Source of the DNA: Spirochaetota bacterium
Lineage (GTDB): Bacteria > Spirochaetota > JAHITG01 > JAFGFC01
Assembly (NCBI GenBank): GCA_016931325.1
Contig: JAFGFC010000051.1
Span: 12,639-76,638, forward strand
DNA length: 64,000 nucleotides
Reading direction: 5' to 3'
Shown: one piece after another, positions 1 to 64,000 of the stretch
Layout: the number at the start of each line of letters is the position of its first letter
Position numbering within the stretch: position 1 is the first letter of the stretch
Position numbers and translations under genes: made by a program
Notes under the pieces: generated by a model
What the model was told of the DNA's origin: nothing
Seen by the model: only the letters and a program-made list of their open reading frames with translations
Databases searched by the model: none

Positions 1-1
1 C

Positions 2-364
2 ATCGGGTTGATCATGCTGGGTGGCATTGTGGTGAACAACAGTATTATTCTTGTGGATACCATCAACCAGTTGAAAAAAAACCTTTCTCTTGAAAAAGCC
101 ATTATCCAGGCCTCCTACTCCCGCTTAAGGCCTATCTTTATGACAACCCTGACCACTGTTCTGGGCCTTTTGCCTGTTCTTTTAAATACAGGAGAGGGTA
201 GCAATATCTGGCATCCGTTAGCCCTTACTATTATATCCGGTCTGTTGTTCTCTACCATACTGACATTAGTCATTGTGCCAGCGTTGTATCTGTTCTTTCA
301 CACGTTCGAGGTTCGACTCACAGGAAGTGAGTCGGGTCAAATCCCCAGGAGGGCTGGGATTTGA
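2..364 (+). CDS. RND efflux transporter permease (AcrB/CzcA superfamily), C-terminal fragment; 5' end lies outside the window
   Basis: The translation (IVVNNSIILVDTINQL...RLRPIFMTTLTTVLGLLPVLL...VIVPALYLFF) matches the conserved last transmembrane helices of RND pumps. The frame is open from the window edge. Confidence 0.75.
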   Translation: MGLIMLGGIVVNNSIILVDTINQLKKNLSLEKAIIQASYSRLRPIFMTTLTTVLGLLPVLLNTGEGSNIWHPLALTIISGLLFSTILTLVIVPALYLFFHTFEVRLTGSESGQIPRRAGI

Positions 365-446
365 CCAAGAGGTTAAAACTATAAAATAGAACAACGGTCG
401 AATCCTATTCATCCTTGAAGGATTCGACACTCCCCACATCCTGTCC

Positions 447-578
447 CTAGAAATTTTTCGAAGAAAAATTTCAGGCCCTGTGAAAATTGAAAATTTTCCA
501 GGATAAAGTCCCTGAAATCCTTTCAGGATTTCCAGGGAGATTTGGTCCCTGGAATTGTCTTTGGACAATTCCTAGGGA
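447..578. repeat. Structured intergenic repeat, family 1, copy 1; rich in TCCAGG/CCTGGA palindromes
   Basis: Shares ordered blocks with 21044-21206: caggccNtgtgaaaat, ggaatttcca, ggataaagtccNtgaaat, ttccagggagatt, ggtccctgga. Contains the inverted repeats ttccagga-taaag-tccctgaa and tccaggga-N8-tccctgga. Confidence 0.5.
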
Positions 579-823
579 TGGATCGTCGAACCTGATTTTT
601 TTTGTCACCTTTAGGCCTTTTCCGGTGTTATACAGGTAGTAGTAAGAGAGGAGGTCAAATACGTCAAGGAGGGGTAGGGATGAATGGGAAAAGATTTATT
701 TCCGTTGAACTGGAAAAGACAGAGGCTCTGGCTCTGCCCTTGCCTTATTTTCTTCTTCGAAATTTTTTCTTGAAAATCTATTTCATTTGGATACCTTTTA
801 TACTGATATTGGCTGTTATTCTT

Positions 824-1393
824 ATGGAAAATATACAGGATACAGAAGATATTCATGTTATTGCCAGAATACAGGGGGGACAAAAGGCTGATTTTGAGTT
901 CCTTTACAAGAAATACCTCCCGCAGGTTTTACGATTTGCCAACCGTATGGTCCGCTCCACGGATATCGCTGAAGAGATCGCTCAGGAAAGTTTTATAAAG
1001 CTGTATACCCATATCGACCGATACAGGCCGGGAAAGGCCAAGTTCTCCACTTACCTCTTTCAGATCACTTACAATACCGCTTTGAATTTTATCCGCTCTC
1101 AGAAACGCGAAAGGGAATCCATAAAAAAAATGAAGGAAGAATTCGATGTTCAGCCATCGTATTCTGACCCTTACAAGCAGGTGGAAAGAAAAGAGATCAC
1201 GCAGTACGTGAAAAGCCTTATCGCTGACCTCCCGCCGCCCGAGGATACCATATTCATGTTAAAAACAGAAAAAAATATGAAATACGAAGAGATCGCACAG
1301 GTTTTAAGTATTTCAAGAAGGACGGTCATCAGAAAGATGAACTCGGCCGTCAGTCGGCTGCAAAAGGCCATGAAAAGTTCTCATATTATATAA
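824..1393 (+). CDS. ECF-family RNA polymerase sigma factor (sigma-70 regions 2 and 4)
   Basis: Region 2 motifs (FEFLYKKYLPQVLRFANRMV, SFIKLYTHIDRY) and region 4 helix-turn-helix (MKYEEIAQVLSISRRTVIRKMNSAVSRLQKA). The frame is open from 602; an alternative ATG at 680 has an AGGAGG ribosome-binding site but would add a hydrophobic N-terminal extension. Confidence 0.8.
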   Translation: MENIQDTEDIHVIARIQGGQKADFEFLYKKYLPQVLRFANRMVRSTDIAEEIAQESFIKLYTHIDRYRPGKAKFSTYLFQITYNTALNFIRSQKRERESIKKMKEEFDVQPSYSDPYKQVERKEITQYVKSLIADLPPPEDTIFMLKTEKNMKYEEIAQVLSISRRTVIRKMNSAVSRLQKAMKSSHII

Positions 1394-1400
1394 TAAAATT

Positions 1401-2492
1401 ATGAAAAAGAAACATATAAAACCCAATGATCTGTTCAAATATTTTTTCGAGACACTGCCCGAGAAAAAAGCCAAAAAGATCAAAGAGCATCTCGACGTCT
1501 GTGAAACATGCCGGGGAGAATTTAAAAAACTGGATACAGTCTTTCAACCGGCCTTGAAACCGGAAGAAAAAGAGATCCCGCAGCACAGGATCGATGCCAT
1601 GTATAAATCTTTTCTGGAGAGGCTGGAAGAAAAAGAAAGATCAGATGAAAAAGTCCCTTTCAGGGGTTTGGTTCTTAAGCCTGCTTTGGTTTTTTCCCTG
1701 GCTGCTTTTGTGATCATGATCGGCTTATGGATCATAACCGCTCCTCTGAGAAGGCCTATTCTTATAACCCAATACACCCAGGAAAAAATACTGATCGACG
1801 GAAAAGAATATGACCTGGCTAAAGTCAAACACCTGCCGCTGGACAGAGTGATCAAAACCCGTGGGCAGATGGACCTGACAATAAGAAGATCAGCCCGGCT
1901 GGTGGTTTCACCTGACACGGAATTCAAGGTTATTAAGAAAGACAAGTATATCTGTTCCTTAAAGCAGGGGCAAATGAAATTAAAGACCCTTGAAAGAAAG
2001 AACCTTTATGTTCAGGTGAACCATTATATGATCAAACCTGTAGGCACGATCTATCAGATAAATTTCAGGGAGAATATCCTGAAAGTCTTTCTTTTAAAGG
2101 GAAAACTTGAATTAGAAAATCTGAAGAATAAAGACCGTTCCTATATGACTCCTTTAAAAGATGTCTTTATCTTTGATTTTACCAGGAATAAGCCGGTTAA
2201 GGATCTACCCACGCTTTCTGCCGGGCAGATCGATGCTCTTGATCAGGCCAAAAGATACGAAAAGAACAAAGACTGGAAAAATGCCCTGGAAATGTATGAC
2301 CATTTCCTGAATAGCAAACCGTCAGATCCTGAAATGGAATCAGAGGCTTTATATCATTCGGGTATTATTTTTTATGAACATTTTCAGAACAGTGAAAAGG
2401 CGCAGGAATATTTTGACAGGCTGTTAAAGCTGAAAGTTTACGAAGATTTTTCAGACAGAATACCCCGGGAATTTTTACATGATAAGAAATAA
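1401..2492 (+). CDS. Zinc-finger (HxxxCxxC) anti-sigma factor with one transmembrane segment and a C-terminal TPR-like region
   Basis: N-terminal KEHLDVCETC (ZAS-type HxxxCxxC motif) directly downstream of the ECF sigma gene. A hydrophobic segment (LVFSLAAFVIMIGLWII) is present, and the C-terminus has TPR-like repeats. Confidence 0.7.
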   Translation: MKKKHIKPNDLFKYFFETLPEKKAKKIKEHLDVCETCRGEFKKLDTVFQPALKPEEKEIPQHRIDAMYKSFLERLEEKERSDEKVPFRGLVLKPALVFSLAAFVIMIGLWIITAPLRRPILITQYTQEKILIDGKEYDLAKVKHLPLDRVIKTRGQMDLTIRRSARLVVSPDTEFKVIKKDKYICSLKQGQMKLKTLERKNLYVQVNHYMIKPVGTIYQINFRENILKVFLLKGKLELENLKNKDRSYMTPLKDVFIFDFTRNKPVKDLPTLSAGQIDALDQAKRYEKNKDWKNALEMYDHFLNSKPSDPEMESEALYHSGIIFYEHFQNSEKAQEYFDRLLKLKVYEDFSDRIPREFLHDKK

Positions 2493-3420
2493 GAGTCACA
2501 ACAAGATCGATCAGACTGTAATCATCATTCTTCTGTTACTTGTCCTGTTGGTCCAGCCGGGCCTGACCCAGATCCTTTCAACAGACGCCAGGATGATGAG
2601 TCTGGGTGAGGCTTTTCATTCTCTGTCAGACGATGTGGACAGCGTCTCTTATAATCCGGCCGGTCTGACCCATTTGAAGAACATCATGTTTTCCTGTTCT
2701 TATCTGCCTGTCTGGGACAGCCTGACCACTGTCTATTTCTTTGGTTTTGCTTATCCTCAAGAGACCATACCCTTCGGGATCGGATTTTTCAATGCCTCAA
2801 CAGACGGCATCCTTATCCGGGCTGATTCTCCCGAAGTGCTGCGCAAAACCCGGTATCAGGATATCAGTCTTTTTCTGGCAGGTGGTTATGCCATTGTACC
2901 GGGAATGTCATTGGGATTAAGACTTAATATGAACTATTTAAAAATTGTCAATTACGATCATTTCCGGCTGGGAACGGATCTGGCTTTTTTATGGCGAATG
3001 GAAAATCCTTACGGGTTTACGAAAAGTAAAATTTTGAGGGCCCTCAAACCCTTTTCACTGGGAGTGACCTTGAACAATCTCTTTTCCACACCTTTAAAAT
3101 TGAAGCAGACCAGTGAAACCGATCCTTTGAATATTTTCAGCAGCCTGTCCTATCGCTTTAAACGGATAGGCCGATTTATAGAACCGGAACTGGGGCTGGG
3201 TTTTGACCTTGTACCGGAGTACAGCGAAAGTTCCATTAATGCAGGACTCGAATTAATTCTCTGGAAGGTCTTATTTTTAAGAAGTGCCTATAAGTTCAGG
3301 GAAGGATCATTTACTCTGGGAACCGGTTTTAGAGCCTGGGATATCAAACTTGATCTGGCTTTATCCAACCTTGAGATCGATCAGAATTTTTACAGTTTCA
3401 GTATTAAGGTAAATTTTTAA
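2479..3420 (+). CDS. Outer-membrane beta-barrel protein, FadL/PorV-like
   Basis: Signal peptide present. N-terminal motif SLGEAFHSLSDDVDSVSYNPAGL resembles the NPA(L) motif of FadL/PorV-type barrels. Alternating amphipathic strands run to the C-terminal residue F. Overlaps the anti-sigma gene by 14 nt. Confidence 0.5.
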   Translation: MIRNKSHNKIDQTVIIILLLLVLLVQPGLTQILSTDARMMSLGEAFHSLSDDVDSVSYNPAGLTHLKNIMFSCSYLPVWDSLTTVYFFGFAYPQETIPFGIGFFNASTDGILIRADSPEVLRKTRYQDISLFLAGGYAIVPGMSLGLRLNMNYLKIVNYDHFRLGTDLAFLWRMENPYGFTKSKILRALKPFSLGVTLNNLFSTPLKLKQTSETDPLNIFSSLSYRFKRIGRFIEPELGLGFDLVPEYSESSINAGLELILWKVLFLRSAYKFREGSFTLGTGFRAWDIKLDLALSNLEIDQNFYSFSIKVNF

Positions 3421-3431
3421 CAGGTGATTTC

Positions 3432-5048
3432 ATGATCAATAAATTTATTATTGTACTCTGCCTCTTATGTTCAGGGGGCCAGATGATCTTATCCGCTCCG
3501 GCCGGGTGGGAGGCTGACTCCATCATTCTGGAAAAGGACGGTTACAAACCCTCGTTAACATCCAGCCACGATAAACTGTTCGTCTCTTATATCAAAAAGA
3601 AAAACAATAATGATCACGTGTTTATAACCATATCCACTGACGGAGGGAACCACTGGCTCGAAGAAAAAAAGATAAGCCTTGATTTCCAATGCGATAATCC
3701 CCGGGTCATTTTTCATGACAGGGTTCTTTATGTCTTCTGGACACAATACAGGGAAGATCAGAGTGATATTTATTTCTCTTATTCCCTTGACCCTTCTTTT
3801 TCCAGGTTCAGCCCCCCTTATAATATCACGGATAATCCTTCTGATTCCATCGAACCTGTTGTTTCATCATCAGAGGAAACGATCCATCTTTTATGGTCAG
3901 ATGATTCCTCGGGTGATTACGAGATTTTTATAAAAACTTTTCATCCTCAGGAAAAAACATGGCGCCAGCCAGTTCAGATTACCCGTTTCAGCGGAGGGGC
4001 TATTTACCCTTCTGTTCTGACACTGATGAACGATATTCATCTCAGCTGGCAACAAAGGGACGGCAAGAACTGGAAAGTGATGTATTCTTCCAGCTCTGAT
4101 GCTGAGGACTGGACCGGTCCTGTCTGCATCTCTGAAGGATTGGATAATGCGTATACACCTTATATCAGCACCTCTGTTGACGGGATCCTTGTCCTCTTCC
4201 AGGGGGAGAACGATGCACAGAGCGATTTGTTTTCATGCTTTTATGATCTTTTTTATAACAGATGGTCAACCCCCTTGCCTGTGACACATGATCTTTTTAT
4301 TCAGAGATACCCTGTCTTTATTCCTTCCGGTGCGGTCCAGAACCTTTTCTGGCAGGGTATAGAAAATGACCAATCCACGATCTTTGCTTCTACCAGCTCG
4401 GATAGCGGTCTCACGTGGAGTGAAAAAATCAATATGATCCCCGGCGGGGATAATACTAAATATTTTTCTGCTTTTTATAACACTTTTGATGATACCATTT
4501 ATCTGATATGGGAGGACGAGAAAGGGCAGATCCGTTTAAAAAAACAGGACAAGTATTGTTCCAAACCTTCCATATTTAAATCTTCCCATAAGGAAGATCA
4601 GTGGTCTTTCAGAAAGGATGTCGAGGTCCATTGGAATATTGATGATGATACCTCCGGTATTCAAGATTATGCTTATCTATTAGATCAGAATGAGGATACT
4701 GTTCCTGATTTCTTTTTAATCAAGCATCCCGTGACTCAAGCCCGTTTCTATAATGTAAAAGACGGGATCTGGTATTTCCATCTGCGGGCCAGAGACAAGA
4801 AGGGCAATATCAGCCCGGCTGTCCATTACAAGATCATGATCAATTCAGAGCTTTACGCCTCATCAGAAAAATATTATATCATTAAATATGGAGATACCCT
4901 GTGGGATGTGGCCAAGAGCTTTTATAAAGAACCCACGATGTATAAAACTATAGCTGATTATAATCAGATCGAAGATGAGAATTGGATCTATCCCCATCAA
5001 ATTTTAAAAATACCGCCTAAAGAGGCTGTCGAGACATTACACAGATAA
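3432..5048 (+). CDS. Secreted BNR (Asp-box) repeat protein with a C-terminal LysM domain
   Basis: Signal peptide present. Asp-box motifs (STDGGNHW, SSDSGLTWS). C-terminal LysM (YIIKYGDTLWDVAKSFY...YNQIEDENWIYPHQILKIP). Confidence 0.6.
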   Translation: MINKFIIVLCLLCSGGQMILSAPAGWEADSIILEKDGYKPSLTSSHDKLFVSYIKKKNNNDHVFITISTDGGNHWLEEKKISLDFQCDNPRVIFHDRVLYVFWTQYREDQSDIYFSYSLDPSFSRFSPPYNITDNPSDSIEPVVSSSEETIHLLWSDDSSGDYEIFIKTFHPQEKTWRQPVQITRFSGGAIYPSVLTLMNDIHLSWQQRDGKNWKVMYSSSSDAEDWTGPVCISEGLDNAYTPYISTSVDGILVLFQGENDAQSDLFSCFYDLFYNRWSTPLPVTHDLFIQRYPVFIPSGAVQNLFWQGIENDQSTIFASTSSDSGLTWSEKINMIPGGDNTKYFSAFYNTFDDTIYLIWEDEKGQIRLKKQDKYCSKPSIFKSSHKEDQWSFRKDVEVHWNIDDDTSGIQDYAYLLDQNEDTVPDFFLIKHPVTQARFYNVKDGIWYFHLRARDKKGNISPAVHYKIMINSELYASSEKYYIIKYGDTLWDVAKSFYKEPTMYKTIADYNQIEDENWIYPHQILKIPPKEAVETLHR

Positions 5049-5067
5049 CGATCATACCTATAGCGAA

Positions 5068-7764
5068 ATGAAAAAGAATATCCTTTTCATCATTTATTTA
5101 TTAACTTTAAAAATGTTATGTGCCTATAACGGTTCTATCCAATCAGGGGTAAAGAATGCCGGGATGGGTTTTACCGGCGTTTCCTATTACGCTCATCCTT
5201 CTTCGATGAACTATAATCCCTCTCTTCTTCTGGCTCATCGATTGAACCAGATTTCTATGGAATATACTTTCAATGATAACAGAGCTCTGAACCTTTATAA
5301 TTTAAATTATCTAAAAAATGTTGATAAAAATCTCTCTTTTGGTCTGGATCTTGTCTTTTTTAAACCCAGGAATGAAACGGTCCTGGACTCATCTGGAGGG
5401 ATCTTAACAGAGTCCATTGACAGGCTTCATGTGCTGACAGCGGGAGCGGCCTTTAAAATGGAACAAGGATTGAACGGCGGTTTGAATATCAAGATCCTGA
5501 ATCATGACACGACGGATGGCTCTCTCACCCTGTTGAGCTTGAGCCCCGGATTGTTATACAGCCCTTCTTTTCTGAAAGATCTGAATTGTGGCATCAGTTT
5601 TCAGAATCTTCTTTTAACCAAAGGGGAATTGAACGGCCAGGAAAAAAAAGAGCCTTTTAACATCAAAGCCGGATTAAGCTACAAATGGGATATGGTCCAT
5701 CATGATTTTCTGATAAGCGCGGATTTCAATTCAGATAAGGATGATCTTTCAACTCTGGCGGCCGGTCTGGAATACACATTATACGACCGGTACAGTCTTC
5801 GGATCGGGTATAATGAGCAGAATGAATTCACCATGGGAGCCGGCCTGACCATCGCTTCTTTTCAGATGGGGTATGCCTATCATAAACATAACACTGACGG
5901 CATTAACCACACCATCGGTGTTACTTATCTTTTCCCCTATCAGATGAGCCTGAGTGAAAAGGAATATCATTATCGAAAAGGCATCATGTATTATAATGAT
6001 TTTAATTTTGAGAGATCCTTGAGATTTTTCAAACCCCTGTACGAATCAGACAGGCATTTCAGGGAAACCGCCTATTACTATGATCTTTTAGAAAAACGCC
6101 TGAAGATGGAGCGGATGAAGCAGGCCAGGCGGTTCAAGCAGGCGGAAGAATTGTATCAGGAAGCCATCCTCTATTATAAAGGAGGCGATGAAAAATTAAC
6201 CGTCCGGAAACTGATAGACTGCTTGAAGATCAATCCCAAACATCAGGATGCGAAAGAACTTTTATACCGTATCCGTCAGATTGAAAGAGAAAAAAACAAC
6301 AGAGAAAAAGCCAAGCTGAGAATAAAGGAAGGGGATTCCTATCTTTTAGAATCCAATCTCCCCGCGGCTCTGGTGGAATACCAGCAGGCTCTTATACTGG
6401 ATCCCGAGAACGAAGCCGTTATGAAACGGATAAATAAGGCCAGAACCGAACTCTCCCGGAAAGATGTTCAGGCTATAGCCAGCCGGCTTTTTACAGAAGG
6501 AGAAAATCTCTATCAGAGCGGGCTTTACAGTAAAGCCATCATGAAATGGAAAGAATGCCTGGCTGCCAAACCGGATTTTCTCCAGGCCCGGGAAAAAATT
6601 GATAGAACAGAACTGACCATAAAAGAAGGAGAAGAGAAACGTCTTTTAGACAGGATAACATCCGACCGGATCGATGAGCTCATCAGTATCGTTAAATATC
6701 AGATGGATAAAAAAGAATATGAACAGGCTCTTTTAAATATAGAAGAGCTTTTAGAACTTGATCCGGCCAACTCGCTGGGTAAAGGATTACGATCCCAGAT
6801 CATTCAGTCAAGAACAAGCCGTGATAAAGATCAAAACAATAAAAATAAAGCTCTGGCGAAAAACCATTTTGAAAAAGCCGCAATGTTTCAACGATCAGGC
6901 AAGTGGGAATCAGCCCTTTTTCATCTGGCCAAGGTGGTCTATTATGACCCGTCTCAAGCCCGATCAATAAAAGAATTAAAGAATATCATGAATAAGATAT
7001 CCGGCCTGGAGGCACAGGGGATAAATCAAGACTCTGCTGTTTACCGTATCATCATGATCCATTATCTCAGAGGTATGGAATATTATAAAAATGAAAGATA
7101 TCAACTCGCCGCCGGGGAGTGGAAAAGAGTATTAAAAATGGTACCTTTTCATCCTCAGGTTAACAGCGATCTGTCCGGGCTTGAAAAAAAGATCACATTA
7201 AAAGAAAAGGACAAAGACCTGGAAGGCCTGCTGGAAGTGGCCTATCACTATTTCTCCAGTGAAAATTACAAAAATGCCAGAGAGGTTGTCAACAGGATCC
7301 TCGCTCTGGACCCTGAAAATGCCAAAGCCAGAGAACTGGCTCAGAGGATAGAGGAAAGGGAAGTGGATATGGATCTGGCGCGTGTGGATAAAAAACGGAT
7401 CATCAAACTTTACAGTGAAGGCGTTGATTGTTACGTTAACAGAGATTATGATAAATGCATCACGAGCATGAAAGCCATTATTCAGATCGATCCGGATAAT
7501 ATCAGGGCTATGAAATTCATTGAAAAGGCCAAAGAAAAGATAAAAGAGACATCCCTGGTTGAGGAATCAAAAAAGAAAGAAGAAGAGAAGAAAAAAGTCC
7601 TCTGGCAGCATTATATAAAAGGGATCAATTATTATAAGAATGATCTGCTGGACAGGGCTATAAGAGAATGGGAAAAAGCGCTAAAGATCGATCCCGACAA
7701 TGATAGAATAAAAAATGCTCTGGATAAGGCCAGGGTCAAGCAGGAAATGATCAAAGCGTTTTAG
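5068..7764 (+). CDS. FadL/PorV-like outer-membrane barrel fused to a long C-terminal TPR-repeat domain
   Basis: Signal peptide present. N-terminal GMGFTGVSYYAHPSSMNYNPSLL motif and beta-strand pattern over about 300 aa, followed by about 600 aa of TPR-like repeats (many Y/N/K/A-rich 34-aa units). Confidence 0.55.
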   Translation: MKKNILFIIYLLTLKMLCAYNGSIQSGVKNAGMGFTGVSYYAHPSSMNYNPSLLLAHRLNQISMEYTFNDNRALNLYNLNYLKNVDKNLSFGLDLVFFKPRNETVLDSSGGILTESIDRLHVLTAGAAFKMEQGLNGGLNIKILNHDTTDGSLTLLSLSPGLLYSPSFLKDLNCGISFQNLLLTKGELNGQEKKEPFNIKAGLSYKWDMVHHDFLISADFNSDKDDLSTLAAGLEYTLYDRYSLRIGYNEQNEFTMGAGLTIASFQMGYAYHKHNTDGINHTIGVTYLFPYQMSLSEKEYHYRKGIMYYNDFNFERSLRFFKPLYESDRHFRETAYYYDLLEKRLKMERMKQARRFKQAEELYQEAILYYKGGDEKLTVRKLIDCLKINPKHQDAKELLYRIRQIEREKNNREKAKLRIKEGDSYLLESNLPAALVEYQQALILDPENEAVMKRINKARTELSRKDVQAIASRLFTEGENLYQSGLYSKAIMKWKECLAAKPDFLQAREKIDRTELTIKEGEEKRLLDRITSDRIDELISIVKYQMDKKEYEQALLNIEELLELDPANSLGKGLRSQIIQSRTSRDKDQNNKNKALAKNHFEKAAMFQRSGKWESALFHLAKVVYYDPSQARSIKELKNIMNKISGLEAQGINQDSAVYRIIMIHYLRGMEYYKNERYQLAAGEWKRVLKMVPFHPQVNSDLSGLEKKITLKEKDKDLEGLLEVAYHYFSSENYKNAREVVNRILALDPENAKARELAQRIEEREVDMDLARVDKKRIIKLYSEGVDCYVNRDYDKCITSMKAIIQIDPDNIRAMKFIEKAKEKIKETSLVEESKKKEEEKKKVLWQHYIKGINYYKNDLLDRAIREWEKALKIDPDNDRIKNALDKARVKQEMIKAF

Positions 7765-7857
7765 ACGTCAGCGGTCTGTATCACCCGTCTAACAGTCTTT
7801 TTTGCCCAATCATTCACTATTTTTCCCTGTATACAAACTCCTTTTATAATAAAGGTT

Positions 7858-8925
7858 TTATTGTGCCTTTAATTTCCTCTCCATTTTCTTGATCCTGTTC
7901 AGCATCGCCAGCGCTTCTTTGCCGTATTTGGAGTTTTTATCAAGTTCGATCACCTTGTAAAGCATCTCCTTGGAATCCTCTATCCTCTGCTGGGCATAGT
8001 AGAACTTGGCTTTTTCAAGATAAAATTTCTGATCTTTCAATATATCTTTCTTCGACATGACCTTTTCTTCATCATCTCCCTCCATTATGGTTTCTTTCTC
8101 CTTTTCTCCTTTTTCTGAACTGTAGAAAAGGTTAGGAAAGCGATGGTAATAGGAAAGAATGAGAAGCGTGAATCTTTTCTTCTCTTTATCCCACCGGGAT
8201 GAAAGATAGATATTTTCAAGATCGTAATTAAAATTATACCCCAGCCCGGGTACAAGATATTCTTTCTGCAAGCCGGCCAGCATATAAAGGCCTTTGATAA
8301 GATTTATGTCAAAGGACAAGGAGTAATCCGTTATATCAGACATATCCTTTGGTAATAAAAGACCGGTCAAAAATTTTATATCATCAGTAACTTTAAGGGT
8401 AGATCCCATGTTTATCGTCATGGGCAAAAGATTATGATCTGTGGCATTTTTCAGGCTGGCTCCCAGGTCCCACCATTTTAAAATCCTTAACAGGAATCCC
8501 ATGTCAAAATCGCTGAATTTTATTTTTTTACCGTCCTTGTCTATGATCACATATTTATAGGACAGGCCATATTTAAGAAAACGGATCAATGTTCCCCCTA
8601 TCCCGATTAAAAACTGTTCATAATGATCTTTCTTTTCCATGCCCAGCCCTATATTAAGGGACGTCCAGTAGTATTGGCTTAAGCATGGAAATCGTGTCAG
8701 ATAGTAACCCATATAAAATGATGAAAAAGTAAATTTCTCGGAAGTGGATAAGGCTATCTGGCCCAATGATTTGGATAGATTGAAAAGTGTGGCCGGGTTG
8801 TAAGAAAGCCCTGATATATCTTCACCCAGAGTCACAGATCCATATTTATGGACCTCATTCCTCGCTGAAAAACCCAACAGGGTGTTGATCATCAGCATGA
8901 ATAAGATAAAAACTCTTTTAACCAT
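7858..8925 (-). CDS. FadL/PorV-like outer-membrane barrel with a short C-terminal TPR-like tail
   Basis: Signal peptide present. SVTLGEDISGLSYNPATLFNL motif. The C-terminal EKAKFYYAQQRIEDSKEMLYKVIELDKNSKYGKEA is TPR-like. Its start overlaps the stop of the upstream GGDEF gene by 8 nt. Confidence 0.5.
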   Translation of the reverse strand: MVKRVFILFMLMINTLLGFSARNEVHKYGSVTLGEDISGLSYNPATLFNLSKSLGQIALSTSEKFTFSSFYMGYYLTRFPCLSQYYWTSLNIGLGMEKKDHYEQFLIGIGGTLIRFLKYGLSYKYVIIDKDGKKIKFSDFDMGFLLRILKWWDLGASLKNATDHNLLPMTINMGSTLKVTDDIKFLTGLLLPKDMSDITDYSLSFDINLIKGLYMLAGLQKEYLVPGLGYNFNYDLENIYLSSRWDKEKKRFTLLILSYYHRFPNLFYSSEKGEKEKETIMEGDDEEKVMSKKDILKDQKFYLEKAKFYYAQQRIEDSKEMLYKVIELDKNSKYGKEALAMLNRIKKMERKLKAQ

Positions 8926-10780
8926 ACGTAACCTGGTTCCTTCCTTTCTCCTTAGATTGATATAAGGCTTTATCTGCTCTTTCGATCAACTTTTTAGAAT
9001 CAATTGATGAATCCATGGACGAAGATACCCCTATGGAAATAGTCACCTTTAATTTTTTACCTCTGGATGTGGTAACCGTCATCTGCTGGACCTCTTTTCG
9101 GATCCTTTCGGCTGTATGCAAGGCATTTTCTTTATCGGTATCCGGCAAAAGAATGCCAAATTCTTCGCCGCCATAACGTCCGGCTATGTCATTTCTCACC
9201 CTGTTCTGGCGAATATGGGCCAGGATCACACCGGCCACTCTGGCCAGGACCAGATCCCCTACTTGATGGCCATAGGTGTCATTGAATTGTTTGAAATGAT
9301 CAATATCGGTCATTAACAATGATGTGGATCTTTTTTCCTTTCCGGCATTGGCCAGTTCGCTCTTTAACGTGCCCATAAAATACCGCCTTGCCATCAGTTT
9401 GGTCAGCTGATCCTCTGTGGCCTCTTTATACAATTTTTCATATTTCGATAATTCCTGTGTCAGCTGGTCTGCCAGATGATTGAAGGTATGGGCAAATTTA
9501 CCGAACTCGTCTGTCCTTTTCATCTTGATCCTGAATTTAAGGTCTTTCAATATCTCATCCGCCCCTTTATCCAGTTTATGGATGGGATAAACAATATAAA
9601 AGGCAAGGGCCAGCCCGGCTATAATACTGAATAAAAGGATCGTGGTTGAAGAAAAAATGCCCTGCATGAGAATAGGCGCTATTTTATGGCGTATGGCATC
9701 GTCCGATATGCCGATCTCATAATACCCCACCGTATTGTTGGCCCAGGTGATCTTTCTGAACATCCTGATAATATCAACATTATCATGAACGGGGAAGGCG
9801 CGGGCCTTGAAAAACAGCTTGGCTTCATAAAACTGTTTCAGGTCCTCATCAATCCTTTCAAGATTTTTCATGATATGGTTGATATTCTTCTTTACCTTGA
9901 ATATCAGATTTTGAAAGGGATATATTTCCTGGATGTTCCTCAAAGGCCTGGAAACATTTTTATTCTTTTCAAGGATATTGTCCATCCTTTTCATGCTTTC
10001 ATGCAATGACAGGTTGATCCTGTTAAGTGTTTTGATCCTTCTGTCCTGACTGCGTGATGACAGGTCAGAGTAGATGATGCTCAGCTTTTTTTCGTAGACC
10101 GGAGAACGTTCTTTTACCAGTTCCCGTAATTTATTAATCTGACGGACCTGTTCCGGGAGCAGCCTGTTGGCGTAATGAAAAAGAGCCCTCGCCTGCTTTA
10201 TCCTCTCTTTAATATTCTTAATCTGACCCATGATCTGGTTGGATGAAATGATCTGGTTGTTGATGCTGATAAATCGGTTAAAGTTGCTGTTGATAGAATA
10301 GAACTCCCTCATGTCCCTTTCATATTCTTCTCTGTAATCGTTCACCACATAATATTTTTCATTGACCGTGTCCACTTTTTCAAAGGCTTTTGAGCTCTTC
10401 CTTTTTATGACTCTTTTTCTGGTTTCCACCTCGTTGCGGGTTATTTCCAGTTCTCTTTTCCCCATGTCAAGCAGCACAAGATTCTTTTTATAGATGTACT
10501 CCGCGCGGTTAATAACATCAAGCACCTTAAGATAGATCAGCTCTTCATTGACATCAAACACCTTCAGGAGGATGACATTTAAATTCTCCAGGCCGGCATT
10601 ATTTAAAAGCTGCTCGGCGATGATATTGTTGTTGTTCTCCAGATTCTGGCTTATCCGGTGTATGATCTCGCTCTTTAACCTTGGTTTATACTGGGTATTG
10701 GAAAGATAAAGGATCGTGATACTCAGACTGAGCACGAGGAGGATAGTAAGGAATATAATAACCGTATATTTTATACTCAT
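8918..10780 (-). CDS. Membrane-anchored diguanylate cyclase (GGDEF) with a large coiled-coil-rich periplasmic region and a HAMP-like linker
   Basis: Two transmembrane segments. C-terminal GGDEF domain (DIDHFKQFNDTYGHQVGDLVL...RYGGEEFGILLPDT...KALYQSKEKGRNQV). Confidence 0.85.
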   Translation of the reverse strand: MSIKYTVIIFLTILLVLSLSITILYLSNTQYKPRLKSEIIHRISQNLENNNNIIAEQLLNNAGLENLNVILLKVFDVNEELIYLKVLDVINRAEYIYKKNLVLLDMGKRELEITRNEVETRKRVIKRKSSKAFEKVDTVNEKYYVVNDYREEYERDMREFYSINSNFNRFISINNQIISSNQIMGQIKNIKERIKQARALFHYANRLLPEQVRQINKLRELVKERSPVYEKKLSIIYSDLSSRSQDRRIKTLNRINLSLHESMKRMDNILEKNKNVSRPLRNIQEIYPFQNLIFKVKKNINHIMKNLERIDEDLKQFYEAKLFFKARAFPVHDNVDIIRMFRKITWANNTVGYYEIGISDDAIRHKIAPILMQGIFSSTTILLFSIIAGLALAFYIVYPIHKLDKGADEILKDLKFRIKMKRTDEFGKFAHTFNHLADQLTQELSKYEKLYKEATEDQLTKLMARRYFMGTLKSELANAGKEKRSTSLLMTDIDHFKQFNDTYGHQVGDLVLARVAGVILAHIRQNRVRNDIAGRYGGEEFGILLPDTDKENALHTAERIRKEVQQMTVTTSRGKKLKVTISIGVSSSMDSSIDSKKLIERADKALYQSKEKGRNQVTYG

Positions 10781-10889
10781 TTTGTAAAATGATCCAGGGT
10801 TGACCTTTAATAGTTTATCGCATTTTTAACAATTGTCAAGGATTGTTGAAAAAAATGATGATTTTTCAATTCTTTAGGTTATATTAAAA

Positions 10890-12356
10890 ATGGATATGCC
10901 AAGTAAAAAACCATGGCTTGAGCAAGTATTGTATGTTATGTGGGTGCTAACCGCTTTGATCCTGTCATTTTCATTCCTGTCGGCGGACATTTTTTTAAAC
11001 AAGGCGAAAAAAGTGCTAAACTTATCCGGAGTGGAGGACCGGATAAAGGAATTAAAGAATCCTTCTTCCCCTGCCAACGGGGAAGAAGAACCCATCGATG
11101 CGCGGGTGACAGTAAAGAAAAATCCTGACGGCACATGGCAGCTCTTTGTGGATGATAAACCATTTTTTATAAAGGGGATGATCTTTAACCCGGCCAAGAT
11201 CGGAGAGGACCCGGGGATCCCTAACCTGCGGGACTGGATGCTTTACGATGATAACGCTAACAGCACCAATGATATCGCCTTTGAGACCTGGGTGGACACG
11301 AATCTGAACAATATCAAGGATGCCACAGAACCTCTGGTTGGGGATTTCCAGCTCTTAAAAGATATGGGCTGTAATACCATCCGGCTCTATCATGTTCCGT
11401 CAGACAATCCTATCCTGGGCAATATCTACAAGATCGAACCCGGGGTCCAACTCCAGTATGATCATGCTGTGAATAAATCTCTTTTACGCAAACTCTACAA
11501 TGATTACGGTATTATGGTCATCATGAGCCATTTTCTGGGTTCATGGACCATCGGCGCCGGGGTCAGCTGGGCAGAAGGTTGTGATTATACAAACAGCACG
11601 CATCGGGAAAACATAAAAACTTCGGTCAGGGCCATGGTCCTGGACAATAAAGATGAACCCTATGTTCTCATGTGGCTTCTGGGGAATGAGAATAACATCG
11701 CTGATTTTTCTAAATGCAATGCGGTCCAGCATCCCGTGGCTTATGCCCAGCTTATAGGGGAACTGGCCCGGATGATCAAAGAGATTGACCCTCATCATCC
11801 TGTGGCGGTCTGCGACGGGGACGGATACCGCTGGTTCGCTGACCCCTTTAACACCTTGCGGGAATACCCTGATTACGCCCAGGCTGTTGATATTGTGGCT
11901 TTTAACTCTTACCATGGATCTAACGGTTTTAATCCCTATATCTGTTCCAATGTCAAATATACCTTTGACAGGCCCATCTTTTATTCCGAGTACGGCATGT
12001 TCGCCTATGATAATAATGTGGGATATGATGAGATGCTTCAAAAAAAATATCATACCAATTACTGGAAGGACATTGTTCTCCAGAGCGCCAGCAACCTGAA
12101 CATTCCACAGGAACAGTACGGGAATTGCATCGGCGGAGTGGTCTTTGACTGGTGCGACAGATGGCACATGGACGGCAATCCCTGGGCGCATGACGTCAGC
12201 ACGAACCCGGCCACTTATTCCCCCGATGGGTTAAGGCATGAAGAATGGTTCGGCGTCACCTCCATGGGAATCGGATCAGATACCTTGATGCGGCAGAAGA
12301 GGTCGGCCTATGATTATTATAAGAATGTCTGGAACAGGACCAATCTCACCTATTGA
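10890..12356 (+). CDS. Glycoside hydrolase, TIM-barrel clan GH-A (GH2/GH5-like), N-terminally membrane-anchored
   Basis: N-terminal transmembrane segment. Motif DEPYVLMWLLGNENN resembles the NHPSIIxWSLGNE acid/base region of clan GH-A enzymes. Family assignment is uncertain. Confidence 0.5.
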   Translation: MDMPSKKPWLEQVLYVMWVLTALILSFSFLSADIFLNKAKKVLNLSGVEDRIKELKNPSSPANGEEEPIDARVTVKKNPDGTWQLFVDDKPFFIKGMIFNPAKIGEDPGIPNLRDWMLYDDNANSTNDIAFETWVDTNLNNIKDATEPLVGDFQLLKDMGCNTIRLYHVPSDNPILGNIYKIEPGVQLQYDHAVNKSLLRKLYNDYGIMVIMSHFLGSWTIGAGVSWAEGCDYTNSTHRENIKTSVRAMVLDNKDEPYVLMWLLGNENNIADFSKCNAVQHPVAYAQLIGELARMIKEIDPHHPVAVCDGDGYRWFADPFNTLREYPDYAQAVDIVAFNSYHGSNGFNPYICSNVKYTFDRPIFYSEYGMFAYDNNVGYDEMLQKKYHTNYWKDIVLQSASNLNIPQEQYGNCIGGVVFDWCDRWHMDGNPWAHDVSTNPATYSPDGLRHEEWFGVTSMGIGSDTLMRQKRSAYDYYKNVWNRTNLTY

Positions 12357-12591
12357 CCCGGACATTTGATATCAACAGATATGATCGATCAATGGGGGGA
12401 TTATGGGAAGGTGCTTTTTTCAGGGGAAAATAAAAAACTTCCATTTGTTATGAGTATTTTTCATTCGAAAGGGCAAAAGGAGGTAATTGGGAAAGCCTCT
12501 TAAACGGAAAACACCCATAACAAATGGAAGCTATATGCTAACCTTTTCTCCCTTCAATAATATTATAACGCAATTTTCTGTTTTTATCAAG

Positions 12592-13968
12592 TCACTTTAC
12601 ATTAAAAGATTGAAAAAAATTATTCTTTTTATCCGAGAGCATGTCCCTTATATTGCCATTCACCATAACCTGATAGAAATTTTTATTGATCAGAAAAAGT
12701 TGGCTTTCAATAAGGCCTGTTCCTCCGAAAATACCGACTTTGAACTTGAGTCCCGGTGATCCTTTCATTTTAATAAAGTTCTTTTCGATCAGATGCCCCC
12801 CCACACTGTTAACAGAACCCCAGGCCGCGTTGGTAAGGATCTGGTTATGATCAATCTCCTTCTCCATAAGAGGGGGATAATCCTTGATCCAGCTCAACAT
12901 AAAAGCCATCTCGTCCATCTCACAGATCAGCATGTTCAAGATCATGGGTTTATCGTCTGTTGCCAATTCTGTTTTTTTAAAAACATATTTTCCCGGGAAT
13001 TCAATAGAGAAAGATTTATCGTCCGAGGTGTATTTCTTCCATTTGAATTTTTGCTTTTTAGGCAGCTTGATCCTGGCGATCTTCTTTCCCAGAGCCAAAC
13101 CGATCTTTTCTGCTTCACCTTCCATGGCCTTTAAAAGACCTTCCAGTATATTATTATTGAACCATTGGCCGTGCGGGGTTTTGAGAAACTCGATATACTC
13201 TTCCATCTCGTCATCAGACAGATCCTTGTAGATATACAAAACCGAGGTGACCATAACCGGCTCTATTTGTCTGTTTACAGAGTTTTTGACCTGTTCTGTG
13301 ATCATATTGATGGTCGCGGGAGGTAATTTCCTTTTTTTTGGAAGGCCTTTATTGATCCCTTCGGCCATTTTTTTAAAAATGACCTCGGATTTTTTCACAC
13401 CCCGTTCACTGATATCCAGAACCTTGACCATGGCTTTGGCCAGCTCTTTCCGGTCTTCATCCACAGGGCTGTCCTGTATCTGCATGGTATAGGCTAAAAG
13501 CCCGAAGGCCGCTTCAGGTTTTGAGCCTTCAATCTCCATCTCCGTGATCTTTTTCCCCAGATCGCTTTTCATCCAGGTCAGGCATTTTTCAGCATAGTTT
13601 TGAACATTGTTCTTTTTAAATTCTGCCCCTACGATCTTGAGCATATCATCAACCAGGAAATATTTATCAAAAGCGCTTTGGAAAAATCCCGCGACCTGCG
13701 CGTCACTCCTGACCCCCTGGGCAGCCATCTGTAAAGGAATAAGACCTCTTACCACATTGGGAATCGCTTCTATCTGCTGTGGAGTCCCGGATTCTTCCAA
13801 CAGCTCCCGGATCATTTTATCCTGATCTATATTCTCATCCGCTTTGAGATCAACTGAGAAAAGAAGGGAAAGAATGATTATTATTTTAAAAGCCACTTTA
13901 AAAATAATAATAACAGGCCAATATTTTTTTATGATCTTTTTATATTCTGTCCTTATCTCTTTTATCAT
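12592..13968 (-). CDS. Hypothetical membrane-anchored or secreted protein
   Basis: Long ORF with an N-terminal hydrophobic segment; no family recognised. The ORF extends to 14022; the later Met (MIKEIRTEY) is taken as the start. Confidence 0.4.
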   Translation of the reverse strand: MIKEIRTEYKKIIKKYWPVIIIFKVAFKIIIILSLLFSVDLKADENIDQDKMIRELLEESGTPQQIEAIPNVVRGLIPLQMAAQGVRSDAQVAGFFQSAFDKYFLVDDMLKIVGAEFKKNNVQNYAEKCLTWMKSDLGKKITEMEIEGSKPEAAFGLLAYTMQIQDSPVDEDRKELAKAMVKVLDISERGVKKSEVIFKKMAEGINKGLPKKRKLPPATINMITEQVKNSVNRQIEPVMVTSVLYIYKDLSDDEMEEYIEFLKTPHGQWFNNNILEGLLKAMEGEAEKIGLALGKKIARIKLPKKQKFKWKKYTSDDKSFSIEFPGKYVFKKTELATDDKPMILNMLICEMDEMAFMLSWIKDYPPLMEKEIDHNQILTNAAWGSVNSVGGHLIEKNFIKMKGSPGLKFKVGIFGGTGLIESQLFLINKNFYQVMVNGNIRDMLSDKKNNFFQSFNVK

Positions 13969-14076
13969 ATGATCCCCCGTATTATATTTTTCAAAGTATA
14001 CTATAATTTCTGTTAAAGTCAATAAAATAAACCCGATCTTTCATCCTGTTTTAATGTCTATAATGATATTTTTTTC

Positions 14077-14137
14077 TTGACATTTGATTAAAATATGATA
14101 ATTTTCATCATTGATAATTATTTGATAAGAATTATCA
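14077..14137 (+). promoter_or_regulatory. Sigma-70-like promoter (TTGACA-16-TAATTT) overlapped by three TGATAA(tt) repeats and a TGATAA-gaa-TTATCA palindrome
   Basis: Read directly in the sequence, upstream of the small RHH ORF at 14147. Confidence 0.4.
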
Positions 14138-14146
14138 TACACTGTA

Positions 14147-14347
14147 ATGAGAAAAGGTAAAATTGAAAGCGGTGTTATCCGCTTTGAAATACCGATAAAG
14201 AACAGTTCTACTACTCTTAACTGTCAAGAGTTAGAAGTGTTGCGCCATCTGGCTGAAAAAAACGGACTGAGCCTGAGGCGTTATGTGGCGGTTATTTTAA
14301 AAAAGGCCATCCATGAAGAGACAGAAAAACCAATAAAGATGTTTTAA
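14147..14347 (+). CDS. Small ribbon-helix-helix (CopG/ParD-like) DNA-binding protein
   Basis: 66 aa; the ELEVLRHLAEKNGLSLRRYVAVILKKAI segment has an RHH-like pattern. Directly followed by a second small ORF. Confidence 0.4.
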   Translation: MRKGKIESGVIRFEIPIKNSSTTLNCQELEVLRHLAEKNGLSLRRYVAVILKKAIHEETEKPIKMF

Positions 14348-14563
14348 ATGAAAAGCAGAAATGAAAAATTAATAAAGCTACTTGAGCAATATCATGCTCT
14401 GCCTGTAAAAGAACAGAAGAAATTAAAACCTGTATTTGACAAGACCATTTCAAGGCATCAGGAACTGGGCAAAAATTTCAAGGTGATACAGTATTATTTC
14501 ACAAATTACAGAGTAAGCCTTGAATTGGAACCAAAACAAATAACAACAACACCGATCATTTAA
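14348..14563 (+). CDS. Small hypothetical protein (71 aa), possible partner of the RHH protein
   Basis: Its start codon abuts the stop of the RHH ORF (TAA then ATG). No family recognised. Confidence 0.25.
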   Translation: MKSRNEKLIKLLEQYHALPVKEQKKLKPVFDKTISRHQELGKNFKVIQYYFTNYRVSLELEPKQITTTPII

Positions 14564-14633
14564 TCGCCATCCCGGGAATTCTCTTTGGGAGGGGAGCGTC
14601 CTTTTTTTACTTGATCTCCACCATTTTGTTTAT

Positions 14634-16394
14634 CTATTTTTTGTCATTAAATTCAAAATATTTGTTTTGATCCTTTAATCTCAGAAAGGTCAGGTATTGT
14701 TCCATTTTGCCCTTATAGTCAGACTCGGAAATATGTAAGAGTTCGCATTTGATATCCTCATATTTTGTGACAGGAACACTGTAGCTGATTACACCGGCAT
14801 CAAGAAGCACGGGATAGAATTGTTCAAATGAACTCACTTCGCCGCACAAGCAGACTTCTTTGCCCTGCTGTCTCCCGGAGCGTGTCACCATTTCTATCAT
14901 CCTGACAACGGAAGGGTGCATAATGTGATAGGATTCCTGTGAAGTTAAACTCTCCCTTGAGGCTGCCACAGAATACTGCAACAGATCATTTGTCCCGATA
15001 TTGGCAAAATCCACTTCTCTTAACAGTTGATCGGCCAGCATAACGGATGAGGGTGTCTCGAACATGATCCCCAGAGGGGGTAAGGAAAATTTTTTCCCTT
15101 CCTTTTTAAGCGAGCTGGCGGCTTCATCCACCAGGTTTTTGGCTATATACAGATCATCAATGTCCGCGACCATGGGGAAAAGTATTTTTACCTGGCCATG
15201 GACCGCAGAGCGTAAAATAGAGCGAACCTGAGTTATATAAACATCCTTATACATCGCGATGGCTCTGGCTCCCCTGATGTCTGATGTCTGCTTTCCTTTT
15301 ATCATGGCTTCGATAAAGGCAGGTGTTTTGTCCGGGCTGATATCTAACAGCCGGATAATAACGCTTTTTCCTGATGTTTGCTGAAGGATATTACGGTAAA
15401 TGGATATTTGTTCTTCCTCTGAAGGAACAGACTCTCCTCTCATGAAAATAAATTCGGTTCGTAAAAGTCCGATCCCGTCATAATGGATCCCTTTTGTTTC
15501 TTCTTCAATGACATATTTTTTTAACAGATCGATCTCCCCCATGGTGCTGATATTGACCTTCAGGTTGATCCTCAACCCCTCTTTTGTCTGAACAGGATGT
15601 TTGCGTTTTAACAGGCAAAAGTCTTTCCGTTTCTTCTGCTGTTCCTGTTTTTTTATATAACGATCAAGAGTTTTTTTATCCGGCCAGACATGGACTGTCC
15701 CCACAGTGCCGTCAACGATCATATCAGCATTACAATCTATCTGGTTAATATCGATCCCGAAAACGACCGGGACATCCATGCTCCTGGCTAAAATTGTAGC
15801 ATGGGATGTATACCCACCCTGATGGGTCACAAAAGCCAGCACATTCTCCCGTGGAATATGTAAAAGCATGGAGGGTGTGAGTCTCTCTGATACGACGATG
15901 ATGCCTTCTTTTTTATTCACGGGACAGGTAAACCGGCCCTGGGCCTGGCTGAAACTTTCAATCAAACGGTCACGGACATCTTTCACATCATGAGATATCT
16001 CTTCAAAATGAAGGCCATGACGGGTTAATCTTTTTATATAATCTTCAAAAACATCTTCCAGGGCATGTTCCGCATTAATATGCCTGGATTTGATCATGGC
16101 CTCTATCTTCTCTTTTATATGGGGATCGTTCAAAATCGCCAGATGAGCGGAGATAATACTTTTTCCTTCTTCACCAAAAAGATCCCGGGACCTGTCGACC
16201 ATATTTTCTAATTTTGAAGCCGCCAGAAGAAAGGCATTATTCAACCGTTTCAGCTCATTATCGATCTGACTTTCGGGGATTTTGTAATGCGGTATATTGA
16301 TATAATCGTCTAATGAATAGAGCCCGGCCTTGCCCAACGCGATGCCGACTGAGGCAGAGAGCCCTTTGAGTATTTTCATCTCTGGCGATCTCAT
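14634..16394 (-). CDS. ptsI: Phosphoenolpyruvate-protein phosphotransferase (PTS Enzyme I-like, PEP-utilizing enzyme)
   Basis: N-terminal GLSASVGIALGKAGLY matches the EI N-terminus. Phospho-His motif GGYTSHATILARSMDVPVV. C-terminal PEP-binding motif IGTNDLLQY. No HPr gene lies in the window. The start is set at MKILKGL (the ORF extends to 16457). Confidence 0.75.
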   Translation of the reverse strand: MRSPEMKILKGLSASVGIALGKAGLYSLDDYINIPHYKIPESQIDNELKRLNNAFLLAASKLENMVDRSRDLFGEEGKSIISAHLAILNDPHIKEKIEAMIKSRHINAEHALEDVFEDYIKRLTRHGLHFEEISHDVKDVRDRLIESFSQAQGRFTCPVNKKEGIIVVSERLTPSMLLHIPRENVLAFVTHQGGYTSHATILARSMDVPVVFGIDINQIDCNADMIVDGTVGTVHVWPDKKTLDRYIKKQEQQKKRKDFCLLKRKHPVQTKEGLRINLKVNISTMGEIDLLKKYVIEEETKGIHYDGIGLLRTEFIFMRGESVPSEEEQISIYRNILQQTSGKSVIIRLLDISPDKTPAFIEAMIKGKQTSDIRGARAIAMYKDVYITQVRSILRSAVHGQVKILFPMVADIDDLYIAKNLVDEAASSLKKEGKKFSLPPLGIMFETPSSVMLADQLLREVDFANIGTNDLLQYSVAASRESLTSQESYHIMHPSVVRMIEMVTRSGRQQGKEVCLCGEVSSFEQFYPVLLDAGVISYSVPVTKYEDIKCELLHISESDYKGKMEQYLTFLRLKDQNKYFEFNDKK

Positions 16395-16404
16395 CTTAAA
16401 TATC

Positions 16405-16971
16405 TTACGGCAGGATAATAGGGATGTAACCTCTTTCCATATGCTTTTTAAACGCATCGGCAGCGCCCAGAGAATAGAGGATCTCTATCGTTTGACCTGA
16501 CTGCAGGATCTTGTATTTTTCTCCCTTGATCCTGGCCGGCCTTGAAAATTTAATAAAGGTCCATCCGTCTTTTTCCTCACTGTTCAATAATTTAATATAC
16601 TTTTCTTTTTCCTGGATCGGTTCATGTCTGTATAATCCTGTGCCGTATTCATGTAAAAGAAAAGTTTCTCCATTTTTTACATATCCGAGGATGATCTCTG
16701 AATCTTTCATCTCTTTGCTTCGGCCAAAGCCTAAAGCGATATAGCCGGTGGTCTTGCCTTTCATTTCAACAATATAAAGATCGCTCTTTTTGTTATACTC
16801 TATCACTATTGTAAAATTACCTGTTTTACTCTGAAAGACACCTTTTTCTTTATCAAGCGTATACGTTCCATATTTATTCTTTAAAACTTTCTCTTTGGCT
16901 GTAAGAATAAACGGGAGAACAAAGAGGATCAGGATAAAAAGGGCTATTCTTCTGTTAAAGATTTTGGTCAT
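16405..16971 (-). CDS. Secreted protein, possibly DOMON-like
   Basis: Signal peptide present. The beta-rich pattern (YIALGFG, ILGYVKNG) is reminiscent of DOMON/heme-binding beta-sandwich domains. Weak call. Confidence 0.35.
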   Translation of the reverse strand: MTKIFNRRIALFILILFVLPFILTAKEKVLKNKYGTYTLDKEKGVFQSKTGNFTIVIEYNKKSDLYIVEMKGKTTGYIALGFGRSKEMKDSEIILGYVKNGETFLLHEYGTGLYRHEPIQEKEKYIKLLNSEEKDGWTFIKFSRPARIKGEKYKILQSGQTIEILYSLGAADAFKKHMERGYIPIILP

Positions 16972-17061
16972 GGAAATACCTCCTTATCTGGATTCATACG
17001 CAAATATATATTCATGAAAATTTATTTCAAGTAAAAAAAGGGATATCAGGAGGCCGGAATT

Positions 17062-17289
17062 TTAATATAAAAGTATAACCAGAGCAGCGTGGCAGGAAGC
17101 CAGGACAAAAGAGATGATCCCCAGTATCCGGTGCCATTTGAAGGAATTCTTTACTCTTTTTCTGAATACACCCAGAACAAGCGTCAAGAACACCATAGAA
17201 TAGGTCACGATACCCAGCGGTTTGATCCATTGCATTAATTCCATATTAACCTCACTTTTATTATTCAATGCGCGGTACAGTGGCGTCAA
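17062..17289 (-). CDS. Small two-transmembrane membrane protein with a conserved His in each helix (possible cytochrome b-like or DUF4405-like)
   Basis: Two hydrophobic helices with H residues (WHRILGIISFVLASCHAALVILLY). Overlaps the upstream gene. Confidence 0.3.
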   Translation of the reverse strand: MTPLYRALNNKSEVNMELMQWIKPLGIVTYSMVFLTLVLGVFRKRVKNSFKWHRILGIISFVLASCHAALVILLY

Positions 17290-18841
17290 AAGGGTTCAAA
17301 CCGATCATGGCAAAATATCGCCACAATGTACTGGAAATACAGAAGACAAATCTATATTTTTTCTCTTCACTGAAGGAACCGGCCAGTCCGTTGCCGATCC
17401 TGGATGACCGGGCCAGGGGCCACCAGTCATTAAAGGCGTAGACGAACTGCTTGTCTTTTATGATATGGGAAACATACGGGAGCTCGTTATTTTCCGAACG
17501 GGTTATTAAATCTATATATCGATTCATCTCATCAACATAAAACCTGTACTTTTTTAAGAATGATTCCGCTGCTCTGTTTTCTGATCTGCCCACAGCATAA
17601 TCAGCCAGCATATTGTAATCCAGAGCCATCTGTCCTGTGCCCTCCCACCAGATCATAGGTTGATCCCGCCTCTGGCTGTAGGCCTCTTTAATGGTAAAAT
17701 CAAATCCCCAGAATTTTTCCCCCTGCACCATAACCTCTACCCTGAATTTATCCTCTGCCTGTCTCACCAGTTCTATAGGATCTATGCCCATCCTGTCCAG
17801 GTCTTCAGGCCCGATCCCGCATATGGCCCATGAATTAACATCCAGGGCTTCGAGCGTATCCACAACATACTCCCATTTCCCCTTTACTTTGGTAGGGCCG
17901 TATCCACCCCGGTTAAAGGTTCCCCTCTGGTTCCAGGCTATTCTTTTGAACCAGTTTTGCGTGGCCAACTTTTCTTTCTCGATATCTTTAAAGGAAATAT
18001 CATTCTTTTTCATTATGGCCAGGACCCGGTTGTCTTTCATGTTGACCATGGCCAGACAATTCTTTAAAAAGGCATAATAGTCAATAATGTTCTCAGTGGA
18101 AAATACCTTCTGCCAGTCAGGTCCCCAACCGTATCCCATGCTGGGAGCGCCTCTTTCTCCCTGAGGCAATGTGTAATGCGTAAAATCCCTGGCCCAGTTG
18201 AACATCTTCATCACAAAATCAACAAATAAAAGCGATCGCGTTCTAAAATAATAAAACTGGGCCGCCAGCCCGACCCATATATTAGGACCGATATGGATCC
18301 TGTCCCCGTCAATACCCATAACCAGCTGGTTGTATTTTCCGGGTTTGGTATAAAAATAATGGTCAAACATGGTCACATCATAGGCATTAAAAAGCCCGAG
18401 ACAGTTGTTCTTCCTGAGTGAAAAATTATCCTCGAACAAATGCAGCATGTACTCGGCTTTTTCATAATCCTCCATATCGATCATGGCGATCAAGACCAGG
18501 GCATTGTCATACAAAAAAGCCTGACTGTCAAGGTATCCTTTTTCGGTGCGCATGAGAGGGATCTCAAGGAACCTGACATCTTCGATCCAGTTCGCGGTAC
18601 CGGTAAAACTCTGATAAAGCCCTGTTGTTTTTACCTCTATGGATTGTAAAAATCTTTTCAGCTTTTTTCTTTCATCACTGACACCGGGGAAGACCTTGTG
18701 AGACAAGATCAACAATAACAGGATGATCCAGATTACTTTTTTTGTATAAAGCGTCAGCATGATCTTTTTATTCCCTATCCGTATAATATATTTCATCAAG
18801 ATAGAATACTGATCCCTGGGAGTTATTCTGATAACTGACAA
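17261..18841 (-). CDS. Hypothetical membrane-anchored protein, possibly (alpha/alpha)6 glycosidase-like
   Basis: N-terminal transmembrane segment. Motifs AFLYDNALVLIAM, GYGWGPDW and WWEGTGQ suggest a six-hairpin glycosidase fold. Not firmly assignable. Confidence 0.35.
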   Translation of the reverse strand: MSVIRITPRDQYSILMKYIIRIGNKKIMLTLYTKKVIWIILLLLILSHKVFPGVSDERKKLKRFLQSIEVKTTGLYQSFTGTANWIEDVRFLEIPLMRTEKGYLDSQAFLYDNALVLIAMIDMEDYEKAEYMLHLFEDNFSLRKNNCLGLFNAYDVTMFDHYFYTKPGKYNQLVMGIDGDRIHIGPNIWVGLAAQFYYFRTRSLLFVDFVMKMFNWARDFTHYTLPQGERGAPSMGYGWGPDWQKVFSTENIIDYYAFLKNCLAMVNMKDNRVLAIMKKNDISFKDIEKEKLATQNWFKRIAWNQRGTFNRGGYGPTKVKGKWEYVVDTLEALDVNSWAICGIGPEDLDRMGIDPIELVRQAEDKFRVEVMVQGEKFWGFDFTIKEAYSQRRDQPMIWWEGTGQMALDYNMLADYAVGRSENRAAESFLKKYRFYVDEMNRYIDLITRSENNELPYVSHIIKDKQFVYAFNDWWPLARSSRIGNGLAGSFSEEKKYRFVFCISSTLWRYFAMIGLNPFDATVPRIE

Positions 18842-19451
18842 CCCAGCAGAAGCCGCCTATAATATAGGAAAGGTCAATACCCTTTAATGAGATCTGGTAA
18901 CGTTTCCACTTTTTACTTAAAGTGACAACCATCTCATCGGTACACCCGGAATCAGGATACGGTCCTCTGACACCACCCATGGTAAATCTGACCTCTTCTC
19001 CTCCCTGTTCCCCCCTGGCGTAGAAAACAAGTTTGGTGGCTCCCCTGAGGTCATATCCCTGATGGGGGATAAAGCCCCAGTTATTGGCCGGATTCAACCA
19101 GAAAACCCCGGCCCAGTGTTCTTCGTTCATCTCAGGATCAAAGACAGGGTCATAGACCACTTTAATGCAGCTGATCCCCTGGAAAGGTTTTTGTTTGCAG
19201 TTGCCCCAGAATCGTATGGTCAAATAATCTCCCATCCGGCCTGTCGGAAAATAGTGTACATTACCGATGGAGCCGTAGTTTTTATAGAGATAGAAGGGAA
19301 ATGTAACTTTTTTACCTTTCAGATTCAAGGGAATCTTATTCTCATAAGTTTTATTATTATTATCGCTGTAATCCGGGACATTATAATAAGTAAAAGAAAA
19401 TACCAGTCCCAGAGCCAGAATAATGTATAGTTTATTTCTTCTCGATATCAT
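18768..19451 (-). CDS. Secreted paralog-family protein A (unknown beta-sandwich or CBM-like family)
   Basis: Signal peptide present. Shares FYARGxxGxEVxF, LSKKWKRYxIxL, GGF and YLDEIYY motifs with 19461-20087, 20325-20984 and 32948-33595. Confidence 0.5.
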   Translation of the reverse strand: MISRRNKLYIILALGLVFSFTYYNVPDYSDNNNKTYENKIPLNLKGKKVTFPFYLYKNYGSIGNVHYFPTGRMGDYLTIRFWGNCKQKPFQGISCIKVVYDPVFDPEMNEEHWAGVFWLNPANNWGFIPHQGYDLRGATKLVFYARGEQGGEEVRFTMGGVRGPYPDSGCTDEMVVTLSKKWKRYQISLKGIDLSYIIGGFCWVVSYQNNSQGSVFYLDEIYYTDRE

Positions 19452-19460
19452 CTTATCCCT

Positions 19461-20087
19461 TTATCTCTCGATCTTTATCTCATCAATATAAATGGTGACC
19501 AATTCCTTGCGATACTGTTTATGGTCCATCCATCTCATGGCCAGAGAAAATCCAAGACTGATATGGGTTAGATCCTCTTTATCCAGGAGGATGGTATATT
19601 TTTTCCATTGTCGTGTTAATTTGACCGGCCCATAGAGGATCTCTGTAGAATCAGAGAACGTGCCGTAATTCCCGCCGAATTTAAAAATGACCACTTCATC
19701 TCCCTTCTTTCCCCTGGCATAAAAGGTCAGCTGTCGGGCCCCTGTAAGGTCCAGCCCGCCATCAATATTGCCCCAGTTATAGCTGGGGAAGGTCCAGTTG
19801 ATGCTGATCCAGTTAAATACCGATTGCCGCCTTGTGTTATATTCGAATTTCATGCAGTAATTCCCGGTTTTGGGTTTTTCCGTGCAGAACTGGTTATACT
19901 GAATGCAGAGAACATCACCGCCCCAGCAGGTGGGAGCATAAAATGAACGCTCCGTCCAGATATCACCATCCAGATAAATAACGACAGGATATTTTTGCGG
20001 TTTGTAGGCATAACCATAAAGACTGTTATTTATCAGGCCGACCATGAGAAAAAATATTATAAATACAGGACAGATGCTTCTTCTCAT
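19461..20087 (-). CDS. Secreted paralog-family protein B
   Basis: Signal peptide present. Motifs FYARGKKGDEVVIF, LTRQWKKYTILL and IYIDEI shared with paralogs A, C and D. Confidence 0.5.
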   Translation of the reverse strand: MRRSICPVFIIFFLMVGLINNSLYGYAYKPQKYPVVIYLDGDIWTERSFYAPTCWGGDVLCIQYNQFCTEKPKTGNYCMKFEYNTRRQSVFNWISINWTFPSYNWGNIDGGLDLTGARQLTFYARGKKGDEVVIFKFGGNYGTFSDSTEILYGPVKLTRQWKKYTILLDKEDLTHISLGFSLAMRWMDHKQYRKELVTIYIDEIKIER

Positions 20088-20324
20088 TTCCTTTTTCCCC
20101 AGTTCATTCTAATGTAACGGAAATAATCCAGTTCGTCAACATGAAATCATCAGCCATCCCCCGGAAATGAAGAGGGCCGGTTTGCTTTAGCAAATCCGAC
20201 CCTTTTGTTTTCTTGAGGATGCTTTAGAAGTTTTGGTTGATTTGGTTGATCCGGCAAGAATTATACTCAGTATATATATATTCCTTGCTCATCACACCTT
20301 TTTTAAAAGAACGATCCAAAACTT

Positions 20325-20984
20325 TTAATTTAATTCATTATAAGCGGTTCTCTGTGCAGAGAGACTGGTTGATTCTTCATTATTGGAATAATAGACATCA
20401 TCCACATAGAATGTGCAACCATCAGGATTATCCTTGGCATAAAGGACAAATCCAAAACCACCGGCTATATCCTTCAATTCCAAACAACTCAGGTCTATTT
20501 CATATTTTTTCCATTCTTTGGAAAGAACGATCTTTTTACTGGTCTTTGAATCCTTTGGGTTTTGCTGCCTTGTTCTGTTCATGCTGAATTCAACGACCTC
20601 ATTGCCATGCTTTCCCCTGGCATAGAAATATACTTTTTTAGCGGGAGTCAGATCATATCCGCCACGTATGGAGATCCAGTAATTATTGGGATTGGACTGA
20701 AAATACAGACCGGCCCATCCATCACCTTCACCGGCTGCGGTATAGGTGACTCTCAGAGCAGAAGAGCCGGAGCGGGTATTCTTATCCCATCTGTTGTCCA
20801 TTCGGATGTCCCGGATATCTCCCATCCAGCCGCTCGGAATGCCTCTATCCAATTTGCTTTCAGCATTGGAATAGATATAAAATGGGTAACGCAACACCTT
20901 GTAACTCATAAGAAAATCATCATCTTCAGCTAAAAGGATTGATCCCATTGACAAAACAATTAAAATAAGGAGTAGTCTTTTCAT
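20325..20984 (-). CDS. Secreted paralog-family protein C
   Basis: Start at MKRLLLIL with an AAGGAGG ribosome-binding site. Motifs PSGWMGD, YFYARGKHGNEVVEF, LSKEWKKYEIDL and FYVDDVYY. Closest to paralog D. Confidence 0.55.
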   Translation of the reverse strand: MKRLLLILIVLSMGSILLAEDDDFLMSYKVLRYPFYIYSNAESKLDRGIPSGWMGDIRDIRMDNRWDKNTRSGSSALRVTYTAAGEGDGWAGLYFQSNPNNYWISIRGGYDLTPAKKVYFYARGKHGNEVVEFSMNRTRQQNPKDSKTSKKIVLSKEWKKYEIDLSCLELKDIAGGFGFVLYAKDNPDGCTFYVDDVYYSNNEESTSLSAQRTAYNELN

Positions 20985-21043
20985 GATATTTACCTCCTTT
21001 CCCCTTTTCATTAGTAAGGACAATGGTCAGGGAAAAAAGTGCA

Positions 21044-21206
21044 AGAATTTTTTTTAATATTTGAGGATTCAGGCCGTGTGAAAATCAGCCCTCTGGAATT
21101 TCCAAGAGAAATTCCGAGGATAAAGTCCTGGAAATTTCTCTAGAAATTTCACAGGAAGATCTTCCAGGGAGATTCAAGGGGTCCAGGGTTCCTGGACCCC
21201 TTGAAT
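21044..21206. repeat. Structured intergenic repeat, family 1, copy 2; contains a perfect 16-bp-arm hairpin at 21172-21206
   Basis: Collinear sequence blocks with 447-578. attcaaggggtccagg-gtt-cctggaccccttgaat is a perfect inverted repeat. gaaatttct-ct-agaaatttc is also palindromic. Confidence 0.5.
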
Positions 21207-21339
21207 TCTTATTCGAAATAAAGATATCCGTGTTAATCCGCCATGGGGGCCTTTAGGCTCTGGTTACTCTTAAAAAACTTGACTTGGGGCCTTCGGGGCA
21301 ATATTTTAGAGTTTCAAGCCAAGGTATAGGGAGACAATC

Positions 21340-21765
21340 ATGGGTCATCATCATGAAAAGGAAACGGTGATACGGTTTGGTATCTCTATTGAAGAACATT
21401 TATTGGAATCATTCGACCGGTATTTGAAAAAAAAGCATTATAAGAACCGGTCAGAAGCCATAAGGGATCTGATCCGCGACAGGCTTTCTGACGCAAAGAA
21501 AGAATCAGGGGAAGAGAAGACGGTGGCCATTGTCTCGTACCTCTATAACCATCATATTCCCCAGCTAACGGAAAAGATCGTCCATATGCACCATCATTCT
21601 CACATCAAGATCTACTCCACACAGCATATTCATCTTTCCAGGGAATTGTGCCTTGAGATCACGATCGTGGAAGGGGAAATGGCCAGGGTGAAAGATTTCA
21701 GCAACAGGATACAGTCGCTAAAAGGGGTTCAGCATTTGACCGTCAATCACTACTTCTTGACCTAA
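21340..21765 (+). CDS. nikR: Nickel-responsive transcriptional regulator NikR
   Basis: N-terminal RHH (RFGISIEEHLLESFDRYLKKKHYKNRSEAIRDLIRDRL) and C-terminal His-rich metal-binding domain (HMHHHSH...), typical NikR architecture and length (141 aa). Confidence 0.85.
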   Translation: MGHHHEKETVIRFGISIEEHLLESFDRYLKKKHYKNRSEAIRDLIRDRLSDAKKESGEEKTVAIVSYLYNHHIPQLTEKIVHMHHHSHIKIYSTQHIHLSRELCLEITIVEGEMARVKDFSNRIQSLKGVQHLTVNHYFLT

Positions 21766-22286
21766 AATAGATTAGCTTCCTTGAGGATAAAATTGATCAT
21801 CAGATCAAAGTTTAATTTGTCTTTTTTAATCGGCTCGGGGAACGAGGGAAAGCAGGTGATCTTCTCCAGGGCCTTTTTAACTTCCCTATCCAAAATTTCA
21901 AATCCGGAGCTCTTTTTAATCCTGAAATTCAACAGCCTCCCGTCACAGGCCACTGTGAAATTGATAAGGGCTTTGCCCTCCAATTTTCTTTTCCTGGCCA
22001 TAAAAGGGTACTCGAGATTTTTGTATATCTCAGCTCTCAAAACCTCTCTGAAAGCGATAATGGAATTTTTCTCTGCGGATTGTTGCCCCACATCACTTTC
22101 ATCCTCCAGCCTGGTCCTGTCAGACACCTGATTGACAGGTGTAAGAATGACTTCCACGTACTCCGCTTCCTGGGCAGGGTCATGTTTTATTGAACCGGCT
22201 TTGAACAGACCGGGAATTAAAAGGAACACCGCGTGGACCAGCACAGAACAGATCAGACTAATATAAAATATCCGTTTTGTTTTCAT
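21762..22286 (-). CDS. tonB: TonB family energy transducer (C-terminal TonB domain)
   Basis: N-terminal transmembrane segment. C-terminal YPFMARKRKLEGKALINFTVACDGRLLNFRIKKSSGFEILDREVKKAL matches the TonB_C fold motif. Confidence 0.7.
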   Translation of the reverse strand: MKTKRIFYISLICSVLVHAVFLLIPGLFKAGSIKHDPAQEAEYVEVILTPVNQVSDRTRLEDESDVGQQSAEKNSIIAFREVLRAEIYKNLEYPFMARKRKLEGKALINFTVACDGRLLNFRIKKSSGFEILDREVKKALEKITCFPSFPEPIKKDKLNFDLMINFILKEANLF

Positions 22287-22289
22287 GGG

Positions 22290-22892
22290 TTATATTTTTC
22301 TCGCTTTAACCAGAAAATAACCGTTATTAACATACTTTTCAAGCAAAAATCCGGTTTTTTTCAATATGATGTCAAACCAGGATTTATCCGGAATATGATG
22401 CATTCTCATTTCAAAACCAAATTCTCTGTGCATTTTATTGATATGCTCTCTGTTCTGACTGTGTGATATCACAAGAAGACCTTTCTTCTTTAACAGATGA
22501 TATATATTCTTTAAAGTCCGGGTCTTGTTTTCAAAATGAGGAAAACAGTTAAAGCAGATCACCATATCAATTTTCTGTTCCAACTCCACATTTTCTATAT
22601 TGGCAAGAAGACATCGGGAATTAGAAATATGAACCATTTTGTTCTCGGCAAATTTTAGCATCTTTCCAGAGATATCGACCATCCATAAAAACCCGTCCAG
22701 TCCGATATGTTCAAGAATATAAGGAGAAAAATCCCCCTTGCCGCACCCCGCCTCAACAACTTTCATCCCTTTATCAAGCCCGAATTTTTTAACCAGGCCA
22801 CGTATCTTCTCCACTTCTTTTTTTTTATTGACCCAGTCATTCTGGTAGGTTTCAGCCACTGAATCAAAAATCTCTTTAATCGACCTTTGCAT
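22290..22892 (-). CDS. Class I SAM-dependent methyltransferase
   Basis: Motif I VVEAGCGKGDFSPYIL and methyltransferase-fold spacing. Embedded in the metal-uptake operon. Confidence 0.7.
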   Translation of the reverse strand: MQRSIKEIFDSVAETYQNDWVNKKKEVEKIRGLVKKFGLDKGMKVVEAGCGKGDFSPYILEHIGLDGFLWMVDISGKMLKFAENKMVHISNSRCLLANIENVELEQKIDMVICFNCFPHFENKTRTLKNIYHLLKKKGLLVISHSQNREHINKMHREFGFEMRMHHIPDKSWFDIILKKTGFLLEKYVNNGYFLVKARKI

Positions 22893-23682
22893 AAACTCTC
22901 CTTTTTGGTGAAATTAAATAAACGATCAATAAGATAAAAGAAAGGAAAATAGCCACCGTGGCGCTGACCGGCCAGTTGAAAGTAAAAGAAAATATCACGC
23001 CCCCGGCTCCCCCCAGCGAAGCAAAAAAGGAAGATAGAAAAATAAATTTTTTGATGTCATAGGTTATCTGATAGGCGATAGATGGCGGAATAATGATAAG
23101 ACTGAAAAGCAAAAGCCCGCCGATAATATTCAAATTCACCGTTATCACCGCGCCAACAAAAAAAAGTAAAACGTAAAAAAATAACCGGTCATTGATTCCC
23201 AGGGAAGCGGCGATCTCTCTGTTGAACAAGATCGCCACCAGCTCCTTGAAAAAGGCGGCTATAAACACGCCGAGGGCAAAAAGCAGAAAGATCAGGAAAA
23301 TGATATCCAGAGAATCCACCAGAAGGATGTTACCCCATAACAGATCTAGAATAACTCCTTTCTGTGGTAAAAGGCCCATTCCCAAAAATGCTATTCCCAG
23401 AACAAAAGAAAAAAGAATACTGATGGCGATATTGGGGCTGATCCTGCTTTTTTCTGACAGGGGAGGTATAAAAAGTGAGCTCAAAAGAGAAAATCCCAGG
23501 GCCATGACCCTGGATGGGAGCCCCAGGATCATACCCCATATCCCGCCCGCCATGGCCGAGTGTGACAAGGTTACACCTATAAACGGAATATTTAAAAGAA
23601 AAATAAAAACCCCTATGATCCCGCACTGTATTCCGGTTAATATAATAATGAATAAACTTTTATAAAGGATCGAATCAGTCAT
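22876..23682 (-). CDS. Metal ABC transporter permease (ABC-3 / ZnuB-TroCD-like)
   Basis: About 8 transmembrane helices, 268 aa. Pattern typical of ABC-3 permeases. Overlaps neighbours in operon fashion. Confidence 0.75.
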   Translation of the reverse strand: MTDSILYKSLFIIILTGIQCGIIGVFIFLLNIPFIGVTLSHSAMAGGIWGMILGLPSRVMALGFSLLSSLFIPPLSEKSRISPNIAISILFSFVLGIAFLGMGLLPQKGVILDLLWGNILLVDSLDIIFLIFLLFALGVFIAAFFKELVAILFNREIAASLGINDRLFFYVLLFFVGAVITVNLNIIGGLLLFSLIIIPPSIAYQITYDIKKFIFLSSFFASLGGAGGVIFSFTFNWPVSATVAIFLSFILLIVYLISPKRRVYAKVD

Positions 23683-24403
23683 AAATATAACTCAGGAAAT
23701 CTTTTTTTTCCCAGAGCTCCTTTTTTTGCCCCTGAAAAATGACATGGCCGTTCTTTAAAACAACGATCCTGTTGCTGAATTCCGAAATATGGGTTATCAG
23801 GTGGGTCACGAAAAGGACCGTGAGTCTGTGATCGATGTATATCTTTTCCACCATTTTCAAAAATTTTTTATAAGCCTGAATATCAAGATTGACGTTTGGT
23901 TCATCCAGAAAAAGTATCTCAGGTTTCTGGATCAGGACAAAAGCCAGCATCACCTTCTGCCGTTCTCCTCCGGATATCAGGCCAAAAGGTTTATTCAAAA
24001 GATGATGGATCTTGAACTCTTTTTCTACGGAGCGGATAATATCTCTGTCGTTTTTATCAATTCTTTTAAGTATCCCCTTGCCCGAACGACCCATGACAAG
24101 CACGTCCTTGACTAGAATGGGAAAATACGGATCCATATCCAGCCTCTGAGGCATATAGGCTATATTTTTTCTGATCGAACGTATCTTTGACTTTGTATTT
24201 TCCTGATTAACAAAAATCTCGCCCTGCCCGGCTTTATAAAAACCCAGAATTGTTTTCAAAAGGCTTGTCTTTCCTGACCCGTTCGGTCCCAGGATCGTAA
24301 TAAATTCTCCCTTTTTAACATCCAGATCAATATGATTCAATATGGCATGACCATGACCGGAAAGGCAAACATTTTTAACTCTTATCGCATATCCCTGAGC
24401 CAT
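23675..24403 (-). CDS. Metal ABC transporter ATP-binding protein (ZnuC/TroB-like)
   Basis: Walker A GPNGSGKTSLLK, signature LISGGERQ, Walker B ILFLDEP. Confidence 0.85.
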   Translation of the reverse strand: MAQGYAIRVKNVCLSGHGHAILNHIDLDVKKGEFITILGPNGSGKTSLLKTILGFYKAGQGEIFVNQENTKSKIRSIRKNIAYMPQRLDMDPYFPILVKDVLVMGRSGKGILKRIDKNDRDIIRSVEKEFKIHHLLNKPFGLISGGERQKVMLAFVLIQKPEILFLDEPNVNLDIQAYKKFLKMVEKIYIDHRLTVLFVTHLITHISEFSNRIVVLKNGHVIFQGQKKELWEKKDFLSYIYD

Positions 24404-24409
24404 ATTCGG

Positions 24410-25228
24410 TTATTCCTCCAGACCCTTCTTTAACTGTTCCAAATTGCCTGACCAGAGGTGAAGGAACATGGGATCCCTGGAAAAATCAGGAAAGTTGGCA
24501 AATATAATGATTTTTTTGTTTAGTCGTTTTTCAAAAACCAGGGCTGTGGGATGATGGTCCCCTGTTCTATTGCTGATGATATAATCTATCCCTTCTCTTT
24601 TTGAATCCCTTCTGATCTTTTCTATCTGCTTTAATCCTGAACTTTCCAGACCGGCAAAAGTGGCTATCACCTCCAGGCCCAGATACTCGCAGAATCCTTT
24701 TTGAAAGGCGCTGGCTATCACTTTGATACGTTTCTTCTTTATCCTCTCCAGGAAAGAACGTTCTTTTTCAACAGTCTGCTGAATGGTTTTAATCGTTTGT
24801 TCCCGGTTCGTCTTTATTTTCAGGCTATCATCCGGAAAATAACGGCTCAGGATCGTTTCCATCTCTTTTAACGCGCTGAAATAGTTCTCTGGCACTGTAA
24901 GATCAGGACTGGTAATGATATGAATCTTTATCAACGGATTGATCTTTTGTATTTTTGCCACCAAATATTTCTGAAAAGGATGGATCATTAAAAAAGCGGC
25001 CTTTCGGATGGAGAGGGCATCAGAGGGCTTTAGATCAAAATGTCCCGGACACTGGCCCGGCGGCACAAGATTCATGATAGCCAGATCCGGATCCAGATCC
25101 CTGACCAGTGATATGATCATGGTTGTACCGGCTAGAACGATCCTGCCTTGCGGCCGTTCTTTAGAACAGGATAAAATAAAGGCCAGCAAAAGGAACAGAG
25201 TTATATAATTTTTCATTGTTGTTCGCAC
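24410..25228 (-). CDS. Metal-binding periplasmic or lipoprotein substrate-binding protein (TroA/ZnuA cluster A-I)
   Basis: Lipobox-like LSCS. HFDLKPSD...A motif like the HxyxPSP/D motif of ZnuA/TroA substrate-binding proteins. Confidence 0.65.
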   Translation of the reverse strand: MRTTMKNYITLFLLLAFILSCSKERPQGRIVLAGTTMIISLVRDLDPDLAIMNLVPPGQCPGHFDLKPSDALSIRKAAFLMIHPFQKYLVAKIQKINPLIKIHIITSPDLTVPENYFSALKEMETILSRYFPDDSLKIKTNREQTIKTIQQTVEKERSFLERIKKKRIKVIASAFQKGFCEYLGLEVIATFAGLESSGLKQIEKIRRDSKREGIDYIISNRTGDHHPTALVFEKRLNKKIIIFANFPDFSRDPMFLHLWSGNLEQLKKGLEE

Positions 25229-25244
25229 AGGATGACCATCCGTT

Positions 25245-27113
25245 CTAAATATTTAACAGCACGCCTGTTTTCAAGATCAACCCCGGCGCCGGATAACCTG
25301 ATCTTACTAGATATTTTTCATTAAGGATATTTTCCGCATCCAGATAAAAATGCCATTCTGTATTGCTCATGGTTAGGTCATAGTTGACAGAAGAGTTGAG
25401 AACCATATAATCATCCAGTTTTTCTTTTTTTTCATCTGAATCATACCGGTCCCGGGCAAATTCTGCCTCCACTTTCATCGACAGAGGGGAAGTGATTTGA
25501 ATGATCGTATAGGCTTTGCCATTGAACAAGGCCAGGTGGGCTGTTTTTTTGCCTGGATCAAGATATCCCAAAAGCAAGCCGCTTTTTATCGCCGGGATCG
25601 GTTTGACCCAAGCCTCCAGTTCCAGGCCATTTATGATAATCTTGCCTGAATTTTCAAACGAGGGTGGAAAGGGAGGGGGGCCTACCTGCTGTATCAAATT
25701 TTTTCCTGTTATTTGATAATACGATAATTTGTAGAAAAATCGATTATGAATTTCCTTCAGGCCTGTTTCATACTGCCAGTAATCTTCCGGTTCCGTGACA
25801 TTATATTCAGGAGGGTTTATGATAGCCATGCATTCTCTGCCAAATTCAGGTGTCTTATATCCTCTCTGCGCATTGCCATAAAGATACTGATCAGCCCGGA
25901 TATTGACCTGGATCCCACCTGAAGGAATGATGATCTCATCCCATACGTTATTATAAGCGTACCGGATGCCTCCGGATAAAATTACAATATCCAGCTTTTG
26001 ATCCATCAAGGTGTACGCCGCGTAATCATTTTGAATTTTTTTCAATTCCTGATGACCGCCCGCCGGGTGATCATTATATACACCGCCAAACTGCTGCCAG
26101 TCAAATCCAATCTTTGTCTGATTCCCCTTGAATAATTGCACGGTTTCCATTATCCTGAGGCCATAGTCCTCGAAAATATTATTGCTGTCATTAAAAAATT
26201 TATTCAGCCCGGTATCAGCATACAGGATCACTTTGCCTCTTATATGGTCATACTCATGTTCAACCCTGAAATCAAAATCCCTCTGAATGGTTTTACCGGC
26301 AGCGTCATATCGACCCCAGTCAGCATTCGTGGGACCCGGGTTATAAAAGAGGATATCCGCGTAATCGACATTGGCCCGGACATACCAGTTGGCGTTGATC
26401 TCGTATCCTGCTCCCATATGATAATTCTGTTGATAGGAATCAGAATTTTCTCTGCCTCCCTCTGTGGACTTGTAGCCCACAGACAGGTTATAGTCAAAAG
26501 GTCCTGTCTTGAACCGATTGTTTATAAAATAATCCTGAGAGTTGTAACTGCCGTAAGCCAGGCCAATGGCTGTTCTTATACCGTCTTTTCTCATCCGCTT
26601 GGTTCTGATATCAATGACACCACCCACAGCCTGGTTCCCGTGTTCGACTCCTGAGGGTCCTTTTATCACCTGCACGCTTTCAACAGCATCCAAAGACAGC
26701 GTATCAAGCAGAGGATGCCGCCATATCCCCATGCTCTGCGGCCGGTCATCGACAAAGGTCAGCACCCCTGTATTGGGTATCTCCCCCAGGCCGCGGATCT
26801 TGAATACAGACGGATTCTTGGAACCGACCTGGAAACTGACCGGACCTGTCTTGTTAAAATAAATACCGGAAACATCTTTGGTAAGATCAATCACATTATG
26901 CCGGCTGTTATTTTCAATAGTCTGGGAACGAAAGGTCACAACGGATTGACTCGAACGGTTCAAATCAGAAACAGACTCATCTTTCACGACAGGAACAGTC
27001 TCTTTTTTAACCTTGATCTCGCCCAGGTCAATGGTTTCGGATCCTTTCTGAGCCTGGCCGAAGCCAATGAATCCGGCAAGGAATATAAATATTATTGATA
27101 GATGTTTCATCAA
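25245..27113 (-). CDS. TonB-dependent outer-membrane receptor
   Basis: Signal peptide present. Plug-domain motifs (VFKIRGLGEIPNTGVLTFVDDRPQ, GPSGVEHGNQAVGGVIDIRTK) and a long beta-barrel region. Confidence 0.8.
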   Translation of the reverse strand: MMKHLSIIFIFLAGFIGFGQAQKGSETIDLGEIKVKKETVPVVKDESVSDLNRSSQSVVTFRSQTIENNSRHNVIDLTKDVSGIYFNKTGPVSFQVGSKNPSVFKIRGLGEIPNTGVLTFVDDRPQSMGIWRHPLLDTLSLDAVESVQVIKGPSGVEHGNQAVGGVIDIRTKRMRKDGIRTAIGLAYGSYNSQDYFINNRFKTGPFDYNLSVGYKSTEGGRENSDSYQQNYHMGAGYEINANWYVRANVDYADILFYNPGPTNADWGRYDAAGKTIQRDFDFRVEHEYDHIRGKVILYADTGLNKFFNDSNNIFEDYGLRIMETVQLFKGNQTKIGFDWQQFGGVYNDHPAGGHQELKKIQNDYAAYTLMDQKLDIVILSGGIRYAYNNVWDEIIIPSGGIQVNIRADQYLYGNAQRGYKTPEFGRECMAIINPPEYNVTEPEDYWQYETGLKEIHNRFFYKLSYYQITGKNLIQQVGPPPFPPSFENSGKIIINGLELEAWVKPIPAIKSGLLLGYLDPGKKTAHLALFNGKAYTIIQITSPLSMKVEAEFARDRYDSDEKKEKLDDYMVLNSSVNYDLTMSNTEWHFYLDAENILNEKYLVRSGYPAPGLILKTGVLLNI

Positions 27114-27256
27114 TCATAGTCTCCCTTATTTCGTGTTACTTTTTTATAAAAAATATTACTTTATCAGGAAAAGTCAAGTTAAAAGTAATTTAAACAGTTA
27201 TAATATGGATCAATGAAATAAATTGAAGAATGGCAGACTGATTTTATCTTGAAAAC

Positions 27257-28963
27257 TCAGAGGATTAGATTTAAAATACCGCCTACGATCAGCGTGGACA
27301 GGATCATAACCGCTGTGGCTTTTGCCATATCCAGAATACCCAGCTCTTTAACAAGCACGGTAAAGGTAGCGACACAGGGAAAGTACATGGTAAGGATAAC
27401 ACTGGCGATCACCAGCTGCTTGAGGCTCATTCCCAGAGGGGCCAGCATTCCCACAGCCACATCCTTTCTTAAAAAACCGATGACCAGGGCTCCCACTGAC
27501 TCTTTTGGCAATCCGAGCACTCCTTTGATCACCGGCTCACTCAATTTTCCTAAAAAAGAGATCACACCAAGAACATAAAGCATATTGATAATAAATACTC
27601 CTACAATAACATAAGGAACAGCCTCGGATAAAAAACCTTTGATCCGCATCCAGAGCTTTTTTAAAAGTCCTTTCCAGTAAGGGATACGGTAGGGGGGGAT
27701 CTCCAGAAAGATCTCAGGACTTTCACCTTTTATCAACTTGTTCATGATAACGCCAAGGACAAATCCGACTATAAAAAGAGTGAAAAAGACCACGCCTATC
27801 CCTTTAACGCCATATTGCCCCACAAGACCCATTACCATGGCTATCTGGGCGGTACAGGGCACACAGATGGCCATGACCGTGGCCGCGATAAACCGTTCCT
27901 TCTTGGTTTCCAGAATACGCGTGGCCAGGGCGCCTGGGACATTACAGCCCAGGCCCAGGATCATGGGGATGATGGAAAGCCCGTGTAATCCCAGACGATG
28001 CATAAAATTATCAACCAGCACAGCCAGCCGCGGCAGATATCCGGAATCTTCCAGGAAGGATAGTATAAGATAAAAAGCAAAAATATAGGGTAATACCATG
28101 GCAAAGGGGACAAAAAGACCTGTTGTTAAAAGCCCGAGAGATTCAACAAAGTCAATGCGACCGTTGATCAGCCTTCCTATCAGGATGTCATGGATCATAC
28201 CCGGTTTTAAAAGAGACGATAATTTCAGGATCAGGGGCCCATAAATTTTTTCAAAAAACGGTTCAAATAAATAGGTGATGAGCGATTCCCCGATAAATCG
28301 TATAACAGCAAAGGAAAGTATAAGAACAAGAATAGAAAGCGGGAGACCGGTCATAGGTTTAATGGTAAGATCCAGGACCCTTTCCCAAACGGTATGGTGC
28401 CGATGGCTTATCCTCTGGACATTCTGAATAATATGACCCACTTTGCTCCATCTCTGGTTTTCTCTGAAGGTATAGGATCTGGCTTTGGCCTGGTCTATTC
28501 TTGAAAAAAGGTTTTTTATCCCTTCGCCGGTCAGAGCGCAGGTCGTAACGACCGGCACTCCGATTATTTTCTCAAGTCGATCAACATTAATTGAAATACC
28601 AATATGTTTCACTTCATCCCAAAAGTTTAAAACAACAATAACGGGTTTACCTGATTTTAAAAGCTGCAAAGTTAAATTTAAATTCCTTTCCAGGTTCGTG
28701 GCATCCAGCACATTAATGACCAGGTCCGATGAATGAAAGATCTTAACAGCGACTTCCTCAGCCCGGTTTGTCGCCTTCAGGGAATATGTTCCGGGAGCAT
28801 CGATCAGCTCTGACTTTTCATTCTCTTTTCTGATATACCCCTTCGTGTACTCTACTGTTGTTCCTGTGTAATTGGAAGCGATAACATTCACACCGGTGAG
28901 CCGGGAAAAAATTACGCTCTTCCCTACATTAGGATTTCCCATTAAGACAATTCGTTTCATCAT
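27257..28963 (-). CDS. feoB: Ferrous iron transporter FeoB (G-protein domain plus membrane domain)
   Basis: GNPNVGKSVIFSRLTG (G1 motif), NYTGTTVE, followed by a polytopic membrane domain. Confidence 0.9.
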   Translation of the reverse strand: MMKRIVLMGNPNVGKSVIFSRLTGVNVIASNYTGTTVEYTKGYIRKENEKSELIDAPGTYSLKATNRAEEVAVKIFHSSDLVINVLDATNLERNLNLTLQLLKSGKPVIVVLNFWDEVKHIGISINVDRLEKIIGVPVVTTCALTGEGIKNLFSRIDQAKARSYTFRENQRWSKVGHIIQNVQRISHRHHTVWERVLDLTIKPMTGLPLSILVLILSFAVIRFIGESLITYLFEPFFEKIYGPLILKLSSLLKPGMIHDILIGRLINGRIDFVESLGLLTTGLFVPFAMVLPYIFAFYLILSFLEDSGYLPRLAVLVDNFMHRLGLHGLSIIPMILGLGCNVPGALATRILETKKERFIAATVMAICVPCTAQIAMVMGLVGQYGVKGIGVVFFTLFIVGFVLGVIMNKLIKGESPEIFLEIPPYRIPYWKGLLKKLWMRIKGFLSEAVPYVIVGVFIINMLYVLGVISFLGKLSEPVIKGVLGLPKESVGALVIGFLRKDVAVGMLAPLGMSLKQLVIASVILTMYFPCVATFTVLVKELGILDMAKATAVMILSTLIVGGILNLIL

Positions 28964-29199
28964 TTTCTACCTGTTTCTTTCACGAAAATCCTTCTGGCCA
29001 TCCCAAAACCCAGGGCCACCTGACAGGCACCGATCTTGATACAAACCGGGCCTTTCATGAATTGAGAACTTTTCTTTTCTATTACAACCCCCTTTCTTAT
29101 TCCCAGGGCTTCCAATTTATTTATGAAACCATGACCGCCATCCAACCCGGTTATCAGCCCTTTTTCACCTTCCTTAAGATCAATTAGAGTTTTCATCAT
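28960..29199 (-). CDS. feoA: FeoA family protein
   Basis: SH3-like FeoA pattern (LKEGEKGLITGLDGG...LGIRKGVVIEKK...GPVCIKIGACQVAL). Start at MMKTLIDL; the ORF extends further into the upstream gene. Confidence 0.7.
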   Translation of the reverse strand: MMKTLIDLKEGEKGLITGLDGGHGFINKLEALGIRKGVVIEKKSSQFMKGPVCIKIGACQVALGFGMARRIFVKETGRK

Positions 29200-29200
29200 T

Positions 29201-29635
29201 TCACTCCTTTTTCTTCTGCAGATATCGTTTGAACTCGTTCTTGACTGGGGTTTTCTTTCTCTCAAAAGATTCCATAAAAGAGACAAATTCGACCAGCCTT
29301 TCAAAGGTCTTTTCATGGATGTAGTGCTCGATCCTGCAGGCATCTTCCCTGGCTATCTTTTCATCAACACGCAGGATCTCTTTTAAGAATTTTATCAATA
29401 TTTTATGCTTTTTATATACCTGCCTGGCTTTTCTGACACCCGATGGCGTGAGTTCAATATACCCGTAGTGTTCGTGATTCACGTATCCTTTTTCTGACAG
29501 CACTTTTAACGCCCCTATAACAGAGGAGGTTTTCACGTTCATGGTAGAGGTCAGATCCTTGACCCTTACCACTTTGCGCTTGGTCTGTTCCATAAAGATG
29601 GTTTCAATATAATCTTCCAGGCTGGGTGTCAGCAT
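29201..29635 (-). CDS. DtxR/MntR-family metal-dependent transcriptional repressor
   Basis: LEDYIETIF...VRVKDLTSTMNVKTSSVIGALKVLSEKGYV...ACRIEHYI matches the DtxR helix-turn-helix and metal-site pattern. 144 aa, no SH3 domain. Confidence 0.8.
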   Translation of the reverse strand: MLTPSLEDYIETIFMEQTKRKVVRVKDLTSTMNVKTSSVIGALKVLSEKGYVNHEHYGYIELTPSGVRKARQVYKKHKILIKFLKEILRVDEKIAREDACRIEHYIHEKTFERLVEFVSFMESFERKKTPVKNEFKRYLQKKKE

Positions 29636-29655
29636 AACTCTCCTTTTCTTGGTTT

Positions 29656-29682
29656 GCCTATAAATTATAGGCTTACCTATAA
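29656..29682. promoter_or_regulatory. Candidate DtxR/IdeR-type operator: perfect palindrome gcctataa-a-ttataggc overlapping an IdeR-like core TAGGCTTACCTAT
   Basis: Read in the sequence about 20 bp upstream of the dtxR-family gene start. The IdeR consensus core is TAGGCTAACCTAA. Confidence 0.45.
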
Positions 29683-29769
29683 TATAATATAACTCGTTTT
29701 TTTATTTTGTCAACTATTTTTTATCAGGCTCTTGACTTTTAAAATTATTTTTAATACCTTGTAATACTT

Positions 29770-30219
29770 ATGAATATAGCGATCAACATCCTGATTGCCA
29801 TGCTGGCTTTTTGCTTTATGGAATTTGTAGCCTGGTTCACTCATAAATTTGTCATGCACGGGTTCCTATGGATTTTGCATGAAGACCATCACAGGCCTCA
29901 TAAAGGCCGTTTTGAAAAAAACGACCTGTTTGCTTTTTATTTCGCGGGCATCGCTATTTTGTTTTTTGCGCTGGGGGCTTTTCACGGTCTGATCATCTAT
30001 ACATCGATCGCCATAGGTGTCACATTGTACGGGATCGGTTATTTCCTGTTCCATGACGTGATGTTCCACAGAAGGATAAAAGGGTTCAGGATCAAAGCCT
30101 CAACACCTTATCTGAAACGGATCATACACGCCCACTCCGTGCATCATCAAAGCACAGACAAAAATAAAAGCACAACATTCGGCTTTCTCTATGCCAGTAA
30201 AAAATATGATATCAAATGA
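29770..30219 (+). CDS. crtZ: Beta-carotene hydroxylase (CrtZ-like, fatty-acid hydroxylase superfamily)
   Basis: His boxes HEDHH and HAHSVHH. MHGFLWILHEDHHRPHKGRFEKNDLFA closely matches the CrtZ N-terminal region. Confidence 0.65.
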   Translation: MNIAINILIAMLAFCFMEFVAWFTHKFVMHGFLWILHEDHHRPHKGRFEKNDLFAFYFAGIAILFFALGAFHGLIIYTSIAIGVTLYGIGYFLFHDVMFHRRIKGFRIKASTPYLKRIIHAHSVHHQSTDKNKSTTFGFLYASKKYDIK

Positions 30220-30674
30220 TATTTTCCGTTAAAACAATAACCATCATCTTTCTTGTCATCTGCGCGACTTTTGTCTTTCTTTATTCCTCTGATACAAAAG
30301 AAGGCCATGGGAATGTTATCCTGAGAATAGGGCCGTTGAAAAATAAAAAAGGCACCCTCAACCTTAACATTTTCACTTCAGAAGAAGGATTTCCTGATGA
30401 CCATAAAAAAGCCTACAGGATCATCAGCCAGAACATCACCCATATCACCCAGACCATCATGATGACCAACTGCCCTCACGGTTACTACGCCGTATCCGTG
30501 CTGCATGATGAGAACGATAATAAAAAAATGGACACCGGCCTGTTTGGTATACCCAAAGAAGGGTACGGATTCTCTAAAAATGCAAAGGGATTTTTTGGTC
30601 CGCCTGATTTTGAAGACGCTAAATGTCTGCTCAAGGAAAAGCAGATGACCGTTCATATAAAATTAAACTATTGA
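30216..30674 (+). CDS. DUF2141-like secreted protein
   Basis: N-terminal signal/transmembrane segment. Motif HDENDNKKMDTGLFGIPKEGYGFSKNAKGFFGPPDFEDA matches the DUF2141 signature. Confidence 0.45.
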   Translation: MIFSVKTITIIFLVICATFVFLYSSDTKEGHGNVILRIGPLKNKKGTLNLNIFTSEEGFPDDHKKAYRIISQNITHITQTIMMTNCPHGYYAVSVLHDENDNKKMDTGLFGIPKEGYGFSKNAKGFFGPPDFEDAKCLLKEKQMTVHIKLNY

Positions 30675-30690
30675 ATAAAAAGAGGACCGT

Positions 30691-32166
30691 ATGCAAAAGA
30701 AAAAAGTGATTGTGATCGGGGCCGGCTTTGGAGGCCTGACCACCGCTGCCCTTCTGGCCAGGAATGGATTTAATGTGACCGTAATCGAAAAGAACAGCAT
30801 GCCCGGCGGCCGGGCGATTGTTTATAAAGAAAAAGGATTTGTCTTTGATATGGGCCCGTCCTGGTATCTCATGCCCGAGGCGATGGAACGCTATTTTAAC
30901 CTTTTTGATAAAAGCGCCCGTGATTTTTACAAGCTGGTCAGACTTGATCCTTCCTACCGCGTTTTTTACGGTAAAAAGGAACAGTATGACATCAAGGCCG
31001 GTTTGAAGGATAATTTTAATACCTTTAACCTGATGCAAAAAGACGGCGCCGGAAAATTGAAACGTTACCTGGATCAGGCCGAATATCAGTATGACATCGC
31101 CGTAAAAAAATTTCTTTATCGTGATTATACCAGCTTTTTCGATTTTATGGACCGGGACCTCATCAGGGACGGGCTGAAACTAAAGATCTTTTATAATGTT
31201 GATAAAATGGCTGACCGTTTCGGCCTGGAAGATAAATTAAAAAAAATCATTGGATATACCATGGTCTTTATTGGCGGCAGCCCCAAAAACACGCCGGCTT
31301 TATACAGTCTGATGACGCATATCGACCTTAATCTGGGTGTCTGGTATCCTATGGGAGGGATGGGTGAGATCCCGAAAGCCCTGGAAAAATTAGGCAAAGC
31401 CCTGGGTGTCACATACCTGTATGATCATAATGTGATTAAGATCACGGTTGAAAACCGAATGGCTAAAAATGTGATCACGGATAAAGGGACTTTTCCCGGA
31501 GATATCATCCTTTCGAATGCTGATTATCATCATACAGAAACCAAACTTTTAGAAAAGCGTTACCGCACTTATTCTGACGGTTACTGGAAAAGGAAGGTGA
31601 TCTCACCTTCCTCATTTATCATCTATATGGGCCTGAGTAAAAAATTAAAAAATCTGGTTCACCACAATCTTTATTTCCATAACAACTGGGATGAGCATTT
31701 TCAGACTATTTTTGATAAACCCCAGTGGCCAGATAAATTTTCCTATTATATTTCATGTCCATCCAAAACAGATCCTTCCGTGGCACCCCGCGGGAAAGAA
31801 AACCTTTTCTTTCTCGTGCCGGTGGCAGCGGGCCTGGTCGATACGGATGAGATAAGGGAAAAAGTGTATGAAAAAGTGATCAGCCATTTCGAGGATCTCA
31901 TAGGAGAAAAAGTCTCTGATTCAATTATTCACAGGCGGATATTTTCTCACCGTGACTTTATCGGGCTCTATCACTCCTACAAGGGGTCGGCTTTTTCACT
32001 GGCTCATACCCTGCTCCAGACCGCTTTGTTCCGTTGCGCCCGTAAGAGCAAAAAAGTGAAAAACCTCTATTTTACAGGGCAGTATACCCATCCGGGAGTC
32101 GGTGTCCCCATGAACTTTATCACAGCCGAACTCACGGCTAAGAGCATCATTGAGGATTTTTCCTGA
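30691..32166 (+). CDS. crtI: Phytoene desaturase family FAD-dependent oxidoreductase (CrtI/CrtD-like)
   Basis: N-terminal Rossmann motif VIVIGAGFGGLTTAALLARNGFNVTVIEKNSMPGGRA. Length 491 aa. Confidence 0.75.
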   Translation: MQKKKVIVIGAGFGGLTTAALLARNGFNVTVIEKNSMPGGRAIVYKEKGFVFDMGPSWYLMPEAMERYFNLFDKSARDFYKLVRLDPSYRVFYGKKEQYDIKAGLKDNFNTFNLMQKDGAGKLKRYLDQAEYQYDIAVKKFLYRDYTSFFDFMDRDLIRDGLKLKIFYNVDKMADRFGLEDKLKKIIGYTMVFIGGSPKNTPALYSLMTHIDLNLGVWYPMGGMGEIPKALEKLGKALGVTYLYDHNVIKITVENRMAKNVITDKGTFPGDIILSNADYHHTETKLLEKRYRTYSDGYWKRKVISPSSFIIYMGLSKKLKNLVHHNLYFHNNWDEHFQTIFDKPQWPDKFSYYISCPSKTDPSVAPRGKENLFFLVPVAAGLVDTDEIREKVYEKVISHFEDLIGEKVSDSIIHRRIFSHRDFIGLYHSYKGSAFSLAHTLLQTALFRCARKSKKVKNLYFTGQYTHPGVGVPMNFITAELTAKSIIEDFS

Positions 32167-32174
32167 CCGCAGCC

Positions 32175-32855
32175 ATGAGCACGTACCTGATCATCAATAT
32201 CATTATTATCGCTTTCCCTCTCACCTTCAGTTTCTGGCCGCGTATCCGTTACTACAAGAAATGGCCATTTTTATTTTTATCCATTCTCATCACCGGCCCC
32301 ATTTATATCTTCTGGGACGTTCTGGTCACCCTCAGGGGTGATTGGAGTTTCAACAAATCTCATGTGGGGTCGTTCAACCTCTTTCACCTGCCCGTGGAAG
32401 AAATACTTTTTTTTATCACAGCCCCCTACAGCTGTATCTTTATCTATGAATCCTTAAATACGTTTATTAAAGATAAAAAAGTAGCATATAACCCGTACAT
32501 CTATTACGGGGTTATCGTGCTTTTGCTCGGCCTGGCTTTTTTTTATCGCGCTCAGGATTATACCCTGCTGGCTTTGCTCTCCTGCGCCTTTTTTTTAATA
32601 ACAGCCCTCATCATCCGGCCGGCCATGCTCTCTTCCAGGCTTTACTGGGGTTATATTCTGATCAGCTTTGTCGCTTTTTTCATCTTTAATTATGTTTTAA
32701 CCTCTTATCCCGTGGTCATCTATAATCCCAAAGCCATTTGGGGATTAAGGATCACTACAATACCGCTGGAGGATTTCTTTTATAATTATTCCATGCTTTC
32801 TTTTTATCTCTTCTTCTATCAGTTCTTTCAGAAAAACAAAAAAAAGGCAGGATAA
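32175..32855 (+). CDS. Lycopene cyclase domain protein (CrtYcd-type, two fused repeats)
   Basis: 226-aa polytopic membrane protein with the hLPVEEILFF motif characteristic of the heterodimeric-type lycopene cyclase domain. Confidence 0.55.
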   Translation: MSTYLIINIIIIAFPLTFSFWPRIRYYKKWPFLFLSILITGPIYIFWDVLVTLRGDWSFNKSHVGSFNLFHLPVEEILFFITAPYSCIFIYESLNTFIKDKKVAYNPYIYYGVIVLLLGLAFFYRAQDYTLLALLSCAFFLITALIIRPAMLSSRLYWGYILISFVAFFIFNYVLTSYPVVIYNPKAIWGLRITTIPLEDFFYNYSMLSFYLFFYQFFQKNKKKAG

Positions 32856-32947
32856 AATACCAGGCCTTACGGGCGGTATCTATCCTGCCCCGGGCTCAAG
32901 GGGTTGAATGGTTAAATTCAACCCTTGAGCGCATCGAGGGGACAATT

Positions 32948-33595
32948 TTAATTGATTTTATTTTTTGTTGCGCTTACCCTTCCTACTGTATCAATCATCT
33001 CATCCTGATTGGTGTAGTAAATCTCATCAATATAGAATGTCACTGTGCCTGAATTATCGCTGGCTTTTACCAGGACCGAGAATCCACCGGCCATATCCTC
33101 AAACTTGTTGTTTAATTCGAGTTCGTATTTCTTCCACTCTTTTGAGAGTTCAATTCTTTTAGAGATCTTTGCCTGCTGCCCTTTCAGAGGGGCCATTCTG
33201 AATTCAACAACTTCATCACCTTTGTTACCTCTGGCATAGAAATAAATCTTTTTGGCTGTAGAGAGGTCATATCCGCCTCTTATCGATGTCCAGTGGTTAT
33301 AAGGATTCTGCGCAAAATTCAATGAAGCCCATTTTGCTCCGACTGTTTCAGCGCTGTATTCGATCTTCATACAGCTTGTTCCTTTCTTGGGATTGATCGT
33401 CCATTTGTGGTCGATCTTCAGATCCCTGAAATCTCCTGCCCACCCGCTGGGTATACAATTATTAATACGGCTCGTACCGTCTTTGTAGACCTGGAAGGGG
33501 TAACGCAGAACCTTAAAGCATTTTAAATGTTCAGTATAAAGATTGAGAACCATTAACCCGACGATCAAAATGACAACAACCATTAACTTTTTCAT
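32948..33595 (-). CDS. Secreted paralog-family protein D
   Basis: KVLRYPFQVYKDG...PSGWAGD...YFYARGNKGDEVVEF...LSKEWKKYELEL...FYIDEIYY; about 45-50% identical to paralog C by eye. Confidence 0.55.
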   Translation of the reverse strand: MKKLMVVVILIVGLMVLNLYTEHLKCFKVLRYPFQVYKDGTSRINNCIPSGWAGDFRDLKIDHKWTINPKKGTSCMKIEYSAETVGAKWASLNFAQNPYNHWTSIRGGYDLSTAKKIYFYARGNKGDEVVEFRMAPLKGQQAKISKRIELSKEWKKYELELNNKFEDMAGGFSVLVKASDNSGTVTFYIDEIYYTNQDEMIDTVGRVSATKNKIN

Positions 33596-33675
33596 GGCTT
33601 TTTACCTCCTTTTCCCTTTTCATTAGTAAGGACAATGAAAAGATAAAAAAGTGCAAGAATTTTTTAGAAAAAATC

Positions 33676-33837
33676 AACCACTGAAGGCTCTGAAAACAGA
33701 GCGAAGCCTGCCCGAAGGGTGGAGCAAAGCCTCCCGTAGGGACTGAAAATTCATATTATAATTTGAAAAAATATGAAATCTGCTGTTACTTGAAAATCTT
33801 ATTAATCTCTGTGAATTCAGTGAAGATCAGTGGTTTT
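33676..33837. repeat. MITE-like repeat, family 2 (termini aaccactgaa ... cagtggtt)
   Basis: Terminal inverted repeats plus internal ctcccgtagggactgaa and gtgaattcag blocks, shared with 58237-58283 and 63371-63480. Confidence 0.45.
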
Positions 33838-33854
33838 CCGAAGTTCTCTGTGGT

Positions 33855-36800
33855 TCAGGTCTGGACGCAGTTGCGGCCTTTTTCTTTGGCCTTATACAGG
33901 GCTTTATCAGAACGGACAACCAGTTCCTGCCATTCTTCGCCCGGTTCCAGCTCGGCCACTCCAATGGAAGCGGTGATCCTGAGCTGAATATCTTTCTTCC
34001 CCATTCGATAAGAGACCCTGTTGCTTTCAATGATCTTGCGAAGTTTTTCAGCCAGTATTTTAGCCCCATCCAGTCCTGTTTCAGGGATAATAACAGCGAA
34101 TTCCTCTCCCCCGTATCGGGCAGCCGAATCGCTTTTTCTGATATTCTTCTTTATTATCAGAGCTATCTTCTTCAGGACCAGATCCCCGGCCCTATGGCCG
34201 TATTTATCGTTAAAATTCTTAAAATGATCGATATCAAGCATAAGCAGGCTTAACTTGTTCTTATACCGTGTAGCCAGTTCCACGCTTTTCGATAGAAAAT
34301 TTTCAAAAAAATTATGTGTATAAAGTTCTGTCAGGCCGTCGGTTATGGCTTTTTTATAGAGAATGGCATTCTCAATAGAAATCCCGGCCTGACGTGAAAT
34401 AACTTCCAGGACCCTCAGATCTTCTTCTGTAAATACTCCGCTCACCAGCCGATTATCCAGATAGATCACACCCAGCATCTCTTCCCGGCCCATAATAGGC
34501 AGGCTGAGAGCCGACTTTATCCCGAACCGCACAATACTGGCTTCATCCTTAAAATCTTTGTCCAGGGTAGCATCATCCACGATCAAAGGCTTTTTTCCCT
34601 GTTCGACTCTGTTAATGATACCACTGGATGTATGGAACAACTCCCCTTCCAGTTCCACATCTTTTACGTTCTTGGCTACTTTGACTTCCAGAATTTTATC
34701 CTTTTTTTCTTCCACGGGATATAAAAGCAGAATACCGCGTTCCGCCCCCACCAGCTGGATCGCCTTTTCAATAATCTTCTCCAGCAGTTCCTCAAGGTCC
34801 AGAATACTGGAAAAATAACGGCTGGTTTCCAGGACCGTGGTCATTTCCCGCTCGATCTGCAAACGTTCTTTGGGGCTCTCTTTGGCTACCTGCACTTTGA
34901 GATCCAACCCCAGCACGGAGGCGCACCTTTTTATGTATTCCCTGGACCCGATCTCCTGAAAGACCTTAAAAGCCTGCTGCCAGTAGTGATGGGCGCTTTC
35001 GATCTTATTTCCAGCTTCATAAAAGTAGCCCATTTCAAAAAGCGTCTTGCCCAGCTCGAATTTTCTGCCTAATTTCCTGGCCAGTTCCATACTTTTAAAA
35101 AATAAAATTTCCGCTTTTTTTCTTTTATTAATTAAGATATGATATTTGGCATACGACCGCAACGCGGACATATAATGAGTGACCCAGGGGGCGGCCTTTT
35201 TCAAAGCGTCACGGCAAAGGGAACGGATCAGTTTTAAATGGCCTCTGTCCTTCTTTTTCTTCTTTTTGTAATTTTCTATATGAGCATCAGCCAGAACAAA
35301 GTAGAGATTGGCCGTATAATTTTTTAAAAAATCATGGGTTTCATTAATTTCCCTGGCCAGCTGGGCGTACTTGATGGCATCCGCATAATTTCCTTTTTCA
35401 TAAGATAAAATAGACATGCCGATATGCATCCCCAGCAGCGGAAACGGTAATTTTTTAGCCTGGACAATGGAATATCCTCTCCTTAAAGCTTTTTCGGCGG
35501 TATCAATCTCTCCCTGTTCCAGATAGACTTCGATCAGATAACCTAAACAGCTGGTAATGCCAAAGTCATCTTTAATCTCCTCGCTGATCTTTAAATATTC
35601 AAGCAAATGGCCGACCGCTTCTCTGAAGTCACCGGAATAAAGATAATCAATTCCAATCCCCTGAAGCGTCATGCCCAGATTCCAGATATCCTCCACCAGC
35701 CTGTATTTTTCAGCGGCCTGACCCAGATAATCCCGGCTTTTAGCATATTCGCCTTTAAATTGATAGTAATAACCGATGAATTGAAGTGACTGCGCCAGTT
35801 CCCGCTCGTCACCCAGTTCCCTTCGAATTTCCAGAGCCTTAAAATGATATTTTTCAGCTCCCTTGAACATGGGAATTGACATAAGGAGCGAAGCGTAGGC
35901 CCCGATACTGGCGGCCAGCTCTTTTGAACGACCAAGCCTTGATTGAGCGATATGTAATCCTCGAAGGACAGAATGAATAAACTTGCTGATATCCGTCAGG
36001 ATATACATCCAGTCCAGGCTATGATGTGTCACAATGATCGTTATATCCTGGGGATCCTTATGCTTGACCTGTTTTTTTAAATAATAGCGGTTTAAAAAAG
36101 AATGAAAGAAATGCACCGCGGCTTCTCTTACCAGGGCCATCATGACCTCGCTTTTCCTGCGAGGCACTTTCTCGCCTAAAAGAGACAAGCCCCTGGCAAT
36201 GACCTCTTCTGACTCCACCCAGCTGCCCATGTTCAAGTGAGCCTGACCCATATGGATATACAACTTGGCTTTTTCAAATGGGTTCCTCTTTAAAGGAAGG
36301 ATCTCTTTACACAGGTTGATCACTTCATTGGACTTGCCGGCGCTCAGATAGACTTCGATCAACCCTTCTTTTGCCTGCATCCATCTCTTATCCTTTGTTT
36401 TCTCCTTCTCCAGAATGTTCAGCACAATATTATAATATCGTATGGCTTCCTCATTGGCATAATTCTCTTTAGCCCTGTCAGCGGCCCTGATCCCGTATTG
36501 AAGCGATCTGTGTTTATCTCCCCCTTCAATAAAATGATGCGCCAGGTCAAAAATAACCTCTTCGATATTCTGTTTATTTCTTTCTTCCAGGGCCGTCCCG
36601 ATCATAAGATGATATTTTACCCTCTCTTTTTTTGTCATCCGGGCATAAAAAGCGTCCCTGACGCGATCGTGTACGAACATCAACGCGCCTTTTCTGGAAC
36701 TTTTTTCTAAGAGTTGTTTTTCTATTGTAGAATCGATCAGATGAACCAGAATATCCCTGCTCTCTTTCATCAGATCCTGTATCATATCGATCTGAAATTC

Positions 36801-38900
36801 CCTCCCGATAACAGAACTGATGGATAACAATTTCGCCTCTTTTTCCGGAAGGTCCTTGATCCGTAAAAGGAGCATATCCACAATATTTGAACTGACAGGC
36901 AATTTATTGATCTTGGACCAGTTCTCTTTCCAGGACCCTTCTTCCCAGATAAGGGCTTTTCTTTCTACCAGCTCTCTCAATATCGTAATGGCAAAAAAGG
37001 GATTCCCTTTTGTTTTATCAATAAGATAACGGGCAATTTTATCAGCCTTGGATTCACGCTCCCCGAGGACCTCGGCAGCGAGCCTTCGCATACGGCCAAA
37101 ATTAAAATGGCTCAGCTTGATCTCCTCCAGGGGATAATGCATGGCCTTGGACTCTTTTTTTATCCTGTGAATACTATGATCCCGGCCGATCTCATCATCC
37201 CTGTAGGTAGCCAGAAGAAAAAGATTGTTCGTTCTTGACTTTCTTAAAAGCTCTTCTATGAGGCTTAAACTTCCCTCATCAGCCCACTGTATATCATCAA
37301 TGAAAAGAACAACATTCTGCTTCCTGCCGGACAGGGAGGTCAAGAACTTGACATATTCCATTAGATATCTCTTGTTCTCTTTTTCCGGGTCATCAAGCGG
37401 CGTGATCTCGCTCACCTGGCCCAGAATTTCGCTCATATTGGAATTGAATTTCAAAATGATCCCGGTCAGATCCCCGAATATCTTCTTTAACCGTTTCCCT
37501 TCCTGTTTTTTTAACTCCTGGCCTTCCCGTTTTATCCTCCGGATATAATCATCGGTAATATCTTTGAACGGGTGGAACGGCATCTTGTTTTCCTGATTAA
37601 AACACCGTCCCATAAAAAACATGCCTCCCTGCTCGTAGACATAACCCCTTAATTCCTCAACCAGCCGGCTTTTCCCGATACCGGCTTCTCCGGCAATAAA
37701 ACAGAGGCTTCCGGAATGAGCTTTGGCTTTATCATAAAGTTCTTTAAGATCATTGAATTCTTTAGCCCGCCCCACCAGCCTGGACCTGTAAGTCAGCTTT
37801 TTTTTCTGATCCATCTCCCCGATAACGAATGTCTTTTCCCCTTTTTCGAACCGGGCGATATCATGCAAGAATCCTATGGCACTCTGATAACGGATCTCCG
37901 GTTCTTTATCCAGAAGCTTCATGATCATATCTTCCAGGGCTTTTGGTATATTGACATTAACCTTACCGGGTCTGACAGGAATAGCCGCTACCTGCTTGTG
38001 CAGGATCTGGCTTATCTCTTTTCCCACAAAGGGCATCTCCCCTGTTAAAAGTCGGTAAAAGATTATTCCCAGAGAATAAAGGTCACTTCTCTCATCCACC
38101 GGTTTGTTGATAATCCCTGTGGCTTCCGGAGACATATAACCAAACGTTCCTATTATCTCGGCCATTTCTTTGATCTGCCTCAGTTCCATCACGTGGGCCA
38201 GGCCAAAGTCCAAAATCTTTATCTTTTTTGCCTGATCAATGATCACGTTACCCGGCTTGAGGTCGCGGTGCAGGATATTACGGCTGTGAACATAATCAAG
38301 GGCCTCGGTTATCTGTTTTATGATCCTGACCGATTCCTTTATGGTGAATCTTTTTCCTTTCAGTAAAAGATCATAAAGGCTGTCTCCCTTCAACAATTCC
38401 ATCACGATATAGGGGATATTATCATACTCGCCCAAGCCAAATATTTTAACAATACCGGGATGATTAAATTTGGAGACGATCTCGACTTCTTTTTTAAATC
38501 TGATCTTATCCTCCAAAAAAGAAGAGATCCTGTTCTTTTTAAGGAATTTTATAGCCACTTCCTTTTTGGCCTTGTTATCAAAAGCTCTGTAGACAGAGGC
38601 CATTCCCCCTTCACCCAGTTTCGCTTTGATCTTATACTGTCCACTTATGATTGTTGATGATTTCAGTTCCAAGAACTCTCCCCTGACCTTTACCTCGTCT
38701 GTATTAGTATCGCCTAAAATGATTCTCTTCTTAAGGAGCAAAAGGTTATTTTCAATTATACTAAATAAATTACCAAGGGCAAGCAATTTCTGGCCACCAA
38801 TGCAAGAGAAACCACCCTTAGGAATCGCTATGCGATTCCTAAGGGTGGTTTCTCTTGTAAAAGTTAATTGACTTTGGCATTTTTTACCTGTATATTTCAT
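33855..38900 (-). CDS. Multidomain signalling protein: Ser/Thr kinase – STAND (AAA_16) NTPase – TPR repeats – GAF – GGDEF
   Basis: Kinase motifs (LGEGGMASVY, AIK, HRDLKPGNVII, DFGLA, SPE). P-loop GEAGIGKSRLVEEL. Long TPR-like region. GAF domain (VGAERGILLLY...GVIYLDNR). GGDEF domain (RYGGEEFAVIIPETG, KALYKAKEKGRNCV). The N-terminal 100 aa and the exact start are uncertain. Confidence 0.8.
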   Translation of the reverse strand: MKYTGKKCQSQLTFTRETTLRNRIAIPKGGFSCIGGQKLLALGNLFSIIENNLLLLKKRIILGDTNTDEVKVRGEFLELKSSTIISGQYKIKAKLGEGGMASVYRAFDNKAKKEVAIKFLKKNRISSFLEDKIRFKKEVEIVSKFNHPGIVKIFGLGEYDNIPYIVMELLKGDSLYDLLLKGKRFTIKESVRIIKQITEALDYVHSRNILHRDLKPGNVIIDQAKKIKILDFGLAHVMELRQIKEMAEIIGTFGYMSPEATGIINKPVDERSDLYSLGIIFYRLLTGEMPFVGKEISQILHKQVAAIPVRPGKVNVNIPKALEDMIMKLLDKEPEIRYQSAIGFLHDIARFEKGEKTFVIGEMDQKKKLTYRSRLVGRAKEFNDLKELYDKAKAHSGSLCFIAGEAGIGKSRLVEELRGYVYEQGGMFFMGRCFNQENKMPFHPFKDITDDYIRRIKREGQELKKQEGKRLKKIFGDLTGIILKFNSNMSEILGQVSEITPLDDPEKENKRYLMEYVKFLTSLSGRKQNVVLFIDDIQWADEGSLSLIEELLRKSRTNNLFLLATYRDDEIGRDHSIHRIKKESKAMHYPLEEIKLSHFNFGRMRRLAAEVLGERESKADKIARYLIDKTKGNPFFAITILRELVERKALIWEEGSWKENWSKINKLPVSSNIVDMLLLRIKDLPEKEAKLLSISSVIGREFQIDMIQDLMKESRDILVHLIDSTIEKQLLEKSSRKGALMFVHDRVRDAFYARMTKKERVKYHLMIGTALEERNKQNIEEVIFDLAHHFIEGGDKHRSLQYGIRAADRAKENYANEEAIRYYNIVLNILEKEKTKDKRWMQAKEGLIEVYLSAGKSNEVINLCKEILPLKRNPFEKAKLYIHMGQAHLNMGSWVESEEVIARGLSLLGEKVPRRKSEVMMALVREAAVHFFHSFLNRYYLKKQVKHKDPQDITIIVTHHSLDWMYILTDISKFIHSVLRGLHIAQSRLGRSKELAASIGAYASLLMSIPMFKGAEKYHFKALEIRRELGDERELAQSLQFIGYYYQFKGEYAKSRDYLGQAAEKYRLVEDIWNLGMTLQGIGIDYLYSGDFREAVGHLLEYLKISEEIKDDFGITSCLGYLIEVYLEQGEIDTAEKALRRGYSIVQAKKLPFPLLGMHIGMSILSYEKGNYADAIKYAQLAREINETHDFLKNYTANLYFVLADAHIENYKKKKKKDRGHLKLIRSLCRDALKKAAPWVTHYMSALRSYAKYHILINKRKKAEILFFKSMELARKLGRKFELGKTLFEMGYFYEAGNKIESAHHYWQQAFKVFQEIGSREYIKRCASVLGLDLKVQVAKESPKERLQIEREMTTVLETSRYFSSILDLEELLEKIIEKAIQLVGAERGILLLYPVEEKKDKILEVKVAKNVKDVELEGELFHTSSGIINRVEQGKKPLIVDDATLDKDFKDEASIVRFGIKSALSLPIMGREEMLGVIYLDNRLVSGVFTEEDLRVLEVISRQAGISIENAILYKKAITDGLTELYTHNFFENFLSKSVELATRYKNKLSLLMLDIDHFKNFNDKYGHRAGDLVLKKIALIIKKNIRKSDSAARYGGEEFAVIIPETGLDGAKILAEKLRKIIESNRVSYRMGKKDIQLRITASIGVAELEPGEEWQELVVRSDKALYKAKEKGRNCVQT
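38803..38857. repeat. Perfect 26-bp-arm inverted repeat with a 3-nt loop (caagagaaaccacccttaggaatcgc-tat-gcgattcctaagggtggtttctcttg)
   Basis: Read directly. Lies within the first ~100 nt of the annotated kinase ORF, 45-100 nt from the divergent gene at 38946. Confidence 0.7.
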
Positions 38901-38945
38901 CGCATATTACAGAAAGCACAGAAACAGAAAGCAGGGAGGTAAAAC

Positions 38946-39707
38946 ATGAAAAAGATCTCTATTTTATCCATTTTGATATCCTTATTTCTAGCCGCTGTCT
39001 TGATAGCAGGTGAGGTAGAGGACCTTGTTGAAAAAGGCAATACCGCCTTTGACAAATGGGATTACAGCAAGGCCATTGAATATTACAAAGAAGCCCTTAA
39101 AAAAGATGAAAAGAATTTTACCGCCTTATGGAAGACAGCTAATGCATATATCAATCTCGGCGTACTGGAACAGGAGGATGATGACAAAAAAGAATCCCTT
39201 TTTAATCAGGGATCTTTATTTGCTCAAAAGGCGGTCAAAGAACATCCTCAAAAAGCGGACGGCTATGCCATGCTCTCCATTGCGGAAGGCCGACTGGCTA
39301 TGTTCGCCGGTGGTAAAAGAAAGGTCGAATTATCCAAGAGTGTCAAAAAAAATGCGCAACTCGCTTTGAAATATGACCCTAACCATGACGGAGCCCTGCA
39401 TGTACTGGGGGCCTGGCATAGAGAAGTGGCCACACTAGGCGGATTTCTAAAATTCTTTGCCAAAGTCCTTTATGGCGGCTTGCCCGATGCAAATATGAAA
39501 GATTCCATAAAATATCTGGAAAAAGCTGTAAAAGTAAAACCATCTAATATCGAACACCATCTGGACCTGGCTAAAAGCTATATTGAAGAAGACATGGAAG
39601 ATAAAGCCAGAAAGGAGTTAAAACTGGCTATTGAACTTCCTCCCACAGAGGGTTATGATAAATTAAATAAAGCAGAAGCCAAAGAACTATTAGAAGATCT
39701 TGATTAA
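38946..39707 (+). CDS. Secreted TPR-like repeat protein
   Basis: Signal peptide present. Helical repeats (AIEYYKEALKKDEKN, ALWKTANAYINLG...). Confidence 0.45.
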   Translation: MKKISILSILISLFLAAVLIAGEVEDLVEKGNTAFDKWDYSKAIEYYKEALKKDEKNFTALWKTANAYINLGVLEQEDDDKKESLFNQGSLFAQKAVKEHPQKADGYAMLSIAEGRLAMFAGGKRKVELSKSVKKNAQLALKYDPNHDGALHVLGAWHREVATLGGFLKFFAKVLYGGLPDANMKDSIKYLEKAVKVKPSNIEHHLDLAKSYIEEDMEDKARKELKLAIELPPTEGYDKLNKAEAKELLEDLD

Positions 39708-39751
39708 AAAAAAGGGACGGTTCTTTCAACACAAAGAACCGTCCCTTTTTT

Positions 39752-40210
39752 TCACTGCACCCTTTTTATTATCTCTTTTGCAATTTCCCCAGCCCTTTTA
39801 AAATCTCTTTTATCAGGCCTTCCCTTGTTCAGCCCGCCAAAGACCCTGAATGGCCCGGCTGTATCCCAGCATTTAAAACTAAAATCATGAACCACTTTAA
39901 AATTTCGCGTCTTCAACTGCCTTCTCAGTACCCTGTGATAATACCACAGCGGACCTATTCCCCTGGTAGAAAAGATAAAAGCCTTTTTGTTTTTTACCTT
40001 TGGTACTTGGTCAACGAAATCGATCAGGTACTTGTGATGCTTCCAGTAATAGATGCCGGCACCGAATCCGATCAGATCATATTTTATAACATCCCGGGGT
40101 TTTATTTCTCTGTGATCAACCACCCTGGCCTTTAACACCTTGCCCATATACCTTGAGATCTTTTCTGTGTTCTTATGATGATAGGAAACATAGATAATAA
40201 GCGTCTTCAT
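39752..40210 (-). CDS. Flavodoxin-like protein
   Basis: MKTLIIYVSYHHKNTEKISRYMGKVL...YDLIGFGAGIY...AFIFSTRG matches the flavodoxin-fold FMN-binding pattern. Confidence 0.55.
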   Translation of the reverse strand: MKTLIIYVSYHHKNTEKISRYMGKVLKARVVDHREIKPRDVIKYDLIGFGAGIYYWKHHKYLIDFVDQVPKVKNKKAFIFSTRGIGPLWYYHRVLRRQLKTRNFKVVHDFSFKCWDTAGPFRVFGGLNKGRPDKRDFKRAGEIAKEIIKRVQ

Positions 40211-40232
40211 TTTTTGTCGCGCAGACATGCCC

Positions 40233-41264
40233 TTACTCTATCCTGTTCATTATCTCTTTTACATTGACCTTTTCATCCTCGCTGGACTGGCTGTTCATGT
40301 ATAAAAGAAAAATGTCGTCGCCCTCTTTTTTAAACCCATACAGATTTCCTGCTTTATGGCCTATTACTTCCGGATCGATCATTTTCTGTAAACCCGCATG
40401 ATATAGCCGGTACTCGGTTTCTGACCGACCCTGGGCTCCCGCATCCGCATCCATCCTGATCACGATCACCCATTGTTTATCCGGACTGGTCTCAATGATC
40501 TGAAAAACTGACGAGGGATCCTGCTCCAGGACTATTTTTTCACCCTGCATGGTCTCAATAATAACAGCATCCTGCTTTTCATTCGCATAAATATCTTTTA
40601 TCTCGCCCTCCACATCAAAAAAGATATCAGACAAACAGGTATCATTATACTGAGCTCCCTTATAGATATCCTTTATTTGGAATCTGAGGATATAACGGGT
40701 ATTGATCGAATCCGGTGCCTGACTCCCCTTGTCTGACCCTTTGGCCTTTTTAATCTCGTCTTTGAAAAGTTTCAGTTTGTTCCAATCAAAGGGAAAGGGG
40801 ATCTTCTGTACATCCATGGTGTCTTTTAAAAGCAGGTTACGCTCCTCATTATATTTGTAAATATCAAAAAGGACCTGAGTCTCTGTGGCATGACCTGATC
40901 TTTCTATTCCGAGATAGAGGGATAAACGTAACACCTTGACCCTGTTATTCTTCTCAAAAATATCTTTTGACCGCGCGTATCCATTCACAATGTTAATATT
41001 CTTTACCCCTTCTTTTATAGCCAGATAGACGGATTGCCCTTTGCCTTCGTCTTCAGTCCCTTCCACCCAGGCTGTTGAACTGTTTTTATCAAAAAGATTA
41101 TGCGCCCCATAAGGACCCAGTTCGAAAGAAGAAGACGGTTTTTTCATTTCCGATGTGGCCAGGAAAAGATTACCCCCGATATCATATAAAAATAAAGTCT
41201 CTGGTTTCCTTCCGCAGCCCAATAAAAGTAAAGAGATCATAATAAGAATACTGATCGCTTTCAT
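40233..41264 (-). CDS. Hypothetical lipoprotein
   Basis: Signal peptide with lipobox LLGCG. No family recognised. Confidence 0.4.
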   Translation of the reverse strand: MKAISILIMISLLLLGCGRKPETLFLYDIGGNLFLATSEMKKPSSSFELGPYGAHNLFDKNSSTAWVEGTEDEGKGQSVYLAIKEGVKNINIVNGYARSKDIFEKNNRVKVLRLSLYLGIERSGHATETQVLFDIYKYNEERNLLLKDTMDVQKIPFPFDWNKLKLFKDEIKKAKGSDKGSQAPDSINTRYILRFQIKDIYKGAQYNDTCLSDIFFDVEGEIKDIYANEKQDAVIIETMQGEKIVLEQDPSSVFQIIETSPDKQWVIVIRMDADAGAQGRSETEYRLYHAGLQKMIDPEVIGHKAGNLYGFKKEGDDIFLLYMNSQSSEDEKVNVKEIMNRIE

Positions 41265-41480
41265 TATTCTCCTCCTTTAATAAATTGGCTGATGCATCTT
41301 AAAATATATAATTAAAATTCCTTGTCACTATAAATTTTTACCGCTGAAAACACAGAGGCGGAGATCATGCTGTTTTTTTTAAATATTCAAGCCTCTGCCT
41401 GCTCTATAGCACTTTTTTCATTTGATAAAATTACTTGATTTGCAAGATAAATTTACTATAGTATAGAAAAGAGGAACTTC

Positions 41481-43685
41481 GTGACATTGAAAAAAATCTT
41501 AAAAAATGAGCAAAAACTTTTATTTGTCTCCAATCGTCTGCCCATTACCATTCAAAGACGCAAAAAAGATATAAAATTTATTCCGAGTATTGGGGGTCTG
41601 GCGACCGGACTCGGATCATTCTATAAAACATATAACAGCCTCTGGATCGGATGGTGCGGAATAACCAAGGACGATCTGGATAAAAAATCAAAAGATTTTA
41701 TCGCTGCCCGGTTACGCGCGGATTTTAAAAGCCATACCCTGTATTTGACAAAAAAAGATATTGACCAGTATTATTATGGATTCTGCAACAAGACGATCTG
41801 GCCTCTTTTTCATTATTTTACTCATCACGCGATCTATGATAAGGATTTCTGGGGATCCTATCAAAAGATCAATCAGTATTTCTGCAAAGAAATACTGAAA
41901 ATCGCCTCTGACAACGATATTATATGGATCCATGATTATCACCTTATGCTGCTTCCCCACATGCTGCGTGAAAAGTTACCTGAGTCCCAGATAGGATTCT
42001 ATCTTCATATTCCTTTCCCCTCTTTTGAGATCTTTCGTCTGTTACCATGGCGAAAAGAGATCCTGGAAGGATTGTTGGGTTCTGATCTGATCGGCTTTCA
42101 TACCTATGATTATGTGCGCCATTTTTTAAGTAGTGTCAGAAGACTTTTAGGCTGCGAACATACACTGGGTCAAGTCTCTGTTGAAAACCGCCTGGTAAAA
42201 GTTGATGCGTTTCCCATGGGAATCGATTATGACCGTTTCTCCAAGAGCCTCCAGAAAAAAAATATCATAAAAGAGATCAACAAAAGAAAAAAACAGTTCG
42301 CTGATAAAAAGATCATCCTGTCACTGGATCGCATGGATTATACAAAAGGCATCCTGGAACGTCTGGAAGCGTTTGATCTCTTTCTTGAAACCTACCCTGA
42401 TTATAAAGAAAAGATCACTCTCATCCTTATCGCCGTGCCTTCCCGTACTGAAGTCCAGACCTATATGGAATTAAAAAGTCAAGTGGATGAAATGGTCGGG
42501 AGGATCAATGGGAAATACGGGTCCATAGACTGGATCCCGGTCCGGTATATGAACCGCTCTTTTCCTTTTGAAAAGCTGATCCCTTTCTATAATATGGCTG
42601 ATATCGCTCTGATCACACCCCTCAGGGATGGGATGAACCTGATCGCCAAAGAATACATTGCCACAAAAACGGATAAAAAGGGTGTTTTGATCCTGAGCGA
42701 AATGGCAGGGGCCGCTCGCGAGCTGGGAGAATCACTGATCGTTAACCCGAACAATAAGCAGGAAGTCGCGCAGGCTATCTTTCAAGCCATCAACATGACA
42801 TCCGAGGATCAAAAAGAAAGAAACGCCATTATGCAGAACAGGCTCGAGCGTTATCATGTCAAGGCCTGGGCTCAAGACTTTTTAGACCGTCTTATCCGCA
42901 TAAAAAAGATCCAGGGAGAATTGTACGCCAAGGTCATAACTCCGGAATTAAAGGATCATCTGATCCATTCTTACCGCTCAAAAAGGAAACGGCTCATCCT
43001 TCTGGATTATGACGGTACGCTAACGCCTTTCTTTGAAAAACCGGAACAGGCGCGTCCTAATATTGAGATCCTTGAGCTCTTAAAAAAATTGGCTCGAGAC
43101 CCGAAAAATGAACTTGTCATTCTCAGCGGTCGCGAAAAAGAGATCCTTGACAACTGGTTCAGTAAAATTCCCCTTGGGATGAGCGCTGAGCACGGGGTCT
43201 GGATCAAAGGAAGAGGGAAAAAATGGCATTTGATAGAGCAGCTCAGAAATGAATGGAAAAATGAGATACGCTCCCTTATGGAACTTTACGTCAATCGCAC
43301 ACCCGGGTCTTTTCTGGAAGAAAAAGATTATTCCCTGGTCTGGCATTACAGAAAGGCTGATCCTGAATTCGCCATGTTACGCCTTTTAGAATTAAAAGAT
43401 GACCTTTTGCATTTTACTCATAATCTGAATATTGGACTTTTAGAAGGGACCAAAACACTTGAAGTCAAAAATGCCGGAATTAATAAAGGACGGGCTGCCA
43501 TGCACTGGATTTCCGGCAATAAATGGGATTTTATCATGGCTATAGGAGATGACTGGACCGATGAAGACATCTTCATCTCTCTTCCTGAATCCGCTTTTTC
43601 CATCAGAGTGGGGCTTTATCCTACCCGTGCCAAATATACCATAGATTCGGTTACAAAAGTGTTATCTCTATTGAAAAAGTTATGA
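41481..43685 (+). CDS. otsAB: Bifunctional trehalose-6-phosphate synthase / trehalose-6-phosphate phosphatase (OtsA-OtsB fusion)
   Basis: GT20 motifs (FVSNRLP, GFYLHIPFPSFEIFRLLPWR, LIGFHTYDY). C-terminal HAD phosphatase (LILLDYDGTLTPF). GTG start. Confidence 0.85.
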   Translation: MTLKKILKNEQKLLFVSNRLPITIQRRKKDIKFIPSIGGLATGLGSFYKTYNSLWIGWCGITKDDLDKKSKDFIAARLRADFKSHTLYLTKKDIDQYYYGFCNKTIWPLFHYFTHHAIYDKDFWGSYQKINQYFCKEILKIASDNDIIWIHDYHLMLLPHMLREKLPESQIGFYLHIPFPSFEIFRLLPWRKEILEGLLGSDLIGFHTYDYVRHFLSSVRRLLGCEHTLGQVSVENRLVKVDAFPMGIDYDRFSKSLQKKNIIKEINKRKKQFADKKIILSLDRMDYTKGILERLEAFDLFLETYPDYKEKITLILIAVPSRTEVQTYMELKSQVDEMVGRINGKYGSIDWIPVRYMNRSFPFEKLIPFYNMADIALITPLRDGMNLIAKEYIATKTDKKGVLILSEMAGAARELGESLIVNPNNKQEVAQAIFQAINMTSEDQKERNAIMQNRLERYHVKAWAQDFLDRLIRIKKIQGELYAKVITPELKDHLIHSYRSKRKRLILLDYDGTLTPFFEKPEQARPNIEILELLKKLARDPKNELVILSGREKEILDNWFSKIPLGMSAEHGVWIKGRGKKWHLIEQLRNEWKNEIRSLMELYVNRTPGSFLEEKDYSLVWHYRKADPEFAMLRLLELKDDLLHFTHNLNIGLLEGTKTLEVKNAGINKGRAAMHWISGNKWDFIMAIGDDWTDEDIFISLPESAFSIRVGLYPTRAKYTIDSVTKVLSLLKKL

Positions 43686-43835
43686 ATTTGGGGACAGGAC
43701 TTGACAATGTGACATTTTTTAATTATTATTATCTCCAATTTATAAAAGTCTAAATGTCAAATGATCAAGCCCTGCACCCTTGCGGGTACTGATGCACCCT
43801 TGCGGGTACTGGGGTCCTCAGGAGGAATAAGCGAC

Positions 43836-45074
43836 ATGAAGGTGAAAGAGCCTCAAAAAGGAGAAATCGTAAATTTTAAAAAAGGCGAGATGAATGTTCC
43901 CGATAAGGTTATTATTCCTTATATTGAAGGGGACGGTATCGGTACTGACATCATGAAAGCCACCCTGCCTGTTGTTAATACAGCGGTGCAAAAAGCGTTT
44001 CGAGGTAAAAAAGAGATCATTTTTTTCGAGATCTATGCCGGAGAAAAAGCACTGGCAAAATATGGTAACGTTATGCCTGAAGAAACTCTTGTCCTTATCA
44101 ATAAATACAAGCTGTCCTTAAAAGGACCATTGACGACTCCTGTGGGAGAAGGGTATCGCAGTCTGAATGTGTTCTTAAGACAATATTTTAATCTTTACGC
44201 CTGCGTCCGCCCGGTCAAGTACTACCCCGGAGTGCCTTCACCGGTAAAAACGCCTGAGAAAATGGATGTGGTTATTTTCAGAGAGAACACAGAAGACGTG
44301 TATGCCGGCATAGAATGGGAGGAAGGTTCTAAAGAGGCTCGAAAGATGATAGATTTTCTTGAAAATAATTTTAAAATCAAAGTCCGCAGGGATTCAGGCC
44401 TGGGTTTGAAACCCATAAGTGAAACAGGCACCAAAAGATTAGTCCGTGCCGCTATTAAATACGCGATAAAAAATAATAGAAAAAATGTAACGCTGGTTCA
44501 TAAAGGCAATATTATGAAATTCACTGAAGGAGCCTTTAGGAATTGGGGCTATGAACTGGCCAAAGACGAATTCCCGAAGTCGGTCATTACAGAAGAAGCG
44601 GTCTTGAAAAAACATAACCATCATATCCCTAAAGGAAAAATCGTTATAAAAGACAGAATTGCTGACAGTATGTTCCAGCAGGTTCTGACCCGGGCAGATG
44701 AATATGATGTGATCGCCCTGCCCAATCTGAATGGGGATTATCTTTCGGATGCCTGCGCCGCTCAGGTGGGCGGACTGGGGATGGCGCCGGGAGCCAATAT
44801 AGGAGATGAGATCGCTATTTTTGAAGCCACTCACGGGACAGCCCCGAAATATGCCGGACAGAACAAGGTCAACCCATCTTCCCTGATCCTTTCTGCCAAG
44901 CTCATGCTGGATTATCTGGGATGGGATCAGGCTTCTCAGCTTGTCGAAAAGGGGATCGCGAGAGCCATACAACAAAAAAGAGTGACATATGACCTTGCCC
45001 GATTGATGGGGGCTGTAACCCCGGTTAAAACCTCTGAATTCGCTGAAATAATCTGTGACAACATGGGACAATAG
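43836..45074 (+). CDS. icd: NADP-dependent isocitrate dehydrogenase
   Basis: [42 protein letters not shown]. Start at MKVKEPQ with a GGAGGA ribosome-binding site; the ORF is open further upstream. Confidence 0.9.
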
Positions 45075-45206
45075 TACCAATGGCTTGTTTTTTTTCCTTG
45101 TTAGCTATGCTTTCTGAAGCCAGGGTCATAATAAAGCTAAAATGGGCCATTTAAAATGATTGACATTTCTATAAAATATTATATCTTCTCACATTAAGCC
45201 ATATAT

Positions 45207-46211
45207 ATGAAAGGTTATCAGCATCATTATAAAAGAAAAAACATAAGATTAAGAAGAATCCTCCTGGTTCTGGTTTTGGCGGGTATTGTTTATATCATTG
45301 CCCGAAATGCGGGGAAATTGTTCCTTTTTGGTTCTATCAGAATCGAAAAATTGAGGGCGATTGAGGATATTCTTAAAAAATCGGATATTGAAAAGGACAG
45401 GATGAAAAAAAGGATCCTGATCCAGAAAGCCGTGAAAAAGCTGAATGATCTTGTGGATGATGCCCAGGTCCCCAATGCCAGGGTTTTGATCATGCTGGGA
45501 CAATCCTATTTGCGAAAAGGACTATTAGAATATAATAAGGATCTGAGAAATATGTATCTTGACAAATCCATCTATTATTTCAGGAAGGCTCTGGCGGTGG
45601 CCGGCGGCAAAGACCTTTCCGGGAAAATATATTATGAGCTGGCCAAAGCTTATTTTTACAAAGGCGAGTATTATTATTTTGAGAGCCTTACGGAATTGAA
45701 TAAAGCCAAGAAACTGGGTTTTGAAGATGAAAATATGGAAAAATTGATCGATTTCATTAAAAATAAAAAAGGAAATATTAATCAAATCTCTCAGCTGATT
45801 CAGAATTTTAAAGAGAGCCGCCCGGATAGCGTAGAAAATTATTTTTACCTGGCTTATCAATTAAAGGATCAGAAAAGATATGATGAATCCATGGAATATT
45901 TTAACAAGATACTTGAATATTTTCAAACAGCGGATGTTGATTCTGAAGAGCAGAAATATATCCTGACAAAGACATACTATGCCATGGGCTGGCTTTCATT
46001 CAATATGAAGAGATACGATCAGGCCTTGAATTTCTATAATAAATCACTGGAGTTGGACGAATCAGCCATGACGTATTACTGGTTAGGCAAGGTCTATGAA
46101 TCATTGAATAAAATCCATCAGGCGAAAAAAATGTGGAAAAACGCTTTAAATATCAATCCCAATTTCAATTTCGCCAAGAATAAATTAAATAAAACAAGTA
46201 AAAGGAGATAA
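45207..46211 (+). CDS. Membrane-anchored TPR-repeat protein
   Basis: N-terminal transmembrane segment followed by TPR-like repeats ([16 protein letters not shown]..., [27 protein letters not shown]...). Confidence 0.5.
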
Positions 46212-46215
46212 AATA

Positions 46216-47262
46216 ATGTTTTTTCTGAACAAATTGTACGGACTTTTCTCGAATGATCTCGGAATCGATCTTGGGACTGCCAATACATTGGTCCATGTTC
46301 GGGGACAGGGAATTGTACTGAGTGAACCTTCCGTTGTGGCTGTACAGGAAGGAACAAATAAAGTACTGGCTGTTGGTCAGGAAGCTAAAAAAATGCTGGG
46401 AAGGACACCGAGTGATATCAAGGCCGTAAGGCCGCTGCGAGACGGTGTTATTGCGGATTTTGAGATCGTGGAAAGAATGATACGATATTTTATAGAAAAA
46501 GTCCATAATCGAAGGACTTTTGTCAGGCCCCGTGTTGTTATCGGTGTGCCTGGTAGTATCACTGAAGTTGAGAAAAGAGCGGTAAGAGAATCTGTTGAGC
46601 AGGCGGGAGCGCGGGAGATCTATCTTATAGAAGAATCTCTGGCAGCGGCTATTGGTTCTGATCTACCCATCCAGGAGCCTTCCGGAAATATGATCGTCGA
46701 TATCGGCGGCGGCACAACCGAGATTGCTGTGATCTCTCTGGGCGGAATCGTGACAAGTAACTCTATCAGGGTCGGAGGCGATGAGTTCGATGAAGCCCTT
46801 ATCAATCATTTAAAGAAAAAATTTCACCTGGTTATTGGAGAAACAACAGCTGAAGATGTCAAGATCAGGATCGGGAATGTCTATCCTGAAAAGAACGAAA
46901 AGAAAAACAAACTGGACGTTAAAGGAAGGGATTCTGTTACGGGGCTTCCCAAAACCATCATTCTGGACCCCGCTGAAATGAGGAGAGCCTATCAGGAACC
47001 GCTTAATACAGTGGTTGAAGCGATAAAAATAACCCTCGATCAAACCCCTCCGGAACTGGCCGCTGATATCTGTGAACGCGGCATCGTTTTAAGCGGCGGA
47101 GGTTCCCTTTTAAGAGGTTTTGATACCTTATTATCCAAGATCGCCAATGTCCCTGTCATTCTCGCAGAGAACCCGTTGATCACCGTGGCTTTGGGTACCG
47201 GGCGATTCCTGGATGAGATAAAATTTATCAATCAGAAGATTTACAAATCAGAATTTAAATAA
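46216..47262 (+). CDS. mreB: Rod shape-determining protein MreB
   Basis: [13 protein letters not shown], actin-fold ATPase motifs throughout. Confidence 0.95.
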
Positions 47263-47297
47263 AGAATCAATCGTCGATACCCCTGACAGGATGAAAT

Positions 47298-48161
47298 ATG
47301 TTCCTATCTTTTCTATACCAGTACAGACAATACCTTGTCCTTGGCGTGTATGTCCTGATCTCTGTGGCTTTTATGATCGCAAAAAGCGACAGGGTGAACG
47401 TTAATTTAAAATCAGCGGCTATAAGTCTGATCTCTCCCCTGCAGAAAGTGGTCAACAATGTCTCTGAAGCCAGTGAAAATTTCTGGAACAGTATTGAAGA
47501 GCTGAAAAAAGTGAAAAAAGAGCTGGTCCGTTCACGGGAAGAGCTGGAAAAACTGAAAGGGGCCAATATTGAAATTGAGGAATTAAAAAAAGAAAATGAA
47601 CGTCTGAAGTTTACTCTGGAGAACCAGAAAAAAATAGAATTCCAGACAGCCTATGCTGAGATCATTGCCAAGGACCCATCCAACTATTATTCCTCCTTTA
47701 TTATAAATAAAGGAAAATCTCAGGGGATCAAGATCAATATGCCGGTGATCGCTTACCAGGGGAATCAAAAAGGCCTTGTAGGCAAGATCATTGAAGTGTC
47801 AGCCGGTTCTTCCAAAGTGCTCCCTGTAACAGGCGTGGGCAGCTTTGTGGGTGCCATGATGGCGGATTTGCGTTATACCGGTATTATCAAAGGGATGGGA
47901 AAAACATCGGACCATGTTGTTCTGGAATATATCAATAAGGATGCTACCATTAACTTTGGAGATCTTGTTGTCACGTCCGGGCAGGGGGGGATCTTTCCCA
48001 AGGGTATAAAGATCGGTATCGTACTGGGATTTCAAAAAGTAAAATACGGCCTGTTCTACAAGGATATTAAAGTAAAACCCATCATTGACTTTTCTCAGCT
48101 GGAAGATGTTTATGTGATCTTTAAACAGAGCGAAGAGACTTTTTATCAAGAGGGAGATTGA
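47298..48161 (+). CDS. mreC: Rod shape-determining protein MreC
   Basis: N-terminal transmembrane segment, coiled coil, C-terminal beta domain. Located after mreB. Confidence 0.8.
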   Translation: MFLSFLYQYRQYLVLGVYVLISVAFMIAKSDRVNVNLKSAAISLISPLQKVVNNVSEASENFWNSIEELKKVKKELVRSREELEKLKGANIEIEELKKENERLKFTLENQKKIEFQTAYAEIIAKDPSNYYSSFIINKGKSQGIKINMPVIAYQGNQKGLVGKIIEVSAGSSKVLPVTGVGSFVGAMMADLRYTGIIKGMGKTSDHVVLEYINKDATINFGDLVVTSGQGGIFPKGIKIGIVLGFQKVKYGLFYKDIKVKPIIDFSQLEDVYVIFKQSEETFYQEGD

Positions 48162-48167
48162 ACAAGT

Positions 48168-48671
48168 TTGAAGAAAAAGATAACGATCATCCTGGTTTTG
48201 ATACTGGTGATAGTCCTTCAGAGCTCGAATGTCATTGATCGGTTAAAGATAGGCAATATCAAGCCTAACCTGATCATGCTCTTTATTATCTATATCAGCC
48301 TCACGACTAATATCCTGACGTCTGAAACCACCGGGTTCTTTGTGGGATTTTTAGAAGACATCCTATCCCAGAGCCTAATCGGCGTTAATGCTCTTACAAA
48401 AACGCTATTGGCTTTCTTTCTGAACCATTTTAAAACCAGGCTTTTTACAGAAAAGATCATTTCTGTTTTTTTTGTTGTCTTCTTAACCACGATCGTCACC
48501 AAGCTCTTTTACTTTCTTCTTATCCTGTTATTTGTTAATAAAGTCAATTTTTATCACGCGATCTTAAAGATCATCATTCCTGAGGCGTTTTACAACGCTC
48601 TTTTTTCTATTGTTGTCTTTCCCCTTTTTCGTTTAATTTTGGAGAGAAAAAGATTATGGCAAAAACCATAG
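48168..48671 (+). CDS. mreD: Rod shape-determining protein MreD
   Basis: Small polytopic membrane protein between mreC and mrdA. Confidence 0.6.
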   Translation: MKKKITIILVLILVIVLQSSNVIDRLKIGNIKPNLIMLFIIYISLTTNILTSETTGFFVGFLEDILSQSLIGVNALTKTLLAFFLNHFKTRLFTEKIISVFFVVFLTTIVTKLFYFLLILLFVNKVNFYHAILKIIIPEAFYNALFSIVVFPLFRLILERKRLWQKP

Positions 48672-50590
48672 TAAGCCCAAGGCAGTTTTTCTTTTTCAGA
48701 AAACGCTTTGTTTTTTTACGCTATTTTGTTTCAGCCCTGTTTATCATCCTTTTCATTCAAACGTCCTATCTCCAGATCATTGAGGGCGATAAATATGAGA
48801 AACTGGCTTTAAATAATAAAGAACAATATATTCCCATTCCCACACATCGAGGTGAAATATTTGACCGGAGCTATGATCCATCATCAGAAATCAATGCTCC
48901 GCTGGTGACCAATGAAGAAAAAATGGGGATCTATATCCTTCCGGTCCATTTGACCCTGAAGGACATTAAAAAAACATTGTATCATCTATCCCACATCATG
49001 GAAATTGATTATAATGAAAAACTTGGTCAATTTACTAACCGGGCTAATTTCTATGAGCCTTTCCTGGTAAAGGATGATGTTCCCATAAGGATCATTGCCC
49101 AGATCGGAGAAAAGATCCAGGACCTTCCCGGCGTGTACTGGGAACCTATCTATTACCGAAAATACCCTCTGGGTCATTTTGCCAGTCATATCCTTGGTTT
49201 TGTAGGAAAGATCAACAAACATGAACTGACTGATCGCTCTGAAGATATGGAATATCATCTGAACAGCATGATAGGCAAGATCGGTATTGAAAAATATTAT
49301 GACAGAGAACTAAGAGGTGAGGAAGGCCGTCTTTTAAGGATCGTTGATGCCCTCAACAGGATAAAAGATACCCATGTCGTTAAAAAACCTGTCCCCGGGT
49401 ACAACCTGGTCCTGACGCTCGATAAACGGATACAGGATATCCTTGAAAAGGTCATGACAAGAGAGAAAGGCGCGGCTATTGTTATAAAACCGGATACAGG
49501 AGAAATCCTGGGTATGGTATCCAAACCCGATTTTGATCCCAATATTTTTATAAAAGAACCTGATGTGGAAAAAATCCTGAAATTGACCGGTGATCCTGAC
49601 AAACCCTTCTTGAACCGGGCCATACAGGCTAAATATCCACCGGGATCGGTATTCAAGATCGTTACAGCCACAGCCGGTCTGGAAGAAGAAGCTATCTCAC
49701 GTAATGATACATTTCTCTGCAGGGGTTACTTTCGATTTGAACATGATGACCGGGTCTTTCACTGTACAGGTATCCATGGATATATGAACATTTTAACAGG
49801 AGTTGAGTTCTCCTGCAATGTCTTCTTTTTTAATGTCAGTTACAAACTGGGCTCCAGAAAGATCACAAAATACGCTAAATGGTATGGCTTTGGAGAAAGA
49901 ACGGGAATCGATCTGCCGGGCGAGCAGCCTGGATTTCTACCCACCCATAAATGGAAGAAAAAAATATTCGGTGAAAACTGGTATGACGGTGATACCATCA
50001 ATTATGGTATCGGGCAGGGGTTTTTACTATCCACCGTTCTGCAGGTGGCTAATATGACCTGTGGCATTGCCAATGACGGACTCATCTATCAGCCTCATAT
50101 ACTGCAATCAGCCTATTCAGCGGAAACAGGGGATCTGATCTTTAAGAAACATAAAAAACTGTTACATAATATCCCGATAAGAGAAGAAAAATTATCGATC
50201 CTCCGAAACGGCCTGCATCTGGTCTGCACCTATGGGACGGCCAACGTAGCAGGTCAATTCAGTAAAATCTCTATGGCCGGGAAAACCAGCACTGCTCAGA
50301 ACACCTTTGGGGAACCTCATGCCTGGTTCTCCTGTTATGCCCCTTATAATAGAACAGATGACAGGATCGTGGTCTGTGTTTTTATTGAAAACGGGGGTGG
50401 CGGTGGAGAAGTGGCCGCCCCCGTGGCTGTGGCCATTTTGAACGCTATTTTTAAAGACGCCGATCCTGTGTCAGAGAAAAAGAAGATAAGGGCGACTGTC
50501 GAAAAAGAACGTTATAAAAAGTTCTTGCGCCGCATGCAGGACAGAGGATTTCTGGAGGATAGTATTGAAAAAACAGATATTCAGTTTTGA
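48656..50590 (+). CDS. mrdA: Penicillin-binding protein 2 (transpeptidase)
   Basis: SxxK (SVFK), SxN (SCN) and KTG-like (KTSTA) motifs. N-terminal transmembrane segment and dimerisation domain. Confidence 0.85.
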   Translation: MAKTIVSPRQFFFFRKRFVFLRYFVSALFIILFIQTSYLQIIEGDKYEKLALNNKEQYIPIPTHRGEIFDRSYDPSSEINAPLVTNEEKMGIYILPVHLTLKDIKKTLYHLSHIMEIDYNEKLGQFTNRANFYEPFLVKDDVPIRIIAQIGEKIQDLPGVYWEPIYYRKYPLGHFASHILGFVGKINKHELTDRSEDMEYHLNSMIGKIGIEKYYDRELRGEEGRLLRIVDALNRIKDTHVVKKPVPGYNLVLTLDKRIQDILEKVMTREKGAAIVIKPDTGEILGMVSKPDFDPNIFIKEPDVEKILKLTGDPDKPFLNRAIQAKYPPGSVFKIVTATAGLEEEAISRNDTFLCRGYFRFEHDDRVFHCTGIHGYMNILTGVEFSCNVFFFNVSYKLGSRKITKYAKWYGFGERTGIDLPGEQPGFLPTHKWKKKIFGENWYDGDTINYGIGQGFLLSTVLQVANMTCGIANDGLIYQPHILQSAYSAETGDLIFKKHKKLLHNIPIREEKLSILRNGLHLVCTYGTANVAGQFSKISMAGKTSTAQNTFGEPHAWFSCYAPYNRTDDRIVVCVFIENGGGGGEVAAPVAVAILNAIFKDADPVSEKKKIRATVEKERYKKFLRRMQDRGFLEDSIEKTDIQF

Positions 50591-51869
50591 CCTGACCCTG
50601 TTTGTCTTAATGGTCCTCATGATCGCTGTCGGTATCCTGGCCCAATATAGCAGCGGGTATACAAAACCCGAACTGAGTGATCTGTATTTAAAGCAATTCC
50701 TATGGTTCGGCCTTGGTCTGGTTATCGTTCTTTTCATCTTCTCCATGCATCTGAAGGCTATCCATGCCTATTCTGTATGGTTCTATTTTATTATTGCCTT
50801 TATGCTTATTTTGACCCTTGTCTTCGGGAAAACAGTGAGGGGAACAAGGGGCTGGCTTGTCTTCGGTCCTTTGAATTTTCAGTTCTCTGAAATAGCCAAG
50901 ATCTCTACTATCCTGGTCCTCGCGCGATACCTGGAATATCATTTCAAAGAACTGACCCAGCTCAGAGACTTTTTTATCCCTTTTATTATTGTACTGTTCC
51001 CGGTTTTACTCATTCTCCTTCAGCCTGACCTCGGGTCTACCCTGGCCTTTTTCCCGGTTATTATCATTATGCTTTTCTTGGCCGGAGCTGATCTAAAAAA
51101 TATCATCTATCTTATTGTTATTGGCACCATTTCCATCGGAGTCCCTTTGACCTTGAGCTATTATGAATTCAAAGGGATCCTGTCAGAAAATTTCTGGCTA
51201 AAGACTTTGCTCTCTTCCTCTGTCTTAACCTATATCATTGTGCTCATGTTATTTGCCTGGTCTGTTTTAAAGATCATCCTGATATTTTATCCCGCTTATA
51301 CGCTTTTAAATAAGATCAATGCTGTTATTATTATCCTTGTGATCAGTCTCGCGTTTTCTTTTACCATCACACATTCTCTTAAACCCTATCAAAAGAAAAG
51401 ACTTCTGGTCTTTATCGATCCATCTATCGATCCTTATGGGACAGGATATAATATCGTCCAGTCCAAAATTTCCATTGGCTCCGGTGGTTTTGCCGGCAAA
51501 GGTTTCTTGCAGGGGTCCCAGACCCAGCTGGGATTCTTACCGGAGCAAACAACTGACTTTATTGTCTCTGTTGTCGGAGAGGAATTCGGCTGGATCGGTA
51601 TCATCACTGTCCTGGGACTTTATCTGGCTTTTATCGTTCAGGGATTAAAGATCACTTTTACCGCCAGAGATTCTTTTTCTGCACTTGTGGCAGGAGGTAT
51701 CACAGGCATGTTTGCTTTTGCTATTTTTATCAATATCGGCATGACACTGGGGATCATGCCTGTCACCGGGGTTCCTGTCCCCTTCCTGAGTTACGGGGGA
51801 TCATCTTTGATCTCATCGATGGTCGGAGCCGCTTTGTTGATCAATATAAAGTCACATCGATTTGTCTGA
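50565..51869 (+). CDS. rodA: Peptidoglycan glycosyltransferase RodA (SEDS family)
   Basis: Polytopic FtsW/RodA/SpoVE pattern; follows mrdA. Confidence 0.85.
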   Translation: MKKQIFSFDLTLFVLMVLMIAVGILAQYSSGYTKPELSDLYLKQFLWFGLGLVIVLFIFSMHLKAIHAYSVWFYFIIAFMLILTLVFGKTVRGTRGWLVFGPLNFQFSEIAKISTILVLARYLEYHFKELTQLRDFFIPFIIVLFPVLLILLQPDLGSTLAFFPVIIIMLFLAGADLKNIIYLIVIGTISIGVPLTLSYYEFKGILSENFWLKTLLSSSVLTYIIVLMLFAWSVLKIILIFYPAYTLLNKINAVIIILVISLAFSFTITHSLKPYQKKRLLVFIDPSIDPYGTGYNIVQSKISIGSGGFAGKGFLQGSQTQLGFLPEQTTDFIVSVVGEEFGWIGIITVLGLYLAFIVQGLKITFTARDSFSALVAGGITGMFAFAIFINIGMTLGIMPVTGVPVPFLSYGGSSLISSMVGAALLINIKSHRFV

Positions 51870-54240
51870 AATAACTATGCCTTTATCGATCAAAAAACTT
51901 GAAGGCCTTCTGCCTTTTGTACAGAAACCAGGGCGTTATCTTGGACTGGAGAAAAACAGGGTTGTAAAAAAATTCTCTAAAAAAAGGCTGAATATCGTTC
52001 TGGGGTATCCGGATCTCTATGAGATCGGTATGTCAAATTTCTCTCTCAAGATCCTTTATGAGATCATCAACCGGCATAATGAACTCTGGGCTCAAAGGGT
52101 CTTTCTCCCGGATACGGATATGCAAGAGATCCTGTTGAGCCAGGATATCGAACTTTTCTCTCTTGAAAGCCGGCATTTCATCACGGAGTTTGATATTCTG
52201 GGCGTTACGATCCAGACAGAACTGAATTTTATACATTTTCTTCAAATGCTGCGGTTGAGCCATATCCCTTTGTATTCCAGCAAACGAAAAGGCTTTCCTC
52301 TGGTTATAGCCGGAGGCCCGGGCCTGGTCAATCCAAAACCTTTGGCCTCTTTTACAGATTTTTTCTTTATCGGGGAAACCGAAGACATCCTTGTCCCTGT
52401 TCTGAAAAAGATCCTGGAATGGAAAAAAAAAGGCCTTGGCCGCCATGAAATACTCCAAAGGGTTGATCAATACCCTTATATATACGTTCCTTCTTTAAAA
52501 GGCAAAAAAAGTATTAAATATGCTGTGCTTGACCTGAATAAGACCTATCATCCCATGAAACCTCCCGTTCCCTTTCTATCCGCTGTGCATGACCGTGGCG
52601 TTATTGAAGTGAGCCGCGGTTGTCTGCAGGGTTGCCGGTTCTGTCAGGCCGGCTATTTTTACCGGCCTTATCGAGAACGTGATCCGGAAAAAATACTGGC
52701 TGTTGCTAAAAAGCTTTATAAACATACGGGATATGATGTTTATACCCTTCTCTCCCTTAACATTACAGATTACTCCAGGTTACAGGTCCTTTTAAATCAA
52801 TTAAACGATCATTTTGCTCCTTACCATGTCTCTTTTGCCCTGCCCTCTCTCAGGATCAATGAATTCACGTTGAACCTTCTTGACTCCATCAAGTGCATCA
52901 GAAAAAGCGGGTTGACCTTTGCTCTTGAAACAGCTGACGAGGTCCTTCAAAAAGGTATCAATAAACCGATCAACTCTGATAAATTTATCACAACCATACT
53001 TACCGTGGCTAAAAAAGGCTGGAAAAGGATCAAGATCTATCTTATTTATGGTTTTTCTCATGATGATCAGGAAATCTTTGCCCTTAAAAAATTAATGGAT
53101 AAGACGATCGATGCATTGAAAAAGAACCGTCTTTATATAAAAATGACTTTGCATTTCAATCCTCTTTATAAGAAACCCCTCACGGTTCTGGAACAGGAAA
53201 GCCAGATTCCCATGGCAAAGATCCAGCAGAAATTAAACATGATAAAAGAGATCTTTCTGGCAAAAAATTATAAAACATGGATCGACCTGAAATGGCAGGA
53301 CCTCCAAAGCGCTTTTTTAACCATGGTTCTGGCCAGGGGTGATGAGAGACTATCGGAAGTGATGCTCCATGTTTTGCAAACAAGCAAGACCATTCCCAGC
53401 GATTCTCAGGCCTATCATGTTGAGACATGGATGCCGGCGTTCAAGGGATCAAACCTTGATCCGGGAACATTCCTTTCTCAAAAAAAAGATCAAATAAGCG
53501 ATGATATAGATTATGGATTCCGGAAAGATTTCTTCACGGAGGAACACTGGCATTTCAGGAATGCGGTAACAACATTGAACTGTATCAAACATAAATGTTA
53601 TAACTGCGGTATCTGCAAAGGAAAGATAAAGAATATCCTTGCCCGCGACATTAAATCCCATAAGCCGAAAAAATCAACAAGCCGGAATGATCGTCACTAT
53701 CGCTATAAATTGATCTTTGAGAAAAAAGGATTAATGAAATTCATATCACACCGGGATATTTTGGATTATTTCAACCGTCTATTCCGTATGGCCGGCCTTT
53801 CCCTCAGATATTCAAAAGGATATAACCCCAGACCCAAAATCAGTATCAGTTTTTCTCTTCCTCTCATTGTGGAAGGAACAAATGAATTTGTGGAATTTTA
53901 TACCTGTCGCCCTGTAAGAACAGGTAAAACCGTTGAAAAGATGAATCACATCCTTAACAATCCCTTCTTCAGGATAAAAACGATCATACCGTTATCTGCC
54001 GGAGATGAGAAATCCCTGAGTAAAATACAGCACAGTGAATACAGGATCGCAACAAACGATAAAACCCTGATAAATAAATTACGGTCATCAGAAGGATACA
54101 GATCCGATGTGCGAGGGGGAGTGAAAATTTGGGTCGTCAGGGACAGGTCGGTCTTGAAATTATTAGAGCGGTTAACAGGTGATAAATTCCCTCATTTATG
54201 GAAAAAGGTGTTAAGGATCACAAGGACTAACTTTTGCTAA
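51862..54240 (+). CDS. B12-binding-like radical SAM protein fused to a DUF2344 C-terminal domain (TIGR03960/TIGR03936-type)
   Basis: CxxxCxxC at GCLQGCRFCQAG. Long N-terminal B12-like region and a C-terminal DUF2344-like tail. Overlaps the rodA stop. Confidence 0.65.
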   Translation: MSEITMPLSIKKLEGLLPFVQKPGRYLGLEKNRVVKKFSKKRLNIVLGYPDLYEIGMSNFSLKILYEIINRHNELWAQRVFLPDTDMQEILLSQDIELFSLESRHFITEFDILGVTIQTELNFIHFLQMLRLSHIPLYSSKRKGFPLVIAGGPGLVNPKPLASFTDFFFIGETEDILVPVLKKILEWKKKGLGRHEILQRVDQYPYIYVPSLKGKKSIKYAVLDLNKTYHPMKPPVPFLSAVHDRGVIEVSRGCLQGCRFCQAGYFYRPYRERDPEKILAVAKKLYKHTGYDVYTLLSLNITDYSRLQVLLNQLNDHFAPYHVSFALPSLRINEFTLNLLDSIKCIRKSGLTFALETADEVLQKGINKPINSDKFITTILTVAKKGWKRIKIYLIYGFSHDDQEIFALKKLMDKTIDALKKNRLYIKMTLHFNPLYKKPLTVLEQESQIPMAKIQQKLNMIKEIFLAKNYKTWIDLKWQDLQSAFLTMVLARGDERLSEVMLHVLQTSKTIPSDSQAYHVETWMPAFKGSNLDPGTFLSQKKDQISDDIDYGFRKDFFTEEHWHFRNAVTTLNCIKHKCYNCGICKGKIKNILARDIKSHKPKKSTSRNDRHYRYKLIFEKKGLMKFISHRDILDYFNRLFRMAGLSLRYSKGYNPRPKISISFSLPLIVEGTNEFVEFYTCRPVRTGKTVEKMNHILNNPFFRIKTIIPLSAGDEKSLSKIQHSEYRIATNDKTLINKLRSSEGYRSDVRGGVKIWVVRDRSVLKLLERLTGDKFPHLWKKVLRITRTNFC

Positions 54241-54435
54241 ATTTATTATTTTTTAATAGTACCGCCTTATATAAAACTACAGGACTAAAGAATCAGTAGT
54301 AAACACAACCAAATCCTTAAAACTCGTTTACTTATTTCTTTCATGGTTAATCATTCTTTTCCCTTGGTTTTCTTTAAACTATAAACCAAGAATAAAGAAC
54401 CATCAGATGGTGGTCAGACCATCAATAGATTTACC

Positions 54436-54464
54436 TTGACTTTTCATGTACGATATTTTATATT
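54436..54464 (+). promoter_or_regulatory. Sigma-70-like promoter (TTGACT-17-TATATT) for the downstream Yip1-like gene
   Basis: Read in the sequence. About 135-nt leader before an AAAGGAGG ribosome-binding site. Confidence 0.35.
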
Positions 54465-54599
54465 AATAATTCTAACTATGATAAAACCATTATTTCTATT
54501 GTTTTACAACTCTCTTAATCAAGACACCACAGTTCGATCTAAATAGATTTTGAATTTTTTATATCTGTGGTCAAATACCATATTAAAAGGAGGTAAACA

Positions 54600-55280
54600 A
54601 TGGCAGGTTCAGGTTTTAATCTTAACAAGCTGATTGATGAATCCAAGCAGACTTTGCTGGCGCCAAAAGCGTATTTTTCTGCCATGGCAAAAACAGGTGG
54701 GCTGGTTGACCCCATTATCAAAGCGGTTGTCTATGGTCTGGTCGCCGGGATCATAACTCTCATCTTAGGATTAATAGGTATTGGAGCGGCTGGTGTGAGT
54801 ACAATCATAATGACTCCTATAATGGCTCTTATTGGGCTCTTTATTGGGGGTATCATTATTCTTATCATCTCCGCTATTTGTGGTGGCAGTACGGATTTTG
54901 AAGCGAATATAAGAGTGACCGCATCTATTTCAGTTCTACTACCCATTCAATCTCTTCTTATAGTTTTTAATTCCATTAATTTCTATTTAGGAGCGATAGT
55001 GGGATTAGCTGTTTCACTTTATGGATTGTGGCTACTTTATCTTGCTCTTACAAAATCTCTTTCAGCTAAAGACAATATTGCAAAAATAATCGTAGGTATT
55101 TTTGCAATTCTCTCCATCATACTAACTGTTCTTTCATTCGGTGCTACGAGAGTGGCCTCTCATTTATCGAATGAAGCAACACAAAATGCTGAAGAGATGC
55201 AGAAAAAAGCAGAACAAATGATGGAAAAATTCATGAAGGAAAACAAATCTTCAGAAGGATCATCTGAATCATCTGAATAA
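54600..55280 (+). CDS. Yip1-domain membrane protein
   Basis: N-terminal soluble segment, then 5 transmembrane helices and an acidic C-terminus. Topology is Yip1-like. Confidence 0.45.
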   Translation: MAGSGFNLNKLIDESKQTLLAPKAYFSAMAKTGGLVDPIIKAVVYGLVAGIITLILGLIGIGAAGVSTIIMTPIMALIGLFIGGIIILIISAICGGSTDFEANIRVTASISVLLPIQSLLIVFNSINFYLGAIVGLAVSLYGLWLLYLALTKSLSAKDNIAKIIVGIFAILSIILTVLSFGATRVASHLSNEATQNAEEMQKKAEQMMEKFMKENKSSEGSSESSE

Positions 55281-55317
55281 TATACAAAGCCCCTAATCCT
55301 AGGGGCTTTGTATATCC

Positions 55318-55716
55318 TTAATTATGCAGGATCTTTTTAGCAAATAAAGCCGCGTTAAAAGCTCCGGATTCTCCTATTCCCATAGTCGCCACAGGATTCC
55401 CCTTTGGCATCTGAACAATAGCCAGAAGTGAATCAACCCCGTTCAGAACAGAAGTGGGAAGAGGAACGCCGATCACTGGCAATGGCGTTAGCGCCGCTAC
55501 CATTCCCGGCAAAGCAGCCGCATACCCGGCTGCCGTGATGATCACCTTAACTCCCCTGTCCTGTAATCCCTTTACATACTCTACCAGTTCCAGTATATTC
55601 CTGTGAGCGGAAAGGATCCTTACCTCATGAGAGATCTTTGCCTCTTTTAATAACTGGACGCATTTCTTAATATATGACTCATCACTTTTACTTCCGATAA
55701 TAATACTGATATCCAT
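55318..55716 (-). CDS. purE: N5-carboxyaminoimidazole ribonucleotide mutase PurE
   Basis: IIGSKSD...VRILSAHR...KVIITAAGYAAALPGMVAALTPLPVIGVP...SLLAIVQMPKGNPVATMGIG matches PurE almost motif-for-motif. Confidence 0.85.
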   Translation of the reverse strand: MDISIIIGSKSDESYIKKCVQLLKEAKISHEVRILSAHRNILELVEYVKGLQDRGVKVIITAAGYAAALPGMVAALTPLPVIGVPLPTSVLNGVDSLLAIVQMPKGNPVATMGIGESGAFNAALFAKKILHN

Positions 55717-55839
55717 GTTTAACTCCCTCAATTATATATTAGGTTAATAAGATATTAAATAAAGCAGAAATGTCAAATATAATATTAATGTTCATTTTCC
55801 ATTATCCAGGACACCGGACAATGGGCTAAAAGCAAAAAA

Positions 55840-56253
55840 TTATGTAATGATGGTCACATAGAGGATGCGGTTTCGCGGGCGGGTATCGAAATCTATAAAA
55901 ACGATCTGCTGCCATGTCCCAAGGATAGGCCTTTTGTTCTCAAAAGGCACGGTAAACGTCGGTTGAATAAAAGCCGACCTCAGATGAGAAGAGCCATTAT
56001 CATCATGCCATGTATTATGATGAGCGTAAGACTCTTTATAAGGGAGATATTTTTCCAGACAGGTCGCAATGTCCTTGATCAAGCCCGGCTCATATTCAAT
56101 GGTCGTTATACCTCCTGTCGATCCGGGACAGGATATATTAACCAGTCCTTTTGTGGCTTTTGTCCTAGTCAGGATATTTTCTACATATTGTGTGATATCA
56201 ATAATATCCGTATACCCATTCGTCTTTACAGAAAATTTTTCGATAACCGTCAT
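55840..56253 (-). CDS. YjbQ/UPF0047 family protein
   Basis: HTWHDDNGSSHLRSAFIQPTFTVPFENKRPILGTWQQIVFIDFD matches the YjbQ signature. Start at MTVIEKF with an AGGAGAG ribosome-binding site. Confidence 0.7.
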   Translation of the reverse strand: MTVIEKFSVKTNGYTDIIDITQYVENILTRTKATKGLVNISCPGSTGGITTIEYEPGLIKDIATCLEKYLPYKESYAHHNTWHDDNGSSHLRSAFIQPTFTVPFENKRPILGTWQQIVFIDFDTRPRNRILYVTIIT

Positions 56254-56434
56254 TTTCTCTCTCCTGTTTTTTAAGATTTGATTAAATATATTTTTATTAA
56301 AATCGATTTTCAAGCCATGATGCCTTTTTTTGTGGGCAGTGGATAATAAAAATAATATATTTGATATAATCATGACTTTATGGAACGGATCATGATTCAC
56401 ACAAACCAGAGATCAATAACCAGAGGAGGTTTTC

Positions 56435-57745
56435 ATGCTCCAATTAACAAAAAATATCAGTGATGTTCTATGGGGATACCTTTTGGCCCCCTTGCTTCTG
56501 GGAACAGGTTTATTCCTTTTCATCCGACTCCGTCTGTTGAGCATCCGTAAAATAGGACAGGGGTTTAAACTCACTTTTACCAAACGAACCACTTCAGAAG
56601 GCAAAGGCGAGATCTCAAAATTTGAAGCCCTTTGCGCAGGGCTGGCTTCTACTATTGGTATTGGCAATATTGCCGGGGTGGCAACAGCTATCTCCCTGGG
56701 CGGCCCGGGCGCTCTTTTCTGGATGTGGGTCACAGCCTTTTTAGGCATGGCCACACGATATACCAGCGGTTTCTTAGGAGCCCGCTACAGAAGGATCAGC
56801 CGGGACGGCACTGTTTCAGGTGGCCCGATGTATTACCTTACGGACGGATTGAACCTGAAATGGCTGGCTGTCATTTTTTCTCTCTTCACTGTCATAGCCA
56901 CTTTAGGGATTGGGAATATGGTACAGACCAATACAGTCGCCCGAGAGCTGAAAGATGCCTTTGGGATCCCCCATCTTATGTCAGGCCTTGTGATCGGTCT
57001 TCTGGTTGGACTGGTCATTATCGGGGGGATCAAGCGTATCGGGAAAGTGGCTTCTCTGTTAACCCCTGTTATGTCACTGGTTTATATCGGCGGAGCTTTG
57101 ATCGTTCTGGGAATCAATTATCAAAATATCATCCCGTCTTTCAAACTCATTTTTTACCATGCCTTTAATCCGACAGCCGCAGCAGGAGGATTTGCCGGTT
57201 CTGTTGTGCTTTTTACCATGCGGATGGGCGTGGCCAGAGGCCTTTTCTCCAATGAGGCGGGCCTGGGCTCAACACCTATGATCTACGCCGCCTCCAAATC
57301 CGACAAGCCGATGAACACAGGTCTGGTTTCCATGCTGGGACCTTTTATTGATACGATCATCGTCTGTACCATGACAGGCCTGGTTATCATTACCTCGGGA
57401 TTATGGCAAAGCGGTGATACAGGAGCCGTTCTCACCGCCAGATCATTCCAATCCGCTTTTGCCCTGGGAAGATATTTTGTCACATTTGGCATCATCCTTT
57501 TTGCGCTTTCCTCCAGTATCGGCTGGTCTTATTACGGCGATAAAAGTATAGAATTCCTTTTCGGAAGAAAAGGGATCCTTCCCTACCGTATCATTTATAT
57601 TACTGCCTTACCTGTAGGAGCTGTGTTTCAATTAAAGCTGGTCTGGAATTTTGCCGACATTGCTAACGCCCTCATGGCCTTGCCCAATCTTGTCGGTCTT
57701 TTGCTTCTCAGTCATCTGGTGGTAAGTTATACCTTTAAAAAGTAA
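56435..57745 (+). CDS. Alanine/glycine:cation symporter (AGCS family)
   Basis: FEALCAGLASTIGIGNIAGVATAISLGGPGALFWMWVTAFLGM is the AGCS family signature region. Confidence 0.85.
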   Translation: MLQLTKNISDVLWGYLLAPLLLGTGLFLFIRLRLLSIRKIGQGFKLTFTKRTTSEGKGEISKFEALCAGLASTIGIGNIAGVATAISLGGPGALFWMWVTAFLGMATRYTSGFLGARYRRISRDGTVSGGPMYYLTDGLNLKWLAVIFSLFTVIATLGIGNMVQTNTVARELKDAFGIPHLMSGLVIGLLVGLVIIGGIKRIGKVASLLTPVMSLVYIGGALIVLGINYQNIIPSFKLIFYHAFNPTAAAGGFAGSVVLFTMRMGVARGLFSNEAGLGSTPMIYAASKSDKPMNTGLVSMLGPFIDTIIVCTMTGLVIITSGLWQSGDTGAVLTARSFQSAFALGRYFVTFGIILFALSSSIGWSYYGDKSIEFLFGRKGILPYRIIYITALPVGAVFQLKLVWNFADIANALMALPNLVGLLLLSHLVVSYTFKK

Positions 57746-57748
57746 GAG

Positions 57749-58072
57749 TTATTCTTTTACCCTGACCTGATAGGTCAGCTGACAGAGATGATCATTGATG
57801 AAGACCGTCTTCAGGATCAGTCCGGAATTAAGTATCTTTGGATCCTTTCCCAATTCTTCATGCACCTGTTTCTGCGCGTAGATCAGAGCGGCTTCTTTCG
57901 CCATATTACGGCTTTTCACCTTGTTCTCCACCTCGTCAGCAGATCGTCCGTAAGAAATAACCTGATAATATCGGCCATCATCAATATAAAAACCTTTTGT
58001 CTCATAATCTTCCTCACAGGCAGAAAGCGTGAATAAAAAAAGTAAAATGATTATGATATTTGTAATTTTCAT
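57749..58072 (-). CDS. Small hypothetical lipoprotein
   Basis: Lipobox LSAC. No family recognised. Confidence 0.35.
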   Translation of the reverse strand: MKITNIIIILLFLFTLSACEEDYETKGFYIDDGRYYQVISYGRSADEVENKVKSRNMAKEAALIYAQKQVHEELGKDPKILNSGLILKTVFINDHLCQLTYQVRVKE

Positions 58073-58236
58073 GATACAAACATAGCAACTTTGAATTAAA
58101 TTTCAATAACTTTTTTATCGAGATATATCACAACAGAGGACACTGAATCCACAGAATCTTTGAAAAATGAGAATAGTGAAATTCGTCCATTACGATTTTT
58201 TATATTTAAAATAATATCTTTTTAATTTCTTAATAT

Positions 58237-58283
58237 TTCAGAGCCTTCAGTCCCTGCGGGAGACTTGGCTCTGAATTCAGTGG
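58237..58283. repeat. Short copy of repeat family 2 (cagagcc...ctcccgcagggactgaa (reverse strand)...ggctctgaattcagtgg)
   Basis: Shares ctcccg(c/t)agggactgaa and gaattcagtgg blocks with 33676-33837 and 63371-63480. Carries a 7-bp inverted repeat cagagcc/ggctctg. Confidence 0.4.
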
Positions 58284-58334
58284 TAAAAAATAAGAGTATT
58301 AAATATTACCAGATATTCTCCGATAATTACACAG

Positions 58335-59303
58335 ATGAGACGAAAAGCTTTTATACTGGGACTATTGTTCGTGTTTTCTATCCTGCTGTTTAAGAATACC
58401 ATCATTTATCCCTTTTTTCAGGAAATTATACCGGATTATTTCAAACATATCATTTCATCCCCCGGAGATAACAATGCCATCAATAATTTTTCCTTTGATA
58501 TTGAGGATCTGATCTATGTTCCTCCTGTAAAAGACCTGAAAAAAATTTCCGTTGACCACATCATTAACGATCGCTATATCGAGATCACCATCCCGGAAAA
58601 TATACTCCGATTTTATATCCGGGATCCCCGTACACAAGAATTCGTCTTGAAAAATGAATACCCTGTTTCCGTGGGAAAACCAAGAACTCCCAGCCAGATC
58701 GGAGACGGCTTCATCTATTCAAAAGGTCGGATTGTTTTTAAATACAGTTATGGCGTGAACCAGGGAAAGACAGTTGAATACAGCCATCTGCCTGATGGCG
58801 AACGGATCAAGATGCCTTATTCCAGAATGCGCGGGCTGTATATGTTCCTGAATGGCACAGAAAAGTATATTATCCATTCAACTACAGAGGATTGGCTCAT
58901 AGGGCAGGCCGTATCAGGAGGATGTGTCAGGATGCTTATCGATGATATGCTGGAATTGTACACCATGGTAAAACCTGTTATGAAAGTACGGATCATCTAT
59001 CGCCTTTTTTATTTAGAAGATGATCTTTTAACCGTTTATAAGGATATCTATAGCAAAAGCATACATTACCAGAAAGATCTCTTGAATTTTCTGCTGTCTC
59101 AGGATATTAATCCATTAATGTTCGATGCGGACAAGATAAACCGGTTTCTCAGTCAACCGCTTCCGGCTACGATCTCCTTGAACGAACTGTTAGATGATTA
59201 TTTCATCTCAAAGGGACTTTGCTATGACAAAATTACAATTGACCCGATACGATCTCTGAAAAAACCTGTCCTCAGCCTTGATTTCTTCCAAATCCATGAG
59301 TAA
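58335..59303 (+). CDS. L,D-transpeptidase (YkuD domain)
   Basis: Catalytic motif HSTTEDWLIGQAVSGGCVRM (His...Ser-x-Gly-Cys). Confidence 0.7.
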   Translation: MRRKAFILGLLFVFSILLFKNTIIYPFFQEIIPDYFKHIISSPGDNNAINNFSFDIEDLIYVPPVKDLKKISVDHIINDRYIEITIPENILRFYIRDPRTQEFVLKNEYPVSVGKPRTPSQIGDGFIYSKGRIVFKYSYGVNQGKTVEYSHLPDGERIKMPYSRMRGLYMFLNGTEKYIIHSTTEDWLIGQAVSGGCVRMLIDDMLELYTMVKPVMKVRIIYRLFYLEDDLLTVYKDIYSKSIHYQKDLLNFLLSQDINPLMFDADKINRFLSQPLPATISLNELLDDYFISKGLCYDKITIDPIRSLKKPVLSLDFFQIHE

Positions 59304-60000
59304 ATCGTTTCAATTAAAACAGAAAGATTTTTTACTGATAGATGATCCTGTTCTGCACAGCGGATCGTTCAATATGGAATTTGACGAATGGCTGTTTGAC
59401 CTTTCCCGTAAAAAAAAATCACCTCCTGTTTTTCGCCTTTACGGCTGGCGGGAGCCGGCCTTGACCATTGGCAAGTTTCAAACGATCGAAAAAGAGATCG
59501 ATCTGGCAAAATGCCGGAAAGAAAATATCCCAATATTAAAAAGGCCGACAGGAGGCCGGGCTATCCTGCACCAGGTCGATGAAGTAACCCTCTCCTTTAT
59601 CATCCCCCGGTATGTGATCCGTCCCTATGATTTCAGAACGGTTTTTCTTTTTGTAGCGGAGCATCTCTGCCAGGGTTTTGGCCATCTCAATATCAAAGCC
59701 CGCATCAATCAAACCCCGACTCATTATGAAAATTCTCCACATTGCTTCCAATCAGTATCCCGGTATGAAGTGGTGGATGAAAACGGGAATAAACTCGTAG
59801 GTCTGGCTCAGCTATTCAAGCCGGAATCCTCCCTGATCCAGGGCAGCATCCCTCTTGGGGCACCGGATAACCATATGTCTATTTTTAAAAGAAAATCCTC
59901 ATTTCTTAACGAGATAATGAAAAAAGATCTGGATGTTCCATCTGTCCGTAAAGCCGTTATTAAAGGGTTCAAAGACCTTCGTTTTCAACGTTTTTTTTGA
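59278..60000 (+). CDS. Lipoate-protein ligase / octanoyltransferase family protein (BPL_LplA_LipB domain)
   Basis: FRLYGWREPALTIGKFQ...ILKRPTGGRAILH pattern of the LplA/LipM catalytic domain. Confidence 0.55.
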   Translation: MISSKSMSKSFQLKQKDFLLIDDPVLHSGSFNMEFDEWLFDLSRKKKSPPVFRLYGWREPALTIGKFQTIEKEIDLAKCRKENIPILKRPTGGRAILHQVDEVTLSFIIPRYVIRPYDFRTVFLFVAEHLCQGFGHLNIKARINQTPTHYENSPHCFQSVSRYEVVDENGNKLVGLAQLFKPESSLIQGSIPLGAPDNHMSIFKRKSSFLNEIMKKDLDVPSVRKAVIKGFKDLRFQRFF

Positions 60001-60062
60001 AAAACAATCACAAATCCTTCAGAAATTAAATAAGATTCCGAAAATTATTAAAAAGGAAAGAT

Positions 60063-60698
60063 ATGTCAAAACTCAGACGCCCCTATCAGATGTATGTTCT
60101 GAACCTTGATGCCGGACGAATATTCTGGTTAACAATGATCCTGTTGCTTCTTTTGGCCTTCAGCTTTTTCGCCGGGCTTCTGGTCGGGAAAGTAAAAACG
60201 GACATTAACGCCGGTCTTGTCTCTCAAAAAAATAGACAGACAGTGGATGAATTGATCAACCGTCTTGATGATAAAAAGAGCGAGGAATCAGATTATGAAT
60301 TTTATGATCTGATGAAGCCTGATGATAAAAAAAATATTAGTGTCTCTGTACCACCGGAATTTGAAAGAAACAATGAGAGCCAAGGAGAGAATGTATCCCG
60401 ATCAGAATCTAAACCCATGGAACCCTCTATTTCGCTGGGAGACAGTAAAATATCTTCCTCCCGGCCCTTTACCATTCAGGTCGCTTCCTATGAAAAATAT
60501 TCCAATGCCAGGAAATTAAATGACCAGTTGAATGAAGAACAATTCCCGGCTTATATCATCAGATCCAGAGTGAATGGAAAATTATTTTATCGCATCAGGG
60601 TAGGGCCTTTTGCCAGTAAGGCTTTGAGCATTAAAGTGCTGGAACAGCTCCGATACAAAAAAGGGTGCCAAAACAGCTTTATTACACAAAGCAAATAA
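60063..60698 (+). CDS. SPOR-domain (septal peptidoglycan-binding) membrane protein
   Basis: N-terminal transmembrane segment. C-terminal FTIQVASYEKYSNARKLNDQL...YRIRVGPFASKA matches SPOR. Confidence 0.65.
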   Translation: MSKLRRPYQMYVLNLDAGRIFWLTMILLLLLAFSFFAGLLVGKVKTDINAGLVSQKNRQTVDELINRLDDKKSEESDYEFYDLMKPDDKKNISVSVPPEFERNNESQGENVSRSESKPMEPSISLGDSKISSSRPFTIQVASYEKYSNARKLNDQLNEEQFPAYIIRSRVNGKLFYRIRVGPFASKALSIKVLEQLRYKKGCQNSFITQSK

Positions 60699-60706
60699 AA
60701 GAAAAC

Positions 60707-61219
60707 CTACTTTTGGGTCTTTACCATCTTCCAGAGCAATATATCTTTGATCTTATCCCCGGAAGCGCGAATTCTCTCTGCCAGTATCCTGGCCACATTG
60801 TATAACATTTTCACGCCGATCCTGGGTTCTCTATCAATAAATTCCTGTAACGATGCCCGATAAAGTTCAAGCATTTTAACTTTACTGATAGCATACACGG
60901 AAGCGGACCGCGGGGAACCATCCAGCAGGGCCATATCACCAAAAAAATCGCCATCAACAAGATTGGCCAGAACCTGTTCTTTTGATTTGGAAAGGGATTT
61001 GGCCACTTTAACCGCTCCTTCACGGATAACGTACATCCTGTCGCCTGACTGGCCTTCCTTTACGATCATTTCACCGGGATTATATTCACGCTTTCTGAAA
61101 TATCTGGAGATCTTGGCCCTTTCAAAAGGGGTCAGCCCCTTGAAAATATTTATCCTGGTCAGGATTTTGGCGATCTCTTCATCTTCCTTGGTAAACATTA
61201 CATTTGAAAAAAGTCCCAT
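60707..61219 (-). CDS. Cyclic-nucleotide-binding domain protein (CAP effector domain only, no DNA-binding domain)
   Basis: GEMIVKEGQSGDRMYVIREGAVKV...GDFFGDMALLDGSPRSASVYA. Confidence 0.75.
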   Translation of the reverse strand: MGLFSNVMFTKEDEEIAKILTRINIFKGLTPFERAKISRYFRKREYNPGEMIVKEGQSGDRMYVIREGAVKVAKSLSKSKEQVLANLVDGDFFGDMALLDGSPRSASVYAISKVKMLELYRASLQEFIDREPRIGVKMLYNVARILAERIRASGDKIKDILLWKMVKTQK

Positions 61220-61233
61220 ATTCTTATCCTCCC

Positions 61234-62067
61234 TTATATTTTTCTCTTGATGATCTTTCGGGCCAGAGAAGAATTGGGTATATTAATGATCCCTTTCTGA
61301 GTATAAACAAGAGAATCAAACCAGCCTACTTCTTTTAAAACACCTTTTACATTATCATATTCCACTTCTGAGCCTTTAGGATAGAGCTGTCTGAGCTTGA
61401 ACGAAGCGATCACATCAGATGCCATGTACCTTCCGCCTAATCCAAAAGCAATGGCCAGACCTAAAAAGATAAATCTCAGGGCATTTTCAATGACGATGGC
61501 TATCACATCATCCTTCACCTTGAGTTGAGTCAGCCCCAGAAGAAGGGCAAAAACAGCGATAAAACCAAAAAGGAGCATCTGTAAAAATCCGGCGACTCTT
61601 TCTCTTATCCCTGCTCTGACAATAGCCCCCTGAAGGATCCTTGATAGAAAAACAGCAATGGCCATACCGATAATAAAAATAAAAAGGGCCAAAAGAGCAT
61701 GGGGTATATAAAGGATCAATCTATCAACGATCTGAAAGGCGGATTGAGCTGTAAAAATATTGACCGCTACTGTAAATCCAACAAACATGATGATCCAGTA
61801 AAACAGATTTCCAATCGTTGTGGAGGGTATATTATGCAATCCTCCATGTTCAAGGAATTTGGTAAATCCTGTTTTATCTGAGAATTTGTCGAAATGGATG
61901 ATCCTCAGGAAAATCCTGATAATGATCTGGACGATCTTGGCGACGATCCAGGTGGCAATAATAATAGCGATAGCCATTAAAAATTGCAGGATCAGTTCTT
62001 TGTAATTCACTAAATTCTCTAATAAAGGATTCAGTATCCCTTCCTGTAAAAATTCTTTTGTAAACAT
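61234..62067 (-). CDS. MscS-like mechanosensitive channel, C-terminally truncated (lacks the alpha-beta cytoplasmic domain)
   Basis: Transmembrane helices, then SFKLRQLYPKGSEVEYDNVKGVLKEVGWFDSLVYTQKGIINIPNSSL, which matches the MscS TM3b/beta-domain LRTLDG..V.IPNS motif. The protein ends about 100 aa earlier than canonical MscS. Confidence 0.5.
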   Translation of the reverse strand: MFTKEFLQEGILNPLLENLVNYKELILQFLMAIAIIIATWIVAKIVQIIIRIFLRIIHFDKFSDKTGFTKFLEHGGLHNIPSTTIGNLFYWIIMFVGFTVAVNIFTAQSAFQIVDRLILYIPHALLALFIFIIGMAIAVFLSRILQGAIVRAGIRERVAGFLQMLLFGFIAVFALLLGLTQLKVKDDVIAIVIENALRFIFLGLAIAFGLGGRYMASDVIASFKLRQLYPKGSEVEYDNVKGVLKEVGWFDSLVYTQKGIINIPNSSLARKIIKRKI

Positions 62068-62114
62068 AATGTTCCTCCTTCAAAATAGTCTAAGGGTCCA
62101 GGAGTCCTGGAATT

Positions 62115-63314
62115 TTATTGTGTTGTAATTTTAGTTTTTATCTTGTCCAGGATCGCTTTATTGATCCCCGGAACTTTTATCAGATCATCAATTGATTTAT
62201 AATCACCATGCTTGTTCCTGTATTTTATGATCATCTGAGCCTTAAAAGCGCCGATCCCGGGCAGGGAAACCAATTCAGAGGCTGTCGCGGCATTGATATT
62301 CATTTTTGGCTCTTTAACATATTGATTGACAGGGGTTTCCGTTGTTTTCTTTTCATAAACCTGTGCCAGGATCTTGGCTTCCGGTGTCTCGTTTTCCGGT
62401 TGTATCTCTAAAGAATTGCCATCTGTTGTTAAGATAATGGTTCCGTTCAGATCTGTCCTGTAAATCTTTACGCCCTGATCGTTATACCTCTGGAGAACAC
62501 CGGCGGAAGGGTATCCGAATGGATTTTTTTTACCAACCGAGATAAACGCGAATTCAGGCTGTACTTTATTAAGAAATATTGATCCTGAAGAAAAAGCCGC
62601 TCCAAAATTGGGCACTTTGACGATCTTTGATTTGATCTTCGGACCCTGGGCGATCAGACTGATCTCTGCCTCCTCTTCAATATCACCTGTAAAAAGAAAA
62701 TCATATTTGCCATAGGTCAGTTTGACCACAATAGAATTATTATTGGGATCAGAGCGTGTGTTATGGAACAGTTTCCTCGGGCCCATGACAACCGCTTCCA
62801 CATCAGGACCCCAGTCAAGCACTTCGCCGGCGCGGGGATTAAAATATTCATAATGATGCTTGGCGGCCAGAATATCAGAAAGCCTTTTCTCTTCTTCTGT
62901 TCCCTTGGCCGATGCCATTTGATCCTGCTTGGTCATGATGGTCTCTAAAAATCTTTCATAAACATAGGTCGAAAAAGGCATCCCGGGATCATAGATAAAC
63001 CCGACATCATAGTTTTGGACAATATCCACAAGACCGTTAACATTGATGATCTGAGGATTAGAAAGGATGATCGCATCGATCCTTTTTGTTACTCCTAAAC
63101 GGGATAGATACTTTTTAATGATGGGTTCAGACCCCTTTGGCCCGCCGTCAATAAGGATGGAATAACCGGAAGGTGTGACAATGATCTGAGAATTCCCCTG
63201 ACCGACATCCAAAAAGGCGATCTTCAGTTCACCTCTTTTACCGCTGAAAACAGGAGAACCGGAAGAAAAAATAAAAAGAATAAAAACTATTATTAATTTG
63301 ATTTTATGCATCAA
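62115..63314 (-). CDS. Secreted MBL-fold hydrolase (ComEC C-terminal-like lactamase_B domain) fused to a ComEA-type helix-hairpin-helix DNA-binding domain
   Basis: Signal peptide present. IAFLDVGQGNSQIIVTPSGYSILIDGG resembles the ComEC MBL domain. C-terminal ASELVSLPGIGAFKAQMIIKYRNKHGDYKSIDDLIKVPGINKAILDKI matches the ComEA HhH. Confidence 0.6.
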   Translation of the reverse strand: MMHKIKLIIVFILFIFSSGSPVFSGKRGELKIAFLDVGQGNSQIIVTPSGYSILIDGGPKGSEPIIKKYLSRLGVTKRIDAIILSNPQIINVNGLVDIVQNYDVGFIYDPGMPFSTYVYERFLETIMTKQDQMASAKGTEEEKRLSDILAAKHHYEYFNPRAGEVLDWGPDVEAVVMGPRKLFHNTRSDPNNNSIVVKLTYGKYDFLFTGDIEEEAEISLIAQGPKIKSKIVKVPNFGAAFSSGSIFLNKVQPEFAFISVGKKNPFGYPSAGVLQRYNDQGVKIYRTDLNGTIILTTDGNSLEIQPENETPEAKILAQVYEKKTTETPVNQYVKEPKMNINAATASELVSLPGIGAFKAQMIIKYRNKHGDYKSIDDLIKVPGINKAILDKIKTKITTQ

Positions 63315-63370
63315 TAAAAAAATATATTCTTTGCTATTTTAATGTCAAGCATTTTTTGATGCCAGAATTT

Positions 63371-63480
63371 AACCACTGAACTCCGGCGCAGAGGTCACTG
63401 AATGAGGTACCCTTTATTAATCGAATCTATAAGTCTCTGCCTTTCCAGTAACCCCGGTGAATTCAGAGTTTTCAGTGGTT
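63371..63480. repeat. MITE-like repeat, family 2, with perfect 10-bp terminal inverted repeats (aaccactgaa / ttcagtggtt)
   Basis: Read directly. Internal blocks ctccggcgcagagg and gtgaattcagag are shared with the other copies. Confidence 0.5.
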
Positions 63481-63556
63481 TAATCTTAATGCTCTCTTCC
63501 GGTTGTTCCCTAATAAAACTTGACATTAAATTTGTATGATGATACATTTAAATCCT

Positions 63557-63943
63557 ATGAAAAAAAAGATATCGACAAAACAAGCCCCCTCTCCTGTCGG
63601 TCCCTACTCTCAGGCTGTCTGGACCAGCTGCGGTAACCTTATTTTTATTTCAGGTCAGATCGGTATTGATCCCAAAACGAACAAGATGGTAGAAGGTGGC
63701 ATCAAAGAACAGACAAATCAGGTTATGAAAAATATACTGTCCATATTAAACAAACAGGACCTAACCATTGATCATCTTATCCGTTGTGAAGTCTATCTGA
63801 CAAATATGGAAGATTTTAATGACTTTAATGAGGAATACGGCAAATTTTTTCCACAGGATACTTTTCCTGCCAGAAGTGCAGTGGAAGTATCAAAACTCCC
63901 CAAAGGATCTTTAATAGAAATCTCCGCCATTGCGGGAGTCTAA
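63557..63943 (+). CDS. ridA: RidA/YjgF family reactive-intermediate deaminase
   Basis: APSPVGPYSQAV...ISGQIGIDP...PARSAVEVSKLPKGSLIEI matches the RidA family. Start at MKKKIST. Confidence 0.85.
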   Translation: MKKKISTKQAPSPVGPYSQAVWTSCGNLIFISGQIGIDPKTNKMVEGGIKEQTNQVMKNILSILNKQDLTIDHLIRCEVYLTNMEDFNDFNEEYGKFFPQDTFPARSAVEVSKLPKGSLIEISAIAGV

Positions 63944-63961
63944 AATGAAATTTTTCCTGAC

Positions 63962-64000
63962 ATGATCAAAATTATTGTCGTGGATGATGACCAATTAATT
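63962..64000 (+). CDS. Response regulator receiver domain, N-terminal fragment only (truncated by the window end)
   Basis: MIKIIVVDDDQLI is a typical receiver-domain start. Confidence 0.3.
   Translation, partial: MIKIIVVDDDQLI

Follow-up and report, generated by a model that had tools for sequence, protein, structure and literature searches.

Our analysis suggests that, on balance, five genes of the 64-kb stretch of DNA analysed here (the window; Table 1), from an uncultured spirochaete-like bacterium, form one unit in which an ECF sigma factor, with a membrane anti-sigma factor cognate to it, is coupled to a module of three outer-membrane and peptidoglycan proteins. The five ORFs lie on the plus strand, and the junctions between them measure, in order, 7 nt, -14 nt (an overlap), 11 nt and 19 nt; the ATG of the first barrel gene, at 2479, sits within ...GATAAGAAATAA of the anti-sigma gene, whose stop is at 2492. 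An independent gene caller placed the first four genes identically on an identical contig, and no convincing terminator or promoter was found inside the five-gene operon. The first-pass annotation had described five co-directional, tightly packed genes for an ECF sigma factor, an anti-sigma factor, two barrels and a BNR-LysM protein, and both this operon-like layout, with no gap above 19 nt, and the gene identities hold. From the layout we infer that the five genes are co-transcribed as a single transcription unit.

Table 1. Features of the operon and its flanks, in window coordinates
Feature	Position	Strand	Description
Hairpin/repeat element	520..575	+	between RND-pump gene (end 364) and sigma gene
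Proposed GAAC...GTCA motif	588..607	+	GAAC 588-591, GTCA 604-607
ECF sigma factor (gene 1)	680..1393 (or 824..1393)	+	region 2 ~902-1108, region 4 ~1205-1366
Alternative ECF-like candidate GAAC-N16-TCTGG	707..731	+	low information content
Single-pass anti-sigma factor (gene 2)	1401..2492	+	N-terminal helical sigma-binding domain, transmembrane helix, FecR/PupR-type beta domain, two TPR motifs
HxxxCxxC motif	1488-1511	+	H30-x3-C34-x2-C37
Transmembrane helix of anti-sigma factor	1674-1739	+	residues 92-113, single
FecR/PupR-type beta domain	1758-2180	+	residues 120-260
Gly215-Thr216 of anti-sigma factor	2043-2048	+	family-invariant
Two TPR motifs of anti-sigma factor	2220-2447	+	C-terminal, residues 274-349
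Barrel 1 (gene 3)	2479..3420	+	PorV/FadL-superfamily beta-barrel, signal peptide, YNPAGL at 2653-2667
Secreted BNR/sialidase-fold propeller protein (gene 4)	3432..5048	+	propeller 3504-4547, Ig-like 4554-4841, LysM 4875-5015
Barrel-TPR fusion (gene 5)	5068..7764	+	PorV-family barrel 5068-5937, YNPSLL 5215-5229, TPR region 5950-7761
Neighbouring convergent gene	7858..8925	-	candidate third barrel, SYNPATL motif, short C-terminal TPR-like tail

Gene 1 encodes an ECF sigma factor with regions 2 and 4 only. Pfam returned Sigma70_r2 (PF04542; 1.6e-21, 76.3 bits) and r4_2 (PF08281; 33.6 bits), with no match to region 3 or region 1.1 in the domain search, and the NCBIfam model TIGR02937 scored 110.3 bits, above its cut-off of 42.9. 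The best specific model was the Bacteroidetes-type TIGR02985, at 125.2 bits versus a cut-off of 126.4. The protein may start at either 680 or 824, since a Shine-Dalgarno sequence (AAGGAGG, 666-672) favours the ATG at 680, where the gene caller also starts, whereas the alignment of the closest full-length relative, the sigma factor of locus L088, begins at residue 49, which corresponds to the ATG at 824. The cognate anti-sigma gene follows directly, and the sigma gene stands directly upstream of the anti-sigma gene in every relative with a visible upstream region (L087/L095 and L088). This anti-sigma family is tiny: a set of 1.84 billion representative proteins contained three relatives of full length.

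The anti-sigma factor carries the HxxxCxxC motif and the one transmembrane segment attributed to it earlier. The ZAS label it was given is tentative and comes from this motif; Pfam zf-HC2 reached 16.9 bits versus a cut-off of 22.2, the match to RsiW had an E value of 0.32, and the motif is kept in three of four family members (the present copy, P0024 and P0025) and lost in P0026, which retains the periplasmic domain. Likewise, the periplasmic TPR region reported before does exist, as two C-terminal TPR motifs, but the main part of the periplasmic portion is a FecR-type beta domain. This arrangement, a FecR fold in the periplasm behind one transmembrane helix, is that of FecR/PupR-type regulators; the Pfam FecR model gave 17 bits, under its cut-off. 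The anti-sigma factor resembles Parabacteroides BDI_1681, and its predicted structure is of moderate confidence (mean pLDDT 69.9, from an alignment of four sequences). Gly215-Thr216 is identical in all five family sequences, and in the best HMM alignment, which is weak (E 0.07, single-target) and for which hhalign chose a different region, it aligns to FecR G181-T182, the published self-cleavage site (PMC12036975).

As occurs in the FecI-FecR-FecA and PupI-PupR-PupB systems (ECF groups 239-243), the operon pairs an ECF sigma factor with a single-pass regulator that bears a periplasmic FecR/PupR fold and a Gly-Thr that may correspond to the FecR self-cleavage site, and the gene of an outer-membrane protein adjoins that of the regulator. 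Unlike those systems, the operon encodes neither a TonB-dependent transducer nor an STN signalling domain, the C-terminal subdomain that would bind the transducer's STN domain is absent and replaced by the two TPR motifs, the N-terminus carries the ZAS-like HxxxCxxC and lacks a twin-arginine motif ahead of the transmembrane helix, and the adjacent outer-membrane proteins are PorV/FadL-type barrels. The only TonB-dependent receptor in the window (25245-27113) consists of Plug and barrel without STN and belongs to a metal-uptake cluster. By comparison with these systems, the operon would be a variant of FecR-type signalling that functions without a TonB-dependent transducer. A proteobacterial group of putative anti-sigma factors shows, as far as its description allows comparison, the same combination of FecR-like and TPR domains, but it is associated with a protein kinase and distant from the FecI clade, unlike the pair described here. 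Spirochaetes are known to have FecR-like anti-sigma factors with no known outer-membrane partner, because spirochaete TonB receptors lack the signalling extension (PMC7826278, PMC12155086); those of Leptospira have no such extension at the N-terminus (PMC12155086). Similarly to the spirochaetal members of ECF242 and to Leptospira LIC_12757/LIC_12756, the regulator in the window is FecR-like and has no TonB-dependent receptor as partner; it differs from them in that the best NCBIfam model for its sigma factor is the Bacteroidetes-type one, and in its barrel, LysM and TPR neighbours, which have not been described there.

It could be argued that the operon is a generic envelope-stress regulon, which senses redox state through HxxxCxxC or a general perturbation and has the barrels and the LysM protein as passive outputs with no pilus link. 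This is essentially what the first-pass annotation proposed, and we regard it as rather unlikely. It would agree with the retention of HxxxCxxC in most of the family, with a layout typical of autoregulated ECF units and with the lack of Tad genes in the window, but it leaves aside that a FecR/PupR fold with an invariant Gly-Thr is specialised in relaying signals from outer-membrane partners, that one family member dispenses with HxxxCxxC and not with the periplasmic domain, and that the sigma/anti-sigma family recurs by barrel 1 or BNR-Ig genes.

The BNR and LysM domains previously assigned to gene 4 were recovered as Pfam matches (BNR_2 and LysM). Its propeller is six-bladed (AlphaFold model, mean pLDDT 87.2), with Asp-boxes at residues 68-75 and 320-329, and the best Foldseek match was 5muk (E 2.5e-11, TM 0.71), with a Foldseek probability of 1.0 versus GH145, sialidases and GH93. 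About 15 full-length homologues are available. Across 15 of them the propeller (residues 25-372) shows no arginine that is fully or almost fully conserved, which makes a sialidase Arg triad unlikely in this protein. The LysM domain would bind peptidoglycan and place the protein on the cell wall. These folds raise the idea of a system like the polysaccharide-utilisation loci of Bacteroidetes, where an ECF sigma factor works with an anti-sigma factor that is FecR-like: the propeller would act on or bind a glycan, while the role of the barrels would be to take up the product or to pass on the glycan signal. The Bacteroidetes-type sigma model, the resemblance of the anti-sigma factor to BDI_1681, the top structural matches of the propeller (GH145 BT3686, sialidases, GH93 and PL25) and a GH2-like gene at 10890-12356 all fit this idea, which we nevertheless find improbable: the operon encodes no SusC/SusD or TonB-dependent transducer, none of the propeller's arginines is conserved throughout the 15 homologues, the LysM domain indicates peptidoglycan, and the gene 4 homologues are placed between TadE, Flp and secretin genes, not carbohydrate genes. 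Moreover, the GH2-like gene is outside the operon, separated from it by two minus-strand genes and divergent from a diguanylate cyclase gene.

The linkage of the sigma pair to the module is seen again among relatives. The junction between anti-sigma factor and barrel is conserved in one other sequenced organism only, represented by locus L089 from another sample, in which the C-terminus of an anti-sigma factor (46% identity) lies 27 nt upstream of a homologue of barrel 1, itself 52% identical by tblastn (55% for protein P0023). In L095, the anti-sigma factor is 36% identical, and a BNR-Ig protein related to gene 4 (E 2.5e-23) is encoded on the same strand, about 3 kb downstream; in L087/L095, PAS and histidine kinase genes, not a barrel, come after the anti-sigma gene. 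Each half is also found alone: L004/L007, which carries the nearest BNR-LysM relative whose upstream sequence is visible, has barrel 1 and no sigma/anti-sigma pair; the Tad loci lack the pair as well; and L088 and L087 have no barrels in their visible sequence. Such separate occurrences would be expected if the pair and the three-gene module were independent and had come to lie side by side by rearrangement. We consider this fortuitous adjacency quite improbable in view of the overlap between anti-sigma stop and barrel 1 start, of the same junction in another organism at about 50% protein identity, and of the third, more distant sigma/anti-sigma pair accompanied by a BNR-Ig gene.

Genes 3-5 recur in relatives in or beside genuine Tad/Flp pilus clusters, a context absent from the first-pass annotation. 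L009 encodes RcpC, a secretin, DUF2085, TadB and TadC, and after these come an FG-GAP/TPR protein and the homologues of the BNR-LysM and then the barrel-TPR protein; L006, L002/L008, L005, L090 and L093 resemble it in their linkage to Tad genes, and in all six, the companions of the homologues come from the set tadB/tadC, rcpC, the rcpA secretin, flp pilin and a tadE-like pseudopilin. Four of them (L006, L005, L090 and L002) encode Flp pilins that bear the G/xxxxEY motif. Two sets can occur in one genome: L007 and L009 belong to a single MAG, and L011 and L012 to a second one. The accessions of the window protein MBN1897751.1 and of its Tad-linked paralogue MBN1897693.1 are 58 apart, and a second copy of the gene 3-5 module, linked to Tad genes, is very probably present in the source MAG. 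Judged by homology, the module in the window would be a paralogue of an accessory set of Tad/Flp pilus clusters; since no Tad gene lies within the 64-kb window, a pilus role for this copy is an extrapolation.

For both barrels, the match to NF033709, the PorV/PorQ family model, spanned the whole model (barrel 1, 1.2e-17, 64.6 bits; barrel-TPR, 2.2e-20, 73.5 bits; cut-off 90), and gene 5 also matched PF11751 (PorP_SprF) and TPR_2 (97 bits). PorV (6h3i_F) was the sole significant PDB sequence match of both (E 3.5e-5 for profile A5, of barrel 1, and 1.8e-10 for A6, of the barrel-TPR protein), and hhalign of A5 against A6 gave a probability of 98.7%, so the two barrels are homologous. The NPA(G/S)L motif reported for both is found in barrel 1, as YNPAGL; the barrel-TPR protein has YNPSLL in its place. 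Homologues of barrel 1 (39-53% identity) occur in L089, L004, L011, L012 and L006, and those of the barrel-TPR protein, of 994-1016 residues, in loci of relatives that also bear Tad/Flp genes. Whole-barrel homology and the N-terminal NPAxL-type motif are shared with PorV/PorQ of type IX secretion and with FadL/TodX, but the barrel here is about 100 residues shorter than PorV, and the fusion of one copy to TPR motifs is covered by none of the matched Pfam and NCBIfam models. To our knowledge, type IX secretion is considered to be restricted to the Fibrobacteres-Chlorobi-Bacteroidetes superphylum. That the barrels are PorV/PorQ orthologues, with the BNR-LysM protein as a cargo or attachment factor of type IX secretion, is highly improbable in spite of the PorV-family, PorP_SprF and PDB matches, given scores far under the equivalog cut-offs (NF033710 for PorV, 19.9 and 30.6 bits versus 250; NF033711 for PorQ, 28 and 29.4 bits versus 220), no core gene (SprA/Sov, PorKLMN) in the window or about 15 related loci, a LysM domain instead of a type IX C-terminal domain in gene 4, and a report of PorV/PorQ-family barrels of unknown role in the spirochaete Brachyspira pilosicoli (10.1101/2025.01.03.631275).

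The TPR region of gene 5, of about 600 residues, would be periplasmic, and it gave weak, TPR-level matches to PilW (1.7e-10) and Tgl. TadD and PilF/PilW/Tgl are TPR outer-membrane pilotins, and FimV is a LysM-containing peptidoglycan binder. As with TadD, PilF and FimV, an outer-membrane-anchored TPR protein and a LysM protein are encoded inside the pilus clusters of the relatives. Unlike the pilotins, the TPR region of gene 5 is anchored by a fused PorV-type barrel and not by a lipid, and is three to four times longer; unlike FimV, the LysM protein is a soluble propeller and not a membrane protein, and the homology to these helpers is that of generic TPR and LysM domains.

We propose that, in the coupled switch and module favoured here, the anti-sigma factor is a chimera of a helical sigma-binding domain with HxxxCxxC, a transmembrane helix, a FecR/PupR-type domain with Gly-Thr and two TPR motifs, the latter standing in for the domain that contacts a TonB-dependent transducer. 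The module, formed by a PorV/FadL-type barrel, a secreted propeller-Ig-LysM protein on peptidoglycan and a PorV-type barrel with its long TPR region, may be both partner and target of the sigma switch. Contacts made by TPR motifs or by the propeller might pass a change in the assembly or load of the module on to the periplasmic domain of the anti-sigma factor, and this signal would lead to FecR-style sequential proteolysis, release of the sigma factor and increased transcription of the operon, the putative regulon. A more specific version, in which a barrel complex derived from Tad accessory proteins (barrel, barrel-TPR protein and peptidoglycan-bound propeller) is the transducer of a FecR-type pathway and the sigma factor reports on a pilus-type envelope machine, whether on its assembly or on its mechanical state, is speculative, and the odds are against it. 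If it were true, a PorV/FadL-type barrel complex would supply the long-missing partner of the spirochaete FecR-like regulators, and PorV/PorQ-family barrels would gain a function outside type IX secretion. The operon and L089, where a FecR-type regulator directly precedes a PorV-type barrel, offer a concrete and testable partner candidate and a hint at what FecR-type switches sense without their usual TonB-dependent receptor. The analysis also defines a conserved set, not described before, that lies within or next to the Tad/Flp clusters of an uncultured lineage, with two PorV-family barrels (one fused to about 600 residues of TPR), a propeller-Ig-LysM protein and, in the relatives, an FG-GAP/TPR protein; it points to an unusual mode of attachment of a pilus machine to outer membrane and cell wall.

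Upstream of the operon, the hairpin at 520..575 is likely a terminator or insulator against upstream transcription: it contains a terminator-like match (530-554), has a fold free energy of -21.5 kcal/mol (z = -2.7) and repeats, in degenerate form, an element located at about 21060-21215. An ECF promoter, GAAC and GTCA spaced by 16-17 nt, had been proposed just after it. The actual spacer is 12 nt, 16 nt being the start-to-start distance, and this geometry is not ECF-like, which rules the site out as a canonical ECF promoter; the pattern occurs seven times in the window versus 1.13 expected, mostly outside promoter positions. The alternative GAAC-N16-TCTGG (seven matches in the window versus 2.85 expected) lies inside the reading frame that starts at 680, and could serve as a promoter only if the sigma factor starts at 824; no credible ECF promoter was found for the operon. 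Downstream, the convergent minus-strand gene may encode a third barrel, to judge from a similarity confined to the motif. It overlaps a diguanylate cyclase gene (8918-10780), with which it is apparently co-transcribed. The search for an ECF-like motif before this candidate barrel-TPR gene of the window found none similar and instead a sigma-70-like promoter, at 10839-10812, upstream of the diguanylate cyclase gene.

Five forward-strand ORFs between positions 602 and 7764, from a MAG labelled 'Spirochaetes bacterium' (93-kb contig, sample SRR13394437), make up a genuine and new variant of FecR-type signalling that is joined to a Tad-associated envelope gene set; every functional claim made here is based on comparison and concerns uncultured organisms. 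As the first-pass annotation had stated, the five genes are packed like an operon (see the table), and they are presumably co-transcribed. On a 4.5-kb contig of identical sequence, an independent gene caller predicted the first four genes in the same way and placed the sigma start at ATG 680. A stable hairpin (free energy -21.5 kcal/mol, z = -2.7) separates the cluster from an upstream RND-pump gene. It falls in a degenerate intergenic repeat with CCAGG/CCTGG-type hairpins, and the stably folding copy 5' of the sigma gene probably terminates the efflux-pump gene. A convergent gene starts 93 nt past 7764, with no strong terminator in this interval.

Features of the operon, its surroundings and related loci (window coordinates unless a locus is named)
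Feature	Position	Strand	Detail
Intergenic repeat	440-575; 21060-21215		
Hairpin	520-575		
GAAC-N12-GTCA sites	588, 2931, 17188, 18574(-), 47284(-), 54397, 63378		at 588: GAAC 588-591, GTCA 604-607
ECF sigma factor gene (gene 1)	680 or 824-1393	+	1393 to 1401, 7 nt
Sigma N-terminal extension	680-823		48 residues
GAAC-N16-TCTGG	707-731		
Anti-sigma factor gene (gene 2)	1401-2492	+	barrel 1 ATG within its final codons, 14-nt overlap
Barrel 1 gene (gene 3)	2479-3420	+	3420 to 3432, 11 nt
BNR-LysM gene (gene 4)	3432-5048	+	5048 to 5068, 19 nt
Ig-like domain of gene 4	4554-4841		residues about 375-470, motif DGIWYFHL
Barrel-TPR fusion gene (gene 5)	5068-7764	+	
355-residue protein gene	7858-8925	-	8-nt overlap with next gene
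HAMP-GGDEF diguanylate cyclase gene	8918-10780	-	
Paralogous family genes	18768-21023; 32948-33595	-	
Their shared upstream regions	20989-21053; 33601-33665		65 nt, 91% identical
HAMP-SpoIIE (PP2C) phosphatase gene, L012	5020-6591		5' of barrel 1
PAS and hybrid histidine kinase genes, L095	2387-4949		between anti-sigma and BNR-Ig genes
rve-type transposase gene and the sigma gene beside it, L087/L095	3-780		transposase gene directly 5' of sigma gene

Gene 2 codes for a FecR-type anti-sigma factor. A word-indexed homologue search with this protein returned almost nothing besides itself, and HMMER, run in full over 1.84 billion representative proteins, gave three full-length relatives (28–36% identity); a sigma gene lies directly 5' of the anti-sigma gene in every relative with a visible upstream region. 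The zinc finger noticed at first reading stands as a motif, H30-x3-C34-x2-C37 being present in three of four family members, while the Pfam zf-HC2 model stays below threshold. Similarly, the single transmembrane segment and the periplasmic TPR region are both found in the AlphaFold model (mean pLDDT 69.9), where N-terminal helices are followed by a transmembrane helix (92–113) and TPR repeats (274–349), but a beta domain that the earlier description had missed (120–260) precedes the repeats. A profile search of PDB sequences with the periplasmic domain gave no match, and what ties this domain to FecR is structure comparison together with a weak HMM alignment. In the best such alignment the Gly-Thr pair G215-T216, invariant in all five family sequences, falls on FecR G181-T182, whereas hhalign paired another region with E. 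coli FecR. Experiments have mapped FecR self-cleavage to G181-T182 (PMC12036975). Where FecR and PupR carry a C-terminal subdomain that contacts the TonB-dependent transducer, the gene 2 product has two TPR motifs, and no transducer gene is encoded near the operon. Spirochaete members of ECF242 have FecR-like regulators without a TonB receptor partner (PMC7826278), and Leptospira TonB receptors are described without a signalling extension (PMC12155086).

The sigma/anti-sigma pair is tied to the module (genes 3–5) elsewhere, but rarely. At locus L089, from another sample, the C-terminus of an anti-sigma factor (46% identity) is encoded 27 nt before a barrel 1 homologue (52% identity by tblastn; 55% for its protein, P0023); at least one other organism shares the linkage. 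At locus L095 a truncated sigma gene is followed by an anti-sigma gene (36% identity), genes for a PAS protein and a hybrid kinase, and a BNR-Ig protein that is split and related to gene 4 (E 2.5e-23). The sigma gene of L087/L095 lacks its first approximately 35 residues and was probably truncated by insertion of an IS. The visible sequence of L088, another relative, stops 200 nt past the anti-sigma gene. Other sensory regulators adjoin either the module (the phosphatase of L012) or the anti-sigma family (the PAS and kinase genes of L095) in relatives.

The principal new finding is comparative: in relatives, the module lies in or beside Tad/Flp pilus clusters. The neighbourhoods of gene 4 homologues, whose statistics cover about 15 loci, are of three kinds: Tad-linked, module without visible Tad genes, and two paralogous sets per genome. 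Locus L009 encodes RcpC/CpaB, a secretin, a DUF2085 protein, TadB and TadC, then an FG-GAP/TPR protein and the BNR-LysM and barrel-TPR homologues, the latter of 1008 residues. L006 carries TadC, a barrel 1 homologue (39–41% identity), a second PorV-family barrel, an FG-GAP/TPR protein and a 59-residue Flp pilin, after which come a TadE-like gene and the genes of the BNR-LysM homologue, of a DUF1573 protein and of the barrel-TPR homologue. L002/L008, L005, L090 and L093 show similar Tad/Flp settings, and small proteins of L006, L005, L090 and L002 bear the Flp G/xxxxEY motif. No Tad gene was found in the visible flanks of the module at L004/L007, L010, L011 and L012, nor anywhere in the window. 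Two paralogous sets occur in one MAG as L007 and L009 and in another as L011 and L012; the window protein MBN1897751.1 and its Tad-linked paralogue MBN1897693.1 (P0012, from L005) come from the same sample and very probably from the same MAG. An FG-GAP beta-propeller and TPR protein of about 685–700 residues is conserved beside the barrel, BNR-LysM and barrel-TPR set in L002, L006, L009, L011, L012, L090 and L093, and is absent from the window operon. This Tad-associated envelope gene set is previously undescribed; the literature on FilD/FadL pilus systems and on ECF sigma factors with Flp pili yielded nothing on it.

The two barrels are members of the PorV superfamily. A word-indexed search with barrel 1 gave almost nothing besides itself, and hhalign showed it to be homologous to the first 290 residues of the gene 5 product (probability 98.7%, E 3.6e-16). 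Each aligns with the whole of the PorV/PorQ family model at a score under the cut-off, and PorV is their sole significant PDB sequence match (E 3.5e-5 for barrel 1; 1.8e-10 for gene 5). A type IX secretion (T9SS) identity was rejected, every equivalog cut-off being missed widely and the genomic context also speaking against it. PorV/PorQ-family barrels of unknown role have been reported in Brachyspira (10.1101/2025.01.03.631275). The gene 5 barrel extends into about 600 residues of TPR. This region would be periplasmic, since both termini of FadL- and PorV-type barrels are expected in the periplasm.

Gene 4 encodes a propeller-Ig-LysM protein, its confident model (mean pLDDT 87.2) consisting of a six-bladed propeller of the sialidase fold together with an Ig-like and a LysM domain. 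About 15 full-length homologues were found among 5.8 billion proteins. In structure comparison the model comes closest to GH145 BT3686, sialidases and GH93; sialidase activity is nevertheless unlikely, because no arginine of the propeller is conserved across 15 homologues. The Ig-like domain recurs, at loci L013–L086, in large proteins from archaea as well as from Patescibacteria, Poribacteria and Goldbacteria, and seems to be a surface-protein domain that is widespread and unnamed.

We propose, by analogy with FecA-FecR-FecI, that the outer-membrane and peptidoglycan module may both feed the switch and be induced by it, and that activation could proceed through FecR-style proteolysis of the anti-sigma factor.

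Gene 1 codes for an ECF sigma factor with sigma regions 2 and 4 only, scoring 110 bits against TIGR02937 (cut-off 42.9); among specific models the Bacteroidetes-type TIGR02985 fits it best (125.2 bits against a cut-off of 126.4). It may start at 680 or at 824. An AAGGAGG Shine-Dalgarno sequence lies seven bases 5' of ATG 680, and a start there adds an N-terminal extension with a hydrophobic, transmembrane-like stretch, IYFIWIPFILILAVIL. The closest full-length relative, the L088 sigma factor, lacks this extension and is alignable only from ATG 824. Either the sigma factor is tethered to the membrane or the start at 680 was mis-called.

The ECF promoter suggested upstream of the sigma gene, GAAC and GTCA separated by 16–17 nt, fails because the actual spacer is 12 nt and known ECF promoters separate their elements by about 16–17 nt. 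GAAC-N12-GTCA occurs at seven sites in the window against 1.13 expected, a number reached in none of 100 shuffles. The spacers share no similarity and the majority of the sites lie outside promoter positions. No motif common to the upstream regions of the L088 and window sigma genes was found. A weak, low-information candidate, GAAC-N16-TCTGG, is meaningful only if translation starts at 824.

The 355-residue protein encoded convergently to the operon has a PorV-type-like SYNPATL motif and a short C-terminal TPR-like tail, and matches nothing in Pfam or NCBIfam. With the overlapping diguanylate cyclase gene, which it follows, it may form a c-di-GMP-linked pair containing a third barrel-TPR gene. 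The expectation that other barrel-TPR genes would share the promoter motif did not hold for this pair, whose promoter is sigma-70-like and which lacks a GAAC or similar motif. Elsewhere in the window, a small paralogous gene family without a Pfam match includes two genes with nearly identical upstream regions.

Follow-up and report, generated by a model that had tools for sequence, protein, structure and literature searches.

The 64,000-nucleotide stretch of Spirochaetota DNA analysed here (the window) encodes four real paralogs, confirmed as such by sequence comparison. Their family is large and unnamed; its members are beta-sandwich modules of the sugar-binding type, which in many uncultured bacteria accompany glycan-degrading enzymes, probably ones active on beta-glucans. 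We consider it likely that the four proteins, A to D, are each secreted as a stand-alone protein, bind glycans, and cooperate with glycoside hydrolases; a beta-glucan containing beta-1,3 linkages is their probable ligand. All four open reading frames of the preliminary description are present on the minus strand:

18768..19451, minus strand: paralog A, 227 aa, an A-type module with a signal-like N-terminus, a low-confidence linker of ~30 residues, and a beta-jelly-roll at residues ~50-224
19461..20087, minus strand: paralog B, 208 aa, a B-type module that heads the B-A-(alpha/alpha)6 cassette
20325..20984, minus strand: paralog C, 219 aa, a C/D-type module, probably monocistronic
32948..33595, minus strand: paralog D, 215 aa, a C/D-type module, solitary

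Paralog D lies 260 nt downstream of a gene encoding a 1681-aa kinase/GGDEF protein. Searching the 64-kb window with tblastn yields exactly four copies of the module and no fifth. The C gene had been drawn to extend to 21023; the gene stands, but a TTG start at that position is unlikely, and ATG 20984 is the most likely start, preferred because AGGAGG lies 7 nt upstream of it.

Every pair of paralogs is significantly similar in composition-corrected BLASTP, with E-values from 1e-20 to 1e-71: C and D share 47% identity (E = 1e-71), followed by A and C (1e-34), B and D (1e-30), A and D (8e-29), A and B (3e-26), and B and C (1e-20). The motifs first used to group them, PSGWxGD, FYARGxxGxEVV, LS/TKxWKKY, GGF, and FYxDEIYY, are invariant or near-invariant columns in the alignment of A to D. 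Because the same motifs are conserved columns across hundreds of homologues, the similarity reflects homology and not the low-complexity bias that had been raised as a concern. There is practically no chance that the motifs arose from compositional bias, chance open reading frames, or decaying pseudogene copies, a view already refuted by the BLASTP results, by the 2,971 homologous cluster representatives that make up the family, and by the confident AF2 fold of A. The one point in its favor is that B and A are only 9 nt apart in the same frame, separated by a stop codon plus three codons. Yet A has its own ribosome-binding site and a signal-like hydrophobic N-terminus, features that also exclude a single original gene broken in two by a sequencing error or a stop codon; separate B and A genes are moreover conserved in the homologous loci L007, L084, and L085.

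Signal peptides had been assigned to all four proteins. Reading the sequences directly, we found signal-like N-termini in 4/4, each with 1-3 basic residues at the start and then a run of 13-16 hydrophobic ones, and residues 4-17 of A form a helix in the AF2 model; an AxA-like cleavage site is clear only in C (LLA/ED). The four would thus be exported by Sec as stand-alone proteins.

The module folds as a beta-jelly-roll of the galactose-binding-domain-like type, the fold of CBM30, CBM11, and CBM4_9, as the earlier suggestion of a beta-sandwich or CBM had anticipated. At the curated gathering scores of these Pfam families (PF21582, PF03425, and PF02018), none of the paralogs is a member, in agreement with the initial failure to place them in a named family: B scores at best 15.9 bits with CBM30 (cut-off 27), C scores 15.7 bits with CBM_4_9 (cut-off 25.9), and A and D have no Pfam CBM match. 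Among 49 single-domain members of the family, none has a CBM E-value below 0.0019. Only multi-repeat homologues exceed the CBM30 cut-off of 27 bits, through summed repeat scores (P0121, 37.8 bits; P0122, 31.4 bits), and the best summed match to CBM_11 has E = 1e-9. Two profiles run against solved CBM structures gave no significant match, with a remote signal to CBM30 and CBM4-2 structures at E-values of 0.03-0.1. Each paralog may therefore be described as one unclassified beta-jelly-roll module, probably a distant relative of the type-B modules CBM11, CBM30, and CBM4.

Compared with CBM11 (PDB 1V0A) and CBM30 (PDB 2C24/1WMX) of the Clostridium thermocellum cellulosomal glucanases, the module is only 14-18% identical and has distinct conserved motifs (PSGWMGD, WAGxYWQNPxNNWG, FWARGxxGGE, GGF, and FYLDxI). 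Its partner enzymes are GH17, GH158-like, and (alpha/alpha)6 proteins, whereas those of CBM11 and CBM30 are cellulosomal GH5/9/26/44 enzymes. Homologues do occur as discrete modules within carbohydrate-active enzymes, the sense in which CAZy uses the term; the window modules, in contrast to CBM11 and CBM30, are stand-alone secreted proteins. A closer functional analogue is the laminarin-binding CBMxx from surface glycan-binding proteins of marine Bacteroidota (PDB 8QX6; bioRxiv 10.1101/2023.09.07.556657), a type-B beta-sandwich that usually (72%) occurs in proteins made of CBMs alone, can be repeated up to eight times, and is present as tandem copies; its genes are co-localised with laminarin-active GH16, GH17, and GH30 genes. 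The architecture of our family matches this pattern; we found no sequence homology to the CBMxx founder. The proposed likeness to CIA30 did not hold up, as a sequence match to CIA30 together with a best structural match was not found. It is very unlikely, in our estimate, that the jelly-roll binds a protein or small molecule instead of carbohydrate and serves in the periplasm as a sensor or in a chaperone-like manner (like CIA30, or as an anti-sigma sensor).

The four paralogs are three old subfamilies, A, B, and C/D, a result at odds with the idea that they arose by recent tandem diversification. B clusters with P0239, P0238, and the gene at 9213-9884 of L007, and C clusters with L061, P0165, P0171, and L012. 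C diverges in the NNWG loop and in the GGIxGxYxDS loop. With two loops differing among the subtypes, they probably differ in specificity or affinity, and may divide the labor between them.

Two further features lie next to the tandem genes:

17261..18760, minus strand: 499-aa secreted protein with an (alpha/alpha)6 barrel, putatively a new enzyme resembling glycoside hydrolases
20174..20202, minus strand: stable hairpin from RNA folding in the gap between C and B, with UCUUCAUUU after it

The 499-aa gene begins 8 nt downstream of the A stop codon; B, A, and this gene probably share one transcript. It had been delimited as 17261-18841; the gene is retained with a different start, most likely ATG 18760, as called on an identical public contig, and with this start it does not overlap A. 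The order B-A-(alpha/alpha)6 is kept in L007, L084, L085, and L086, in surroundings that are otherwise unrelated. We left the DOMON and PtsI-like genes downstream out of the cassette since they are not conserved beside it elsewhere. Upstream of B, the segment 20150-20240 (minus strand) folds at -34.5 kcal/mol (z = -5.8), and 0/200 shuffles are as stable; the hairpin with UCUUCAUUU is likely the intrinsic terminator of the C transcript. The consensus terminator scan overlooked this hairpin because its stem has a bulge. At both loci, consensus promoter and terminator scans gave counts near those in shuffled sequence and leave the transcription units undefined. Rfam reports no family at gathering score in the whole window; the only matches that precede C are meaningless sub-threshold ones, which leaves no riboswitch, for c-di-GMP or otherwise.

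The 499-aa protein models as an (alpha/alpha)6 six-hairpin barrel, the fold of the six-hairpin glycosidase superfamily, and in one MAG the (alpha/alpha)6 gene is fused to an A-type module. It has no Pfam or NCBIfam match and belongs by sequence to no named GH family; its best match among PDB sequences (E = 0.053) is unrelated, and it is only 6-13% identical to six-hairpin (alpha/alpha)6 glycosidases (GH15, GH8, GH76, MmpH, and dextran dextrinase). Its modelled fold is common to epimerases and isomerases, so that a role as a hydrolase is putative and not assured. A marginal similarity to the alpha/alpha-toroid part of a module fusion in L073 (E = 0.006 over 31 residues) was set aside. The second enzyme gene of interest is on the opposite strand:

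10890..12356, plus strand: 488-aa GH158-like clan GH-A TIM-barrel glycosidase (Pfam Glyco_hydro_2_C, E = 2.6e-9; best PDB match by phmmer GH158(Pro), 9oro_A, E = 1.3e-9)

Its residues E267 (GNEN) and E367 (SEYG) align to residues 135 and 221 of the 9oro chain, which are the catalytic Glu143 and Glu229 in the numbering of the paper; it is thus similar to a characterised GH158 enzyme and conserves the acid-base and nucleophile. Like GH158 (BuGH158; GH158(Pro), PDB 9ORO), it is predicted to be a clan GH-A (beta/alpha)8 barrel in which both catalytic Glu align. Unlike a clear GH158, it aligns over only ~140 of its 488 residues at low identity, and Pfam sees a weak GH2_C TIM-barrel match.

The same partners recur across the family. 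Of 80 loci, 48 have a homologue of the GH158-like enzyme next to a module gene; in 26 loci the match reaches E ≤ 1e-72, at 36-39% identity. The window enzyme also matches the catalytic part of module fusions (E = 1e-10 and 6e-7). GH158-like TIM-barrels are fused to the module in Bacteroidota, Armatimonadota, Planctomycetota, and Krumholzibacteria. GH17-like domains occur in 11/59 multidomain representatives and in 6/21 others scanned; one such fusion matches the R. miehei beta-1,3-glucanosyltransferase 4WTP (E = 5e-16). Further fusion partners are GH26, NosD/beta-helix, FecR, and an (alpha/alpha)6 enzyme (P0233), together with the surface or envelope domains T9SS sorting, cohesin, OmpA, PKD, fn3, and Big. 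One cultured carrier of a module fusion is Winogradskyella sp. HB-48 (L077 8711-10507). In Omnitrophota, a two-module protein that aligns colinearly across B and A is encoded between two GH158-like genes in a sugar-uptake locus with a sugar SBP, two ABC permeases, and an MFS transporter, to which L083 adds a ROK kinase and a LacI regulator.

GH17 and GH158 are beta-1,3-glucan-active families. The GH158 enzymes have been characterised experimentally as beta-1,3 and beta-1,3/1,4-glucanases (PMC13195107; PMC7157763). The most probable ligand class would be a beta-glucan with beta-1,3 linkages, such as laminarin, curdlan, or a mixed-linkage glucan. We suggest that A to D bind polysaccharide chains that are soluble or form gels, that they do so at the cell surface or in the periplasm, and that they hold or present this substrate to the glycoside hydrolases encoded with them. 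For A and B, the partner would be the (alpha/alpha)6 enzyme whose gene lies directly downstream; a looser partner, for the family, would be the GH158-like enzyme at a distance of 6.4 kb. The preliminary view of family and function is in this way borne out in part: for the adaptive surface or substrate-capture role that it proposed, the GH fusions and gene neighborhoods make glycan binding the best reading, and recent diversification falls away.

Alternatively, these could be cell-envelope or matrix proteins whose modules bind the cell's own surface glycans (exopolysaccharide, LPS, or peptidoglycan) as structural or biofilm components, while the associated hydrolases remodel a self-made glucan under c-di-GMP control. 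We regard this as rather unlikely. It would account for module-OmpA fusions (e.g., L002 10528-11817, OmpA E = 1e-27), for the high conservation of the two-module protein across Omnitrophota, and for the recurrence of c-di-GMP genes in the vicinity: the Omnitrophota locus begins with a PilZ gene, Caldiserica L002 has a GGDEF gene immediately before its module gene, the second gene past the cassette in L085 encodes a Response_reg-GGDEF protein, a HAMP-GGDEF gene (8918-10780) diverges from the GH158-like gene in the window, and the 1681-aa protein that D follows aligns at its C-terminus to the GGDEF region of a Pfam-confirmed diguanylate cyclase in L002. However, beside the cassettes we saw no genes for polysaccharide synthases or polysaccharide export; those in the Omnitrophota loci serve uptake and catabolism instead, and the module is most often fused to GHs that degrade or transglycosylate.

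The arrangement seen at D, in which a module gene comes after a large kinase/GGDEF gene, was rejected as conserved synteny: in L017 a gene on the opposite strand intervenes and the kinase is only 939 aa. What remains is a loose recurrence of GGDEF and PilZ genes near modules.

Returning to glycan capture, a broader proposal is speculative, though it might prove correct: the module would be a new phylum-spanning CBM family (~3,000 clusters at 50% identity) for beta-1,3-linked glucans that, with the 499-aa protein as a new GH family and the GH158-like enzymes, forms a non-PUL glucan capture-and-degradation system widespread in Omnitrophota and relatives, with the FecR-fused versions as glycan-sensing anti-sigma factors. 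The gain is incremental: CBMs with a beta-sandwich fold are already well established, as are glycan-binding proteins that stand alone and the pairing of these with glucanases. If binding is confirmed, a widespread unannotated CBM family, and probably a new (alpha/alpha)6 enzyme family too, would be added to the CAZyme toolbox; genes now listed by the thousand as 'hypothetical proteins' in Omnitrophota, Elusimicrobiota, Caldiserica, and Bacteroidota would become interpretable as glycan-utilisation genes, hinting at the polysaccharide diet of uncultured, often ultra-small bacteria.

All four ORFs that the preliminary description took to be paralogs were found at the positions it assigned, each on the minus strand. 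They share an unclassified beta-jelly-roll, CBM-like domain, here called the module.

18768-19451, minus strand: A, ORF of 227 aa
19461-20087, minus strand: B, ORF of 208 aa
20325-20984, minus strand: C, ORF of 219 aa
32948-33595, minus strand: D, ORF of 215 aa

Pairwise BLASTP confirms their paralogy, with E-values from 1e-20 (B-C) to 1e-71 (C-D, 47% identity); when all four served as tblastn queries, no further module copy appeared in the 64 kb. The motifs listed earlier are invariant columns of the four-way alignment, and because the same columns are conserved over hundreds of homologues, a low-complexity origin is excluded. The proposed signal peptides stand only in part: every N-terminus has basic residues followed by 13-16 hydrophobic residues, but an obvious AxA-type cleavage site is found only in C. 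None of the four N-termini has a lipobox. Judging from these features, A-D are probably secreted, although A, B, and D may instead be signal-anchored.

Searches of Pfam, NCBIfam, and the PDB returned no classification for the module. A word-indexed search gave 582 matches, headed by ~383-aa hypothetical proteins without Pfam annotation, mainly from Candidatus Omnitrophota, in which a signal peptide precedes two tandem module copies. Exhaustive HMMER searching of 1.84 billion cluster representatives yielded 2,971 proteins at E<=1e-3 (1,953 at E<=1e-10); a single protein can hold as many as eight module copies. Scanning one genome per species, we found the module in Omnitrophota, Elusimicrobiota/Endomicrobia, Caldiserica, Auribacterota, Spirochaetota, Planctomycetota, Armatimonadota, and Lentisphaerae, as well as in Bacteroidota, where cultured Winogradskyella is among the carriers. 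Multi-repeat homologues pass the Pfam CBM30 cut-off on summed score, which supports a distant common ancestor of the module and CBM30-type CBMs. As far as Pfam, NCBIfam, and the PDB reach, the module qualifies as a candidate for a new CBM family, and the (alpha/alpha)6 enzyme described below as a candidate for a new enzyme family. As a kind of system, beta-sandwich CBMs, stand-alone glycan-binding proteins, and glucanase partners are already well known; the laminarin-binding CBMxx of marine Bacteroidota is a close functional analogue (bioRxiv 10.1101/2023.09.07.556657).

The array had been read as tandem diversification, and a recent burst is not borne out. Best hits, together with a neighbour-joining tree of the domains (distance-based and lacking support values, so reliable only for its three-clade grouping), place A with P0182, P0233, and the second gene of locus L007, and B with P0239, P0238, and the first gene of L007; C and D form one group, which also holds L061, L012, P0165, and P0171. 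Each paralog is 50-59% identical to proteins of other genomes versus 26-38% to its siblings in the window (C-D excepted), and the MAG STB_17 holds all three subtypes, spread over L012, L061, and L086. Given that relatives in other genomes are closer than siblings and that one MAG carries every subtype, we infer that A-D are an inherited repertoire of old subtypes. A search of other genomes for copy-number expansion had been proposed; in Elusimicrobia, L025, L026, L029, and L048 each carry five consecutive single-module genes (at about 5.7-10.5 kb in each), the first highly divergent from the other members. Of 68 family-consensus positions, A retains 58 and B, C, and D retain 44-46 each; the loops where C and D depart from the consensus are NNWG and GGIxGxYxDS, and in A an Arg replaces the Trp of PSGWMGD. 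These diverged positions may tune ligand specificity.

C and B are separated by a highly stable hairpin with a U-rich tract after it, so C appears to be monocistronic and B, A, and the (alpha/alpha)6 gene to form an operon. This last gene (17261-18760, minus strand) encodes a 499-aa secreted protein without a match in Pfam, NCBIfam, or PDB sequence searches and with only 32 detectable homologues; its confident model is an (alpha/alpha)6 six-hairpin barrel (pLDDT 93), and it is a candidate for a new family of glycoside hydrolases (or epimerases). The same gene order is found in L007 (where UvrA, an alanine symporter, and MetH flank it), L084, and L085, and in L086 the A-type module and (alpha/alpha)6 domain are fused in one gene. 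In L084 and L086 the cassette has an ECF sigma factor and a beta-propeller protein as neighbours; the beta-propeller protein of L086 carries a FecR domain. B and A share a reading frame, with only a stop codon plus three codons between them (19449-19463, minus strand), and the Omnitrophota two-module protein is colinear with B+A (38% over 389 aa); the alignment suggests that the two forms are related by gene fission or fusion. Past the cassette on the same strand are a secreted DOMON-domain protein (16405-16971) and a PEP-utilising, PTS enzyme I-like protein (14634-16457), a linkage not kept in related contigs.

The neighbour at 10890-12356 (plus strand) had been called glycoside-hydrolase-like. 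Indeed, it has a weak GH2_C TIM-barrel match, and its closest solved relative is GH158(Pro) (E=1.3e-9). GH158 enzymes are experimentally established beta-1,3- and beta-1,3/1,4-glucanases (PMC13195107; PMC7157763). A homologue (36-39% identity, E<=1e-72) adjoins the module gene in 26 loci, 17 Omnitrophota-type loci have a second, more divergent paralogue on its other side, and 48 of 80 loci have a relative within the fetched flanks. Two annotated Omnitrophota contigs (L082, L083) have one gene order in common: PilZ, sugar SBP, two ABC permeases, MFS, TPR-GH, the two-module protein, the GH paralogue, and an unknown of ~530 aa. Beyond it, L083 continues with a ROK kinase and a LacI regulator, and L082 with two genes for T2SSE-type secretion ATPases and one for a GGDEF protein. 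The arrangement resembles a locus for glycan uptake.

Fusions name similar partners. A GH17-like domain is the commonest identifiable one (11 of 59 multidomain representatives), alongside GH26, GH2_C-like barrels, NosD/beta-helix, OmpA, cohesin, T9SS sorting, and Ig-like domains. GH17-like domains occur in 6 of 21 further proteins, one matching the Rhizomucor miehei GH17 beta-1,3-glucanosyltransferase (E=5e-16). In Bacteroidota, Armatimonadota, Pirellula, and Krumholzibacteria, ~600-aa proteins join an N-terminal clan GH-A TIM barrel to a C-terminal module; the barrel is a homologue of the product of window gene 10890-12356 (E=1e-10 and 6e-7). In the best-supported reading, which we consider reasonably probable, A-D would be exported stand-alone glycan-binding proteins that capture polysaccharide or present it to partner hydrolases: the (alpha/alpha)6 enzyme for A and B, and GH158-like and GH17 enzymes in the family at large. 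The most probable specific ligand would be a beta-1,3 or mixed-linkage glucan, an assignment we make tentatively on two grounds: glucans of this type are substrates for two independent partner families, and the CBMs nearest to the module bind beta-glucans.

The OmpA fusions, together with recurring GGDEF and PilZ neighbours, would also fit a role in the envelope or the cell's own matrix, and FecR fusions would fit sensors of non-carbohydrate signals. In Omnitrophota, L039 (10504-11697) and L043 (10517-11707) encode a FecR (anti-sigma) domain with a C-terminal module, which could be a periplasmic anti-sigma factor sensing glycan directly. Genes of c-di-GMP signaling include a HAMP-GGDEF gene in the window (8918-10780, minus strand), divergent from the GH158-like gene; a GGDEF gene immediately upstream of the module in Caldiserica L002 (8339-9778); PilZ at the head of L082 (93-794); and a gene in L085 (10549-11496) near module or GH158-like genes. 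D is preceded by a gene for a 1681-aa kinase/GGDEF protein. Module and GH158-like genes are possibly under glycan-responsive c-di-GMP control.

In the region between C and the divergent NikR gene (21095-21206), a GAAATTTC-type palindromic motif occurs four times (21095-21150), and a perfect inverted repeat of 16 bp lies at 21172-21206. These elements may be operator sites; Rfam gave only meaningless sub-threshold matches there. Between C and D lies a metal-homeostasis cluster (21340-29635) with Pfam-supported NikR, TonB, methyltransferase, ABC-3 permease, ABC ATPase, and TonB-dependent receptor genes, and with what we take, by sequence alone, to be solute-binding protein, FeoB, FeoA, and DtxR-like genes. 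Convergent with D is a small carotenoid-type cluster (30216-32855, plus strand) of a DUF2141 protein, a putative 491-aa FAD-type desaturase-like ORF, and a lycopene cyclase (PF18916). A 343-aa protein (40233-41264, minus strand) with an NAD glycohydrolase translocation F5/8 type C domain (PF25302, E=2e-22) is a secreted jelly-roll unrelated to the module family. Finally, in an 898-aa protein (5068-7764, plus strand) a PorP/SprF (type IX secretion) domain occurs together with numerous TPR repeats, a hint of T9SS-like components in the source organism; if present, these would offer Sec-exported proteins a route to the cell surface.

Follow-up and report, generated by a model that had tools for sequence, protein, structure and literature searches.

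A conserved leader upstream of two CBM-like paralogs is best explained as a lineage-specific ECF-type promoter

Introduction

Within a 64-kb stretch of DNA (referred to here, in its entirety, as 'the window'), four paralogs encoding CBM-like proteins (A to D) are arranged in tandem or dispersed. Two of these (C and D, separated by 12.6 kb and annotated in an NCBI metagenome-assembled genome, or MAG, labelled 'Spirochaetes bacterium') were noted in an original prediction to share a leader of approximately 70 nt that is missing in front of the other two. The same prediction proposed that the leader corresponds to a selected cis element (a promoter, an operator or a 5'UTR structure), and that it fits neither a sigma-70 nor a sigma-54 promoter. 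The question raised by this locus is what type of element the leader represents, and what it would do for the two genes that follow it.

No Pfam model was found for the C/D protein family. An AlphaFold model of C (pLDDT 83.8) displays a signal peptide followed by a beta-sandwich, the best structural matches of which are carbohydrate-binding modules (CBM30, CBM11, CBM8 and CBM4); judged from that model, C appears to be a secreted, sugar-binding-like (CBM30/CBM11-like) protein that carries a signal peptide. Elsewhere, genes of this family are usually found after GH2-like genes and before GH72-like genes.

Extent and conservation of the element

The regions upstream of C and D contain a common block of 65-71 nt that is 91% identical, in agreement with the predicted length, and a repeat search of the window recovered the same pair as a 65-nt match at 91% identity (repeat family D6). 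The sense strand is the minus strand of the window; the C element reads from 21055 to 20985 and the D element from 33665 to 33596 (Table 1). In sense order, both consist of a first block, AAAAAATTCTTGCACTTTTTT, followed by 7 variable nucleotides, a second block, CATTGTCCTTACTAATGAAAAGGG(G/A)AAAGGAGGTAAA, and the ATG. A 20-nt sub-block (AAAAATTCTTGCACTTTTTT) and a 24-nt sub-block (CATTGTCCTTACTAATGAAAAGGG) are perfect in both elements, and each occurs exactly twice in the 64 kb when up to 3 mismatches are allowed, where 0.07 (20-nt) and 0.00 (24-nt) matches would be expected by chance. No copy of the element precedes paralog A or B in a scan of the window, which returned two copies in total (those of C and D), such that the predicted absence from those two genes was borne out. 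The start of C had been placed at 20985, and is actually found at 20984, one base away.

The conservation of this region is sharply bounded. In a sliding comparison of C and D, identity is 80-97% over the element and approximately 50-70% within the coding sequence, and it falls to background immediately upstream of the A-tract, while near-perfect identity extends across 29 nt downstream of TGTCC. Across the entire coding sequences, C and D are 60% identical at the nucleotide level, and their proteins are 46% identical (within the range of about 45-50% that had been estimated). The original prediction had named a recent segmental duplication, with equal conservation across the coding sequence, as an outcome that would count against a selected element; the observed values are 60% for the coding sequence versus 91% for the element. 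In addition, all 5 mismatches between the 20-nt and 24-nt perfect blocks are packed into the 7 adjacent nucleotides of the variable stretch, in which only 2 of 7 positions are identical. The presence of a saturated spacer between two perfect blocks argues for selection rather than for recent duplication, and the element is, on the reading of its sequence, a real and selected cis element, as had been proposed.

Table 1. Positions in the window of the four paralogs, the conserved element and its component parts
Feature	Coordinates	Strand	Basis or remark
Paralog A	19461-20087		own canonical promoter TTGACG-N17-TACATT
Paralog B	18768-19451		starts 9 nt after A
Paralog C, secreted beta-sandwich CBM-like, 219 aa, NCBI locus tag JW827_03225	20325..20984	-	
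Complete conserved element of C (putative promoter + 5'UTR)	20985..21055	-	block scans, repeat family D6
A-tract of C, A8 in sense, UP-element-like, directly upstream of -35	21048..21055	-	A-rich in 7/8 aligned instances
Putative -35 hexamer TTGCAC (C)	21039..21044	-	TTG invariant in 8/8 instances
T6 tract directly after -35 (C)	21033..21038	-	TTTTT invariant in 8/8 instances
Variable spacer part CCCTGAC (C)	21026..21032	-	C/D comparison, 8-instance alignment
Putative -10 TGTCC (C), exactly 16 nt after TTGCAC	21018..21022	-	TGTC invariant in 8/8
Putative start region TTACTAATGA + short 5'UTR (C)	20985..21017	-	C/D comparison
Shine-Dalgarno GGAGG (C)	20993-20997	-	sequence
Paralog D, CBM-like, 215 aa, JW827_03300	32948..33595	-	
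Complete conserved element of D	33596..33665	-	block scans, repeat search
A-tract of D, A6 in sense	33660..33665	-	sequence, 8-instance alignment
Putative -35 hexamer TTGCAC (D)	33651..33656	-	8-instance alignment
T6 tract (D)	33645..33650	-	8-instance alignment
Variable spacer part ATCTTTT (D)	33638..33644	-	C/D comparison, 8-instance alignment
Putative -10 TGTCC (D)	33630..33634	-	8-instance alignment
Putative start region + 5'UTR (D), SD GGAGG 33605-33609	33596..33629	-	C/D comparison

Recurrence of the element in related loci

The absence of further copies, which the original prediction had likewise named as a point against its claim, was not what was found. Beyond C and D, six more distinct copies are present in four related metagenome loci; two copies in the near-identical locus L023 were counted as duplicates and lie outside of the resulting eight instances. 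All eight distinct copies are intergenic and sense-oriented, are located 28-237 nt from a start codon, and precede either genes of the C/D CBM-like family or genes for zf-HC2/FecR anti-sigma factors. When the eight (from 5 loci) were aligned without gaps, the only invariant columns were TTG, TTTTT and TGTC, and the upstream flank is A-rich. The bipartite core that is retained in the relatives comprises an A-tract, TTGyAC with T5-7, and then TGTCy exactly 16 nt after the hexamer; the 7 variable positions of C and D are inside the spacer between the hexamer and TGTCy.

Two of these copies are found on a contig (L017) that shares its sequencing run with the source MAG. One of them (L017a, AAAAAATATTTGCACTTTTTTTAAATCACGTTGTCCTAACTTATGAGAAG) lies downstream of an intrinsic terminator (L017:213-240), and retains AAAAAAT-N2-TTGCAC-T7 and TTGTCCTAACTTATGA with spacing identical to that of C and D (exactly 16 nt from TTGCAC to TGTCC); it is 237 nt from the ATG of a family member, P0007, with no adjoining Shine-Dalgarno (SD) sequence. 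When the surrounding intergenic region was compared to the window by BLAST, its best match was the element itself (E 4e-7 to D and 3e-5 to C). The other, weaker copy (L017b, L017:1208-1234) reads TTTGCC-T6-N11-TGTCC-CTTT-TAATGA, and is located 28 nt before a gene whose product contains zf-HC2, FecR, PEGA and PQQ-like beta-propeller domains and, judged from those domains, is an anti-sigma factor. A truncated second copy of block 1 was also observed on this contig (L017:505-545), fused to the SD of P0007 (tttctaaaaaagaTGCACTTTaaggaggtaaataATG) and resembling a C/D leader from which the central 33 nt have been removed.

Full-length homologues of the L017 anti-sigma factor (34-36% identity) are encoded on three contigs from other samples (L021, L022 and L023), which display a common gene order: a terminator, a sigma-70-type promoter, an ECF sigma gene, an anti-sigma gene, a first motif (a) and a CBM-like gene of 207 aa, followed by a terminator, a second motif (b), a zf-HC2/FecR-like gene and a C/D-like CBM gene (41% identity to C). 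Both motifs consist of TTGTCC or TTGTAC with T5-7, and TGTCT 16 nt after the hexamer. In all three of these loci, the motif is found directly downstream of an ECF sigma/anti-sigma operon. In L017, L021 and L022, copies of the motif are also found 20-45 nt beyond an intrinsic terminator, and no strong sigma-70-type site was found between terminator and gene in those three loci (L017 contains a weak 9/12 match).

The element is restricted to a subset of the family. Most C/D homologues, including a third paralog from the same MAG (on L001), have only an SD upstream; the element is absent upstream of that gene and of the family members on L002, L003, L015, L016 and L018, and most of these six are in an operon, after a GH2-like gene. 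A profile based solely on C, D and L017a ranked the 'b' copies as the top matches in L021 (E 0.0044) and L022 (E 0.1), with L017b and the 'a' copies weak on score alone (E 2.4-10). A degenerate pattern, which was partly defined after its copies had been seen, matched 8 times in 123 kb versus 0.29 expected, with 7 of the 8 matches intergenic and sense-oriented. Broader scans, of collections that do not contain the source genome, were set aside: a search of genome_contigs with TTGCACTTTTTTN{5,9}CATTGTCC returned 11 matches in unrelated taxa, which were attributed to chance since the similarity was confined to the pattern, and a search of metagenome_contigs with TTGCACTTTTN{11,13}TGTCCTNACTNAT returned a single match, on a eukaryote-like contig, that was likewise attributed to chance.

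Assignment to a promoter class

The housekeeping promoters of this genome are strikingly canonical (cTTGACw-N16-17-TAnnnT, with more than 10 in the window), and departures from that form are therefore easy to recognize. Such promoters were observed at approximately 13 intergenic regions, for example upstream of 43761, 45207, 25245-27113, 41481 and 38946. A sigma-70 scan through the element yielded no TTGACA-like/TAnnnT pair at 16-18 nt, and at 16-17 nt from TTGCAC, where a housekeeping -10 belongs, the sequence reads TGTCCT or GTCCTT. The predicted misfit to sigma-70 and sigma-54 thus holds: TTGCAC is not followed by a TAnnnT at 16-18 nt, and a GG-N10-GC pair is absent. A sigma-54 site (TGGCAC-N5-TTGC) was rejected, since the A-tract occupies the place of the -24 GG and no TTGC is found 5 nt after TTGCAC; a sigma-28 site was rejected on the reading of the sequence, and a Bacteroidetes-type promoter (TTTG/TAnnTTTG) was rejected on its spacing, which is 24-25 nt here versus 19-21. 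Tracts in the element are too short for phase-variable homopolymers, and that reading was also dismissed.

Promoters read by sigma factors of the extracytoplasmic-function (ECF) type are bipartite, with G-AAC and a T-rich tail at -35 and (C/T)GTC at -10, approximately 16-17 nt apart, and typically drive genes for secreted or envelope proteins and for anti-sigma factors; an A-rich upstream flank, and adjacency to an ECF sigma/anti-sigma operon, are also part of the expected signature. By comparison with these features, the element appears to match: its hexamer ends in AC and is followed by a T-run, its putative -10 is centred on GTC, its flank is A-rich, and its targets and its adjacency in the relatives are of the expected kind. 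Its -35 departs from the classic GAAC and reads G(C/T)AC, and a search of the literature on TTGCAC as a sigma-factor motif returned nothing relevant.

Several aspects of the arrangement further indicate a promoter. The core is found at a variable distance from the start codon and adjoins ECF sigma/anti-sigma genes, which favours a promoter over a 5'UTR structure; its fixed internal geometry, together with start-codon distances of 28-237 nt, positions after terminators and unrelated upstream sequence, argues for the same assignment; and the stretch that has changed between C and D lies in the spacer between two hexamers, which fits the expectation for a promoter. The sequence immediately upstream is a palindromic repeat in C and a terminator in L017; in D it is a MITE-like repeat that stops 5-10 nt short of the A-tract. 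Because that context is unrelated in every case, the cassette has to supply its own promoter.

Taken together, the element is probably an ECF-type promoter joined to a short 5'UTR that carries an SD. In this mechanism, an alternative sigma factor of the ECF type would bind and read a promoter composed of the A-tract, the -35 TTGCAC with T6, a 16-nt spacing and the -10 TGTCC, and the transcript would begin approximately 7 nt beyond the -10, around TAATGA. The remainder of the C/D block (TTACTAATGAAAAGGGRAAAGGAGGTAAA) would correspond to the start region and a short 5'UTR of roughly 25-30 nt with a strong Shine-Dalgarno sequence (AAAGGAGGT). C and D would thereby be placed under an envelope-signalling ECF sigma/anti-sigma system, with A and B expressed from an ordinary housekeeping promoter.

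One feature that counts against a promoter as the sole function is the 29 nt of near-identity downstream of TGTCC, which would appear to exceed what a promoter alone needs. Part of that region is an ATGA that lies precisely 6 nt beyond TGTCC in each of the four copies from this sample (C, D and those of L017), and because of this fixed position it probably marks start-site context rather than coding sequence. The ATG within it shares, in the C element (CTAATGAAAAGG, window 21011-20985), the reading frame of the annotated start and would lengthen the coding sequence by 9 codons; in D the two frames differ, and in L017 it opens unrelated ORFs of 5-18 codons. An upstream in-frame ATG or leader peptide was rejected as an explanation for the element, since neither frame nor peptide is conserved among C, D and L017.

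The identity of the sigma factor was also considered. The only ECF sigma in the window (680-1393) is 19 kb from the element, is 24% identical to the L021 sigma and is not orthologous to it; as it is also not preceded by the motif, it was rejected as the cognate factor. The search recovered no orthologue carrying the label of the source MAG. In L021 and L022, what precedes the sigma gene is TTGACA-N18-TATAAT, and not the motif. The usual signature of autoregulation is thus absent, and the motif precedes anti-sigma-like genes instead; autoregulation is common among ECF systems and not universal.

Alternative explanations for the conserved leader

The same sequence could in principle act as RNA. 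Under that explanation, which seems quite unlikely, transcription would start upstream of the A-tract, and the 5' block (GCACUUUUUU) would pair with AAAGGAGGU in a hairpin of approximately 55 nt that hides the SD, forming a fourU-type thermosensor or a switch opened by a factor. Minimum-free-energy folds of both leaders do produce the hairpin (55-nt core: -17.9 and -15.3 kcal/mol; z-scores against shuffled sequences: -2.5 and -3.3 for C and D, respectively), the stem of which uses G-U pairs and is therefore confined to the sense strand; pairing of the variable 7 nt is possible in C as well as in D, in different registers; and in C, a TTCACA-N17-TATTAA site, read by eye, would start a transcript at the A-tract. 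However, conservation of the 5' block extends to L017a, L021 and L022, in which it is not followed by an SD; the fold of L017a is no more stable than those of shuffled sequences (z +0.4 and +1.6), and the fold of L017b leaves the 5' block unused. Upstream of the block in D and L017, there is no consistent sigma-70 promoter, and a MITE-like repeat or a terminator abuts it instead. Covariation in the 5'UTR, which had been put forward as a check, gave the opposite result: the sole position changed on both sides of the stem between C and D converts a C-G pair to A.A. Across the homologous leaders, the SD-pairing hairpin is not maintained and no compensatory change was found, and a search of the whole window with Rfam 15 returned zero hits at the gathering score, with only generic hairpins, far below threshold, in E-value mode. 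A dual-purpose cassette, in which an ECF promoter is combined with a hairpin that silences read-through, is similarly improbable. If it were true, transcripts started by the ECF sigma would not contain the U-tract and would be freely translated, while read-through transcripts from upstream would fold the hairpin of -15 to -18 kcal/mol and be translationally silent, such that the sigma signal would exert strict control over the expression of C and D. In the same reading, and as a separate point, the motif would define a previously undescribed regulon that unites an ECF sigma and a beta-propeller anti-sigma with secreted, stand-alone CBM-like proteins, within an uncultured lineage that carries the label Spirochaetes.

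It is also unlikely that the blocks are contacted by a transcription factor, rather than by sigma, with the element serving an activator or repressor as an operator that overlaps a weak promoter. In L017, the truncated copy of block 1 is fused to an SD and not accompanied by block 2, which suggests that block 1 may act as a module alone, and C adjoins nikR. Against this, the element displays neither dyad nor direct-repeat symmetry; its two invariant cores are spaced like a -35 and a -10 (22 nt from start to start) in 8 instances; it offers no usable TAnnnT -10 to the housekeeping sigma; and nikR is not near D or the copies in the relatives. An operator for NikR or Fur in particular was rejected, as no such palindrome is present. 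A functionless remnant, left by a recent segmental duplication or by gene conversion between the 5' ends of paralogs, is very improbable. Some 5' exchange is conceivable, given the paralogy of C and D at a distance of 12.6 kb and the similarity of the signal-peptide regions of C and P0007, and could account for the near-identical 5'UTR part. The clustering of the five mismatches, however, is not uniform as in a recent copy, identity falls abruptly on both sides of the element, and the same bipartite core has been kept in other organisms at 34-41% protein identity.

Genomic surroundings

Additional features were observed in the vicinity of the two genes. A MITE- or REP-like intergenic repeat is present at window positions 33676-33835 and 63371-63480 and, in partial form, at approximately 58230-58285, with terminal inverted repeats (AACCACTGAA...TTCAGTGGTT) and a common internal sequence (CAGAGCCTTCAGTCCCTRCGGGAG); one of these copies occupies all of the intergenic stretch that directly precedes the D element. 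Another intergenic repeat, which is rich in palindromes (family D19; TTCAGGCCSTGTGAAAAT ... AGGATAAAGTCCYTGRAAT ... TTCCAGGGAGATT), is found at approximately 430-600 and 21065-21215. It has the same orientation at both sites, where it lies upstream of the ECF sigma gene (680-1393) and of nikR (21340-21765), and could be either a shared operator region or a mobile repeat.

The ECF sigma gene at 680-1393 is followed by an anti-sigma-like gene (1401-2492), the N-terminus of which is distantly homologous to the L017 anti-sigma, and then by an unknown ORF, a LysM/BNR protein (3432-5048) and a PorP/SprF-plus-TPR protein (5068-7764). The region from 680 to 7764 may constitute a second ECF regulon, and contains a T9SS-type domain that is unexpected in a genome labelled Spirochaetes. 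nikR is divergent from C and belongs to the region 21340-29343, which includes a minus-strand metal-uptake cluster (TonB, a SAM methyltransferase, a ZnuB/ZnuC/ZnuA-like ABC transporter, a TonB-dependent receptor, FeoB and FeoA). Directly upstream of D, on the same strand, is a gene (33855-38900) for a 1681-aa signalling protein with Ser/Thr kinase, AAA_16, TPR, GAF and GGDEF domains.

Implications

The element is best explained as a lineage-specific ECF-type promoter and leader that would place C and D in an ECF sigma/beta-propeller anti-sigma regulon of CBM-like proteins. The four paralogs of the window would accordingly be split into two regulatory classes, in which expression of C and D depends upon a signal and that of A and B is housekeeping. 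While an element of this kind is an ordinary one, and no new type of mechanism is revealed by it, the motif (an A-tract, TTGyAC-T5-7, and TGTCy 16 nt after the hexamer) provides a handle for finding an uncharacterised ECF regulon in uncultured bacteria.

Comparison with known systems

The leaders of C and D each contain a run of U that is able to pair with AGGAGG within one hairpin, similar to fourU and other SD-sequestering RNA thermometers. The differences are that the other copies of the element lack the pairing partner, that the hairpin far exceeds known thermometers in stability, and that covariation is not observed.

The consensus for E. coli sigmaE is GGAACTT-N16-TCTGA/GTCTAA, and that for B. 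subtilis sigmaW/X/M is TGAAAC or TGTAAC-N16-17-CGTA/CGAC/CGTC. Like the promoters of ECF (group 4) sigma factors, the element described here is bipartite and non-palindromic, with a -35 that ends in AC and continues into a T-run, a -10 built on GTC, a spacing of approximately 16-17 nt and an A-rich region upstream of the -35, and it shares with them its secreted or envelope and anti-sigma targets and, in the relatives L021, L022 and L023, a position next to a sigma/anti-sigma operon. It differs from them in that its -35 reads TTG(C/T)AC rather than GGAAC, and in that the sigma gene of L021 and L022 is not preceded by the motif.

Carbohydrate-linked sigma systems are a further point of comparison. 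The sigmaI-RsgI system of Clostridium thermocellum is functionally comparable and linked to carbohydrates, with a promoter of a type that differs in sequence from the one described here. The original group ECF10 / ECF240 is associated with FecR-like anti-sigma factors and neighbouring carbohydrate-binding genes (PMC7826278). Unlike in ECF10/ECF240, the sensor in the present case is a PQQ-like beta-propeller with PEGA/FecR parts, and no SusC/SusD pair is present. What is held in common with carbohydrate-linked ECF systems is the combination of an ECF-type sigma with a membrane anti-sigma that carries an extracytoplasmic sensor domain, adjoined by CBM-like genes and, elsewhere in the family, by GH2/GH72-like glycosidases.

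Follow-up and report, generated by a model that had tools for sequence, protein, structure and literature searches.

We found two related arrays of bulged hairpins in intergenic DNA of the 64-kb window (the whole stretch that was analyzed), and we consider the chances about even that both represent a dispersed palindromic repeat of compound, non-coding type, similar to REP/BIME elements or REPINs, whose action is at the level of DNA. When the two intergenic regions were aligned locally, the score was 69, compared with a mean of 27.6 (standard deviation, 4.6; maximum, 47.5) for 500 dinucleotide shuffles, and the two regions share exact collinear blocks of 18, 12, and 13 nt (blocks A, B, and C, respectively; Table 1). 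This confirms the original prediction, made from the sequence alone, that two related, structured copies with collinear blocks lie here in the same orientation. Most of the blocks listed in that prediction also held, but ggaatttcca is approximate in copy 1 and not collinear, and ggataaagtccNtgaaat has one further mismatch. The copies had also been described as packed with TCCAGG/CCTGGA, and there are indeed 7 occurrences of this hexamer in the two copies (281 nt in total), compared with 0.34 expected from its density in the window, an enrichment of approximately 20-fold. Since the collinear similarity is real, the flanks are unrelated, and the copies are 20.6 kb apart, the pair represents a dispersed repeat and not a segmental duplication or the single local duplication that had been considered as an explanation. 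Copy 2 contains 19 and 15 nt of DNA that is not in copy 1, with one block on each side of a central linker. There was no direct repeat at the element boundaries (target-site duplication) of either copy, and we found no third copy in the 64-kb window by BLAST, word counts, a regular expression for the unit, an architecture scan, or a unit profile.

Table 1 Features of the two arrays and of neighboring genes, with positions in the 64-kb window
Feature	Position	Strand or orientation	Description
Copy 1	445-579		Compound palindromic element, 135 nt; four bulged hairpin units, + + ATAAAG - -
HP1	446-475	+	CCT-A-GAAATTTTTC GAA GAAAAATTTC-AGG; bulge on 5' arm; 13 Watson-Crick pairs
HP2	477-502	+	CCTG-T-GAAAATT GAA AATTTTC-CAGG; bulge on 5' arm; 11 Watson-Crick pairs
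Central linker, copy 1	503-508		ATAAAG; symmetry center of the element
HP3	509-538	-	Bulge C532 on 3' arm; loop TTC (GAA on minus strand); 13 Watson-Crick pairs
HP4	546-578	-	Bulge T on 3' arm; loop TTTG; 14 Watson-Crick pairs
ECF-type sigma factor gene	602-1393 (ORF)	+	Likely ATG at 680; Sigma70_r2/r4 matches; NCBIfam sigma70-ECF
219-aa secreted-protein gene	20325-20984	-	
Copy 2	21062-21207		146 nt; divergent intergenic region between the 219-aa secreted-protein gene and nikR
Block A in copy 2	21068-21086	+	3'-arm remnant TTCAGG, then 5' arm of split HP2-like unit
Split outer unit, 5' arm	21074-21086		CCGTGTGAAAATC
Ua	21090-21119	+	CCTC-T-GGAATTTC CAAGA GAAATTCC-GAGG; bulge on 5' arm; 12 Watson-Crick pairs
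Central linker, copy 2	21120-21125		ATAAAG; identical to linker of copy 1
Ub	21126-21156	-	Bulge A on 3' arm; pyrimidine-rich loop; 13 Watson-Crick pairs
Split outer unit, 3' arm	21158-21169	+	GATCTTCCAGGG; overlaps block C (21162-21174)
Uc	21171-21207 (hairpin 21172-21206)		Perfect palindrome; 16-bp arms; loop GTT
nikR promoter-like site	21279-21307	+	TTGACT, 17 nt, TATTTT; sole good candidate right of copy 2
nikR	21340-21765	+	NikR_C and RHH_1 matches
Shared block A	470-487 and 21068-21085		TTCAGGCCNTGTGAAAAT; collinear, same orientation
Shared block B	500-511 and 21117-21128		AGGATAAAGTCC; core is the ATAAAG linker
Shared block C	530-542 and 21162-21174		TTCCAGGGAGATT; collinear, same orientation
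Shared block with one mismatch			GGTCCCTGGA vs GGTTCCTGGA
Extra shared 9-mer	608 and 21250		CCTTTAGGC

Both copies are built from hairpin units of one design, in which a CCCTG foot, a 1-nt bulge, GAAAWTT.., a 3- to 6-nt loop, ..AAWTTTC, and a CAGGG foot follow one another over approximately 26 to 33 nt. The six intact units, all 26 to 33 nt long, have 11 to 14 Watson-Crick pairs and one bulged base each. HP1, HP2, and Ua carry the bulge on their 5' arm and have the loops GAA, GAA, and CAAGA, respectively; in HP3, HP4, and Ub, it is the 3' arm that is bulged, and the loops are TTC, TTTG, and a pyrimidine-rich sequence, respectively. Because the arm with the bulge and the purine-richness of the loop agree in all units, we assign the unit order + + ATAAAG - - to copy 1 and + ATAAAG - to copy 2, and each copy aligns with its own reverse complement around the ATAAAG linker. 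The blocks shared between the copies are junctions between hairpin units, not operators or free-standing motifs; block A (470-487), for example, is the HP1/HP2 junction in copy 1. At the outside of copy 1, the outer arm of HP4, CTAGGG, mirrors CCCTAG of HP1, which gives this copy ends that resemble terminal inverted repeats. In copy 2, the arm at 21074-21086 pairs with that at 21158-21169 across the Ua-Ub doublet, and this split outer unit, with two mismatched positions and interrupted by the inner doublet, is the only imperfect one. The perfect hairpin with 16-bp arms that had been predicted at 21172-21206 (Uc) is real, as are the other predicted dyads; the sequence of Uc is unrelated to that of the units except for CCAGG/CCTGG at its center, and it is followed on the + strand by TCTTATTC, a weak T-tract.

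A scan for this architecture alone, blind to sequence (inner Watson-Crick stem, ≥7 bp; bulge, 1 nt; outer stem, ≥3 bp; loop, 3 to 6 nt), returned 8 hairpins in the 64 kb, 6 of which are units of the two copies, compared with approximately 0.6 in shuffled sequence. When applied to 472 kb of unrelated DNA, the same scan returned approximately 12 hairpins outside one TA-microsatellite locus, and those 12 were never clustered. The divergence of the units is too great for Tandem Repeats Finder, which did not detect the array.

When oriented, the units are only 57 to 75% identical in pairwise comparisons (25 to 43% divergent), yet all 76 stem pairs in the six intact units are Watson-Crick pairs, with no G-U pair and no mismatch. 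Changes in the upper stem are always mirrored on the opposite arm (AAATCCT/AGGATTT, GGAATTGTC/GACAATTCC, and GAAATTTTTC/GAAAAATTTC), and in Ua one foot position has switched from G-C to C-G. Thus, complementarity is maintained, not sequence, and equally so on both strands, since 76 of 76 pairs are intact despite the divergence of the units. In folding calculations with DNA parameters, the two copies had z scores of -7.4 and -6.7, and when all 140-nt windows in the 64 kb were ranked by structure, they came second and third. Folded as RNA, both had a z score of -6.5 relative to shuffles, and both strands folded equally well. The arrangement of the units, head to tail and then inverted around ATAAAG, allows the whole element to fold in two ways, as a series of small hairpins or as a single long one. 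For all of copy 1, serial hairpins (-58.3 kcal/mol) were favored over one long hairpin (-48.9 kcal/mol), and the same was seen for its HP2-ATAAAG-HP3 doublet (-26.6 kcal/mol for two local hairpins and -20.4 kcal/mol for the long one), while the two forms were nearly equal for the Ua-ATAAAG-Ub doublet of copy 2 (-29.7 and -29.4 kcal/mol, respectively).

Stable folding is also what would be expected of a small structured RNA, which the original prediction had listed first among three options. Such an RNA would have its own promoter or would be a long leader of the downstream regulator, with Uc serving as a terminator or attenuator in copy 2. Consistent with such an RNA, TGTGAAAAT in block A of both copies resembles an extended -10 element (TGnTAnAAT), the two copies are oriented alike with respect to the + strand gene that follows them, and Uc is very stable (approximately -30 kcal/mol) and has TCTTATTC after it on the + strand only. 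We nevertheless regard this explanation as unlikely. There is no in-register RNA structure common to both copies, with an RNAalifold consensus of only -15 kcal/mol, compared with approximately -58 (copy 1) and -73 kcal/mol (copy 2) for comparable single-copy folds. The lack of such a fold, the absence of G-U pairs, the flips in unit orientation, and the lack of an Rfam match weaken the case for a single structured RNA, as does the equal folding of both strands; because the orientation flips inside the element, one transcript would show two hairpin types. The Rfam search of the whole window gave no match at the gathering threshold, and at permissive E values both loci gave generic hairpin noise, the subthreshold matches being to generic hairpin models (e.g., miRNA and psbJ). 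In addition, a promoter scan found no promoter-like site inside or ahead of copy 1 and, at copy 2, only the nikR promoter downstream of it, and copy 1 has no terminator equivalent to Uc. Two known kinds of RNA array were compared and rejected. A repeat array of a type III toxin-antitoxin system would consist of direct repeats, whereas these units are inverted, and there is no ToxN-like gene; in a CsrB-like sponge, GGA motifs would be in loops, whereas the many GGA motifs here are in stems.

Each copy lies between open reading frames and lacks coding potential, and the indels between them are not all multiples of 3. Copy 1 begins 81 nt past the stop codon of a multidrug-type RND permease gene (8-364), in a neighborhood that also has PorV-like genes, and ends 101 nt 5' of the likely ATG of the ECF sigma gene at 680, which is preceded by a strong Shine-Dalgarno sequence. 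Two further hairpins lie ahead of copy 1, at 334-366 and 397-428. To the left of copy 2, the segment 20989-21053 shares 91% identity with the leader that precedes a paralogous gene (33601-33665); the element is absent at this paralogous promoter region, and the similarity does not resume beyond it. The promoter-like site of nikR is downstream of copy 2, which therefore lies outside the predicted nikR transcript. The window as a whole is ordinary chromosome, with mreBCD, the PBP2 gene, rodA, genes for trehalose-phosphate synthase and a DtxR-like repressor, icd, feoAB, and a TonB-dependent receptor/ABC metal-uptake operon convergent with nikR. Among its approximately 55 open reading frames we found no match to a transposase or to the IS200-like or RAYT families, and no tRNA or tmRNA gene was found.

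Domain matches bore out the predicted identity of the two downstream genes as encoding an ECF sigma factor and NikR (Table 1). The original prediction had also offered a clustered operator module for a dimeric DNA-binding protein. With such a cluster of operators or upstream activating sites, a dimeric protein bound to TTCCAGG/CCTGGAA or GAAATTTC dyads would coregulate the ECF sigma gene, nikR, and possibly the 219-aa protein gene. The many dyads share a recurring foot sequence, the enrichment of TCCAGG/CCTGGA is high, both copies are upstream of regulator-gene promoters, and the array in copy 2, which adjoins the conserved leader of the divergent gene, lies at approximately -70 to -210 relative to the predicted promoter of nikR. 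This option is weakened, however, because the compensatory variation keeps pairing and not half-sites, since the upper stems vary yet stay complementary as expected for base pairing, and because spacing varies: the foot-to-foot distance differs among the 26- to 33-nt units, each with an asymmetric 1-nt bulge, so that no dimer with a fixed spacing fits. In addition, there is no other such site in the 64-kb window, including at the promoters of the metal-uptake operon, where NikR targets would be expected, and the RND pump and PorV-like genes next to copy 1 have no evident link to nickel. The NikR operator is of the GTATGA-N16-TCATAC type, and inspection by eye found no match to it, to a sigma-54 promoter, or to an IHF site. 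We therefore consider coregulation through these arrays quite unlikely.

The link to the two regulator genes that the original prediction implied is supported only by position, and neither the ECF sigma locus of the nearest relative nor the paralogous promoter at 33601-33665 carries an array. In that relative, a distant one whose ECF sigma homolog is 51% identical, the downstream gene order is kept and the array is absent, with a single terminator-like hairpin upstream of the gene. The position of the element upstream of the ECF sigma gene and nikR is probably incidental. A REP/MITE-like element, the remaining option, fits best because the bulged units are oriented symmetrically around ATAAAG, all stem pairs are Watson-Crick, the 19- and 15-nt extra blocks are nearly equal in length, and coding potential is lacking.

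We also searched beyond the window, using exact patterns or BLAST against collections that hold no close relative of the source lineage; the nearest NikR and ECF sigma homologs are only approximately 51% identical in amino acid sequence, which indicates that this lineage has no close relatives there. When blocks A and B together were sought in 185,579 GTDB representative genomes, there were 5 matches, which is the level expected by chance; a "delta proteobacterium" match among these was high in GC, unrelated, and rejected. Block A had 62 matches in JGI metagenomes, again at chance level and with none homologous to the window; one of them, which has a TTTCCAGGG...CCCTGGAAA dyad 3' of block A, was rejected since its alignment score was not above background. 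There was no match in IMG/VR, PLSDB plasmids, or INPHARED phages. In 6.6 kb on another contig of the same genome we found no copy, and approximately 80 kb of contigs from other samples that carry homologs of the 219-aa protein had no arrays (a bulged-hairpin scan returned nothing clustered, and blastn-short with both copies found nothing in the part of these contigs that was searched). In the reachable sequence of the source genome (64 kb plus 6.6 kb), there are two arrays, with six intact units and one split unit. This genome is also present as Logan contigs of SRR13394437, one of which begins at window position 552, inside HP4; a break at this site is compatible with a repeat or with variation there, but it is not diagnostic, because the neighboring contigs are short too.

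With two copies seen, highly diverged units, and neither a target-site duplication nor a transposase in the window, the arrays could also be non-mobile, that is, old paralogous spacers or the product of palindrome-generating mutation (quasi-palindrome correction by template switching), with no dedicated enzyme and no function. Unrelated perfect palindromes occur elsewhere in the window (38803-38857, 32894-32930, 334-366, and 397-428), which suggests that this genome tolerates or generates palindromes generally. We consider a non-mobile origin unlikely, since the element as a whole must have a common origin to account for exact collinear blocks and an identical ATAAAG linker between unrelated flanks, and since the specific design shared by the units would be hard to obtain from a generic process.

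If the arrays are indeed a dispersed repeat that acts as DNA, the relevant structure would form where DNA is extruded or single stranded, as on the lagging-strand template. In this state, the hairpins could be a substrate for a hairpin-recognizing enzyme, such as a RAYT or an IS200-type HUH transposase, or for template-switch repair, and either process might both spread the element and keep its arms perfectly complementary. The element would have landed, or persisted, in tolerant spacer DNA, after an efflux-pump gene in one case and between divergent promoters in the other. Side effects are plausible: the pump transcript may carry an RNA hairpin in its 3' end, or the DNA between the divergent promoters may be prone to form cruciforms. 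A bolder proposal, which we regard as decidedly improbable, is either that the arrays belong to an untagged family of active hairpin transposons in a deep-branching uncultured lineage, marked by a bulged unit-ATAAAG-unit doublet, moved by an HUH or other single-stranded-DNA enzyme, and inserting into the loops of units already present, as the nested arrangement of copy 2 suggests, or that they form a shared cis-acting leader with an extended -10 element that couples the ECF sigma factor and NikR.

The arrays provide a clean example of stems that stay perfectly Watson-Crick while their sequence drifts, which argues for a maintenance mechanism at the DNA level. If they are REPIN-like, they would extend hairpin-based miniature repeats to an uncultured lineage in which none have been described. 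They are also a warning to annotators that such arrays should not be taken as operators or small RNAs of the neighboring regulators. Unless mobility or regulation can be shown, the finding does not touch on any question that has long been open in the field.

Among known systems, small bacterial MITEs, such as the Correia elements of Neisseria and the pneumococcal RUP and BOX elements, are 100- to 160-nt, intergenic, non-coding, and strongly structured, with BOX being modular. Elements of this type have ends that resemble terminal inverted repeats, and they can adjoin promoters and change expression. Copy 1 is similar in that its ends, CCCTAGAAATT ... AATTCCTAGGG, match at 10 of 11 positions once the right one is reverse complemented, but these are simply the outer arms of HP1 and HP4, and the ends of copy 2 differ (AAGAATT and AATTCTT only). 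Unlike MITEs, the arrays lack a target-site duplication, and no related full-length insertion sequence was seen in the window; unlike point-diverged MITEs of fixed length, the two copies differ by internal, symmetric indels.

Bulged hairpins are also found in integron attC sites, where a structure with extrahelical bases is recognized in single-stranded DNA, and at the subterminal positions of IS200/IS605 elements. In the latter, the enzyme reads the structure of single-stranded DNA, including extrahelical or bulged bases, and not its sequence (PMC3333891, PMC6006769). The arrays share these bulged hairpins; in contrast to IS200/IS605 and attC, they have no adjacent tnpA/tnpB or integrase gene, no cassettes, and no R'/R'' core sites.

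The closest resemblance is to REP elements and REPINs, and we propose that the element works like a cluster of this general kind, without placing it in any described family. Membership is not established, because the arrays lack a GTAG/CGTC tag, the identity of the units is low, no RAYT was seen, and only two arrays were seen in the reachable sequence. REP families typically have tens to hundreds of copies in a genome, and copy number is the property that defines REP and MITE families; the 64 kb plus 6.6 kb of this genome gave two arrays. The units of described REPs end on one side in an unpaired tag, GTAG or CGTC (PMC3733652), while neither copy contains GTAG, CTAC, or GACG and the single CGTC, at 584, is outside the units. 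Published REP conservation is 94 to 98%, and REP units of Pseudomonas fluorescens SBW25 are >90% identical (PMC3337134), compared with 57 to 75% here. The unit order + + - - is not the simple alternation of REPINs, and, unlike RAYT-associated REPINs, whose cognate RAYT gene is flanked by the same units, these arrays have no RAYT gene in the 64-kb window. REPs lie mostly between unidirectional or convergent genes (PMC3733652), in contrast to copy 2, which is between divergent genes, and the host is not a pseudomonad or enterobacterium but an uncultured spirochaete known from a metagenome-assembled genome, with an A/T-rich element. On the other hand, the units resemble the 20- to 40-nt imperfect palindromic extragenic units of the REPIN/REP-BIME systems of Pseudomonas and Enterobacteria, which are mobilized by RAYT/TnpA-REP, a Y1 HUH transposase (PMC3337134, PMC3116915, PMC3733652, PMC3333891). 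REPINs consist of inverted REP doublets with spacers that keep only the hairpin, and they occur in tandem arrangements with long perfect palindromes as by-products (PMC3337134, PMC3733652). As in REPINs, the arrays have an inverted pair of units around a short spacer, and the doublet folds as a long hairpin (HP2-ATAAAG-HP3 and Ua-ATAAAG-Ub); their variable parts keep complementarity and not sequence, and they form tandem or higher-order clusters with long perfect palindromes nearby.

The most stable structure of the window, at -51 kcal/mol, is a long perfect palindrome beside a Ser/Thr-kinase gene (see table), and a TTGACT-17-TATATT motif, read by eye, begins 11 nt after it. Because the listed kinase ORF, which starts at 38900 on the minus strand, would span this palindrome, the actual start of the kinase is probably downstream of that position.

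Structures, and the operon that faces nikR, with their positions and settings
Feature	Position	Setting
Perfect palindrome, 26-bp arms, loop TAT	38803-38857	Between Ser/Thr-kinase gene (minus strand) and TPR gene
Hairpin pair with common arm GGTCRAATCC	334-366 and 397-428	
Two strong hairpins	32846-32930	Convergent intergenic region
Operon of TonB, SAM methyltransferase, ABC-3 permease, ABC ATPase, ZnuA-like binding protein and TonB-dependent receptor	Within 21762-29635	Convergent with nikR

Further hairpins were found next to copy 1, the compound palindromic element upstream of the ECF sigma gene. In the pair with a common arm, the first hairpin overlaps the RND permease gene's stop codon and its partner lies 30 nt downstream, immediately ahead of copy 1; the arm sequence has no other site in the window at 0 mismatches. 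We also found that a Logan contig from the same sample (L080, SRR13394437), which corresponds to window positions 552 to 5053, breaks off within HP4, one of the two inverted hairpin units of copy 1. A repeat at copy 1, or variation there between strains, may underlie the break at 552, and nearby contig ends are likewise unexplained.

The second of the two strong hairpins in the convergent region (32894-32930) has the bulged architecture of the units in copy 1 and in copy 2, the related element upstream of nikR, and shares the 9-mer TCAAGGGGT with Uc, the perfect palindrome of copy 2. A further small dispersed repeat occupies two intergenic sites, 33683-33747 and 58239-58275, with 1.9 tandem copies of GAGCRAAGCCTSCCCGWAGGG at 33699-33741 and an inverted copy, 88% complementary, within the hairpin at 58246-58271. 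In addition, TGCACCCTTGCGGGTACTGA occurs twice at 43773-43811 as a perfect 20-nt direct repeat, at the extreme 5' start of an ORF (43761-45074) whose product matches the isocitrate/isopropylmalate dehydrogenase family.

Two segments of 65 nt (20989-21053 and 33601-33665), 91% identical and including the Shine-Dalgarno sequence, each lie upstream of one of two paralogous genes. Their products are secreted proteins of 215 to 219 aa, with no Pfam match, that are 47% identical, and the coding regions reach at most ~72% nucleotide identity, in the best-matching stretch only. A conserved leader or promoter could account for the upstream similarity, as could gene conversion. A 35-nt repeat common to these paralogues and the ORFs at 18768-19451 and 19461-20087 suggests that the latter are two more members.

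The region from 21762 to 29635, where nikR faces the tabulated operon, is a metal-homeostasis neighbourhood, in which the TonB-dependent receptor operon is followed by FeoB, FeoA and a DtxR-family repressor.

For the ECF sigma gene, the ATG at 680 has a strong Shine-Dalgarno sequence and is the NCBI-annotated start (237 aa). If translation starts there, the protein carries a 48-residue N-terminal extension (window 680-823) containing a hydrophobic, membrane-like segment, IYFIWIPFILILAVIL, and such an extension is unusual among sigma factors.
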